Of a stretch of 32,000 nt of DNA, positions 1 through 32,000 are shown one piece after another. The stretch is from Nostoc punctiforme PCC 73102. Lineage in GTDB: Bacteria > Cyanobacteriota > Cyanobacteriia > Cyanobacteriales > Nostocaceae. The notes under the pieces were generated by a model. It made no database searches. It saw nothing but the letters and a program-made list of their open reading frames with translations, and was not told the DNA's origin. The first letter of the stretch is position 1. Each line of letters begins with the position of its first letter. Position numbers and translations under genes: made by a program. The stretch is taken from the NCBI RefSeq assembly GCF_000020025.1, contig NC_010628.1, forward strand, positions 2,640,001 through 2,672,000, written 5' to 3'.

Positions 1-357
1 GTCGTGGAAGATTCGGTTGTACAAAGGCAAAGTTTGGTGCAGACGCTCCAAAAAGCCGACTATCAAGTGTTGCAAGCAGGCGATGGTCGAGAGGCGGTCG
101 CTCAATTGGTGCAACACAGTGATGTCGATTTAGTGATTTGTGACATTGAAATGCCGCGTATGAATGGATTTGAGTTTTTAGAACACCATCGCCAAGACGA
201 GCGTTTGTCCGGGATTCCTGTGGTGATGCTGACTACTCGTAGCGGACAGAAGCACCGCCAATTAGCTTTAGCTCTAGGGGCGAAAGCTTACATGACCAAA
301 CCCTATTCAGAACAGAGCTTCCTGGCCGCGATCGCTGAACTGGTTCATAGCCCTTAG
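1..357 (+). CDS. CheY-like response-regulator receiver domain; 5' end lies outside the window
   Basis: Frame 1 is open from base 1, and the track ORF 4..357 starts at an internal GTG. Receiver hallmarks are readable: acidic pocket VVEDS, phospho-acceptor Asp in DLVICDIEMPRMNGFEF, VVMLTT, and the conserved Lys in YMTKP. It is the first gene of a co-directional che-like operon. Confidence 0.85.
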   Translation, partial: VVEDSVVQRQSLVQTLQKADYQVLQAGDGREAVAQLVQHSDVDLVICDIEMPRMNGFEFLEHHRQDERLSGIPVVMLTTRSGQKHRQLALALGAKAYMTKPYSEQSFLAAIAELVHSP

Positions 358-377
358 CCCTCATCTTGTAAATTGCT

Positions 378-1403
378 ATGCTTAACACTCCCTTTCCGTT
401 TAAGCGATTATCTGGCGCTGTGAGCGAACGTGACTCATTACGAGTCGTTGTTTTTGCGATCGCAGACTATTTATTTGCCCTGCCAGTTGGTGCAGTTCTC
501 AAGGTGATGGCTTGTCCCCCTATTAGTAGTACGGTTGAAAGTGGTATCGGGATGGTTGACTTGGGAGCGCAAACGATCGCAATTGTGGACTTGCGCCAGA
601 AGTTCATTCAGCAAGTACAAGGCCAACAGGCGCATCAAGTTCCCTCTGCGGTTGACACTTCAGGGCGCTTCCTACTTCTGACTCAAACGCGGACTGGGGA
701 AATTTGTGGCATTCCTGTGGACAAGCCCCCTGCATTAATCGATATTCCTTTAGAAGCAGTGCGTCCGGTGCCGTGGTCTTATCGGCAAGTAGCGGAGTTA
801 AGCTGTGTTAGCCACATGGCTGTTTTGCCTGTAGCACCAAACGAGGAATCACTCAAAGTACTTCTTTTTGGTATGAGCCAGATATTGGCTGATAAGTTGG
901 GGTTGCCCGGAACAACCCCAACCTTGCCTCCTGGGCAGACATCAGGCGAACAACGGCAAAGATTTCTGCGTTTTTCCTTGGGGAATCAAGGAAGTGGATT
1001 GCTACCATTTGACTTAATACAGGATATTATTCATCTCGCTAGCCAAGAAATTTCCCCAGCCCCGGCCTTACCAAGTTGGATTTTAGGTTTCTATAATTGG
1101 CAAGGACAGATGCTGCGGCTGGTTGACTTGGAACATTTGCTTGGTTATGCGCCGCTTTTGAAGCGGCAGTCACGACCAGAAAAGCCAATGGTTCTGGTTA
1201 TCGAACTGCAAAATCAGGTAATCGGGTTTTTGGTGGCTCATGTCTACGATGTAGAGTGGCAGGATTTACAGCAAGCACAATCGGCACCAACCGACTTTTC
1301 CCCAAACAAACTGCTAAATTTTGTTCGAGGTATTCTGCCAGGCGATCGCTGGATTTTAGACACCAGAGCGATCGCCCAGACATTGCAATGGCAAACCCAC
1401 TGA
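378..1403 (+). CDS. CheW-like coupling protein with two tandem CheW domains
   Basis: 341-aa ORF whose ATG lies 20 nt after the CheY stop. Module 1 spans aa ~20-165 (LRVVVFAIADYLFALPVGAVLKV ... GMVDLGAQTIAIVDLRQKF). Module 2 spans aa ~190-335 (FLRFSLGNQGSGLLPFDLIQDI ... ILGFYNWQGQMLRLVDLEHLLG ... VIGFLVAHVYDV). A Pro/Gly/Thr-rich linker joins them. Confidence 0.75.
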   Translation: MLNTPFPFKRLSGAVSERDSLRVVVFAIADYLFALPVGAVLKVMACPPISSTVESGIGMVDLGAQTIAIVDLRQKFIQQVQGQQAHQVPSAVDTSGRFLLLTQTRTGEICGIPVDKPPALIDIPLEAVRPVPWSYRQVAELSCVSHMAVLPVAPNEESLKVLLFGMSQILADKLGLPGTTPTLPPGQTSGEQRQRFLRFSLGNQGSGLLPFDLIQDIIHLASQEISPAPALPSWILGFYNWQGQMLRLVDLEHLLGYAPLLKRQSRPEKPMVLVIELQNQVIGFLVAHVYDVEWQDLQQAQSAPTDFSPNKLLNFVRGILPGDRWILDTRAIAQTLQWQTH

Positions 1404-1432
1404 TTTAACTTGATGCTGCCAAGGAGTTTTCT

Positions 1433-2683
1433 GTGACGATCGCAACTTTAGACCCTAATTCTGAAACCCAGCCTGTTGAAAATGAAATCCAGATAGAAGA
1501 AATTTTGGCTAATGTGGCTCTAATCAAAGCAGTCTTTCAATCTGCTAAGGGACCAAAGGTCGCTCAATTGCAGCAGAAGGTAAGTCAAATCGAAGCTTTT
1601 ATCCAAGCTTTGGCTAAGGATTCGCCCAGTGACAATGATGAAAATGTTCGAGGGGCTTTTCAGCTCCAGCGAGAACAACTTGCGGCGATCGATCGGCAAA
1701 TGCAACAGGCAAAAGGTCAAACTGCACTTTTGGAGGTTACAGTCACCGCCTTGCGAGATGTTCTCAACGCCGATCGCGTCCTAATTTATCGTTTTGAGGA
1801 AGATAATCGCAGTCGAGCGATCGCCGAGGCTATACAAACGGGTTGGACATCCCTGCTCAACCAATCCCTACCGATAAATTTGTTTGTTAATAAACCCGAT
1901 GTTGGCGACGGACAAAACTCGCAGGGCAACCTAACTGAAGTATTGGAATTAACTCCCCGCCAACAGCAATTTTGGCAACGGTTTCAGGTGCAAGCTAGCC
2001 TGTGCTTGCCCTTGATTGTCAAACAACAGCCTTGGGGTTTTTTAGTTATTCATCATTGCCTTCAACCCCGACAATGGCAGGAAGCAGAGCGCAGTTTGCT
2101 GCAACAAGTAGGAATGATGTTGACAATTAACTTGCGCTGGGCTGAAATAGTAGCTCCACCTGCTCAACAGCTTGAATCCCTCGATCGCTCACAGTTACTA
2201 GTGCCATTGCAGCAGGTGAGCCAGACCGTACAAGAAGGAGTAAGAATCGCCGAGCTTGCCAACGAGCATTTAATGTCTATTCAAGATACTGTTGCTATTA
2301 CTAATAAACAGCTGCAATACCTTGGTGAATTCTGTCAGCAAGCTTCTGGCTTTGTTCGCCTTGTGGAAGGCTTGAGTACCAAAATTCAGGTTTTGTCTTT
2401 GAATACAGCCATCGAAGCAACAAAAGCTAACGACCAGGAACAAGGTTTGCTAGCTGCTGCCGAACAGGTGGAAATTCTCGCCCGTCAAGCCCGCGACAGC
2501 ACCCTAAATATAGAGGAATGGTTCCAAGAACTCCAAGTGGCAGCAGCAGACGTTGCTTCTGCTATCGAACCGTGCGATCGCCAAATCAGTGCGGGGCTGG
2601 AGTCAATCGCCCAAATCCAAGAGCAATTTAGAGTGATCGCCGACATCGCTGCTTGTACCCTCAAATCAATGTCGAAGCCATAG
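1433..2683 (+). CDS. Soluble GAF-domain methyl-accepting chemotaxis-like protein with a divergent signalling hairpin
   Basis: GTG start at 1433 preceded by AAGGAG (1421-1426). GAF-like core at aa ~98-235 (ADRVLIYRFEED ... PWGFLVIHHC ... WQEAERSLLQQVG; nt ~1724-2137). A short coiled coil follows, carrying a divergent MCP tip signature LSLNTAIEATKANDQEQGLLAAAEQVEILARQARDS (nt 2384-2500). No TM segment or HAMP is visible. Confidence 0.7.
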   Translation: MTIATLDPNSETQPVENEIQIEEILANVALIKAVFQSAKGPKVAQLQQKVSQIEAFIQALAKDSPSDNDENVRGAFQLQREQLAAIDRQMQQAKGQTALLEVTVTALRDVLNADRVLIYRFEEDNRSRAIAEAIQTGWTSLLNQSLPINLFVNKPDVGDGQNSQGNLTEVLELTPRQQQFWQRFQVQASLCLPLIVKQQPWGFLVIHHCLQPRQWQEAERSLLQQVGMMLTINLRWAEIVAPPAQQLESLDRSQLLVPLQQVSQTVQEGVRIAELANEHLMSIQDTVAITNKQLQYLGEFCQQASGFVRLVEGLSTKIQVLSLNTAIEATKANDQEQGLLAAAEQVEILARQARDSTLNIEEWFQELQVAAADVASAIEPCDRQISAGLESIAQIQEQFRVIADIAACTLKSMSKP

Positions 2684-2721
2684 AATTGTCACAAACCCCA
2701 TAGAAACTGAGAGTTGTTTTC

Positions 2722-4956
2722 ATGAGTACCGATTTTGTCCCCCAACCGCAGAACGACGATCGCTTTCTAGAAGAAGCGATCGATCTGTTGCTGTTCTTGG
2801 AGCAGGAGTTGCCTAACTATACAAAAGACAGTAACCCTGGTACAGCTTTGGCTCTCATGGAAGCTGCTAGCTCTCTGCATTCGATTGCCATAGCAGCCGA
2901 GCTAGATGCCATTGCTATAGTTGCGGCTGCACTAGAAGAGATTTTTCAGCTTCTGCATCAGTATCGGGCAACTGTCAACGCCCCAATCGCCTCCCTGTTG
3001 TCAGAAGGATTAGATTGCTTACAGATGCTGTTGATGGCATTTTTAACAGCCTCGCAAATTGACGAAGTAGAAATTCTGGAGCGGATGTCTGCCATTGTTG
3101 CTCGTCTACAAGCAGAGTTTGGCGATTCCCAGGAAACAAACCTTGAGATATCGATAGAGCAACCGCAGGAACATCAACCAGTTATTCAGTTTGGCGATCG
3201 CTTGGTTGAGGTAGAATCTTCTGCGGCTCTACCAGAGCAATTTATAGTTAAACATAAGGAAAGTCTTGATAGGGAACTAATAGATGAAACTAGCCCCCAG
3301 TCTGGCAGCCTTTTTCATGTAGATACCGAGCAACTTCCCGCCAAGGTTGGGGAACTAGCAAACCCGAAGGAGTATGGGGAAGAAGATTTTCATGCTTGGT
3401 TGGGGGATTTTTCCCTGCCTACTGAAACTTCTGTTGCATCCCTAGTTAAATCTTTTCCCGATCGCCATCCACTCTCTTTGCAAGAATCTATTTCTACCAT
3501 TCTTGCAACAAGTATTCCAACCGCCACACCCATCAATATTAAGCATCTCGAACAACTAAACGCGCTAGTTGCCACATTATTAACTACATATAATCAGCAA
3601 GCCTGTCAAGAAGAACAACAGCAACATACGATCGGGCGGTTGCTCCGACAAGTTAAACGATTACAACATTTACTGGATAATCTACAGGAATGGTCAGCAC
3701 GTTTAGCAGCAATTTCAGATACCCTTTCTCCTCTAGCGGCTTCTCGCTCTCAGCAATTATACAGTACTCTGCAATCTGTTTTGGCTGAAGCATCTCAGGT
3801 GGCATCAACTGCTCATTCACTTAATAACAATCATCATCAACTCAAACAAGAACTCATACAGCAGGAAAAGCTACTTAACCATTCTTCCAATTTAGTCAAA
3901 ACAGTTACAACTATTCCTTTAAAAGTAGCCTTAGAATCCTTGCATCGTCTTTGGTCTCAGTTACAAGCTCTACAAGATAAGTCTGCTAGACTACATTTAC
4001 AAATTAGCGATATCCAAGTCGATCGGGCATTTAGCGATCGCCTCCGTACCCTCCTGTTGCATATAAGTTGCTATTTACTAGAGCAAAGTATTGAGTTTGG
4101 TCAAACACGCCAATACCTTGGTAAAAATAGCAACGGTATTATCGAAATTCAAGTTTATCAGCAAGGAAATCAACTGATTATTGATGGCTGTGATGATGGC
4201 GCAGGAATTAACTTATCTCAAATTTATCAAGAAGCTTTAGCCAAAGGACTCGCCCTGACAAAACCAGGAGATGTCTTACAAGAACTGGTAATTGAACCAG
4301 AGGTTTCATCTGTTTTATGCGATCGTGCTGCCTTAGAGTTAGGAGTAGAATTAACTGAAGTTTGCAAGCAATTAACAGCTATTCAGGGAAGAATAGTATT
4401 GAAGTCTAAAGCTGGACATGGTACAGCCTTCTCGCTCCAAATTCCCCTCGATCAAAAAATTGCTCAACTTATCGTCTGTCAAGCTAACTCCAGAGTCTAT
4501 GCGTTTATTGCCGATTCTGTAGAGCAGATTTGTCTATCCCAGTCCGAACAAATCATCCAAACTCAAGCGGGACGGATGTTATTATTGCAGTCTTCTGGCA
4601 GATCCAGTGGCTTCCTTGGTTATGCTGATGAGCATCTAACAACAGAAATGCTCGTCCCTATCCACTTATTGACTGATGTGCTAATTTGTCCTAACCACCT
4701 TCCCACCTCAGCTACTACTTACAGCACAGATACACTAAATGCTTTCAAGCAAGATAAGCCTTTATTAGTATTTCGTTATTTAGACAAACGATGTGCTTTA
4801 GAAGTAGATTGCATCATCGGCAAACAATCTTCTGCAATCCATCCTCTGGGGGAAGCAATTCCAGTTGCTGCTTATATTCAAGGAACTAGCATTCTTGCCA
4901 ATGGGCAACTTAGCCTGGTTTTGGATGGTCAGCTTCTCACAAAATCTCTAGCTTGA
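2722..4956 (+). CDS. CheA-like histidine kinase (Hpt, dimerisation helix, HATPase_c, CheW-like) without a receiver domain
   Basis: 744 aa. Hpt-like helix with His53 (SLHSIAIAAE, nt 2878-2880). Long acidic/Ser-Pro linker. Dimerisation-like helix INIKHLEQLNALVATLL. HATPase_c core with G1 box DDGAGI (nt 4192-4209) and GHGTAFSLQIPL. C-terminal CheW-like domain at aa ~580-740. The N and G2 boxes look degenerate (see findings). Confidence 0.75.
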   Translation: MSTDFVPQPQNDDRFLEEAIDLLLFLEQELPNYTKDSNPGTALALMEAASSLHSIAIAAELDAIAIVAAALEEIFQLLHQYRATVNAPIASLLSEGLDCLQMLLMAFLTASQIDEVEILERMSAIVARLQAEFGDSQETNLEISIEQPQEHQPVIQFGDRLVEVESSAALPEQFIVKHKESLDRELIDETSPQSGSLFHVDTEQLPAKVGELANPKEYGEEDFHAWLGDFSLPTETSVASLVKSFPDRHPLSLQESISTILATSIPTATPINIKHLEQLNALVATLLTTYNQQACQEEQQQHTIGRLLRQVKRLQHLLDNLQEWSARLAAISDTLSPLAASRSQQLYSTLQSVLAEASQVASTAHSLNNNHHQLKQELIQQEKLLNHSSNLVKTVTTIPLKVALESLHRLWSQLQALQDKSARLHLQISDIQVDRAFSDRLRTLLLHISCYLLEQSIEFGQTRQYLGKNSNGIIEIQVYQQGNQLIIDGCDDGAGINLSQIYQEALAKGLALTKPGDVLQELVIEPEVSSVLCDRAALELGVELTEVCKQLTAIQGRIVLKSKAGHGTAFSLQIPLDQKIAQLIVCQANSRVYAFIADSVEQICLSQSEQIIQTQAGRMLLLQSSGRSSGFLGYADEHLTTEMLVPIHLLTDVLICPNHLPTSATTYSTDTLNAFKQDKPLLVFRYLDKRCALEVDCIIGKQSSAIHPLGEAIPVAAYIQGTSILANGQLSLVLDGQLLTKSLA

Positions 4957-5186
4957 ACTCAATCAGCGCAGTAAACGATTTGTCACTGGAACGATAACTT
5001 GGCAGAAAAGGACATCTTTTGCTGACAATCAACTATCGGACAAATCATGGTTACAAGAAAACAATTTTTAAAATCAAAAAATTAATTTCTGCAAGATGGT
5101 TTTGTCCATCTCTAGTTTTTTGGAGAGCGATTTTTGGCGTTGCATAATAAAGGGATGAATTGAGGTATTATACTGTGTAGTCTTAA

Positions 5187-5552
5187 TACTGGAAGTCTAC
5201 TGAGATTAGAAAAAATGGAAAGCGAAGAGGTAAGCAGAATCACATTTGTGTCAAGTTTGGTCGTCAATTTATCGATGTTTACAGCCCGGCAAAAGGGTAC
5301 TCAGATCGGGTAAAACAAAATTGCTTAAAAGCAGATGTAAATGGTGTGGGATTTCGAGCAATTGAACGTGATAAAGGTGTTCAGACGTTCGCGGACTCGC
5401 TCTAAGCGTAAAGCCTACGGCATAGCTTCGCTTAGGGCGCAGCCTCTCGTAGAGAAGGCTTTACGCTTTGCTATCACACAAGTGTCATTTCTTGGGTCAA
5501 ACAAGTTGCTGAAAAAATACCCAATGTACCAACTAAGGGTATTGAGCATTAA
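5187..5552 (+). pseudogene. IS1-family transposase N-terminal (InsA-like zinc-finger/HTH) remnant
   Basis: Frame 3 reads YWKSTEIRKNGKRRGKQNHICVKFGRQFIDVYSPAKGYSDRVKQNCLKADVNGVGFRAIERDKGVQ (5187-5384). After a 90-nt insert it continues HTSVISWVKQVAEKIPNVPTKGIEH-stop (5475-5552). This is the KNG..GKQ..C..CGRQF plus NGxGFRAIER..GV.HT.V..WVKQ layout I recognise from IS1-family N-termini. There is no start codon, an in-frame TAA at 5403-5405, and no DDE catalytic part before the devC 3' end at 5584. Confidence 0.55.
5385..5474. repeat. 90-nt hairpin-forming small repeat inserted inside the IS1 remnant
   Basis: Perfect 13-bp inverted repeat AAGCGTAAAGCCT (5404-5416) / AGGCTTTACGCTT (5456-5468) with a 39-nt loop. 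A competing inner pair is CTAAGCG (5402-5408) / CGCTTAG (5431-5437). The loop contains GCGCAGCCTCTCGTAGAGAAGG. The insert length is exactly 30 codons between the ...GVQ and HTSV... parts of the transposase frame. Confidence 0.7.
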
Positions 5553-5583
5553 ATGCGATTAGTGAATCAATGCTATGGACTGA

Positions 5584-6741
5584 TTAAAAAATATCGGATG
5601 GATCGGCAGTTTGGAGTTTGCGAATCGAGAATGCTGCTGAAACGCAACACATTGTTGCTGTCAAAGCCAACACAAAAGCAGCACGTCCGATGGTCATTGC
5701 CATTGGCAATAATGTAGCTTGACGAGTTATTTGATAAAAACCAAGAGAAAGCATCAAACCAGGAAAAAATCCCATTGCTGCCAGGATTAATGCTTCTTGA
5801 AAGACTACAGAAAGCAGATAATTATTCTCAAAGCCGATCGCTTTGAGGGTAGCATACTCTGATAAATGGTCAGACACATCGCTGTAGAGAATCTGGTAGA
5901 CAATCACCGCACCGACGATAAAACCAATCACAGCACCCAGGTCGAAAACATAGCCCACAGGTGTACTCGTATTCCAAAAACCCTGCTCCCGTTCGATGAA
6001 CTCCTGCTTCGACAGCACTCGTACATCGTCTGGTAGTCCTGCTTTCAAATTTTTCATCACCTGGGCTAAATTAGCTCCTGGTTCTAATTGAATCACACCT
6101 AACTCAATCAGACCTTTTTCTCGCCGCCGACCAAATAGACGTAGGAAGTTGAGATCGCTAGTAATCAAATGACCGTTAACTCCAAAGGATGTACCTAGCT
6201 CAAATAAGCCAACTACTTCTACTTCACGATTTTCGATCTCAGTTTTGAAGGGCCCAGTTTGTTGGAATATTTGAGGAATTGGCCCGAATTCTTTCCGCGC
6301 CCCTTTATCAAACATGACAGTATCAGGGAATTTCAGCTTGTCTAAATTGGCCTCTACAGGAGGTAGCATCATCACATTGTCATCTGGGTTAAAGCCAATG
6401 ACAAACATATTCCAAATCTGCTTATTGACTGGATTTTTCCACTGAACGTAGTCCAAATAAATAGGAATAACTGCTCGCACACCCGTGTAGCCAAGTGCCT
6501 GATATAAACGCCGTTCTGTAAATTTATCTCTGGAAATTAACGATCTGTAGCGATCGCTAATTAAAAAAACATCACCTTTTAAACTAGTTTGAATCTCTAC
6601 CGCACCTTCAAATAAAGCACTGCGAAATCCTAACTGTAAAAACATGAGGACATCGGCGAAGGTAATGCCAGCGATCGCCACCAGCATCCTAGCTTTCTCT
6701 CTCGATAATTGCAGCCAAGCTAAAGGAATTCGTCGTCTCAT
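5584..6741 (-). CDS. devC: DevC-family ABC exporter permease (FtsX/MacB-type)
   Basis: 385 aa. The N-terminus MRRRIPLAWLQLSREKARMLVAIAGITFADVLMFLQLGF, a large extracytoplasmic loop and a C-terminal three-helix FtsX-like bundle match the DevC-family pattern. The ATG overlaps the devB stop (ATGA, 6738-6741). Confidence 0.85.
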   Translation of the reverse strand: MRRRIPLAWLQLSREKARMLVAIAGITFADVLMFLQLGFRSALFEGAVEIQTSLKGDVFLISDRYRSLISRDKFTERRLYQALGYTGVRAVIPIYLDYVQWKNPVNKQIWNMFVIGFNPDDNVMMLPPVEANLDKLKFPDTVMFDKGARKEFGPIPQIFQQTGPFKTEIENREVEVVGLFELGTSFGVNGHLITSDLNFLRLFGRRREKGLIELGVIQLEPGANLAQVMKNLKAGLPDDVRVLSKQEFIEREQGFWNTSTPVGYVFDLGAVIGFIVGAVIVYQILYSDVSDHLSEYATLKAIGFENNYLLSVVFQEALILAAMGFFPGLMLSLGFYQITRQATLLPMAMTIGRAAFVLALTATMCCVSAAFSIRKLQTADPSDIF

Positions 6742-7928
6742 AGAAAGATAGCTACCTTGACCTTCATATTCGTAAACCCAGCTACCTTCTGACTATCTGT
6801 TGGAGTTAAGCGAATTTTGACTTCAACAACTCGAGAATCAATATTGGCAGCCGGGTCGGTATTCAAAACATCTTTTTTGGCAACTTCCAATCCTACTTCG
6901 TCCACCACACCTCGTAATGTTTCAGTTAGAGAACCACCGCTGACATTAGTAATGGTGGCTTGCTGATCTTTGTGGACTTTTGGTAAATCGCTTTCGTAGA
7001 CTTCGGCGATCGCATACATTTGGTTGGTTTGTCCTAATGAGACAATACCTTTATTGCTATCAACAATCTCACCTTCCCATGTGTGGATCTTCAAAATCTG
7101 TCCCGGTCTAGATGCTCGCACGTAGGCGAGATCTAACTCTGCCTGAGCCTGTTTCACTATAGCCTTAGTGTTGTTAACCTCGGTTTGCGCTACTCGTATA
7201 TCTATAGGACGGACTTCAGCAATGCGATCGAGTGTAGCTTGAGCTTCTTTGACTTGTTGAGTCAATATTGCAGTAGTTTGGTAAAAATTGATTTTAGCTT
7301 CCTTCAGTTGTTGGACAACAGTCTCAAAAATTAAGCGTTTGCTATCACGCAACGAAGCAGAGACAGCACCATCTTGATAGAGCGACTCGTAACGTTGATA
7401 TTCGAGTTGGGCATTTTCAGCCTCTGCGTCTAGACGTGTAACAGTTGCTTTTTTCGCAGCAGTATCTTCACGTAGCTGCACTTCAAGTCTGGCAATCACT
7501 GCCTTTTGAGCCTGAATTTCTCCAATTTTGGCACCAGCTTTAACCCGATCTAATTGGGCTTGGGTAACTGCTACTCGTTGCATTGCTTGCTCTAAAGCAG
7601 CTTGGAGACGAGGGCGTGAATCCAAAATGGCGATTACCTGTTTGTTTTGTACCCAGTCGCCTTGCTTCACTAATAATCGATCGATTCGGCTACCCTGACT
7701 AGAAGCAGTTAGCTGAATAACTTCTCCTTTTGGTTCCAGTCGTCCTAAGGCTGTCACTGCTTTGACTGGGGGATCTGTAGCTAGGGGAACAGATGATGAT
7801 TCGAGATTAGGCTTTGAGTGTAAAATCTTAGAAATACTACTGAGGCTAGTAATGCTTGCTACTAGAGCGACAACTGCGATCGCTATATATGTCCACGTAA
7901 ATTTAGATGATTTTTCAAAAGCCTTCAT
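6738..7928 (-). CDS. devB: DevB-family membrane fusion protein (HlyD-type) of an ABC exporter
   Basis: 396 aa. N-terminal anchor WTYIAIAVVALVASITSLSSI. Barrel/lipoyl segments flank a long Ala/Gln/Glu-rich coiled coil (AVTQAQLDRVKAGAKIGEIQAQKAVIARLEVQL...). It overlaps devC by 4 nt, suggesting translational coupling. Confidence 0.85.
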   Translation of the reverse strand: MKAFEKSSKFTWTYIAIAVVALVASITSLSSISKILHSKPNLESSSVPLATDPPVKAVTALGRLEPKGEVIQLTASSQGSRIDRLLVKQGDWVQNKQVIAILDSRPRLQAALEQAMQRVAVTQAQLDRVKAGAKIGEIQAQKAVIARLEVQLREDTAAKKATVTRLDAEAENAQLEYQRYESLYQDGAVSASLRDSKRLIFETVVQQLKEAKINFYQTTAILTQQVKEAQATLDRIAEVRPIDIRVAQTEVNNTKAIVKQAQAELDLAYVRASRPGQILKIHTWEGEIVDSNKGIVSLGQTNQMYAIAEVYESDLPKVHKDQQATITNVSGGSLTETLRGVVDEVGLEVAKKDVLNTDPAANIDSRVVEVKIRLTPTDSQKVAGFTNMKVKVAIFL

Positions 7929-8281
7929 TATTACCTTTTAGAAGTGAGTTTATTCGCCTACGCTCACAAAAAAACAACATTCTAGCCTTATTAATCCGGC
8001 AATTTACCAATTACAGATTACATATAACCTTGAAACGCCCTTCTACAGAGCTTTTCAAGTAATTGAACTACACCATTTTCCATCTCAGTCGTAGTCTCAA
8101 TACCTGAAAACTGATGTAATACCAAATTGAATCATGATTGCAACAGATGGAACGCCCAAAAGCTTGTCCAGTAAATATTTTACAATCCGAAATCCAAAAT
8201 GGTATTAAAACAGGGATATAGCGTTTCCTAATTCTGACCGAAGCAACGGAAACGTCTCTGGCTTTGTTCCTGAATTCTGAA

Positions 8282-9337
8282 TTATGCCGTAGGCTGCGAT
8301 GTTTCTCGCCCAACCTCAGATAATATCTCTGAAAGCTTCACTTTCTGCCCAGAAGAAGGAACTATCAAAGTTTCCGAGTCAAAATGTATCCGAGGCGTTT
8401 TTATAATTAATGAAAGTACTGTTAAGTAAGGAAGTGAAACATATTCATTTCCAAAATTTTGGCGTAAAGCTTGACTAACTAGAGGCGCAAACTGGTGACT
8501 CATACTTGGAAAAAGATGATGCTCAACATGGTAGCCAAAATTAAGATGCAAAAAAGCTAATACTGGATTAATTGTGACAGTAATTGTATTGTGTAATGGA
8601 TGATTTACATCAGAGTTAGTCGGACGTAATAAGTGTTGTGTAAGAATGTATGACACATAAATAAAGTTTCCCAATAACATCGGCAAGACGATGATATAAA
8701 GACTTGCGCGATCGCCGATCGCGCTCCCAAGTAAAATCCAAAATAAAATCATCAAAATAGTTTCAATCTTGGCTCTCAATCGATTGAACCCAAATTTATC
8801 TGCTAAATCCGAATCTGTCTTATAAAACCAGAGTACATATTGTCCCTCAAGGGTGAATAAGCAAAAAAAGCCAATGTAGCTGAACCAGTTATGTGTACCC
8901 GGAGTAAACATAGCTCTCAACCTAGTTACGGGACTTTTGGAGAACTCTTCAATTGTTCCGACGAAATCAGGATCCCGTTCCACAAAATTAGTATATCCAT
9001 GATGGCACTGACAATGCCAAAATTTCCATGTTAATGGTGATATCAGAAATGGAATATATCCCAAATAGCCGAGAAAATATTGCCCAAAATTGGATTGAAA
9101 AATTGCCCCATGTAGTGCCTCATGTGCAATAAAACCCCATATTGTATATATTTGTCCAATGACAATAGATAACAACAAGTAAACATACCAAGGTAGAGAA
9201 TACTGGATAATAATCCAAGAACAAGCTATGACAATAGATATCAACAAAATAGCAGCGATACCCCTCATTGGCTGGGGCTGAAATACATCGCTTGGCAATG
9301 ATTCTCTAAGTTTATTTCTAATTGCGTGTAATTCCAT
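8282..9337 (-). CDS. Membrane-bound di-iron fatty-acid desaturase family protein (paralog 1)
   Basis: 351 aa with several hydrophobic helices. Three His boxes are present: HEALHG, HCQCHHGYTN and HVEHHLFP. It is roughly three-quarters identical by eye to the adjacent paralog. Confidence 0.85.
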   Translation of the reverse strand: MELHAIRNKLRESLPSDVFQPQPMRGIAAILLISIVIACSWIIIQYSLPWYVYLLLSIVIGQIYTIWGFIAHEALHGAIFQSNFGQYFLGYLGYIPFLISPLTWKFWHCQCHHGYTNFVERDPDFVGTIEEFSKSPVTRLRAMFTPGTHNWFSYIGFFCLFTLEGQYVLWFYKTDSDLADKFGFNRLRAKIETILMILFWILLGSAIGDRASLYIIVLPMLLGNFIYVSYILTQHLLRPTNSDVNHPLHNTITVTINPVLAFLHLNFGYHVEHHLFPSMSHQFAPLVSQALRQNFGNEYVSLPYLTVLSLIIKTPRIHFDSETLIVPSSGQKVKLSEILSEVGRETSQPTA

Positions 9338-9563
9338 ATTTGTACTTTATATTCAACCAAAAAGTTGTTAATTATTAACAGAAAAAATGCCGTACAACTG
9401 CTGTATATAACTTTTCTTAATCAAATGAGATACATTATAGTCCCTCTTTCCAGGAAGGGGGTTGAAAATAGGATTATTTATCTCACTCAACAGATAAAGC
9501 CAATTCACGAAAAATATGCTGAGTCTCACTTTTTGAATTTTGAATTTGAATTAGTATAACTCC

Positions 9564-10601
9564 TTACTTCTGTGTCATCCATACTATAATGTCTGAAATT
9601 TGCGTTTTCTCCCCAGAAGAAGGATTTATCAAAGTTTCCGAGTCAAAATATATCCGAGGAGTTTTAATAGCTGACAATAGGACTTTTAAGTAAGGAATTA
9701 AAACATATTCATCAGCAAAATGTTGGCGTAAAACTTGACTAACTAGGGGAGCAAATTTTGGACTCATACTGGGAAAAAGATGATGTTCTACATGGTAACC
9801 ACCATTAAGATGAATAAAATCGATTATCGGATGTGTTGTCACGCTGATTGTGTTTTGCAGTGGATTATTTACATCGGAGTTGGTAGGGCGTAAAAAGTGT
9901 TGTGTGACAATGTAGGTCACATGAGAGAAGTTTGCTATTGCCATCGGCATAATGATGATATAAAGACTTGCTTGAAAGCCAATCATCACACCAAGGAAAG
10001 ACCAAAATAAAATCATCAAAATAGTTTCAATCTTAGCTCTCAATCGATTGAATCCAAATTTACGTGCTAAATCTGAATCTTTCTCGTAAACCCAAAGCAC
10101 GTATTGTCCTTGAAGTGTCAAACCACAAAAAAAGCCAATGTAGCTCATCCAGTGTTGTATCCCTGGATTAAGCATGGCTCTCAAACGAGTTATAGGACTT
10201 TTGGAAAATGTCTCAATTGTCCCGACAAAATCGGGATCTCGTTCGGCAAAATTAGTATATCCATGATGACACTGACAATGCCAAAATTTCCATGTTAATG
10301 GTGATATCAAAAATGAAGTATATCCCAAATAACCAAGGAAATACTGACCAAAACTTGATTGAAAAATCGAACCGTGTAATGCCTCATGTCCGATCAAATC
10401 CCATATAAAATATATTTGACCAATAATAATTGATATCAGTAAGCATAGATACCAGGGTGGAGAATAATGGATAATCAACCAGGAAAAAACTATGACAACA
10501 GGTATCAAGAGAATGGCAACTATACCTCTCATTGGTTGAAGTTGGAAGACATCACTGCTTAAGGATTCTCGAACCTTATTTCTAATGAGATGTAATTCCA
10601 T
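9564..10601 (-). CDS. Membrane-bound di-iron fatty-acid desaturase family protein (paralog 2)
   Basis: 345 aa with the same three His boxes (HEALHG, HCQCHHGYTN, HVEHHLFP) and the same N-terminus MELH.IRNK.RESL.SDVFQ.QPMRGI as paralog 1. Confidence 0.85.
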   Translation of the reverse strand: MELHLIRNKVRESLSSDVFQLQPMRGIVAILLIPVVIVFSWLIIHYSPPWYLCLLISIIIGQIYFIWDLIGHEALHGSIFQSSFGQYFLGYLGYTSFLISPLTWKFWHCQCHHGYTNFAERDPDFVGTIETFSKSPITRLRAMLNPGIQHWMSYIGFFCGLTLQGQYVLWVYEKDSDLARKFGFNRLRAKIETILMILFWSFLGVMIGFQASLYIIIMPMAIANFSHVTYIVTQHFLRPTNSDVNNPLQNTISVTTHPIIDFIHLNGGYHVEHHLFPSMSPKFAPLVSQVLRQHFADEYVLIPYLKVLLSAIKTPRIYFDSETLINPSSGEKTQISDIIVWMTQK

Positions 10602-10669
10602 ATTGTGGCTCCTATGTAATTAACAATTTACTATCTTGAGTCTTGCTCTGACTTAATTAAATGCCTGAA

Positions 10670-12160
10670 TTACATATGGATAGATTGCCCAGCGTCGATA
10701 AGGAGAATACTGCCATTGATGCGTTTAACTTCTTCTCGCAGAAGATAGGAAACCATGTCAGCGACATCTTCGGGCATACAAAGTTTGTTACCGAGTGAAA
10801 TAGATTCCCAATAAGGAATTAGCTTCTCGCTATCAGGCCATTTATTGATTAGTTCACCGTACACGGGGCCAGAACTAATACAGTTAACTTGGATATTATA
10901 CGGCTCGAATTCCATAGCAAGATATCGCGTTAATGCCTCTACCGCAGCTTTAACAGTAGCCATACAGCCAAAATAAGGAATGTAACGATGAGCCGCATTT
11001 GTAGAAAGAGTAATAATTTTTCCACCTCCTTGCTTCTTCATCAATTTGGCAGCACGTAACGCTCCCTGGTGAAGTCCAATTACATTCGTGTGAAATGCTT
11101 TATCTAAATGTTCTACTTTAATCTCTTCTAAGGGAGCAAGCATTCCATTAGAAGCATTGCTAATAAAAAAGTCAAGCCTGCCAAATTCAGCCTCAATTTT
11201 GTCAAAAAGTTGATGAAGCTGTGTTTCATTAGCCACAGATCCCCAAATATGAATAGCCTTACCACCATTGGCTATAATCTCAGCCGCAGTTTCTTCTCCG
11301 CTAGCAGTGGAATGAAAAGAATTAACAATAACAGTCGCACCCAACTCTGCTAAATGCTGGGCAATAACTTTACCTAAACCTCTTCCAGATCCTGTGATTA
11401 AGGCAATTTTGTGAGCTAATGGTTTGTTACTTTCTTGATATAGCGATGATGTCAATGATTTTACCTGTTCATTACCATCAGATAAGGGTAATTGTGCAGT
11501 TTTTCTATTGCCATTAACTTCGGGTAAAGATAATTCAACTTTCACAGGAAAATCGTTGCTGACAATAAACTGGCTAATGGCAACAGCAACATCAGAGATA
11601 GTGCGTAGTTGTTGCTGAGGAATATTTAACTGAGTTAGCGGTGGTAATTTGTAGTGTTCTCTGAGAACAGAAAATACTTCTCCGAGTTTGACAGAATCAA
11701 TTCCTAAATCTTCTTCTAAAGAAGCCTGTGCTTCTAAAATTTCCAGTGGATAACGAGTAACTTCAGCAAAGACACGTTGCACGTTAGCCAATACAGATGT
11801 GAAATCGGAAGTAACAGGTGATGGGATTGGCTCTAACTGATGATTAGGAATTGATGATGGTTCAATCTTTTCAGGTACAACAAACTGGCTAATGGCAACA
11901 GCAACATCAGAGATAGTGCGTAGTTGTTGCTGAGGAATATTCAGCTGAGTTAGCGGTGGTAATTTGTAGTGTTCTCTGAGAACAGAAAATACTTCTCCGA
12001 GTTTGACAGAATCAATTCCTAAATCTTCTTCTAAAGAAGCCTGTGTTTCTAAAATTTCTAGTGGATAACGAGTAACTTCAGCAAAGACACGTTGCACGTT
12101 AGTCAATACAGATGTTAGCTCAGAGGTAGTAGCTGATGATGGAATATTTTGTAGAAACAC
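10670..12160 (-). CDS. Tandem ACP-ACP didomain fused to a FabL-like short-chain dehydrogenase (probable enoyl-ACP reductase)
   Basis: GTG start at 12160 with AGGAGA 7 nt upstream. There are two phosphopantetheine sites [10 protein letters not shown] (Ser51 nt 12008-12010; Ser156 nt 11693-11695). The SDR domain has the Rossmann motif [14 protein letters not shown]. The block [27 protein letters not shown] closely resembles the B. subtilis FabL segment [27 protein letters not shown] as I recall it. The ER-versus-KR assignment is less certain than the ACP-ACP-SDR architecture. Confidence 0.8.
   Translation of the reverse strand: [496 protein letters not shown]
11561..12115 (-). repeat. Near-identical tandem duplication (315-nt period) encoding the two ACP domains
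   Basis: The 240-nt blocks 11876-12115 and 11561-11800 differ at about 5 positions by eye. The 80-aa peptides differ at 3 residues (T/A, T/A, V/I). Confidence 0.9.
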
Positions 12161-12290
12161 GATAATTCTCCTATTAGTTGAAGGAATTTATTTATGGGGT
12201 GAGGTATTGAATTAACTGTCCAAGTTCCTCATTACTACAGATGCGGCTATATAGATAAAATTCACCGACCTGGGTTAAAAACCCTTAATT

Positions 12291-13193
12291 TTATTTGTGT
12301 AGTAGCGAATTATCTTCGCGTAATACTTTCAAAACATTCTCTAAGTGAGTATTCAATTCAAAAGCCACGATGCTCAAGATAAGATTTGCCATAATGCTAA
12401 ATGCAGCGTAGGGTGCAAATGTAGATTTGGCATAACTAAACTGAAGTTTTAAAATGTGCAATTGAGAATTAAATCCTATCTTTGGCAGATGTTTTGAGAC
12501 AGTAAATAAAGACGTATCAATCTTGATCTCTAAGTTAGCGAAATCGCAAATATTATTTATTGGCGATATACCTGTTTTCAGGTATGACTCTTTGAGCGTC
12601 CATAGAAGTGTATATAGCTGAGAAATGCTTAATTCATCTTTTATTTGCTGCTGCACCCATAATGTTTCCTGTTTCGAGAAATAAGATTCGTAAAAATTTG
12701 GGCAGTGAGAAATAGGCTCCTCCAAATCTAAGCCGACTGGCCCAGAAGAACTCAGACTGGCGATCGCCAAACCGCCAGCATGAGAAATAGAAAGATACAT
12801 TGCCGAAAGAATATTGCCTTGCCAAAATAATTGTGGCGCTCCTTTTAAGCTAGGGTTAGACGGCAATATTTCAATAGAGCGATACACAATTGGCAAAACT
12901 GTAGCAATATCATTGCATCCCAACTTTTGGATGGTTGGCGGCCAAACAGAGTTGGAGTTTGCCAAGTGAGTATTACTCAGATAGCGGCTGAATAATAATT
13001 TGCAGACAAGTCTGGCTGTAAACCACTCATAACGCCGCCTGGGATGCTTAAATTGATGAAAATAAGCCAGTTCTTTTGCAGATAAATAGTCTTTAGCATG
13101 GACAGCCAGCTCGCCACCGATATCAATGTGCATGGCAGCAATTGTAGGAAGGCATTGAGCGAATTCAGGTAAGTGAGTGGTTGATGGTGGCAT
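12291..13193 (-). CDS. Sfp/HetI-type 4'-phosphopantetheinyl transferase
   Basis: 300 aa. PPTase motifs ISHAGGLAIASLSSSGPVGLDLEE and WTLKESYLKTGI (W.xKE..xK) are present. The gene sits between the megasynthase and the ACP-ACP gene. Confidence 0.75.
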   Translation of the reverse strand: MPPSTTHLPEFAQCLPTIAAMHIDIGGELAVHAKDYLSAKELAYFHQFKHPRRRYEWFTARLVCKLLFSRYLSNTHLANSNSVWPPTIQKLGCNDIATVLPIVYRSIEILPSNPSLKGAPQLFWQGNILSAMYLSISHAGGLAIASLSSSGPVGLDLEEPISHCPNFYESYFSKQETLWVQQQIKDELSISQLYTLLWTLKESYLKTGISPINNICDFANLEIKIDTSLFTVSKHLPKIGFNSQLHILKLQFSYAKSTFAPYAAFSIMANLILSIVAFELNTHLENVLKVLREDNSLLHK

Positions 13194-13240
13194 GAGTGAG
13201 GTTTTTTACACAGGCATTATTTTGATTCCAGGTTTGATTT

Positions 13241-16200
13241 TTATAGCCGAGCCAGTTGTGTACTTTTTTGCAAACCGATCGCTTCTTCCATCAAAACCAA
13301 AACGCGATCGTTCGCATCCATCACTTGCAGCCAATCACAATAAAGGGTATCCCCAGTTTTTTGAGAGTTAGAACCAACAAGAAATAACTCTTGATGCAGT
13401 TGATTGAGTTTCCAATCATTCAAATCAGGTGTCAGAGTAATTTTTTTCCATCCTTGAGGTACAAAAACTGCTCTAGGATCGTTACTGTCCCCGCTACTGG
13501 TTGCTACTCGCAACATGGCATCAATTAAAATTGCGGGTGTACAAAAATCAGATGTTAAACGTAGTTGAGTTGTATTTTTTAATCGAAACTTAGCCCGTCT
13601 GCGATTAGATCCAATCACAATATTGTTAATACAATCAAACATACCTTTGAGCCTCACTGGAGAGTTAGGGTTCATATACGGCTCTTGAATCGTCTCTCCC
13701 TCAAACCCGTTCCAGGTTTCATAACGACCTACTATCGCTTGAGTATTTGCAGCTAGCCGTATATCCATTTCACAATGAACGCAATCTTTTTGTAGTAAAG
13801 TGCCGTTTTTGTGAATAAAATCTGATAGTAACTTCACGTGGATGACAGTTTCATGATTTTTTTCTGTAACAATAGTTGCCTGGGTTTTGAGTAATATTTC
13901 TTGCTCGTTGAAAAATTTAATAAATCTCGAAAATTTACTATTTTCAATGGCGATTAGTTGCAGATTGGGTCGCAGTGCTTGTGCAGCCTGTGCTGCTAAC
14001 TCTTGTTCAAATGTTGCTGGCATGGTCGGAACATCATTTACAAGATGGTCTAATAGATAGGGAGCAGTTTTAATGCTCACATACCACTGCCGTTCATCGC
14101 TAAATTTTTTAGTATTTGCAATATGTTCTCGGGGAGTAATTAAAATATTTTCCTCTGTTTTATTAGCTAGCTTGTTTTCAAGTTTTGCTAAACCTGGAGA
14201 TAGATTATTTTGTGCTGTAACTACATCAATTTGATAGTAATTTTTCTCACCCTCAGTTAATAGCACATTGATAGGTGCAGTAGCTTGTCCATTCAGCAGC
14301 AGAGAGAAAAGTTGTTGTCCTTCTTCAGCCTGGATTGCATGAAGTCCTCGTTCTTGAGACAGCACAGCATATTCCGAACCACGGGTCATACCAATACCTG
14401 CCCAACCCAGCCAAGCGATAGTTGACCAACTACCAGTGAGTAGAGAACTATCCATATAGGCTGCAAAGCGATTCATAAATTCATTAGCAGCCCCATAGTC
14501 TGGTTGACCATCGTTACCAATGTAGCTGAATGCAGAAGTCAATAAATGGAAGTGAACTTTATTATTTGGAGCATATTGATGGCAGGCATTGTACAGATTT
14601 TTCAAACCAGATAATTTTGTAGCAATAATCCGTTGAAATTCAGTAAATGTACGCTTGGGCAAGAGTTTAGATGTTTGAATGCCAGCTCCATGAACCACGA
14701 GGTCAATTCGTCCATAAGTTTTGACTACTTTTGCTACTACCTGATTTACAGCTTCCACATCAGTGATATTGACGTTGACATATTCAAATCGACCGGGCAA
14801 TGCTGACAGATGTTTGAGGGTATGGTGAAGTTCGCGGGCAGCTTGATAATACTCTATCTGGGCTTTGAGTGCTGGCATTTTTTGCGATCGCTCGCGGTGC
14901 AATTGTTCTTGATAAAATCGACTCTCATACTGGGCAAAGTCAGCTTCATCTAGTTCTAAAACCTCGGCGGGCACAGATTTGAGGTCAGTACGACCCAGTA
15001 ACACAACGGTGCAGCCAAAGCGTTGCAGTACTTCTTCCATCAAAACTGCTGTTACACCCCGTCCACCACCTGTAGTAATGACAACAGAATTCTGGTTGAG
15101 AACAGGAGTGTGGTCTTTGGTCACTTCCGCTAGAGACACCAGCTGGAAAATTTGGCGATCGCCATTCATGTAAGATACTTCTACTGGCTTACCTGGTTGA
15201 CTATTTAACTCTGTATCTAACTGTTGCCAAGCATCTTTAATACTTGCTGCACCAGTATTAATACTCTTGCAAATACATTTTGGTAGTTCTCGAGCAACTG
15301 ATTTGATAAAACCAGCTAGCAGACCAGTGTAGGGGCTAAGTTGTCCGGTTTTCCAGGCGTTCAGGCACAGTGTCGCTAGGGCACTATCTCCAGTTTGTAG
15401 CTGGGGGTAAGAGTGACGGACAACCGCAAACAGTAAGTTGAGCAAGGAATCTGAGTCATCTATTGAGATTAATTGCTCGTCGCTGATGGCATTGAGGTTT
15501 TTAATCGCCACAATCGTGTCGTAACGACTAAAATCTAGTTTTTGAACTGTAGCTTTGATGGCATCTTCAGATGTTAGATCGATTTGGATAGCATCTGCAA
15601 TCGCTTTGTTGGCTGGACAGGCAACTATATAGTTCAAATCCTTTAGCATCTGAGTTTGAGCTAATGCTGTCCACAACTCAGGCTGGTCTGTTAAGAAGAG
15701 AATTTGCCTTTTTTCTAGGGGACGCGGCACAGCGATTTTTTCTACAGTAGCCGGAAACAGAGAGGGTGTATAAAAATGGGTGGGCGTTTGATGTAAGGAC
15801 TGAGAATTAATATCCTGTGTCCCTATATATTTTTCGTTTGCAGTTTCTTGAGGAGCAGGGAAAGGCGAGAAAGTTATTTGTCCTTGGCTTGCGGATTTCC
15901 ACTCAACTGCAACTACCTCACGGCTTTGACTAACACGCTCTACAGCTCGTGCAATTTCCACCACTCCAGTAGCTCCATAGAAATCTATGGGAATATTTGA
16001 ACCCGCTACTTCAACGATAGATTCCTGAATTCCTGATGTATTGACATCCAAGGTAGATAAGATAGGGAATCCGTGGGACTGTGCAATTTCAATTGTGGTC
16101 AGTGCTAAGATACAGGCTGCTTCTCCTGTAGGCATGTCCTTACCTGAAGTATGTGCCCCATGACCAACATAGCCATTAATGCTGCCAGCTAAAATTAGGT

Positions 16201-19200
16201 CGCAGTCGTGACTCATCAGCATCAACTCTGCGATACGTAAGGTTTCTAGTAAGGAATCAATACCTGCATCGATGACTATGTTAGGCCCGTTGAAATTAAA
16301 CAGGTTGCACACTTGACCAGCAGTAATATTAGGCATTGAACCAATCAAGGTATATGGAGACGAGGGAGAATTAGCTTGCTGGATGGCAGTAAATAGCTTT
16401 TGGCAAAGACGCTCAAAATCAATATCTGATTGTGAGAAATGTCCAGGTTTGGACTGTAAAAGCCTCCGCAGCCGGTCTAGAAACAGACGCTCGTTGACGG
16501 TAATGCCTCGCCCAGTTTTTCCAGGCATCCCAATTACAACTCCAGTTCTACTTTGGAGAGCTAATGCTTTTTCTCCCAGACCTCGGAGTGCTTTTTCAGT
16601 TGCCATTACACTGAGGTACTGACTGGCATCCATACGATCTGTGACATCAGGTAATAGCCGTCGCTTGACTGGCAATTGCAGTGTCTCTCGGGCAAACTGC
16701 TTGACTTGAATATCTGGAACTGAATTTTCTTGCAGTCCGTTTAAGGATGGAAATAAAGTACCAATTCCTACTAACGCTAGCGGTCTACGTAGAGAATGAG
16801 TATTCGGTCTTTGAGAAAACTGCCGATGGTAACTAGGATCGTAAGCTTCAATAATTAAGTTGGCGTTAGTACCTCCAAAACCAAAGCCATTTACTGCTGC
16901 ACGGCGGGGTTGTCCGGCTATGTTATTCGGCCAAGGCAATGGTGTTGTCGGAATGGATAAACAAGAACCTTGAAGTTCAATATCTTTATTGGGTGATTTG
17001 TAGTTATACTGACGTGGAATAGTTTGGGCTTTTAAAGCTTGGCAAACTTTAATAATAGAAGCTGTTCCGGCTACCCAGCCAGTATGACCAATCAAAGCTT
17101 TGACACTACCCAAATAAATTGGCGGTAAATTTGCTTCTCGTTTGTCGAACACTTCAGACAGCGACTTAAACTCTGTACCATCGCCAACTGGTGTAGCGGT
17201 TGCATGGGCTTCAATGTACTGAATCGTATTCGGATTTATCTGGGCGTTCTCACAAGCTCGCTGACATGCTAATACTTGACCAACTTTAGTAGGTACATTC
17301 ACAGCAGCACTCTTACCATCACTTGATGTCCCAACACCCCGGATGATGCCGTGGATGCGATCTCCAGCAGCGATCGCATCAGGTAAGCGTTTGAGTGCTA
17401 GAATAGCTGCTCCTTCGCTGAAAACTACTCCATCTGCGGTAGCATCGAAGGGGCGGCTACCTGTGGCAGAAAGACCTTTGAACTGAGCAAATAGACAGTT
17501 CATCGCTACTCCCGGTGCGAATACACCCCCCGAAAGTACTAGGTCGCTTTCATGGTTTTGTAGTAGTTTGATGCCGATGTCAACGGTGTAAAGGGAAGAA
17601 GCACAGGCAGCATCTAAGAGTAAGGTTTTTACACCATCGCCTAAGAATTTCTGGACTACGCGCTTGTAACATAGGTCAGGTGCGAGAAATTCGTGTTCTC
17701 CACTTTTTCGTCCTAGCAAGGTTTGTAGGGAATTGCTAAAAGTGGTACGCAACTGCTCTGGTTCGTCTAGTTTCTCAACGAAATACTTTAAGCTTTCAGC
17801 AAACAGAGCTTCATCGTACTCTTTGATGCCGTCAGCTGTGGAGCCAAGGAGACAATGCACTTTTTTGGTAGCAGATACTTGCTGATGAATGGGATTGAGA
17901 CACTGAGCTAATGCTTTAGCAAGTAGTTGCTGACCTCTTGTTAAGTTGTTGAATTCTTCGAGACTGTACGGTATACCTTTTTCATATTCCACCTGATTGA
18001 TTCTGCCACTGAGTAAAGTGTAGGTTTTCTCAGGAATTACAGATCCATCAGACATAAAATCTGGTACTAAGGAAGGATCGATGAGGCCTAAATCAACAAT
18101 GCCGGTGACTCCATCTTGAATATTTCGCCAGTATGCTTGTGGACTATCAGCTCCAGGTAGCAAGCAACCCATAGAAACAATAGCAATGGGAACGTTAGTG
18201 CCATTCGTGTCTGAGTCAGATGATAATGCTGCCGAGCTAAAAGCCGTTACTTCTTCAGGCTCGATTTCCCATTTCCCATACTCAAAAGCTTCATCCACAA
18301 CGGGATGGAGTTTTTCATTATTTTCTGGTGTAGGCTGCGGATGAGATAGCTGCCCAGAATATGTCTGTACAATGTGTTGCAGTCCTTCAATTATATTGCG
18401 ATCGTCAGACATCACAGACTGGGCGATCGCTTCTGGTTCAGATGGCAAGTTCTTTTGCACTAACTTTGTCAAGACTCTGCTTGCACCGCACTCGATAAAC
18501 GAATGGACGCCTTGTTGCTGGAGTATTTTTACAGCTTGAGAGAAGTTAACAACTTGGATGAAATGTGCAGCTAGAGTTTGAGGAAAATCAGTATTTGCAG
18601 TGTAAAAAGCTTTATTTATTGGTGAATATACTGGGATTTTTGGCGCTTGGAACGAGAACTGCTGTAAACTTGAGCAAAAAGATGCAACAGCTGGAGCTAA
18701 CAAAGCTGAGTGGAAAGGATATCGGCTTTTGAGAAAAGTGCAAGAAATGCCCAGGGGAACTAGCTCAGATTCAACCTGCTGGAGTTCTGTATAAAGTCCA
18801 GACAAAACAATTTGCTGTGGATGGTTGATAACCGCTACTGTTAAAGCAGTTTTTTTGATGGCGCTAAAAAGTTCCGTCAACCGTTGGGCACCGCAGGCGA
18901 TCGCCATCATACCACCAATATTGCTGGCAAAATTACGTAAAACTTGTATCCGTTGGCATACAATTTCGACGCTTGTCTCAAAGTCAAAAACACCGCCAAT
19001 GGTCAAGGCGGTTAATTCTCCAAAGCTATGGCCGACCAAAATATCTGGGTGCAGTCCTTGCTCAATCAAAAGTTCGGCAATGATGATATTTGTCAATAAA
19101 ATGCCTATTTGATCGAGGTCTGGACATTGTTGCAGCAAAAACTGATGTTCGTCATTGGACTGAGCTTGGATCAATGTTAAAAAGGAATAACCCAAATAAC

Positions 19201-19933
19201 GTTGAGTTAATTCATCAGCCTTAGTAAAGAGTGACTTTTTAGCAGGATAGTTCTGATAGAGAGTTTGTAAAGTCTGGTAATCATAAGCTCCCTGACCGGG
19301 GAATGTGAAGACTATTTTATTTTGAGCTAAAGGATTTACTTTTGTAATATTGACTTTATCTAATGTTAAAAAATAAGTATCTACAATCTGCACTCCCGAA
19401 GGATCGTTAGCTAGATTTCGACTGGTTATGAGTTTACCTAATTCACAAACTTCTGGTGTGAAAATCTTCTTAATTTCCTTTCCACCTGCTACTACTTTTT
19501 CTGCAAACGGCGGATCTAACAACCGCTCAATTAGACCGAAGTTTTGCAACACATAATCAACTAGTACAGGCGGAATAGGAATCAGTTCACCTGTGATTCT
19601 GGAAGTGAATACAAGCACCTGATATCCACAACAAACAGGTGTTCCGTCTTCACGAATTACCCGAAAACACAATCGAGTAGTAGACCTTGTTGGCTCATCA
19701 AAAGTTAGAAGAATAACTACACGCTCACCCAGTCCTACAGGTGCCATATTCCGGCTATATCCTTGCTGGGTTAGAATGACAACATCTTGAAAAGTTTCTT
19801 TATTAAACAGTCCGCCGAAAAAGAAGTGCTCCCGTGCGATACACTGAAATCGGAAGTTAGTCAGATAATGATGGGAACCATAGGCCATTGTGTCTTCAAA
19901 ATGAATCTGATACGGAACAGCTATGTAGCTCAT
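13241..19933 (-). CDS. Type I PKS / PUFA-synthase-like megasynthase: hotdog-AT-KS-CLF-KR-DH, no ACP in cis
   Basis: 2230-aa uninterrupted ORF. The ATG at 19933 is preceded by AAGGAG (complement of 19940-19945). Domain motifs are listed in the six sub-features that follow. Confidence 0.9.
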   Translation of the reverse strand: MSYIAVPYQIHFEDTMAYGSHHYLTNFRFQCIAREHFFFGGLFNKETFQDVVILTQQGYSRNMAPVGLGERVVILLTFDEPTRSTTRLCFRVIREDGTPVCCGYQVLVFTSRITGELIPIPPVLVDYVLQNFGLIERLLDPPFAEKVVAGGKEIKKIFTPEVCELGKLITSRNLANDPSGVQIVDTYFLTLDKVNITKVNPLAQNKIVFTFPGQGAYDYQTLQTLYQNYPAKKSLFTKADELTQRYLGYSFLTLIQAQSNDEHQFLLQQCPDLDQIGILLTNIIIAELLIEQGLHPDILVGHSFGELTALTIGGVFDFETSVEIVCQRIQVLRNFASNIGGMMAIACGAQRLTELFSAIKKTALTVAVINHPQQIVLSGLYTELQQVESELVPLGISCTFLKSRYPFHSALLAPAVASFCSSLQQFSFQAPKIPVYSPINKAFYTANTDFPQTLAAHFIQVVNFSQAVKILQQQGVHSFIECGASRVLTKLVQKNLPSEPEAIAQSVMSDDRNIIEGLQHIVQTYSGQLSHPQPTPENNEKLHPVVDEAFEYGKWEIEPEEVTAFSSAALSSDSDTNGTNVPIAIVSMGCLLPGADSPQAYWRNIQDGVTGIVDLGLIDPSLVPDFMSDGSVIPEKTYTLLSGRINQVEYEKGIPYSLEEFNNLTRGQQLLAKALAQCLNPIHQQVSATKKVHCLLGSTADGIKEYDEALFAESLKYFVEKLDEPEQLRTTFSNSLQTLLGRKSGEHEFLAPDLCYKRVVQKFLGDGVKTLLLDAACASSLYTVDIGIKLLQNHESDLVLSGGVFAPGVAMNCLFAQFKGLSATGSRPFDATADGVVFSEGAAILALKRLPDAIAAGDRIHGIIRGVGTSSDGKSAAVNVPTKVGQVLACQRACENAQINPNTIQYIEAHATATPVGDGTEFKSLSEVFDKREANLPPIYLGSVKALIGHTGWVAGTASIIKVCQALKAQTIPRQYNYKSPNKDIELQGSCLSIPTTPLPWPNNIAGQPRRAAVNGFGFGGTNANLIIEAYDPSYHRQFSQRPNTHSLRRPLALVGIGTLFPSLNGLQENSVPDIQVKQFARETLQLPVKRRLLPDVTDRMDASQYLSVMATEKALRGLGEKALALQSRTGVVIGMPGKTGRGITVNERLFLDRLRRLLQSKPGHFSQSDIDFERLCQKLFTAIQQANSPSSPYTLIGSMPNITAGQVCNLFNFNGPNIVIDAGIDSLLETLRIAELMLMSHDCDLILAGSINGYVGHGAHTSGKDMPTGEAACILALTTIEIAQSHGFPILSTLDVNTSGIQESIVEVAGSNIPIDFYGATGVVEIARAVERVSQSREVVAVEWKSASQGQITFSPFPAPQETANEKYIGTQDINSQSLHQTPTHFYTPSLFPATVEKIAVPRPLEKRQILFLTDQPELWTALAQTQMLKDLNYIVACPANKAIADAIQIDLTSEDAIKATVQKLDFSRYDTIVAIKNLNAISDEQLISIDDSDSLLNLLFAVVRHSYPQLQTGDSALATLCLNAWKTGQLSPYTGLLAGFIKSVARELPKCICKSINTGAASIKDAWQQLDTELNSQPGKPVEVSYMNGDRQIFQLVSLAEVTKDHTPVLNQNSVVITTGGGRGVTAVLMEEVLQRFGCTVVLLGRTDLKSVPAEVLELDEADFAQYESRFYQEQLHRERSQKMPALKAQIEYYQAARELHHTLKHLSALPGRFEYVNVNITDVEAVNQVVAKVVKTYGRIDLVVHGAGIQTSKLLPKRTFTEFQRIIATKLSGLKNLYNACHQYAPNNKVHFHLLTSAFSYIGNDGQPDYGAANEFMNRFAAYMDSSLLTGSWSTIAWLGWAGIGMTRGSEYAVLSQERGLHAIQAEEGQQLFSLLLNGQATAPINVLLTEGEKNYYQIDVVTAQNNLSPGLAKLENKLANKTEENILITPREHIANTKKFSDERQWYVSIKTAPYLLDHLVNDVPTMPATFEQELAAQAAQALRPNLQLIAIENSKFSRFIKFFNEQEILLKTQATIVTEKNHETVIHVKLLSDFIHKNGTLLQKDCVHCEMDIRLAANTQAIVGRYETWNGFEGETIQEPYMNPNSPVRLKGMFDCINNIVIGSNRRRAKFRLKNTTQLRLTSDFCTPAILIDAMLRVATSSGDSNDPRAVFVPQGWKKITLTPDLNDWKLNQLHQELFLVGSNSQKTGDTLYCDWLQVMDANDRVLVLMEEAIGLQKSTQLARL
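13259..14101 (-). other. PKS-type dehydratase (DH) domain
   Basis: aa ~1945-2225. The motif LLDHLVNDVPTMPATF follows HxxxGxxxxP with Asp at the Gly position. The distal motif is PAILIDAMLRV. Confidence 0.65.
14264..15091 (-). other. Ketoreductase (KR) catalytic subdomain
   Basis: aa ~1615-1890. Motifs are VVITTGGGRGVTAVL (NADPH site), GRIDLVVHGAGI and SAFSYIGNDGQPDYGAANEFMN (Ser...Tyr-x3-Asn). A probable structural KR subdomain precedes it at aa ~1410-1600. Confidence 0.8.
15899..16786 (-). other. KS-like chain-length-factor (CLF) type domain lacking the active-site Cys
   Basis: aa ~1050-1345. It has a KS-like fold start LALVGIGTLFP. The position aligned with DAACASS reads IDAGIDSLL, with Ile in place of Cys. 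Confidence 0.7.
16844..18190 (-). other. Ketosynthase (KS) domain with an intact Cys-His-His triad
   Basis: aa ~582-1030. Motifs are IAIVSMGCLLPGA, DAACASSLY (Cys777 = complement of ACA at 17603-17605), EAHATATPVGD, GHTGWVAGTAS and NGFGFGGTNANLIIE. Confidence 0.9.
18434..19321 (-). other. Acyltransferase (AT) domain
   Basis: aa ~205-500. Motifs are FTFPGQGAY, the active-site GHSFGE (Ser302, nt 19028-19030) and YPFHSALL. Confidence 0.85.
19529..19933 (-). other. N-terminal 4HBT/YbgC-like hotdog-fold domain of the megasynthase
   Basis: aa 1-135. IHFEDTMAYGSHHYLTNFRFQCIAREHFF resembles the YbgC/4HBT lead motif (V.YEDTD..G.V.H..Y). The second Asp of EDTD is Met here. Confidence 0.6.
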
Positions 19934-20258
19934 GCCTAACTCCTTTTAAAGCTTTACCGATCAAAGATATAAACAAGTATTTGAGAACTAGCAGTTTTGT
20001 TCAACATCATCATTAGTCAAAAGAAGGGTTACTATACCCATCTTGATTTCTAAATTCACTTTGGCTAAACAATATCATCATTTTCCAAAGAAATAGATGA
20101 GGCAATGTCTATGACAAAATACCTGGCATAGCACTAAGAAAAACTTGCACGGCAGAAATTGAAATTATAGTAAACTTGGATATATTAATAGCTTTATTGC
20201 TTAGCTAATCACATCAGGGATTATATGGAACTTATGAATATTTGAATTTTAGCCTAAG

Positions 20259-20302
20259 TATGTAAATATTTATTGATATAATCCTTAATAAATATTTACA
20301 TA
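20259..20302. repeat. Perfect 16-bp inverted repeat with a 12-nt spacer
   Basis: TATGTAAATATTTATT (20259-20274), spacer GATATAATCCTT, then AATAAATATTTACATA (20287-20302). It lies about 330 nt upstream of the megasynthase start. Confidence 0.9.
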
Positions 20303-20693
20303 TTTTACAGAATAATTATTTTCTGCATCCAAATAAGGGACTTCTAAAGAATAATTTATCCAATAAGTAGGGGCACGGTACCGATCAAATGTCTGTTTCA
20401 CCAAAAATCTGCTGTTGAGAAAAGTTAATCTCTGCAGTGATTTGGTCAAATAATTCTTCTGGTGATACAATACCTCTGCCAAATTACGAGGATCCAACGC
20501 CCGTAGAAATGGGATGAATACGACCTAAAGCAGTAAGCTTGGCAAAAATCTGGGTTAATAAAATAGGCTCAGGCATTTCAGGAAGCATTTTTAAAATTTC
20601 ATGGACATATCGAAGAATTAAAAGAGAGGATTAGAAAAATTTTTAACAAGCGCTTTTTCCGAGTTTGTGAGAAATCCGGGCTCCTGACTTTTC

Positions 20694-21056
20694 ATGGCAT
20701 GTGGAAAAGGTTATTTTGATGGTTTCCCAAGCCCTTTATCTTAACCTCTCACCGATGCAACTGTTGTCATGGATAATTTCAGTTCTCACAAAGTCACAGG
20801 TATAAAGGAAGCCATTGAAGCCGTTGGGATAAGACTGGTGTACTTATCTCCTTATTCTCCTGATTTTTCACCGATTGAAAACTGTTGGTCAAAGGTGAAA
20901 GAGTTTTTGCGTAGGCGTAACCCGCCGCAGGCATCGCTTGCTGCTAGAACATATCTTGAGTTAGACGAGGCCATTACAAATGCTCTGAATGCAGTAACTA
21001 AAAAAGACATTATTGGATGGTTTACCCACTGCTGTTACTGTATTGCACCCAACTGA
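20694..21056 (+). pseudogene. IS630-family transposase C-terminal fragment
   Basis: Frame 3 reads MACGKGYFDGFPSPLS-stop-PLTDATVVMDNFSSHKVTGIKEAIEAVGIRLVYLSPYSPDFSPIENCWSKVKEFLR...ARTYLELDEAITNALNAVTKKDIIGWFTHCCY. This is the VVMDN..HK ... YL(P/S)PYSPD..PIE..WSK.K DDE tail typical of IS630. The N-terminal two-thirds are missing, there is an in-frame TAA at 20742, and frames break further upstream. Confidence 0.7.
20909..20941. repeat. GC-rich short dispersed repeat, copy A (inside the IS630 remnant)
   Basis: TGCGTAGGCGTAACCCGCCGCAGGCATCGCTTG. It translates in frame as the extra peptide RRNPPQASLAA, between FLR and RTYLELD. Confidence 0.75.
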
Positions 21057-21278
21057 GAACCGCCATAATTGCTGATGTACTGCTATTGGTATCTAAGCAT
21101 TTAGATATTCTCAGCATCAAAGCGAAAATGCAAAGAAAGTTAAGGTAGTTAAGAAAGTTAGCAAAAAATTATTTTAAACTGAAAATAGATTATAGCTAAA
21201 TACTTGATATCAAATAGCTATTAACTGCTCTTTTTGAAAACGCGGAACTAAAATTTTCTCGAATTTGATCCTGTACTA

Positions 21279-21311
21279 CTGCGATGCCTATGGCGGGCTG
21301 CGCCTACGCAG
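21279..21311. repeat. GC-rich short dispersed repeat, copy B (opposite orientation)
   Basis: CTGCGATGCCTATGGCGGGCTGCGCCTACGCAG. Its reverse complement matches copy A at about 28 of 33 positions. It is flanked by the 7-bp stem TACTGCG/CGCAGTA and lies 37 nt beyond the stop of the 21348-22763 gene. Confidence 0.75.
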
Positions 21312-21347
21312 TACTTGATATTGAGTGAGTGCCTTACTATTGCTCTA

Positions 21348-22763
21348 TCAAGCAATTGTCGATAGCTGTTTTGCAAAATAGGCCTGGTAGAGTCCGTAGC
21401 GGGGTAAGATGCGATCGCCCTCAAAGCGAATTAATCCCAAACCTTCAAGCTTATAAGTGTCAATAGGATTAAGAGAAATACTTTGCGTTGCTGCCAGAAT
21501 TTCAGCATAAGCCTTTGCCAATCTAGGATTTTCTTGCAGTTTGATCAACTGTCGCCATAAATGATCGCGGTAGATGCCACCATTGGCGATCGCATCCTCT
21601 ACTATTTCTTGCAGGGTCATTTCGTGAGACCTAAGATAGTACAAACTAATCTGAATTAGTGCTGGATGTCCTCCTACTAGTGACATTAGTTGGGCAAAAT
21701 CTTTAGCTTTAAACGAGTCTAAACTATACCGCCTAGCTAAATCTTCTACTTGTGGTTGAGTAAAATCGTTCAGACGAATAGGTAGACCAATATTAAAAGG
21801 AGAGAGGTTAATATCCATAGAGATATAGTCTTCGGTTGAGTAAACCATTACTAACCTCAGCTTTTGCCAGTTGGGATTGTGTCGTGCTTCCTCACACCAT
21901 GACCTCAACAAAGCAAAAAACTCTTGACAAATGTGAGGATATTCAAAAAAACGGTCAATTTCATTCAACACTAAAACCACTGGGCTTTGACATTGCTCGA
22001 GCAAATAGTTTTCTAAATAGAAGCCGCTACTCAAGTTGTAGCCAATTTCTTCATTCCACTTTTCCTTGAGGTTGGGGTCAATACCTAATTGAGTTGCAAT
22101 TTTCCAGCAAAGACGACGCAACAGTTTATTTAAATCAGTTAGACACTCACTATCGAATTGGTAGCAATTCAGATTCACAGTCTGATATCCAAGTTTCTGT
22201 GCAAAGGCACAAAGCCGCAACACAAGAGAACTTTTACCCATCTGTTTGGGGGATTTAATCCGAATCACGCAGCCACTAGTAGTTACTTCTCGATAAACCT
22301 TTCTCTCTAGTGGAGGACGTTCAATATAAAAGTGAGAATCTAAAGGTACGGGGCCATCCGGGTATGACCAAAGATTTTCTATCTGTTCAGTTTGTGTATG
22401 ATGTTCTTCGACAAATGAGGTTAATTCGGAACGTTGAGATAAATCTTCTTCTATATTTGTAATAGACAATAACTCAGATGTTTCAGTCTCATTTGCTTTG
22501 TTGACTATGGTGTAGTCTTGGCTATGTAATTCTATATTAAAAGCGCTAAAGCAGAGTTTTATAGTTTTTTGATCTACACTTTCACTTAAAGACCATAATT
22601 TACTCAAAGTTCTAGTAGAAACATTAACGCGCGAACTTATTTCTTCTAAACTCAAGTGTTCGCCTTTATTTTCTACTATCTCCACAGAAAGAATTGCTGA
22701 TTGTAACCGTTTAATTCCTGTAGAAGTTAGTACAACTCCACGTTTGCGTTTAGTTTTATACAT
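21348..22763 (-). CDS. HTH domain plus AAA-like ATPase domain protein (AAA_35/PF14516-type, uncharacterised family)
   Basis: 471 aa. The N-terminal ~75 aa look HTH-like (KRKRGVVLTSTGIKRLQSA...LSLEEISSRVNVSTRTLSKLW). An acidic/Ser-Thr linker follows. The ATPase part reads YIERPPLERKVY, P-loop SPKQMGKSSLVLRL, Walker-B-like VVLVLNEIDRFF, SPFNIGLPIRL and LVGGHPALIQ. Confidence 0.75.
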   Translation of the reverse strand: MYKTKRKRGVVLTSTGIKRLQSAILSVEIVENKGEHLSLEEISSRVNVSTRTLSKLWSLSESVDQKTIKLCFSAFNIELHSQDYTIVNKANETETSELLSITNIEEDLSQRSELTSFVEEHHTQTEQIENLWSYPDGPVPLDSHFYIERPPLERKVYREVTTSGCVIRIKSPKQMGKSSLVLRLCAFAQKLGYQTVNLNCYQFDSECLTDLNKLLRRLCWKIATQLGIDPNLKEKWNEEIGYNLSSGFYLENYLLEQCQSPVVLVLNEIDRFFEYPHICQEFFALLRSWCEEARHNPNWQKLRLVMVYSTEDYISMDINLSPFNIGLPIRLNDFTQPQVEDLARRYSLDSFKAKDFAQLMSLVGGHPALIQISLYYLRSHEMTLQEIVEDAIANGGIYRDHLWRQLIKLQENPRLAKAYAEILAATQSISLNPIDTYKLEGLGLIRFEGDRILPRYGLYQAYFAKQLSTIA

Positions 22764-22960
22764 TGCTGTTCCAGGTATTTATTATCAATGAGTGTCACAA
22801 GAAATAATTTTTTCTATTTCATACTGAAACTGGAATTTAACGTAGCAATTTTTGATACACTCTCATTTTATTTTTTCTTAAAATCCATAGGAACTCTAAT
22901 GAACTAAGTTACATTATATTAGCTTGATAGTAAACACTGACATCAATTATGTATTTCTCC

Positions 22961-22987
22961 TACTTTTCCCACTTTTCCTACTTTTTC
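22961..22987. repeat. Three tandem 9-nt units (T/C)ACTTTT(C/T)C
   Basis: TACTTTTCC, CACTTTTCC, TACTTTTTC. They lie 198-224 nt upstream of the ATG at 22763, on the opposite strand to the gene. Confidence 0.8.
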
Positions 22988-23342
22988 ACTCGGTGTTTTG
23001 ATGGTAGTCTTGCAAAAACTCTTTGAAGAAATGAAGTCCTAGTATTTACCTGAATTTGTACAAATATGATTAAATAATGTAATATTTTTAGCTTGTATAA
23101 TTTATGACTTTTTGTTGGGTGTAGCAAAAATATTATCGCTTTAGTAGAACTCTAAATACTAAGTATTGATAGTTGTGGAACTACTTGTAATCAAGACTTG
23201 GTTGAAAAATTGGCAGAAATTATGCACCAGCAAAGTCCAAAGATATACGACTAAATAGTGTATAATTTAGTACTATTTGATAATTTTTTATTAGACAAGC
23301 AATGCAGAACTTGCCTAACAGATGTATTCTGATTACTAGCTT

Positions 23343-24503
23343 CTACCAAGAAAAGGGAAGATTTTCTAACTGTCTTGATACCCATTGAGGAGTGAAAACA
23401 CTCCGGTAAATCGGATTTTTAACTCTCAGATAGCCGTTATAATTTCCTACTAAACCAGATAGAAACAGTTGCGTTTGTTCTTCACTATTATCGGCTGGTA
23501 TCAAGTTCTCTATCGGGTTCCTATTCCTTAGTTCCTCTACTTGTAACACCCGTTGATAAATGTTTAATAACTTTCCTGCTTTGTGTTCGTCAAAAAGTAA
23601 GCGATCTCTTATGGTACGGAGATGTTCAGGTTCATCTTGGAATTCCCAATGTTGAATAATGCGCGATCGCACCAATTGTTCTACCCAATATCCTTCAGTA
23701 CCCTTCGGTATGGTAATCGTTCCTTTATAACTTTCTAAGGCAACTTGCACAACTAACTGACAAAGCTTTTGCGTGAGAAACGGCTGTCCTCTTGTCCAAT
23801 GAATAATATACGCCAATATTGCCTGTGGCTGGCTGACTACTTTTTCTAAACCTTCAACTAAGGTCATAACTTCATGTAATTGAAAGTCACATAATTTAAT
23901 TGCTTGACCAATGTTAAAGGGAGTTCGATGTCGACCAACAATTAGGTTAGATGGACTGGCTACACCAAACAAAGCAAAACCCAAGCGTTGAAAACTTGGT
24001 TTATATGCTTGCTGCTCATAACAGTAACTAATCCAGATCAAAAAATCGTTGGCCGGAAAATTCAAACTTAGCAAGCTATTAATATTATCGATAAAGATGA
24101 AAATGCGATTATTTTGAACTTCTCTCAGCAACACCTGTTCAACAAATTGATATAGTCGTTGTACAGGATCAAGCTCTGATTGTTGCTCCCACCAACTTTT
24201 AAAGTTGACCTGTTTTGTCAGATTTAACTTGTGAAACAGGCTGAAAATAATGCCTTTATACCATTGTATAGGTGTAATTTGATTAGTACCTAATAGAGCT
24301 AAATTCAGATAAACACATATATAATTTTCTTTTTCTAAGAGATGAATAGTCCGGTGTAGTAGAGATGATTTACCTGTTTGGTGGCAGTTGAAGACATAAC
24401 AAAAATCTCCTGTTTTTAATCCAGTATAAAGTTGTTCGTCTGCTTGACGGACAATATATGTAGAGTCATCATATTTAAGGCTACCACCGACTTGATATCT
24501 CAT
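23343..24503 (-). CDS. AAA-like ATPase domain protein (AAA_35/PF14516-type, uncharacterised family)
   Basis: The track ORF extends to 24569. I prefer the internal ATG at 24503 because MRYQVGGSLKYDDSTYIVRQADEQLY matches the usual N-terminus of this family as I recall it. Other motifs are P-loop NCHQTGKSSLLHRT, Walker-B-like IFIFIDNINSLLSL, RTPFNIGQAIKL, WTRGQPFLTQKLCQLV, and the C-terminal LSGLVGNYNGYLRVKNPIYRSVF. Confidence 0.75.
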   Translation of the reverse strand: MRYQVGGSLKYDDSTYIVRQADEQLYTGLKTGDFCYVFNCHQTGKSSLLHRTIHLLEKENYICVYLNLALLGTNQITPIQWYKGIIFSLFHKLNLTKQVNFKSWWEQQSELDPVQRLYQFVEQVLLREVQNNRIFIFIDNINSLLSLNFPANDFLIWISYCYEQQAYKPSFQRLGFALFGVASPSNLIVGRHRTPFNIGQAIKLCDFQLHEVMTLVEGLEKVVSQPQAILAYIIHWTRGQPFLTQKLCQLVVQVALESYKGTITIPKGTEGYWVEQLVRSRIIQHWEFQDEPEHLRTIRDRLLFDEHKAGKLLNIYQRVLQVEELRNRNPIENLIPADNSEEQTQLFLSGLVGNYNGYLRVKNPIYRSVFTPQWVSRQLENLPFSW

Positions 24504-25680
24504 AGTCAAGTCAATTCCCATAAATAGGGATACTTGTACTTTTATAACCAATACTATATTTAAACACAAAAATATTCTGATATAATTTCACTATTATACT
24601 CATTATTTTTACTGCAAGTTAAGTTTGAATTGTCTCGTCTTTACTTGAATTCTCTCATGGCGATCGCCCTGTTTCACCACTCTCAGGGAATAGTTTGTTT
24701 CTAACTCTTATGCTATCTGCCGAGCTTTCTATTTATTCCACTTACTTCTTTTTCATTGGGCTGTTGAATTGAAATTTGATAAATCTAGGTTGAGATTTTT
24801 AGCGATGGCGTAACCGCCCAGCATAGCTGCTCGCAACATATAATTCCTCACTCAACTTGTCTTGGTTAGTAAATAACCTGAGTTCGGGATAAATAGATGG
24901 ACATAAATAAAGTGAAGACAGGGCAGGTGAGATACCTATGCCACAAGAGGCTAATTGTTTTATGTAAGATGGGCATTATACCTGCCATAGCCAGTAAAAG
25001 GGTATTTTATATTTAATTAAGTCCATCTACTTATTGGCAATGCAAACAAGACTGCAAGTCAACATAGTTCATAATTTTTCACAGCAGACGTGTAGTAGAA
25101 AATAACAGCTAAATTATTCTATAAAAAAAGCAAATTTTTTGAGAAAAATTATATATTTTTAGATAACTAAAAAGCAATCACTCAAGAGATAGTGCCAAAC
25201 TTAATCACTATATTATTTACAGACTTATCTTCTCTTAGCTAAAAATAAAAATCAAGGAAAGTTAAGACATTTAAGTAAATTATTGAAATAGTTAAGACAG
25301 GAATACTGATCGGTTAAGGGAAAAAGTAGGCTCAAACCCTTGATATATCCTTGTCTATAATTCCCAAAGAGCTTAAACGAGCAGTATTAATTAAGCCAGT
25401 TAATAAAAAAATAAGTAAGTTGCGTTTTGAACTAAAAAATTATTAAAGTAATGACGCAACCATTATAAATCAAGAAAACGCGATTATTACGTAGTAATAA
25501 AAAGCCTGAATTTACTCAAATTTATAACTGGTCTTAAAATTTCCTTTTTGACATTTTGCTTTAGTAACTATTACACTTTTTAATCCATGAAGTGTTTTTA
25601 AAATTGAATCTATCGACCACAGGCTCATCGCTATCACCAGACAAACTAAGCACACCAAAGCTTGAGGTCTCCCAATAAAT

Positions 25681-26169
25681 ATGGTAGATGGTTCAACCCT
25701 GTTGACCACAATTTTTGTGCTAGTAGATGATTGGTATCAGCAAAAAGGCTATCGTTATATACCGTTATTATCAAGACCATCACCAAGATTTACAGATAGT
25801 GAGATGTTGACGCTGTTAGTGGCAATAGATTTTTCCCATACCCAGGAGAACAGCAGTTTTTAGGGTTTGTCAGAGTAAACAAATGCGAGCCTATTCCCGA
25901 AATTACCAGACCAAAGCCAATTCTAGCGTTGAGCCAGACGCATGGAGGGAATGCTCGAAGAACTAAGACATTTTTGGGTTCGAGACTTAGGGGTAATATT
26001 TGAGCGCACTTTTTTGTTAGATACAAAACCAGTAGCAGTAGTTGGCTACAAACGCGGCAAAGTCCAAAGTGATTTTACTGCCAGTGCTGATTATGGGTGG
26101 TGTGCCAGTCGAAAAATGAAGCGTTTAGGCATTGATGTCCTTATTTTTGAACAACATCCTGTGGCTTAA
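25681..26169 (+). pseudogene. IS982-like / IS4-superfamily DDE transposase remnant with in-frame nonsense codons, 3'-truncated
   Basis: A single frame (frame 1) reads MVDGSTLLTTIFVLVDDWYQQ...RFTDSEMLTLLVAIDFSHTQENSSF-stop-GLSE-stop-TNASLFPKLPDQSQF-stop-R-stop-ARRMEGMLEELRHFW...FLLDTKPVAVVGYKRGKVQSDFTASADYGWCASRKMK. The VDDWY ... SDSE.LT ... LFP.LPDQSQFNRRAR ... LLDTKPVPV..YKR...SDF..SA.YG.CAS layout is that of this transposase type as I recall it. Similarity ends near 26125 and the DDE core is absent. The family name is uncertain. Confidence 0.55.
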
Positions 26170-26201
26170 TTCACATAAAGCGTATATTTTAAATATCTAT
26201 G

Positions 26202-26279
26202 TTCTTAACTTTCTTAACTTTCCTAAATTTCTTAAATTTCTTAACTGTTCTCTTAAATATCTTCTTAAATGTCTTAACT
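26202..26279. repeat. Tandem array of about 8 units with core TCTTAA(A/C)T (mostly 9-nt period)
   Basis: Units: TTCTTAACT (26202), TTCTTAACT (26211), TTCCTAAAT (26220), TTCTTAAAT (26229), TTCTTAACT (26238), GTTCTCTTAAAT (26247), ATCTTCTTAAAT (26259), GTCTTAACT (26271). The array begins 33 nt after the IS982-like remnant. Confidence 0.9.
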
Positions 26280-26565
26280 GGTCTTGCATCTTATTTAAAA
26301 AACTGGGATTATCTATTTGAATATATCTACTGAATGATTAAAAATAAATTATGATGTTGTTTACAAATTAATAATTTTAATTAATAGTAGGATTGTAGTT
26401 TTAGCATACAACGATGTGCCTGACTGCGGTGTAGGTCAAACAACACCCCTGCGACATCAAAGGTAAGATAACACTTGAAATAGAACAATATGAAAAATAG
26501 CTTGTCTTCTACCTCGCCTTTCTGCCTCCTCCCAGGGAACGTTTCCGTAGCTTTTTTCTAGATGA

Positions 26566-26596
26566 GGCGATGCCTACGGTGGCAAGCTACGCCTCC
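26566..26596. repeat. GC-rich short dispersed repeat, copy C
   Basis: GGCGATGCCTACGGTGGCAAGCTACGCCTCC. It is the same family as copies A and B (GCGATGCCTAYGG...CTRCGCCTAC). Confidence 0.65.
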
Positions 26597-27204
26597 TGAT
26601 TGAGTATAATTTCAAATGTAAAAGTTTATCAAATGCCTTGTGGTTTAGCCCAGTAAATGCCCTCAGTAGGCGGTCAACTTTTATTACCCGATTGTTATCT
26701 AGCATTTTCCTGTTTCATTCCAGTCGATAATACTTCACTTTATCTTAATTAATCGACAAGTCTATTAAGGCTATTCATAAAGAACGTAGCAAAACCAAAT
26801 CTGTTCAAGTTCTCCTCAAATAAATTAAAAGTTTACCGATTACAGAGGAGCAAAAAATCAAACTTAAAAAATGAACTTAGCCCAAAAAATTTTACCGATA
26901 ACCAAGATATTTAAATTTCAAAAAAGTTTAAGTTTTTAATAAATAATTTTGATGTCTATTTGTTAGTTAATATCAACTCACTTTGAGCATAATTATATTT
27001 AGCTAATTTCACTATCATAAAAACGAAATATATCTTGGTACAAAACCTAGATATTAGCCAAGAAAAATAGTTCTAATACTACCAATGTAACAGTGGCAAA
27101 AAGAGTAAGTTCATCTAAACAAAAGTTTTTTGAGTAGCAAAGACTCTATTTGTGCATTATTTGTATTTTTATAACTAAGATTGTCAGGATTTTAAGGGGT
27201 TTTA

Positions 27205-28560
27205 ATGGATAGAATTATAAAAACAAGTTTCCCACTCTCTTCTGGACAAGAAGCAATGTGGTTTATCTACCAAATTGCTCCAGAGAGCGTTGCTTATAAT
27301 ATATTTACTACTGTAAAAATCAATTCTTATTTAAATATTGTTGCTGTCAATCGTGTATGGGAGAAAATTATTGAACGCCATCCTATTCTCAGAACCACAT
27401 ATACCAATTTTGAAGGCAAACCCGTTCAGCAAGTTAATCAACAATATAAATGTAATGTTGAGGTAATAAATGCCAGCAATTGGAGTGAAGATTACTTAAA
27501 AGAGAAAATATTTGCTATAACTGACAGCCCTTTTGAGTTAGAAAAAGATGCTGTTTTGAGAATTAATTTATTTACTCGCTCAACAAAAGAACACATTCTC
27601 TTGCTAACAATGCACCACATTGCAGGTGATATGTGGTCTTTTGATTTACTGTTGAGTGAATTTCAAACTTTGTATGCCAAGGAAGTTGAGCAAGTTAGTC
27701 AAGAGCAGATCCAAACCGCTCCAGATTCTTTCACTGAAAATAAATCTTATCTAGATTTTGTTCGCTGGCAGTCAGAAATGCTATCTGGTTCTAGAGGAGA
27801 AAAACTGTGGCAATACTGGCAAAAACAATTAGCTGGCGAATTACCAATTTTAAATCTGTTTGCAGACAAACCCCGTCCCCCAGTACAGACTTATCAAGGA
27901 ACAGGATATAGTTTAAAACTAGATGAACAGTTAATTCAAAAACTCAAATGTCTAGCTCTAGCTTCTGGAACAAGCCTTTATCAGGTTTTGCTAGCAGCAT
28001 TTTACGTGCTACTTTATCGCTACACGAATCAAACAGACATCCTCATAGGCAGCCCGATGAGAGGTAGATGGGGTGGAGATTTTAAAGAGATTGTCGGTTA
28101 CTTTGTTAACCTGATGGTTTTACGAACTTCCGTACAGGAAAACGCCACATTTACAGAATTTCTGGCTCACATCAGCAAGACAGTTAAAGAAGCCCAAAAA
28201 CATCAAGATTACCCTTTTTCTCTGTTAGCAGAACAACTCGAACCAGAACGAGATCCCAGTCGTTCTCCTTTATGTCAAGTTAGTTTCACTTGGCAAAGAC
28301 AACGTTGGTGCGAACAAACAGAGAATTCATTGCACAGTGAAGAACAAGTGCTTGAAATGAAGCCATACTTGCTGGGACATCAACGCGGTGCAGACTTTGA
28401 TCTGAATTTAATGGTGATGGAAGCTCAGGGAGTATTGCAACTCTGCTGGCAATATAATACTGACTTGTTTGAGGCTAGTACAATCACGCGTATTGCAGGG
28501 CATTTTGTTACCTTGCTTGAAGGTATTGTAGCTAATCCTCAAAAGCAGATTTGGCAATTA
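27205..28560 (+). other. NRPS condensation domain 1 (at the protein N-terminus)
   Basis: C1-like motif FPLSSGQEAMWFIYQIAPESVAYNI. The His motif is MHHIAGDMWS (HH at 27613-27618, Asp at 27628-27630), with Met after the Asp instead of the usual Gly. Confidence 0.85.
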
Positions 28561-31500
28561 CCTCTGCTGACAGAAATTGAACAACAGCAGTTATTAGTTG
28601 AGTGGAATGATACAGGTGTAGATTATCTCCAAGATAAATGTATCCATCAGTTATTTGAGGAGCAAGTAGAGCGGACCCCCGATGCTATAGCAGTTGTGTT
28701 TGAAAATCAACAATTGACTTACCAGCAGTTGAATTGTCGCGCTAACCAATTAGCCCATTACTTGCAATCTTTGGGCGTGGGTGAAAATGTGCTGGTGGGT
28801 TTGTGTGTAGAACGTTCCTTAGAAATGGTGGTGGGACTATTGGGGATTCTCAAGGCGGGTGGAGCTTATGTACCACTTGACCCTGAGTATCCTGCTGAAC
28901 GCTTAAGCTTCATGCTCAAAGACACTCAAGTAAAAGTGCTGTTGACTCAAGAGAAATTAGTAGAATCTCTTCCTCAACATCAAGCTTGTGTCGTTTGCTT
29001 AGACACAGACTGGCAAAGCATTAGCCAAGTAAATCAAGATAATCTTGATAGCACAGTCAGTGCAGAAAACCTCTCTTATGTGATTTACACCTCCGGTTCT
29101 ACAGGCACACCCAAGGGAGTCGCCGTTACTCATCAGGCCGTCAATCGCCTGATGTTAAACACCAACTATATACAGTTAACAGCTGATGAATGCGTTGCTC
29201 AAGCGGCAAATATTGCTTTTGATGCAGCTACCTTTGAGATTTGGGGAGCATTGCTGCACGGAGCCAAGCTAGTCATTATCACTAAATTCGTATTGCTGAT
29301 CCCAGAAGAATTTGCTGTCAATATCCACGAGCATCAAATCAGTGTCTTATTTTTAACCACAGCTTTATTTAATCAGTTAGCAAGTGTTGTCCCGCAAGCA
29401 TTTAGTTCTCTACGATATCTATTATTTGGTGGTGAAGCGGTTGATCCCAAATGGGTGCTTGAAGTACTAGATAAAGGCGCTCCCCAGCATTTGCTCCATG
29501 TGTATGGGCCAACAGAGAACACCACGTTTTCTTCTTGGTATTTGGTAGAGGATTTAGCAACGACAGCCACAACTATTCCCATTGGTCGGGCGATCGCCAA
29601 TACGCAAATCTACATCCTTGACCAAAACTTACAGCCTGTACCAGTAGGTGTGCCAGGAGAAATATATCTTGGTGGAGCAGGATTAGCACAGGGCTACTTC
29701 AACCGCCCTGAATTGACAAAAGATAAATTCATCCCCAATCCGTTTGATAATTCCAAATTATATAAAACGGGGGATTTGGCACACTATTTAGCAGATGGCA
29801 ACATAGAATACTTAGGACGCATTGACAATCAAGTAAAAATACGTGGTTTCCGCATCGAATTGAGCGAAATCGAAGTAGTCCTAAGCCAACATAGTGATGT
29901 GCAAGTATCTTGTGTCATTGTCCGGGAAGATACCCCTGGTGATACTTGTACTGAGCGACTTGTGCCGAGCGGAGCCGAGGTAAGTCGAAGTAAACGTTTA
30001 GTCGCCTACGTGGTAGCATATCAAGATTGTAAACCCACAATCAGCGAACTGCGGCAATTCCTCACAGCAAAACTCCCAGATTACATGGTGCCAAATGCAA
30101 TAGTTATCTTGGAGTCACTGCCGCTTACTCCCAACGGCAAAGTAGACCGCCGTGCCTTACCCATACCGGATTTACACAGCGAACAACAAGAAAAATTTGT
30201 TGCACCTCGTAATCCAATGGAAGAAATGCTGGCACTCCTTTGGACACAAGTGCTGAAAGTAGAGCTTTTAGGTATTCATGACAACTTCTTTGAACTTGGC
30301 GGACACTCGCTACTAGCAACACAATTAGTTTCACGCATCCGTAACGTTTTTAAACTGGAACTACCATTGCGTGAGTTGTTTGCAAGAGCGACAGTAGCCG
30401 AATTAGCAAAATCAATTAGGCAGTTACAGCAACAGGCACTTCGACTTACCTCGGCTCCGCTCGGCACAAGTCGCTCAGTACAAGACTTAGAACTATCTGA
30501 ACCACCTATTTTACCAAAGATGAGGGATGCAGAATTACCACTGTCTTATGCTCAACAGCGTCTGTGGTTTTTAGATCAGTTCGAGCCGAATAGCGCCTTT
30601 TACAACATTCCTATGGCTTTGCGTCTAGTGGGAAATTTGAATCAACCAGCCCTAGAACAAAGCTTACTAGAGATTATTCATCGCCACGAAGCCTTACGCA
30701 CCAATTTTATTAGAGTTGATGGAAAACCTTCTCAAATTATTCAAACACAAACGAATTGGACAGTTTCAGTTATTGACTTAAAGTATTTATCTACAACCGA
30801 TCAAGAAATTACTAGCCAGGAATTAGCACGACAACAAGCTATTGAGCCTTTTGACCTGGCAAACGGAGCATTAATCAGGACAACATTACTAGTGCTGTCC
30901 CAGACAGAACACATATTGTTAGTTTGTATGCATCATGTTGTCAGTGATGGCTGGTCAATGGGTGTGTTTGTTCAAGAACTAGCAGCGCTGTACGATGCTT
31001 ATGCTCAAGGTCAGCCGTCACCTTTAACACCGCTACCGATTCAGTATGCAGATTTTGCTATCTGGCAAAGAGAGTGGTTACAAGGAAATGTACTGCAAAA
31101 CCAACTAACTTACTGGCAACAACAACTGGCAAACGCACCAGCCTTGTTGTCCCTACCCACAGACCGACCAAGACCTGCTGTGCAGACTTTTGCTGGTGCA
31201 TATCAAAAGTTTGCCCTCTCTGCTGAACTCACTGGTAGGTTGATACAACTGAGTCAGAAACAAGGGGTGACTTTGTTCATGACACTTTTGGCAGCGTTTG
31301 ATACCCTGCTTTACCGCTACACAGGTACAGAAGACATTTTGGTGGGATCTCCCATTGCTAACCGCGATCGCAGTGAGATAGAAGGGTTAATTGGCTTTTT
31401 TGTCAATACTTTAGTCATGCGTACTGACTTAGCAGGCAACCCCAGTTTTAGCGAATTACTGACTCGTGTCCGCGAAATAGCGATGGAGGCATACTCGCAT

Positions 31501-32000
31501 CAGCATTTGCCTTTTGAAATGCTAGTGGAAGCATTGCAGCCAGAACGGGATCTTAGCCATACACCGCTATTCCAGGTGATGTTTACACTTCAGAATGCGC
31601 CCATATCGACCGTGGAGTTAAATCAGTTAAGTGTCAGTTCAACGTTGATAGAAGGTACAACTGCCAAGTTTGATCTTACCTTGTCAATGGAAAATACTGC
31701 TACTGGAGTAGTGGGTGTGTGGGAATATAGCACTGACTTGTTTGATGCCAGCACAATTGAGCGAATGACGGGTCATTTTGTGACATTGCTTGAAAGTATT
31801 ATTGCTAACCCACAACAGTCCATTTCTCAATTGCCCCTGTTGACAGAAATTGAGCAACAACAGTTATTGGTTGAGTGGAACAATACTCAAGCGGATTATC
31901 CCCTTGATAAATGTCTCCATCAGTTGTTTGAGGAGCAAGTAGCGCGTACACCCGATGCTGTAGCGGTGGTGTTTGAAAACCAACAACTGACTTACCAGCA
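27205..32000 (+). CDS. Non-ribosomal peptide synthetase, C-A-T-C-A..., 3' end outside the window
   Basis: It is not in the supplied ORF track because frame 1 has no stop from 27196 to the window end. The ATG at 27205 is preceded by AAGGGG (27194-27199), and an in-frame TAA at 27193-27195 closes the frame upstream. Spot translations at 27205, 27610, 28702, 29161-29640, 29941, 30121, 30298, 30430, 30931 and 31951 are all in frame 1 with NRPS core motifs. Confidence 0.9.
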   Translation, partial: MDRIIKTSFPLSSGQEAMWFIYQIAPESVAYNIFTTVKINSYLNIVAVNRVWEKIIERHPILRTTYTNFEGKPVQQVNQQYKCNVEVINASNWSEDYLKEKIFAITDSPFELEKDAVLRINLFTRSTKEHILLLTMHHIAGDMWSFDLLLSEFQTLYAKEVEQVSQEQIQTAPDSFTENKSYLDFVRWQSEMLSGSRGEKLWQYWQKQLAGELPILNLFADKPRPPVQTYQGTGYSLKLDEQLIQKLKCLALASGTSLYQVLLAAFYVLLYRYTNQTDILIGSPMRGRWGGDFKEIVGYFVNLMVLRTSVQENATFTEFLAHISKTVKEAQKHQDYPFSLLAEQLEPERDPSRSPLCQVSFTWQRQRWCEQTENSLHSEEQVLEMKPYLLGHQRGADFDLNLMVMEAQGVLQLCWQYNTDLFEASTITRIAGHFVTLLEGIVANPQKQIWQLPLLTEIEQQQLLVEWNDTGVDYLQDKCIHQLFEEQVERTPDAIAVVFENQQLTYQQLNCRANQLAHYLQSLGVGENVLVGLCVERSLEMVVGLLGILKAGGAYVPLDPEYPAERLSFMLKDTQVKVLLTQEKLVESLPQHQACVVCLDTDWQSISQVNQDNLDSTVSAENLSYVIYTSGSTGTPKGVAVTHQAVNRLMLNTNYIQLTADECVAQAANIAFDAATFEIWGALLHGAKLVIITKFVLLIPEEFAVNIHEHQISVLFLTTALFNQLASVVPQAFSSLRYLLFGGEAVDPKWVLEVLDKGAPQHLLHVYGPTENTTFSSWYLVEDLATTATTIPIGRAIANTQIYILDQNLQPVPVGVPGEIYLGGAGLAQGYFNRPELTKDKFIPNPFDNSKLYKTGDLAHYLADGNIEYLGRIDNQVKIRGFRIELSEIEVVLSQHSDVQVSCVIVREDTPGDTCTERLVPSGAEVSRSKRLVAYVVAYQDCKPTISELRQFLTAKLPDYMVPNAIVILESLPLTPNGKVDRRALPIPDLHSEQQEKFVAPRNPMEEMLALLWTQVLKVELLGIHDNFFELGGHSLLATQLVSRIRNVFKLELPLRELFARATVAELAKSIRQLQQQALRLTSAPLGTSRSVQDLELSEPPILPKMRDAELPLSYAQQRLWFLDQFEPNSAFYNIPMALRLVGNLNQPALEQSLLEIIHRHEALRTNFIRVDGKPSQIIQTQTNWTVSVIDLKYLSTTDQEITSQELARQQAIEPFDLANGALIRTTLLVLSQTEHILLVCMHHVVSDGWSMGVFVQELAALYDAYAQGQPSPLTPLPIQYADFAIWQREWLQGNVLQNQLTYWQQQLANAPALLSLPTDRPRPAVQTFAGAYQKFALSAELTGRLIQLSQKQGVTLFMTLLAAFDTLLYRYTGTEDILVGSPIANRDRSEIEGLIGFFVNTLVMRTDLAGNPSFSELLTRVREIAMEAYSHQHLPFEMLVEALQPERDLSHTPLFQVMFTLQNAPISTVELNQLSVSSTLIEGTTAKFDLTLSMENTATGVVGVWEYSTDLFDASTIERMTGHFVTLLESIIANPQQSISQLPLLTEIEQQQLLVEWNNTQADYPLDKCLHQLFEEQVARTPDAVAVVFENQQLTYQ
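28645..30160 (+). other. NRPS adenylation domain 1
   Basis: Motifs are LTYQQLNCRANQLAHYL, YVIYTSGSTGTPKGV, FDAATFEIWGALLHGAKLV, NVYGPTEN-type HVYGPTENTTF, GEIYLGGAGLAQGYFNRPELT, YKTGDLA, GRIDNQVKIRGFRIELSEIE, LPDYMVPNAIV and PLTPNGKVDRRAL (Lys at 30139-30141). Confidence 0.9.
29945..29991. repeat. 47-nt small repeat, copy 1 (inside NRPS A domain 1)
   Basis: CTTGTACTGAGCGACTTGTGCCGAGCGGAGCCGAGGTAAGTCGAAGT. It is the exact reverse complement of 30438-30484. Confidence 0.95.
30205..30430 (+). other. NRPS thiolation (PCP) domain 1
   Basis: DNFFELGGHSLLATQLVSRIR, with the phosphopantetheine Ser codon TCG at 30307-30309. Confidence 0.9.
30438..30484. repeat. 47-nt small repeat, copy 2 (inverted, in the NRPS T-C linker)
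   Basis: ACTTCGACTTACCTCGGCTCCGCTCGGCACAAGTCGCTCAGTACAAG. The match to copy 1 is 47/47 and stops at both ends (29944/30485 and 29992/30437 do not pair). Confidence 0.95.
30535..31850 (+). other. NRPS condensation domain 2 (LCL-like)
   Basis: Motifs are LPLSYAQQRLWFLDQFEPNSAFYNIP, MHHVVSDGWSMGVF (HH at 30931-30936, DG at 30946-30951), RPAVQTFAGA and IGFFVNTLVMRTD. Confidence 0.85.
31915..32000 (+). other. Start of NRPS adenylation domain 2
   Basis: LHQLFEEQVARTPDAVAVVFENQQLTYQ. It is roughly 80 percent identical at the DNA level, by eye, to the start of A domain 1 (28640-28740). Confidence 0.8.

Follow-up and report, generated by a model that had tools for sequence, protein, structure and literature searches.

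A PUFA-synthase-like lipid synthase cluster with tandem carrier domains on a separate protein in Nostoc punctiforme PCC 73102

A window of 32,000 nucleotides (positions 2,640,001 to 2,672,000 of NC_010628.1) contains a lipid synthase cluster that an earlier note had described as an arrangement it did not recognise, which raises the question of what kind of system it is and what it makes. Seven intact open reading frames (ORFs) occupy positions 5584-19933 of the window, all on the minus strand, as do all features given below. Exactly as described before, they are separated by gaps of 47, 130, 68, 226, and 353 nt and share one 4-nt overlap. In order, the genes encode the synthase, a phosphopantetheinyl transferase (PPTase), an ACP-ACP-SDR protein, two membrane desaturases, DevB, and DevC. 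The locus is probably a complete and intact cyanobacterial version of an uncharacterised, PUFA-synthase-like 'secondary lipid' synthase family, predicted from its sequence to make a long, desaturated, exported acyl product.

Domain architecture of the synthase

The domains of the 2230-aa megasynthase (13241..19933) were assigned by HMMs, PDB profile searches, one AlphaFold model, and a family alignment. The protein is full length compared with its homologues (2228-2244 aa in other Nostoc) and reads hotdog thioesterase-AT-KS-CLF-KR-DH. This order had been proposed before and was upheld by HMMs, PDB profiles, and the AlphaFold model, but the hotdog domain had to be reassigned as a thioesterase. 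No PP-binding match was obtained in the synthase with Pfam, in agreement with the proposed lack of an ACP in cis.

The N-terminal hotdog domain comprises residues 1-160 (19454..19933). Its profile (A2) matched SSO2295 (1.7e-6), CalE7 (1.5e-5), and SgcE10 (6e-4) in the PDB. The AF2 model had a pLDDT of 85.6, and the top Foldseek matches were the thioesterases YbgC, PA5185, Slr0204, CalE7, SgcE10, and EspE7; R34 aligns to the RE of CalE7. A role as dehydratase was ruled out by these thioesterase matches. Judged by sequence and model, the domain is assigned as a 4HBT-class thioesterase of the CalE7/YbgC type, with kin among the enediyne thioesterases (CalE7, SgcE10). It would give the synthase a release domain of its own, and it ties the synthase to enediyne PKS systems. 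Its subfamily is sharply bounded (132 representatives at E≤1e-10 among 1.84 billion), and in Acidobacteria the domain is a separate gene of about 200 aa.

The acyltransferase (AT; residues 208-505; 18419..19312) was matched by Acyl_transf_1 (75.5 bits) and TIGR00128 FabD (164.8 bits). It carries GHSFGE with an invariant R328, and the GHSxGE motif, the Arg, and PFHS are all conserved in the family alignment. In the ketosynthase (KS; residues 582-1038; 16820..18190), identified by the N- and C-terminal ketoacyl-synt models of Pfam, the triad C777/H910/H950 is invariant in the 16 aligned family members; its top NCBIfam matches were PKS_plus_SDR (232 bits) and PfaA (225 bits). The CLF-like KS homologue (residues ~1046-1365; 15839..16798) scored 43.5 bits with ketoacyl-synt when scanned alone, above the cut-off. 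In its IDAGIDSLL, Ile takes the Cys position, a column that is variable across the family. Pfam and the family alignment thus bear out the AT, the intact Cys-His-His triad, and the Ile-bearing CLF of the earlier note.

The ketoreductase (KR) catalytic subdomain (residues 1618-1844; 14402..15082; Pfam KR, 73.3 bits) is preceded by its structural subdomain, and K1773, S1800, Y1813, and N1817 are invariant. Scanned alone, the PKS/PfaA-type dehydratase (DH; residues ~1930-2230; 13244..14146) just passed PKS_DH_N (27.7 bits; cut-off 27); H1963 and D2138 are invariant. Both domains had been predicted, and Pfam and the invariant catalytic residues agree. The family consensus of the DH motif is HxxxGxxxxP; here D replaces the Gly, a substitution that counts against our main reading of the locus. 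The proposed kinship to PUFA and secondary-lipid synthases was borne out by two matches: the CLF family profile (A4) found its top PDB match in the KS-CLF didomain 6riw_A, over the second half (the CLF), so that this CLF is PfaC-like, and the top match of the KR-DH region was PfaA, positions 1914-2360 (120.9 bits vs 62).

Carrier protein, accessory enzymes, and exporter

The carrier/reductase protein (10670..12160; 496 aa, GTG start) yielded two PP-binding matches and one to adh_short_C2 (176.7 bits) with Pfam. Its two ACPs, each with LGIDS, are encoded at 11562..12138 (11877-12138 and 11562-11823) by a 262-nt direct tandem DNA repeat that is 95% identical and has a period of 315 nt. The SDR domain (residues 248-496; 10673..11419) carries TGSGRGLG, Y-x7-K, and, like the enoyl-reductase class, a Met at K-4; it has no YxxxK. 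Its top PDB match was Bacillus subtilis FabL (3oic; 159 bits vs 113 for the next), and it scored 220 bits with the FabL model PRK08063, below the cut-off of 328. The motif LS(S/T)PAxHGYVDYFGCMGxVKAAVE is kept across phyla, with His or Gly in place of the Tyr in some family members. Repeat analysis, Pfam, and the PDB match therefore support near-identical tandem ACPs supplied in trans and fused to a FabL-like reductase. The term 'fully reducing' is a prediction: the SDR groups with FabL, but an enoyl reductase (ER) function is not secure because the Y-x6-K spacing of FabL is missing and the score lies below the FabL cut-off.

In two cases, P0065 and Hydrocarboniphaga, the carrier/reductase part is fused to the synthase; P0065 is a single TE-AT-KS-CLF-KR-DH-ACP-SDR chain, and a KR-DH-ACP3-SDR fusion also exists. 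On the basis of these gene fusions, the synthase and the ACPn-SDR protein are functionally linked. The dedicated PPTase (12291..13193; 300 aa) is of the Sfp/HetI type, as indicated by Pfam ACPS (41.9 bits) and a weak HetI match.

The two membrane fatty-acid desaturases, also called before, were recovered by Pfam FA_desaturase and their His boxes. Desaturase 1 (9564..10601; 345 aa; 92 bits) and its paralogue, desaturase 2 (8282..9337; 351 aa), share 75% identity; each has three His boxes, which read HEALH, HCQCHH, and HVEHH in desaturase 1. The best NCBIfam match was Bacillus DesB (188-205 bits, with 188 for desaturase 1), below the cut-off. The closest relatives of desaturase 2 outside the cluster lineage are 33-41% identical, and matches of 49-93% are contigs or Nostoc. 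The same desaturase subfamily adjoins the synthase in Pyxidicoccus, Kofleriaceae, and Methylomarinum, three non-cyanobacterial lineages.

DevB, a membrane fusion protein (6738..7928; 396 aa), and the ABC-exporter permease DevC (5584..6741; 385 aa) both exceed their NCBIfam cut-offs (TIGR02971, 344 bits vs 129; TIGR01185, 522.6 bits vs 290). Both are thus genuine, as had been proposed. No gene for the ATPase DevA follows devC, where 4957-5583 is non-coding without an ORF of at least 60 aa, and devA is absent from the whole window. The exporter encoded here is therefore incomplete and export would not be self-sufficient. In the distant relatives L013 and L077 devA is present, and a linkage of DevBC(A) with the synthase is seen in three separate lineages of cyanobacterial type. 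HMM scans of window ORFs of at least 80 aa and of the end-truncated NRPS ORF gave no match to FabA, PfaD/NMO, or glycosyltransferases, consistent with the absences noted before. A DDE_3 transposase fragment lies at 20769-21056.

Distribution of the gene set

A census of species-representative genomes yielded 391 tblastn-confirmed stretches in many phyla that carry the set (thioesterase)+AT-KS-CLF-KR-DH+PPTase+ACPn-SDR, in some members on one fused chain. Among 60 informative loci, ACPn occurred in 55 and the SDR in 53; the ACPn-SDR fusion was present in 53, and the PPTase lay next to the synthase in 44. The arrangement, not recognised before, is thus not peculiar to this locus but a conserved signature of a family.

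Few cyanobacteria carry the cluster (some four Nostoc genomes, plus one or two distant contigs of cyanobacterial or metagenomic origin), and there is hardly any synteny across Nostocales. The identical seven-gene order occurs with different flanks in three other Nostoc genomes, in which the seven genes are 82-98% identical at the amino-acid level. In a 99% identical genome, an IS630 element is inserted beside devC. The desaturases and DevBC(A) are additions of the few cyanobacterial carriers to a widespread core.

Loci of other phyla carry, next to the core, DUF1702, an FG-GAP/UnbV protein, a halogenase-like flavoprotein, and a di-haem peroxidase. DUF1702 is annotated as an enediyne biosynthesis protein beside PKSE. 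With these neighbours, a saturated chain is a poorer fit than a polyene-type intermediate.

Predicted pathway and relation to known systems

From these components we infer an order of steps, an ER activity, a desaturase substrate, an export route, and a product. The PPTase would prime both ACPs on the separate ACP-ACP-SDR protein, the AT would load malonyl units onto them, and the KS-CLF pair, which would set the chain length, would carry out iterative elongation. Each beta-carbon would be processed by the PfaA-like KR and DH, and the ACP-fused FabL-like SDR may act as the enoyl reductase in every cycle or in some of them, giving a long, largely saturated acyl-ACP. The two dedicated desaturases would add unsaturation, the N-terminal thioesterase would release the free acid, and DevB/DevC, together with an ATPase and an outer-membrane channel encoded elsewhere, would carry the product across the envelope.

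We hold it possible, though only tentatively, that the cluster follows a polyene or polyyne route instead, in which the synthase, like PKSE, builds a conjugated or only partly reduced polyene on the trans ACPs and the SDR is used for a single particular step. Release by the hotdog domain would then resemble that by CalE7 and SgcE10, and the two 'desaturases' would work as desaturases or acetylenases on chains still bound to ACP, so that an exported polyunsaturated or acetylenic metabolite, not a structural lipid, would be formed. The thioesterase akin to CalE7, SgcE10, and EspE7, the PKS-type DH without a FabA-type isomerase, the atypical SDR catalytic motif, and the cluster-specific desaturases, unrelated to housekeeping cyanobacterial ones, would fit such a route, as would the DUF1702 and FG-GAP/UnbV_ASPIC proteins of related loci. 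However, UnbV_ASPIC/FG-GAP proteins are common outside enediyne clusters, and the window holds no homologue of DUF1702, UnbV, or UnbU. Furthermore, the SDR clearly groups with the enoyl-ACP reductase FabL and not with other SDRs and is kept in almost every member, also where the neighbours are enediyne-like, and a KS-CLF with tandem ACPs is a hallmark of PUFA synthases, not of PKSE.

That the cluster was acquired horizontally and is decaying and non-functional in this strain is unlikely. The missing devA, the flanking transposase fragment, the IS630 insertion, and the flanks that vary among Nostoc genomes would agree with decay, but none of the seven ORFs is broken or shortened, their catalytic residues are invariant, and their identity in three other Nostoc genomes argues for purifying selection. 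Even less probable is a second, Hgl-like system for a heterocyst or akinete envelope glycolipid, with the aglycone made here, glycosylated by an enzyme encoded elsewhere, and deposited by DevBC. DevBCA and HgdD form the export route for heterocyst glycolipids in Anabaena, and the host is a Nostoc with bona fide DevB and DevC. Against this, a hydrolytic thioesterase would give an acid and not an alcohol or diol aglycone, and the window encodes neither a thioester reductase nor a glycosyltransferase; the architecture, with no cis ACPs and no KS-CLF-AT protein, is unlike HglE/D/C. No NtcA-type site was found upstream of the synthase or devB (a match at 7849 lies inside devB, and matches were at chance level). 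The core is common to non-heterocystous phyla, and only four cyanobacterial species-representative genomes carry the cluster, too few for it to belong to the general heterocyst program.

Identification of the cluster as hgl, pfa, or enediyne PKSE was rejected since the architectures differ, in line with the earlier view that its layout departs from those of Hgl and Pfa. Our literature search found no paper describing this layout, and none of the secondary lipid synthase types A-T with a layout stated in the text of Shulse & Allen 2011 (PMC3098273) matches. With PfaA-E and these types, the cluster as we read it shares the iterative type I FAS/PKS hybrid character, the KS-CLF didomain, a PfaA-like KR-DH, near-identical tandem ACPs, and a dedicated Sfp-type PPTase. 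It differs from them in that the ACPs are on a separate SDR-fused protein, the AT precedes the KS, a hotdog thioesterase is present, FabA-type DH/isomerase domains are missing, and a FabL-like SDR stands in for the FMN-dependent PfaD ER.

The HglE/HglD/HglC system with DevBCA of Nostoc and Anabaena is likewise a cyanobacterial PUFA-synthase-like system tied to DevB/DevC; it consists of an HglE-type KS-AT-ACPn and an HglC KS-CLF-AT with a reductase and a glycosyltransferase. The window differs by its lack of cis ACPs, glycosyltransferase, thioester reductase, and devA, by its thioesterase and two desaturases, and by its occurrence in only a handful of cyanobacterial genomes. Enediyne PKSE (CalE8/CalE7, SgcE/SgcE10) resembles the cluster in iterative KS/AT/KR/DH, a dedicated PPTase, the related hotdog thioesterase, and the DUF1702 and UnbV-domain proteins that flank family members in other phyla; however, PKSE is one KS-AT-ACP-KR-DH-PPTase chain and is not known to have the CLF, tandem ACPs, and SDR found here. 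Among single enzymes, FabL (enoyl-ACP reductase III; 3oic/3oid) is the best match of the SDR over its whole length, with a common TGxxRGxG cofactor motif and no classical YxxxK in either, but the SDR has its Tyr one residue farther from the Lys and is fused to two ACPs. The desaturases share the full-length, three-His-box membrane type with Bacillus DesB (delta-10 model NF052549), but they score far below its equivalog cut-off of 500 and form a small cluster-associated subfamily.

Gene content and domain organization of the cluster

The ORF list recovered seven genes on the minus strand, which encode the synthase (13241-19933), a PPTase (12291-13193), an ACP-ACP-SDR carrier/reductase protein (10670-12160), desaturase 1 (9564-10601), desaturase 2 (8282-9337), DevB (6738-7928) and DevC (5584-6741). 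The spacing reported in the earlier note, with gaps of 47, 130, 68, 226 and 353 nt and one 4-nt overlap, was matched exactly. The five biosynthetic genes span 11.7 kb, from 8282 to 19933. Between desaturase 2 and devB lies a small ORF of 81 aa (8068-8313). None of the other Nostoc loci yielded it at the corresponding position and it has no Pfam match; it was therefore taken as spurious. Promoter and terminator scans of the window remained at or below shuffled expectation, and neither tRNA genes nor Rfam matches were found across the window.

Annotation with Pfam and NCBIfam bore out the hand-assigned synthase domains. The AT occupies residues 208-505, the KS residues 582-1038 and the KR residues 1618-1844, followed by a PKS-type DH N-terminal fold; the second KS-like region meets the Pfam cut-off if scanned alone. 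No phosphopantetheine-binding match was obtained by Pfam anywhere in the 2230-aa protein, confirming that no ACP is present in cis. In an alignment of 16 family members, the GHSxGE motif, R328, KR Y1813 and DH H1963 and D2138 are invariant, and so is the KS triad C777/H910/H950, which is thus intact as proposed. The column at which the putative CLF carries Ile instead of Cys varies freely among the same 16 members, as expected of a chain-length factor. The CLF profile finds its best structural match in the second half of the KS-CLF didomain 6riw, and the fit of the KR-DH region to PfaA positions 1914-2360 is twice that to any other model, indicating that the suggested kinship to PUFA synthases is real. 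The synthase, the thioesterase and the carrier protein all lack an NCBIfam equivalog.

The N-terminal hotdog region of the synthase is a thioesterase. Its profile matches a Sulfolobus 4HBT thioesterase, CalE7 and SgcE10, and a confident AlphaFold model of the domain (pLDDT 85.6) superposes on YbgC, PA5185, Slr0204, CalE7, SgcE10 and EspE7. An exhaustive profile search with this domain against 1.84 billion representative proteins returned only 132 sequences at E<=1e-10, and generic thioesterases appeared only from about 1e-6. Among the matches listed, most are the N-termini of synthases (~2000-2300 aa) or stand-alone proteins (~200 aa); the remainder includes many shorter sequences, which probably represent contig-truncated fragments. 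Taken together, the profile matches, the superposition and the sharply limited sequence set point to a predicted release domain dedicated to this type of synthase.

The 496-aa carrier protein contains the near-identical ACP pair noted earlier, encoded by a 262-nt tandem repeat of 95% identity. The view that these ACPs are supplied in trans as a fusion to a FabL-like reductase also held, as the SDR domain matches the enoyl-ACP reductase FabL far better than any other protein. An exact-sequence search with the complete carrier protein gave no match. The SDR scored 220 bits against a cut-off of 328 bits in the FabL equivalog test, and it has a Y-x7-K spacing instead of the Y-x6-K dyad of FabL; some family members carry another residue at the Tyr of this catalytic motif. 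Keto-reducing SDRs carry a YxxxK motif, while Met four residues ahead of the Lys is a trait of the FabI/enoyl-reductase class. The SDR of the cluster lacks YxxxK and has Met at this position. Since FabL is also its closest characterized relative, we infer that the protein acts both as carrier and as enoyl reductase. That the SDR works like FabL is plausible, as FabL is still its best match.

The synthase family and its genomic neighborhoods

Scanning one genome per species and confirming relatives by tblastn resulted in 391 related stretches. These occur in Bacteroidota (Aquimarina), Myxococcota (Sorangium, Chondromyces, Minicystis, Pyxidicoccus) and Gammaproteobacteria (Methylobacter, Methylomarinum, Hydrocarboniphaga). 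Others were found in MAGs labeled Acidobacteriota, Gemmatimonadetes, Thermoanaerobaculia, Planctomycetota (including Ca. Uabimicrobium), Rhodothermales, Kiritimatiellales, Deferribacteres and Chloroflexi. The family, which was defined from more than 60 loci, is characterized by a synthase (about 2000-2300 aa) in which AT-KS-CLF-KR-DH follow in this order without an ACP in cis, a family-specific 4HBT-class thioesterase that is N-terminally fused or encoded just upstream, and an adjoining PPTase and ACP(1-3)-SDR fusion with the motif YVDYFGCMGxVKAAVE. All of these are present in the window, the motif in the variant RYIPYFGCMATVKAAVE. The Nostoc synthase is 40-62% identical over its full length to members from other phyla. 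Thus, the architecture and kinship described in the earlier note stood, but the arrangement that it did not recognize is not peculiar to this locus: it is shared by a conserved family rather than being a local peculiarity.

Of the 60 loci with enough downstream sequence, 55 have an ACPn adjoining the synthase, 53 an SDR and 44 a PPTase. Gene fusions further tie parts of the synthase and the ACPn-SDR system together, namely a single-chain protein of 2706 aa with the order TE-AT-KS-CLF-KR-DH-ACP-SDR and a KR-DH-ACP3-SDR fusion in Hydrocarboniphaga. The split system is found twice on one contig of Hydrocarboniphaga effusa AP103 (relatives' loci L071 and L072), about 200 kb apart, in the layout …KS-CLF / KR-DH-ACP3-SDR; both copies have the same gene coordinates and show the same per-gene identity to the window proteins. 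In Methylobacter tundripaludum, the carrier protein (loci L002/L054, 17474-18340) shows three ACP motifs but lacks an SDR domain. It provides a naturally occurring 'ER-less' form for comparison; an RND efflux system lies ahead of the synthase there.

Accessory genes are lineage-specific. The two membrane desaturases claimed for the cluster are paralogues of 75% identity with three His boxes each. Even the closest relatives of the two from outside the cluster lineage share only 33-41% identity, and desaturases of this subfamily adjoin the synthase only in cyanobacterial loci, Pyxidicoccus, a Kofleriaceae MAG and Methylomarinum. The assignment of a DevBC exporter was confirmed by TIGR02971 (DevB, 344 bits) and TIGR01185 (DevC, 522.6 bits), both above the NCBIfam cut-offs. 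No ABC_tran ORF that might represent the DevA ATPase was found in the window, and the 627 nt downstream of devC (4957-5583) are devoid of ORFs of at least 60 aa. devA directly follows devC in the distant relatives L013 (8863-9570) and L077 (4496-5212). The synthase is accompanied by DevB and DevC in the Nostoc group, an uncultured cyanobacterium (61% identity) and a metagenomic relative (54%). In the latter two, the DevA ATPase is also encoded, together with a regulator of the PadR or TetR type.

A long conserved acidobacterial operon (6902-26553 in locus L014; also L007, L044 and others) starts with DUF6312, DUF6200, an ABC1 kinase, the thioesterase as a separate gene directly upstream of the synthase, and the synthase itself. 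It continues with the PPTase, ACPn-SDR, DUF1702, a halogenase-like flavoprotein, a di-haem cytochrome c peroxidase and a desaturase different from those of the window, and constitutes a separate uncharacterized pathway. In Aquimarina and Ca. Uabimicrobium (L010, 16588-24283; L035, 2729-9971), the core is accompanied by an FG-GAP/UnbV_ASPIC protein and by an unknown protein of ~500 aa, with DUF1702 in addition in Aquimarina. This set of neighbors is reminiscent of the enediyne E3/E4/E5 accessory genes; DUF1702 has been annotated as an enediyne biosynthesis protein beside PKSE genes (PMC7692728).

The family is rare in cyanobacteria and the cluster is very rare among Nostocales. A 99% identical copy, found through the synthase, is located on a JGI contig of 8.33 Mb, and copies of ~92% identity occur in Nostoc sp. 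FACHB-892, NMS8 and S62. Beyond these and the copy in the uncultured cyanobacterium, unplaced metagenomic contigs were found at 62, 61, 54 and 47%, and copies in other phyla at about 40%. In the three other Nostoc genomes all seven genes recur in unchanged order, with different flanking genes. A 95-aa fragment of a DDE_3 (IS630-type) transposase is encoded on the plus strand at 20769-21056, 0.8 kb upstream of the synthase, and an IS630 transposase adjoins devC in the 99% identical genome (L001, 24776-25722) at the place of window positions 4957-5583. Together with the differing flanks, these elements suggest that the seven genes form an island-like, horizontally moving unit.

Other genes surround this unit. 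A large NRPS gene starts at 27205 on the plus strand and runs past the window end at 32000, with C-A-T-C domains in the first 1598 aa; it encodes 4371 aa in the 99% identical genome, and is divergently oriented at 7 kb from the synthase. As other Nostoc genomes show different flanks beside the same seven genes, the NRPS was rejected as a cluster partner and probably belongs to a separate pathway. Two minus-strand genes with an AAA-like domain (AAA_35; 21348-22763 and 23343-24569) lie between the cluster and the NRPS, the second of which is broken up into two ORFs in the genome with the 99% identical copy (L001, 5360-5743 and 5798-6589). They are followed by ~2.6 kb of AT-rich DNA (24570-27204, GC ~0.33) with ORFs of 60-78 aa only and neither tRNA nor Rfam matches. 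At the other end, positions 1-4956 on the plus strand harbor a chemotaxis-like operon that encodes a response regulator, a CheW-domain protein, a GAF-containing MCP and a CheA-like kinase with a CheW domain. Such operons are typical of Nostocales motility/phototaxis signaling loci, and this one appears to be unrelated to the lipid cluster.

Proposed pathway and alternative explanations

The AT, KS-CLF, KR, DH, candidate ER, ACPs, PPTase and thioesterase would together allow a full iterative FAS-like cycle and release. The ACP2-SDR protein would carry the chain and reduce the enoyl intermediates, and the two desaturases would introduce double bonds in an O2-dependent manner. This would be an obvious role, since cis double bonds cannot arise during elongation if a FabA-type isomerase is missing. 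The hotdog domain would then release the product hydrolytically. DevBCA together with HgdD exports heterocyst glycolipids. DevBC may export the product, which would also require an ATPase and a TolC-like channel encoded elsewhere.

A polyene or polyyne route of the synthase is the serious alternative to such a fully reducing cycle. This route is in line with the CalE7-like thioesterase, with a DH of the PKS type and with the enediyne-like neighbors in other phyla; however, the FabL-like domain is almost universal in the family and the window itself has no enediyne-like neighbors. The exporter might also hint at a second heterocyst-glycolipid pathway, which is unlikely given an architecture different from hgl, the lack of a release reductase or glycosyltransferase in the window, and the rarity of the cluster among Nostocales. 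Moreover, NtcA-type sites (GTAN8TAC) occur at chance level, with none upstream of the synthase. Finally, the seven ORFs are intact and conserved in four Nostoc genomes, which speaks against decay following horizontal transfer.

The favored reading remains an iterative reducing synthase with desaturation and export of its product. More tentatively, the locus might represent a third branch of the PUFA-synthase/enediyne-PKS superfamily, with a TE-bearing synthase and a free-standing ACPn-reductase carrier, that makes an exported polyene-/polyyne-like lipid class new to cyanobacteria by means of desaturases/acetylenases and DevBC; we regard this as possible but rather doubtful.

Groups as far apart as Acidobacteria, myxobacteria, Planctomycetes and Nostoc share a compact, conserved core of three or four genes. 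As the Nostoc version is small and self-contained and the genus has culturable, genetically tractable strains, it offers a practical entry point to the product of the whole family, and would allow a FabL-type SDR to be tested as the ER of a PUFA-synthase-like system. The cluster is a solid, experimentally accessible lead into a widespread lipid/polyketide synthase family, and overturns no established concept.

Comparison with known systems

We compared the cluster with the systems in which it might be placed. It shares the KS-CLF didomain with Pfa synthases. However, PfaA has the layout KS-MAT-ACP(4-6)-KR with ACPs in cis, whereas those of the window reside on a separate protein. As had been noted, FabA-type DH/isomerase domains, of which PfaC has two, are missing from all window ORFs scanned, and an SDR is found instead of a PfaD/FabK-type FMN enoyl reductase, for which the window has no ORF. 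The hgl system combines an HglE-type KS-AT-ACPn with an HglC KS-CLF-AT, a domain layout, as given in PMC3098273, from which that of the window differs. It is also associated with a glycosyltransferase and reductive release, neither of which was found in the 32-kb window; Pfam scans of the ORFs agreed with the earlier note with regard to the former. Enediyne PKSE proteins carry KS-AT-ACP-KR-DH-PPTase on one chain, in contrast to the different order, the CLF and the separate ACP and PPTase of the Nostoc system. The CalE7/SgcE10-type hotdog thioesterase is a shared feature, but its similarity to these proteins is no greater than to YbgC-type thioesterases. Enediyne E3/E4/E5 genes (DUF1702, UnbV, UnbU) are absent from the window, and genes with DUF1702 and UnbV domains occur only in the relatives from other phyla. 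The cluster is thus not an orthologue of a named Pfa, Hgl or PKSE cluster.

None of the twenty Shulse-Allen types whose layouts are described in the available part of PMC3098273 has the arrangement of the cluster; type R, the closest one there, has ACPs in cis and lacks the DH and the thioesterase. Searches of full-text literature for the AT-KS-CLF or KS-CLF-KR-DH order, FabL with tandem ACPs, or a PUFA-synthase-like system in connection with enediynes and a thioesterase yielded no description of this architecture. The antiSMASH 'hglE-KS' class is widely reported from soil phyla. According to a survey from 2026, the secondary lipids known are a handful: PUFAs, heterocyst glycolipid chains, Azotobacter phenolic lipids and zeamine-type chains (PMC13291983). 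Judged by analogy, the Nostoc system would work like a PUFA-synthase-type secondary lipid synthase. Its enzymology is familiar, and what is new and previously undescribed is its organization, a thioesterase-first synthase with a carrier-reductase fusion in trans, in which the carrier proteins are joined to the reductase and not to the synthase.

Follow-up and report, generated by a model that had tools for sequence, protein, structure and literature searches.

Nested 24-nt repeats in an NRPS gene of Nostoc punctiforme and the origin of their inverted arrangement

Very small mobile repeats and related element types

A set of repeats named SDR1-8 was reportedly defined in N. punctiforme in the 2008 study of Elhai, Kato, Cousins, Lindblad and Costa (Genome Res 18:1484; cited in PMC4390886, PMC5861425 and PMC3116915), and the published length of an SDR unit reportedly ranges from 21 to 27 nt. 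Strain PCC 73102, whose genome contains the window analysed here (the whole stretch of DNA under analysis, 32 kb), is presumably the strain in whose genome SDRs were defined. The locus described below is a clear, strain-polymorphic example of this already described kind of element. In two published accounts, SDRs are presented as very small mobile repeats that occur only in Nostocaceae and insert precisely (PMC4390886, PMC5861425), the restriction to Nostocaceae being stated in the second of them (PMC5861425). For SDR5, a target between nucleotides 3 and 4 of HIP1 is given, GCG^ATCGC (PMC4390886).

Several other element types are related in one respect or another. The P6b literature (2002) describes heptamer arrays that are interrupted by extra sequence elements and polymorphic between Nostoc strains. 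Selfish repeats residing in-frame in protein-coding genes are exemplified by the Rickettsia palindromic elements (RPEs; Ogata et al. 2000, as reviewed in PMC10969869). N. punctiforme itself has a RAYT gene and REPs (PMC3116915).

The inverted repeat, its host gene and its allelic states

Repeat finding and a DNA search identified two arms of 47 nt (29945-29991 and 30438-30484) with 100% complementarity and a spacing of 446 nt, which bears out the 47/47 reverse complementarity noticed in a sequence-only reading of the window. Arms of this length were matched by chance in none of 100 shuffles, and no third copy of the 47-mer was found within the 32 kb, even when 3 mismatches were allowed. The same reading had proposed that each copy of a single, small 47-bp repeat adds exactly 16 codons to the NRPS. 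The gain of 16 codons was confirmed, as 48 extra nucleotides are present per site in comparison to the orthologues. The length of 47 nt is correct for the arms and incorrect for the inserted unit, which measures 48 nt, and the idea of one small repeat per arm had to be abandoned: each arm consists of two 24-nt modules, one nested inside the other (Table 1). Copy 1 is a full family element (ACTT...AAGT; 29944-29991). Copy 2 comprises 47 nt of the family element plus one odd base, and its boundary can slide by 1 nt, so that 30436-30483 describes it as well as 30437-30484.

Table 1. Coordinates of the NRPS gene and of the modules that make up the two copies.
Feature	Position	Strand	Remark
NRPS gene (C-A-T-C-A...), host of both insertions	27205..32000	+	Truncated by the window end
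Copy 1, 48-nt compound ACTTGTACTGAGCG[ACTTGTGCCGAGCGGAGCCGAGGT]AAGTCGAAGT	29944..29991	+	Adds TCTERLVPSGAEVSRS between cores A8 and A9
Outer 24-nt module of copy 1, left arm (14 nt)	29944..29957	+	JGI sister strain has exactly ACTTGTACTGAGCG+AAGTCGAAGT there
Inner 24-nt module of copy 1, at the centre of the outer module	29958..29981	+	Absent from the sister strain
Outer 24-nt module of copy 1, right arm (10 nt)	29982..29991	+	
Native NRPS sequence between the copies (cores A9-A10 and carrier domain)	29992..30436	+	
Copy 2, 48 nt (arm 30438-30484 plus one base)	30437..30484	-	Adds ALRLTSAPLGTSRSVQ, T-C linker
Inner 24-nt module of copy 2	30448..30471	-	Absent from the sister strain

The NRPS frame is open from 27196 to the window end, with an ATG at 27205, and reads REDTPGD-TCTERLVPSGAEVSRS-KRLVAYVV and QLQQQ-ALRLTSAPLGTSRSVQ-DLELSEPP across the two copies, just as had been claimed. 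The 48-mer is open in four of its six frames, and the TCTERLVPSGAEVSRS and ALRLTSAPLGTSRSVQ peptides are different reading frames of identical DNA. The antisense ORF at 30276-30467, to which attention had also been drawn, is present and results trivially from the repeat. Within the protein, insert 1 lies in the A8-A9 hairpin loop, a low-confidence loop flanked by two strands, and insert 2 is located where the final helix of the carrier domain ends and in the disordered T-C linker. Matches of the NRPS in the PDB include LgrA and SrfA-C, and in the LgrA alignment a gap of 16 residues coincides exactly with insert 1. The suggested placement of both inserts in loop or linker positions agrees with these observations.

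Both segments are true insertions, as had been supposed. They are missing from 18 protein homologues, from both LgrA modules (PDB) and from 80 metagenomic relatives, and also from the homologue of Nostoc UHCC 0926 and the ~97%-identical orthologue of N. punctiforme UO1. The first homologue search yielded only proteins of at most 700 aa with at most 68% identity, none of them a close orthologue; the best relative in the metagenome scan was 73% identical, and the NRPS inserts were present in none of the relatives scanned.

Comparison of close strains revealed three states of the same two sites. In N. punctiforme UO1 both sites are empty (0/0), the genome JGI 3300055348 (~99% identical) carries the outer 24-mer alone at both sites (24/24), and PCC 73102 carries 48 nt at both sites (48/48). 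Logan assemblies of the locus end near window position 28850 or 29855, before the inserts are reached. The flanks of the two sites are 97-99% identical across this series, the native segment between them is colinear and 97-99% identical in the strains without inserts, and the NRPS ORF is intact in all three states, the orthologous genes having predicted products of 4371 aa (L224) and 4362 aa (L226). Alignments with UO1, the JGI strain, UHCC 0926 and locus L132 show clean gaps of 24 or 48 nt, and indels between strains amount to 24, 48 or 72 nt. The empty sites GGTGAT^AAACGT (site 1), CAACAG^GACTTAG (site 2) and TATCYAC^AACYGA lack a target duplication. Insertions are precise, leave the target bases unduplicated and always come in multiples of 24 nt.

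A family of nested 24-nt modules and its assignment

The outer module, ACTTGTACTGAGCG^AAGTCGAAGT (24 nt, ACTTGTACTGAGCGAAGTCGAAGT), harbors the inner module ACTTGTGCCGAGCGGAGCCGAGGT (24 nt) at the position marked ^, which lies in its central GAGCG^AAG. The general pattern of a 24-nt module is ACTTGTNCNGAGCGNAGNCGANGT, complemented by sub-families. A collection scan detected the core pattern in at least 120 contig stretches, in agreement with the earlier suggestion that the arms belong to a dispersed repeat family. Among the matches listed, nearly all stem from Nostoc, Komarekiella or Cronbergia, Nostoc sp. NMS2 alone contributing at least 26 stretches; the few non-cyanobacterial matches agree with the core solely at its 19 specified bases. 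Approximately 45 copies with the same 48-nt ends were counted among the matches listed, family copy counts being made by eye on fetched loci. The usual setting of the copies is an array of heptamers, e.g., ATTGGGC, ATTACGA or ATCCAAA. The outer module occurs solo at seven loci, which gives ~45 nested versus 7 solo copies in a biased sample, and the inner module occurs solo between ATTACGA heptamers. The deepest nest comprises four levels (96 nt) at locus L010, and a three-level nest (72 nt) is found in the module-2 linker of the JGI strain. Only four nucleotides, ACTT/AAGT, are inverted at the element ends.

Insertions into coding sequences are not limited to the two arms. A 24-mer is inserted in-frame in the C domain of a 73%-identical metagenomic homologue, a 24-mer is also present in the module-2 T-C linker, and a 48-mer is inserted cleanly and in-frame in an AbiEii gene. 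These cases lend further weight to the proposal that tiny mobile repeats have colonised the megasynthase without breaking its ORF, which the insertion evidence and the repeat family strongly support. A peptide search with the four open frames in a set of 5.8 billion proteins (without the NRPS of the window) returned 8 candidates and one match, a 75-aa spurious ORF running through three array copies; the family is therefore rarely located inside called genes.

An Rfam scan of the window found nothing, and viral contigs contained no match to the core pattern. A degenerate 24-mer is present on 12 IMG/VR contigs. Whether folded as DNA or RNA, neither the 24-mers nor the 48-mer were stabler than shuffled sequence, and a REP-like hairpin was rejected. 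Targeting of insertions to hairpin loops would be suggested only by the positions of the nested insertions; the fold energies lend it no support.

With a length of exactly 24 nt, the NRPS modules lie inside the reported SDR range of 21-27 nt. They are precisely absent at orthologous sites and are associated with neither a transposase nor a target duplication, as expected for SDRs. Furthermore, they are multi-copy and dispersed (at least 120 stretches) in Nostocaceae, the family to which SDRs are confined according to PMC5861425. By size, distribution and insertion behaviour, the modules fit the SDR type. They differ from SDR5 in that its HIP1 target was not observed: no HIP1-split 24-mer (GCG...ATCGC flanks) was detected in 211 loci or in viral contigs, and the NRPS modules nest at GAGCG^AAG instead. 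In the papers searched, the module sequence strings retrieved only unrelated primer matches. The three-state strain polymorphism, the NRPS pair and the nests of up to four levels were all derived from newer genomes and may extend the published picture of SDRs.

Other element types share single traits with the NRPS modules. Most family copies lie inside heptamer arrays, as do the extra elements of the P6b literature, whereas the NRPS copies have no surrounding heptamers; the likeness is one to the description of those arrays. RPEs are likewise inserted in-frame, add a peptide at fold-compatible positions and leave their genes open (PMC10969869). However, RPEs are ~100-150 bp long, palindromic and found in Rickettsia, whereas the NRPS elements are 24 nt long, lack a stable palindrome and occur in Nostocaceae. 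The two show no sequence relationship, and identity was rejected on the grounds of size and taxon, in-frame behaviour alone being common to both. REPs and REPINs, which RAYT transposases mobilise, are short, abundant and non-autonomous repeats (PMC3116915), a trait shared with the NRPS family. The REP tied to the RAYT of N. punctiforme, however, is gttgggttgaggaacgaaacccaac and unrelated to the NRPS modules, and REPINs are inverted, hairpin-forming doublets outside genes, in contrast to the same-orientation nests inside genes that make up the NRPS-type doublets. A REP or REPIN identity was consequently dismissed in view of fold energies no better than those of shuffled sequence, same-orientation nesting, intragenic copies and the different RAYT REP. 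MITEs such as Nezha in cyanobacteria, Correia and ERIC are also non-autonomous, dispersed and sometimes involved in intragenic in-frame fusions, but measure ~50-500 bp, carry terminal inverted repeats, generate target-site duplications and derive from IS elements (PMC10969869). For units of 24 nt with only the 4 nt ACTT/AAGT inverted at their ends and with empty sites lacking a duplication, this assignment was rejected too.

Origin and significance of the two arms

The two arms are very probably independent in-frame insertions of Nostocaceae-specific, very small mobile modules of 24 nt (8 codons) that match the SDR type. In this scenario, the outer module ACTTGTACTGAGCGAAGTCGAAGT would have landed in the A8-A9 hairpin loop and in the T-C linker of module 1, and the inner module ACTTGTGCCGAGCGGAGCCGAGGT would subsequently have entered GAGCG^AAG of each outer module, yielding identical 48-nt compounds in opposite orientation. 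The inverted repeat would then represent a by-product of the insertions, and the elements would be passengers with neutral or mildly harmful effects. The gene presumably survived because the length of the modules keeps the frame, most module frames are free of stop codons, and both sites are exposed and flexible. The modules might be copied in by a trans-acting process with a fixed length of 24 nt and a preference for heptamer arrays and for the central "loop" of existing modules, a preference that could account for the nests.

The open frame and the surface-exposed positions would be compatible with segments that are an ancestral or functional part of the NRPS, for instance a docking or linker extension, in place of selfish insertions. 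However, the segments are absent in every homologue examined, including the ~97%-identical orthologue, their DNA is identical to a repeat that resides mostly in non-coding heptamer arrays across Nostoc genomes, and both peptides are merely different frames of one DNA. This reading has next to no probability and is effectively refuted by the family distribution together with the strain comparison. It is also very unlikely that the 47-bp arms serve to pair in the mRNA, looping out A9-A10 and the carrier domain and tuning the NRPS through an RNase III site or a ribosome barrier. A perfect duplex of 47 bp is a plausible RNase III substrate, and in the predicted minimum-energy structure of 29900-30530 the whole 47-bp duplex is formed (-231 versus -164 kcal/mol for shuffled sequence, z = -11), but this result follows from the repeat itself, and translating ribosomes would unwind the duplex. 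Moreover, the inverted repeat is just 23 bp long in the sister strain and missing from UO1, in genes that are otherwise the same, and consequently there is no conserved requirement for a duplex. Family pairs less than 1 kb apart, counted by eye, are direct in about seven cases and inverted in one, which argues equally against a DNA inversion switch in which a flip of the 446-bp segment would turn the NRPS off. The inverted-repeat geometry was confirmed by the repeat search, and perfect inverted homology over 47 bp can suffice for rare RecA-dependent inversion. Such a switch is nevertheless most improbable: no site-specific recombinase gene was recognised near the repeat, where AAA_35 genes, a DDE_3 remnant and PKS genes are located, and no recombinase domain was detected among the nine ORFs tested at 5584-24569; only one orientation is present in the three assemblies; and the inverted arrangement was built stepwise from separate mobile-repeat insertions. 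Both ideas, which had been raised together with that of mobile repeats, are physically possible; nothing suggests selection or use, and duplex and inversion look incidental.

Matched states at both sites in all three strains are not predicted by independent rare events. Site 2 may not represent an independent insertion, judging from its one-base shift relative to the consensus and from the near-identical copy at the module-2 linker. Very short conversion from the module-2 linker could have coupled the arms, as could a template switch that carried the inner module from one inverted arm to the other (quasi-palindrome correction), or the two processes together. The 24-mer of site 2, with its one-base offset, recurs in the equivalent place of module 2 and with unchanged orientation in both UO1 and the JGI strain. 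The two 48-mers do not differ at positions that vary in the family, and sites 1 and 2 occupy matched states throughout the series. Coupled copying would explain why the arms are perfectly identical and why their states agree as 24/24 and 48/48. On the other hand, the flanks of site 2 are still of the module-1 type (CAACAGGC... versus CAACAAGT... in module 2), so that conversion would have had to cover exactly the insert, and the stretches of homology through which one arm could be copied to the other are just 14 and 10 nt long. Module 2 has nothing that corresponds to site 1, and therefore at least the site-1 insertion is new. Strong targeting of the centre of the outer module, as in the ~45 nested versus 7 solo copies of the biased sample, would in addition predict that both outer modules were filled independently. 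Non-independence of the arms is on balance rather unlikely. That the 0/0, 24/24 and 48/48 series reflects a coupled process, either template switching from arm to arm or simultaneous insertion at both ends of a short single-stranded region, appears distinctly doubtful. If it did, the NRPS locus would constitute a natural before/after assay of an apparently length-measuring mechanism for 24-nt modules, and this module-moving mechanism would be at work within the time in which strains of the model organism N. punctiforme diverge.

The locus is a well-resolved case of 24-nt repeats acting as mobile DNA, with empty, single-module and nested-module alleles at the same two positions of genomes that are 97-99% identical there. 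The movement of SDR-type modules thereby becomes experimentally approachable in genetically tractable Nostoc. For NRPS engineering, the alleles point to two places where 8-24 extra residues are tolerated at the level of the reading frame: the T-C linker and, in the small adenylation subdomain, the A8-A9 hairpin loop. With regard to genome annotation, the family explains odd low-complexity peptides in Nostoc proteins, for example "AEVSRS" and "LRLTSAPLGTSRSVQ", as well as spurious small ORFs that read through repeat arrays.

Insertions in the NRPS gene and their strain distribution

The sequence-only reading had described two perfect 47-bp inverted copies of a small repeat within a gene for a non-ribosomal peptide synthetase (NRPS). 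A repeat search of the window confirmed a pair of 47-nt exact reverse complements spaced by 446 nt (see table); no match to the arm occurred in 100 dinucleotide-preserving shuffles, and no third copy was present in the 32-kb window at up to three mismatches. The surrounding frame 0 is free of stop codons and encodes a C-A-T-C-A... NRPS, and the peptides quoted for both inserts are present in its translation.

Coordinates of repeat insertions and neighboring features
Sequence	Coordinates	Feature
Window	27196 to window end	NRPS frame 0 without stop (ATG 27205)
Window	29944-29991	Insert 1, A8-A9 loop of NRPS module 1 (arm 29945-29991)
Window	30437-30484	Insert 2, T-C linker of NRPS module 1 (arm 30438-30484)
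N. punctiforme UO1 (L226)	17914-17937	Solo off-by-one 24-mer, T-C linker of NRPS module 2
JGI 3300055348 (L224)	17695-17768	Three-level 72-nt nest, T-C linker of NRPS module 2
Metagenomic NRPS homologue (L132)	2484-2507	Outer 24-mer in C domain
Nostoc sp. NMS2 (L042)	4794-4841	48-nt compound in AbiEii toxin gene
Nostoc favosum (L010)	4078-4175	Four-level nest
L132; L125	2393-2450; ~4180-4215	Heptamer-like coding repeats, N-terminal C domain
Window	20908-20937; 21281-21310	30-nt inverted pair
Window	26202-26284	Tandem 9-nt repeat
Window	21133-21178; 25243-25280	Inverted relatives of the 9-nt repeat
Window	11562-11823; 11877-12138	262-nt tandem duplication in ORF 10670-12160
Window	~28850; 29855	Breaks of short-read assemblies

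That each copy adds 16 codons as an insertion is supported by several comparisons. No other sequence in an alignment with 18 homologues has residues at either 16-residue segment, both modules of the solved LgrA structure lack precisely the 16 residues of insert 1, and a DNA alignment of the window with the homologue from plasmid pn1 of Nostoc sp. UHCC 0926 leaves two clean gaps of 48 nt. Among the best 80 metagenomic relatives (identity ≤73%), about 268 codons match 300 query residues; both inserts are therefore missing from them.

Two syntenic relatives were found via small neighboring ORFs and aligned with the window in a three-way alignment. In N. punctiforme UO1 (~97% to the window), both sites are empty (GGTGAT^AAACGT at site 1 and CAACAG^GACTTAG at site 2). 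The sister strain JGI 3300055348 (8.33-Mb contig, ~99%) carries only an outer 24-mer at each site, and in the window each site holds 48 nt, an outer 24-mer split around an inner one. The NRPS frame is intact in the empty, 24-nt and 48-nt states (2981 codons translated without stop in the JGI strain; a gene called at 4362 aa in UO1). The earlier idea that tiny mobile repeats can colonize a megasynthase is strongly supported. Both outer modules were therefore acquired after the UO1 lineage had split off, as the more distant homologues, too, are all empty. The inner modules either arose in the lineage of the window or underwent precise loss in that of the sister strain.

Insertions are also present at the corresponding T-C linker of NRPS module 2: UO1 has a solo 24-mer there, and in the JGI strain a nest with a third module type, GTTCCATCGAGCGAAGTCGAGATG, among its components encodes 24 extra residues, VLRLTSAPVPSSEVEMLGTSRSVQ. 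The A8-A9 loop of NRPS module 2 has no insert in either strain.

A nested family of 24-nt modules

When one genome per species was scanned for the core pattern TTGTGCCGAGCGNNGNCGAGGT, at least 120 contig stretches matched; those listed belong almost exclusively to Nostoc, Komarekiella or Cronbergia, and Nostoc sp. NMS2 alone accounts for at least 26. Lined up, about 45 copies, a count that like the orientation tallies was made by eye, share a unit of 48 nt, ACTTGTACTGAGCGACTTGTGCCGAGCGRAGYCGAGGTAAGYCGAAGT, whose ends are sharply conserved. Tandem heptamers (ATTGGGC, ATTACGA, ATCCAAA, ATTGGTC) surround most copies. This unit is a compound of two 24-nt modules; the inner 24-mer ACTTGTGCCGAGCGRAGYCGAGGT also occurs solo between ATTACGA heptamers and the outer 24-mer ACTTGTACTGAGCGAAGYCGAAGT is found solo in seven fetched loci. 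The small repeat of the earlier description is itself composite. Nesting reaches four levels in Nostoc favosum, where exactly 96 nt of modules lie between ATTACGA heptamers. All nested entry points fall within the central GAGCGA, usually after position 14, in one case in N. favosum after 10 and in the JGI strain after 12.

Further in-frame copies exist in coding sequences. In a metagenomic NRPS of 73% identity, from which both window inserts are absent, the C domain contains a clean outer module translated in a different frame (LVLSEVEV), at a site that is empty in the window and UHCC 0926 (TATCYAC^AACYGA). In Nostoc sp. NMS2, the compound lies in frame in a 275-aa AbiEii toxin gene (Pfam E = 1e-16). 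A 75-aa annotated "hypothetical protein" of Nostoc sp. NMS1 (P0121) reads three successive copies in three different frames, with heptamers between, and is a spurious ORF through a repeat array. A degenerate 24-mer was matched exactly on 12 predicted viral contigs (IMG/VR, L230-L241), some of them in surroundings that are GC-rich or differ in other ways (L232, L241); these may represent prophages of Nostoc, host DNA that was misbinned, or matches by chance.

By described behavior rather than consensus sequence, the modules are very probably small dispersed repeats (SDRs), a class reportedly described by Elhai et al. in 2008. The NRPS pair is a real feature and, on this assignment, a polymorphic instance of an already described class. 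SDRs are characterized in one report as short mobile elements of the Nostocaceae lineage only (PMC5861425), and according to another SDR5 inserts precisely into HIP1 sites (PMC4390886); no SDR5-type HIP1 target was found around family copies in 211 loci and the viral contigs. The closest analogue in effect on proteins is provided by the Rickettsia palindromic elements, which are described as inserting in frame into genes (PMC10969869) but differ from the modules in size, sequence and host. The modules do not show the defining features of MITEs or REPINs that were tested, and the RAYT-associated REP of N. punctiforme has a different sequence.

Frame survival, arrangement and movement

With units of 24 nt, each event contributes only complete codons; the 48-mer has four open frames out of six and the solo outer module, read by hand, five of six. 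The proposed placement of the inserts in loop or linker positions was borne out in an AlphaFold model of a 402-aa fragment: strands 102-111 and 133-141 flank insert 1 (residues 117-132), a loop modelled with low confidence, and insert 2 (281-296) extends from the end of the final carrier-domain helix into the disordered linker. In alignment A2, unrelated repeat-like peptides occupy the same A8-A9 loop in P0013 (EVENAECRLRIAEGDEGESENPKSKIHDLK) and the nearby NPF...LYKTGD loop in P0001 and P0003, and both loops appear to accept short repeats generally. Gene survival is best explained by filtering, in which insertions are retained only if they keep the frame, bring no stop codon and fall in a permissive loop, given the 24-nt units, mostly open frames, flexible sites and the inserts of other homologues in the same or nearby loops. 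The pair is of use as a marker of permissive NRPS sites. Heptamer-like coding repeats of variable length (AGCAGGG, AACGCTT) were also observed in the N-terminal C domain of two homologues, encoding for example RERLAGSRERLTLSREQG where the window has just TQTNW.

Two possible consequences of the inverted arrangement had been suggested, an mRNA duplex and a substrate for DNA inversion that would switch the gene off. The 47-bp duplex does dominate the predicted mRNA fold, though this follows from the repeat itself being a perfect inverted pair. A selected role for either is argued against by the stepwise assembly of the arrangement and by the sister strain, whose repeat measures 23 bp, and UO1, which has none; in addition, about seven of some eight family-copy pairs less than 1 kb apart, tallied by eye, are direct. 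Inversion between the copies is possible in principle, but nothing found points to a switch, and no recombinase domain was detected among nine tested ORFs at 5584-24569 of the window. The inverted-repeat aspect is most likely incidental.

The states of sites 1 and 2 always match within a strain (0/0, 24/24 and 48/48 in the three genomes). This could mean either that the center of the outer module attracts the inner one so efficiently that every target fills, or that sequence was copied between the two inverted arms. A minimal conversion tract from the T-C linker of NRPS module 2 is another possible source of site 2, although the bases abutting the insert there are still of module-1 type.

The three strains represent a natural before/after series for module movement. 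Insertions are precise, leave the target unduplicated and measure 24 nt or a multiple thereof. They are found repeatedly in heptamer arrays and at the centers of existing modules, and they differ between strains of 97-99% identity. The module arms are weakly complementary (ACTT..ACT / AGT..AAGT) and all nested entry points lie in the 6-nt "loop" between them; folding energy, as DNA or RNA, was no better than that of shuffles. The copies at site 2 and in NRPS module 2 have a one-base offset, with 23 nt of the consensus and a G or A added at the opposite end, but keep the length of 24 nt; in element orientation, the native sequence that they entered, TAAGT^CYTGTTG, mimics the element's end-to-end junction. 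At the AbiEii copy, seven flank bases (CCGAAGT) are identical to the element's right end. These three features suggest a tentative working model in which a fixed 24-nt length would be copied by a trans-acting process, possibly guided by microhomology.

Other repeats and assembly breaks at the locus

Beside a DDE_3 transposase remnant, the window carries a 30-nt inverted pair (87%), TGCGTAGGCGTAACCCGCCGCAGGCATCGC, with ~340 nt between its arms. As similar strings adjoin SDR-like modules elsewhere in Nostoc (L003, L018), it probably represents another dispersed repeat family. The intergenic stretch upstream of the NRPS gene contains a tandem 9-nt repeat, TTCTTAACT, whose inverted relatives lie ~5 and ~1 kb away. 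In a carrier/ketoreductase ORF, a tandem duplication of 95% identity coincides with two Pfam PP-binding stretches. Logan short-read assemblies (L214-L223, many runs) consistently break ~1645 or ~2650 nt into the NRPS gene, probably where sequence is common to the NRPS modules, shortly before the first insert.
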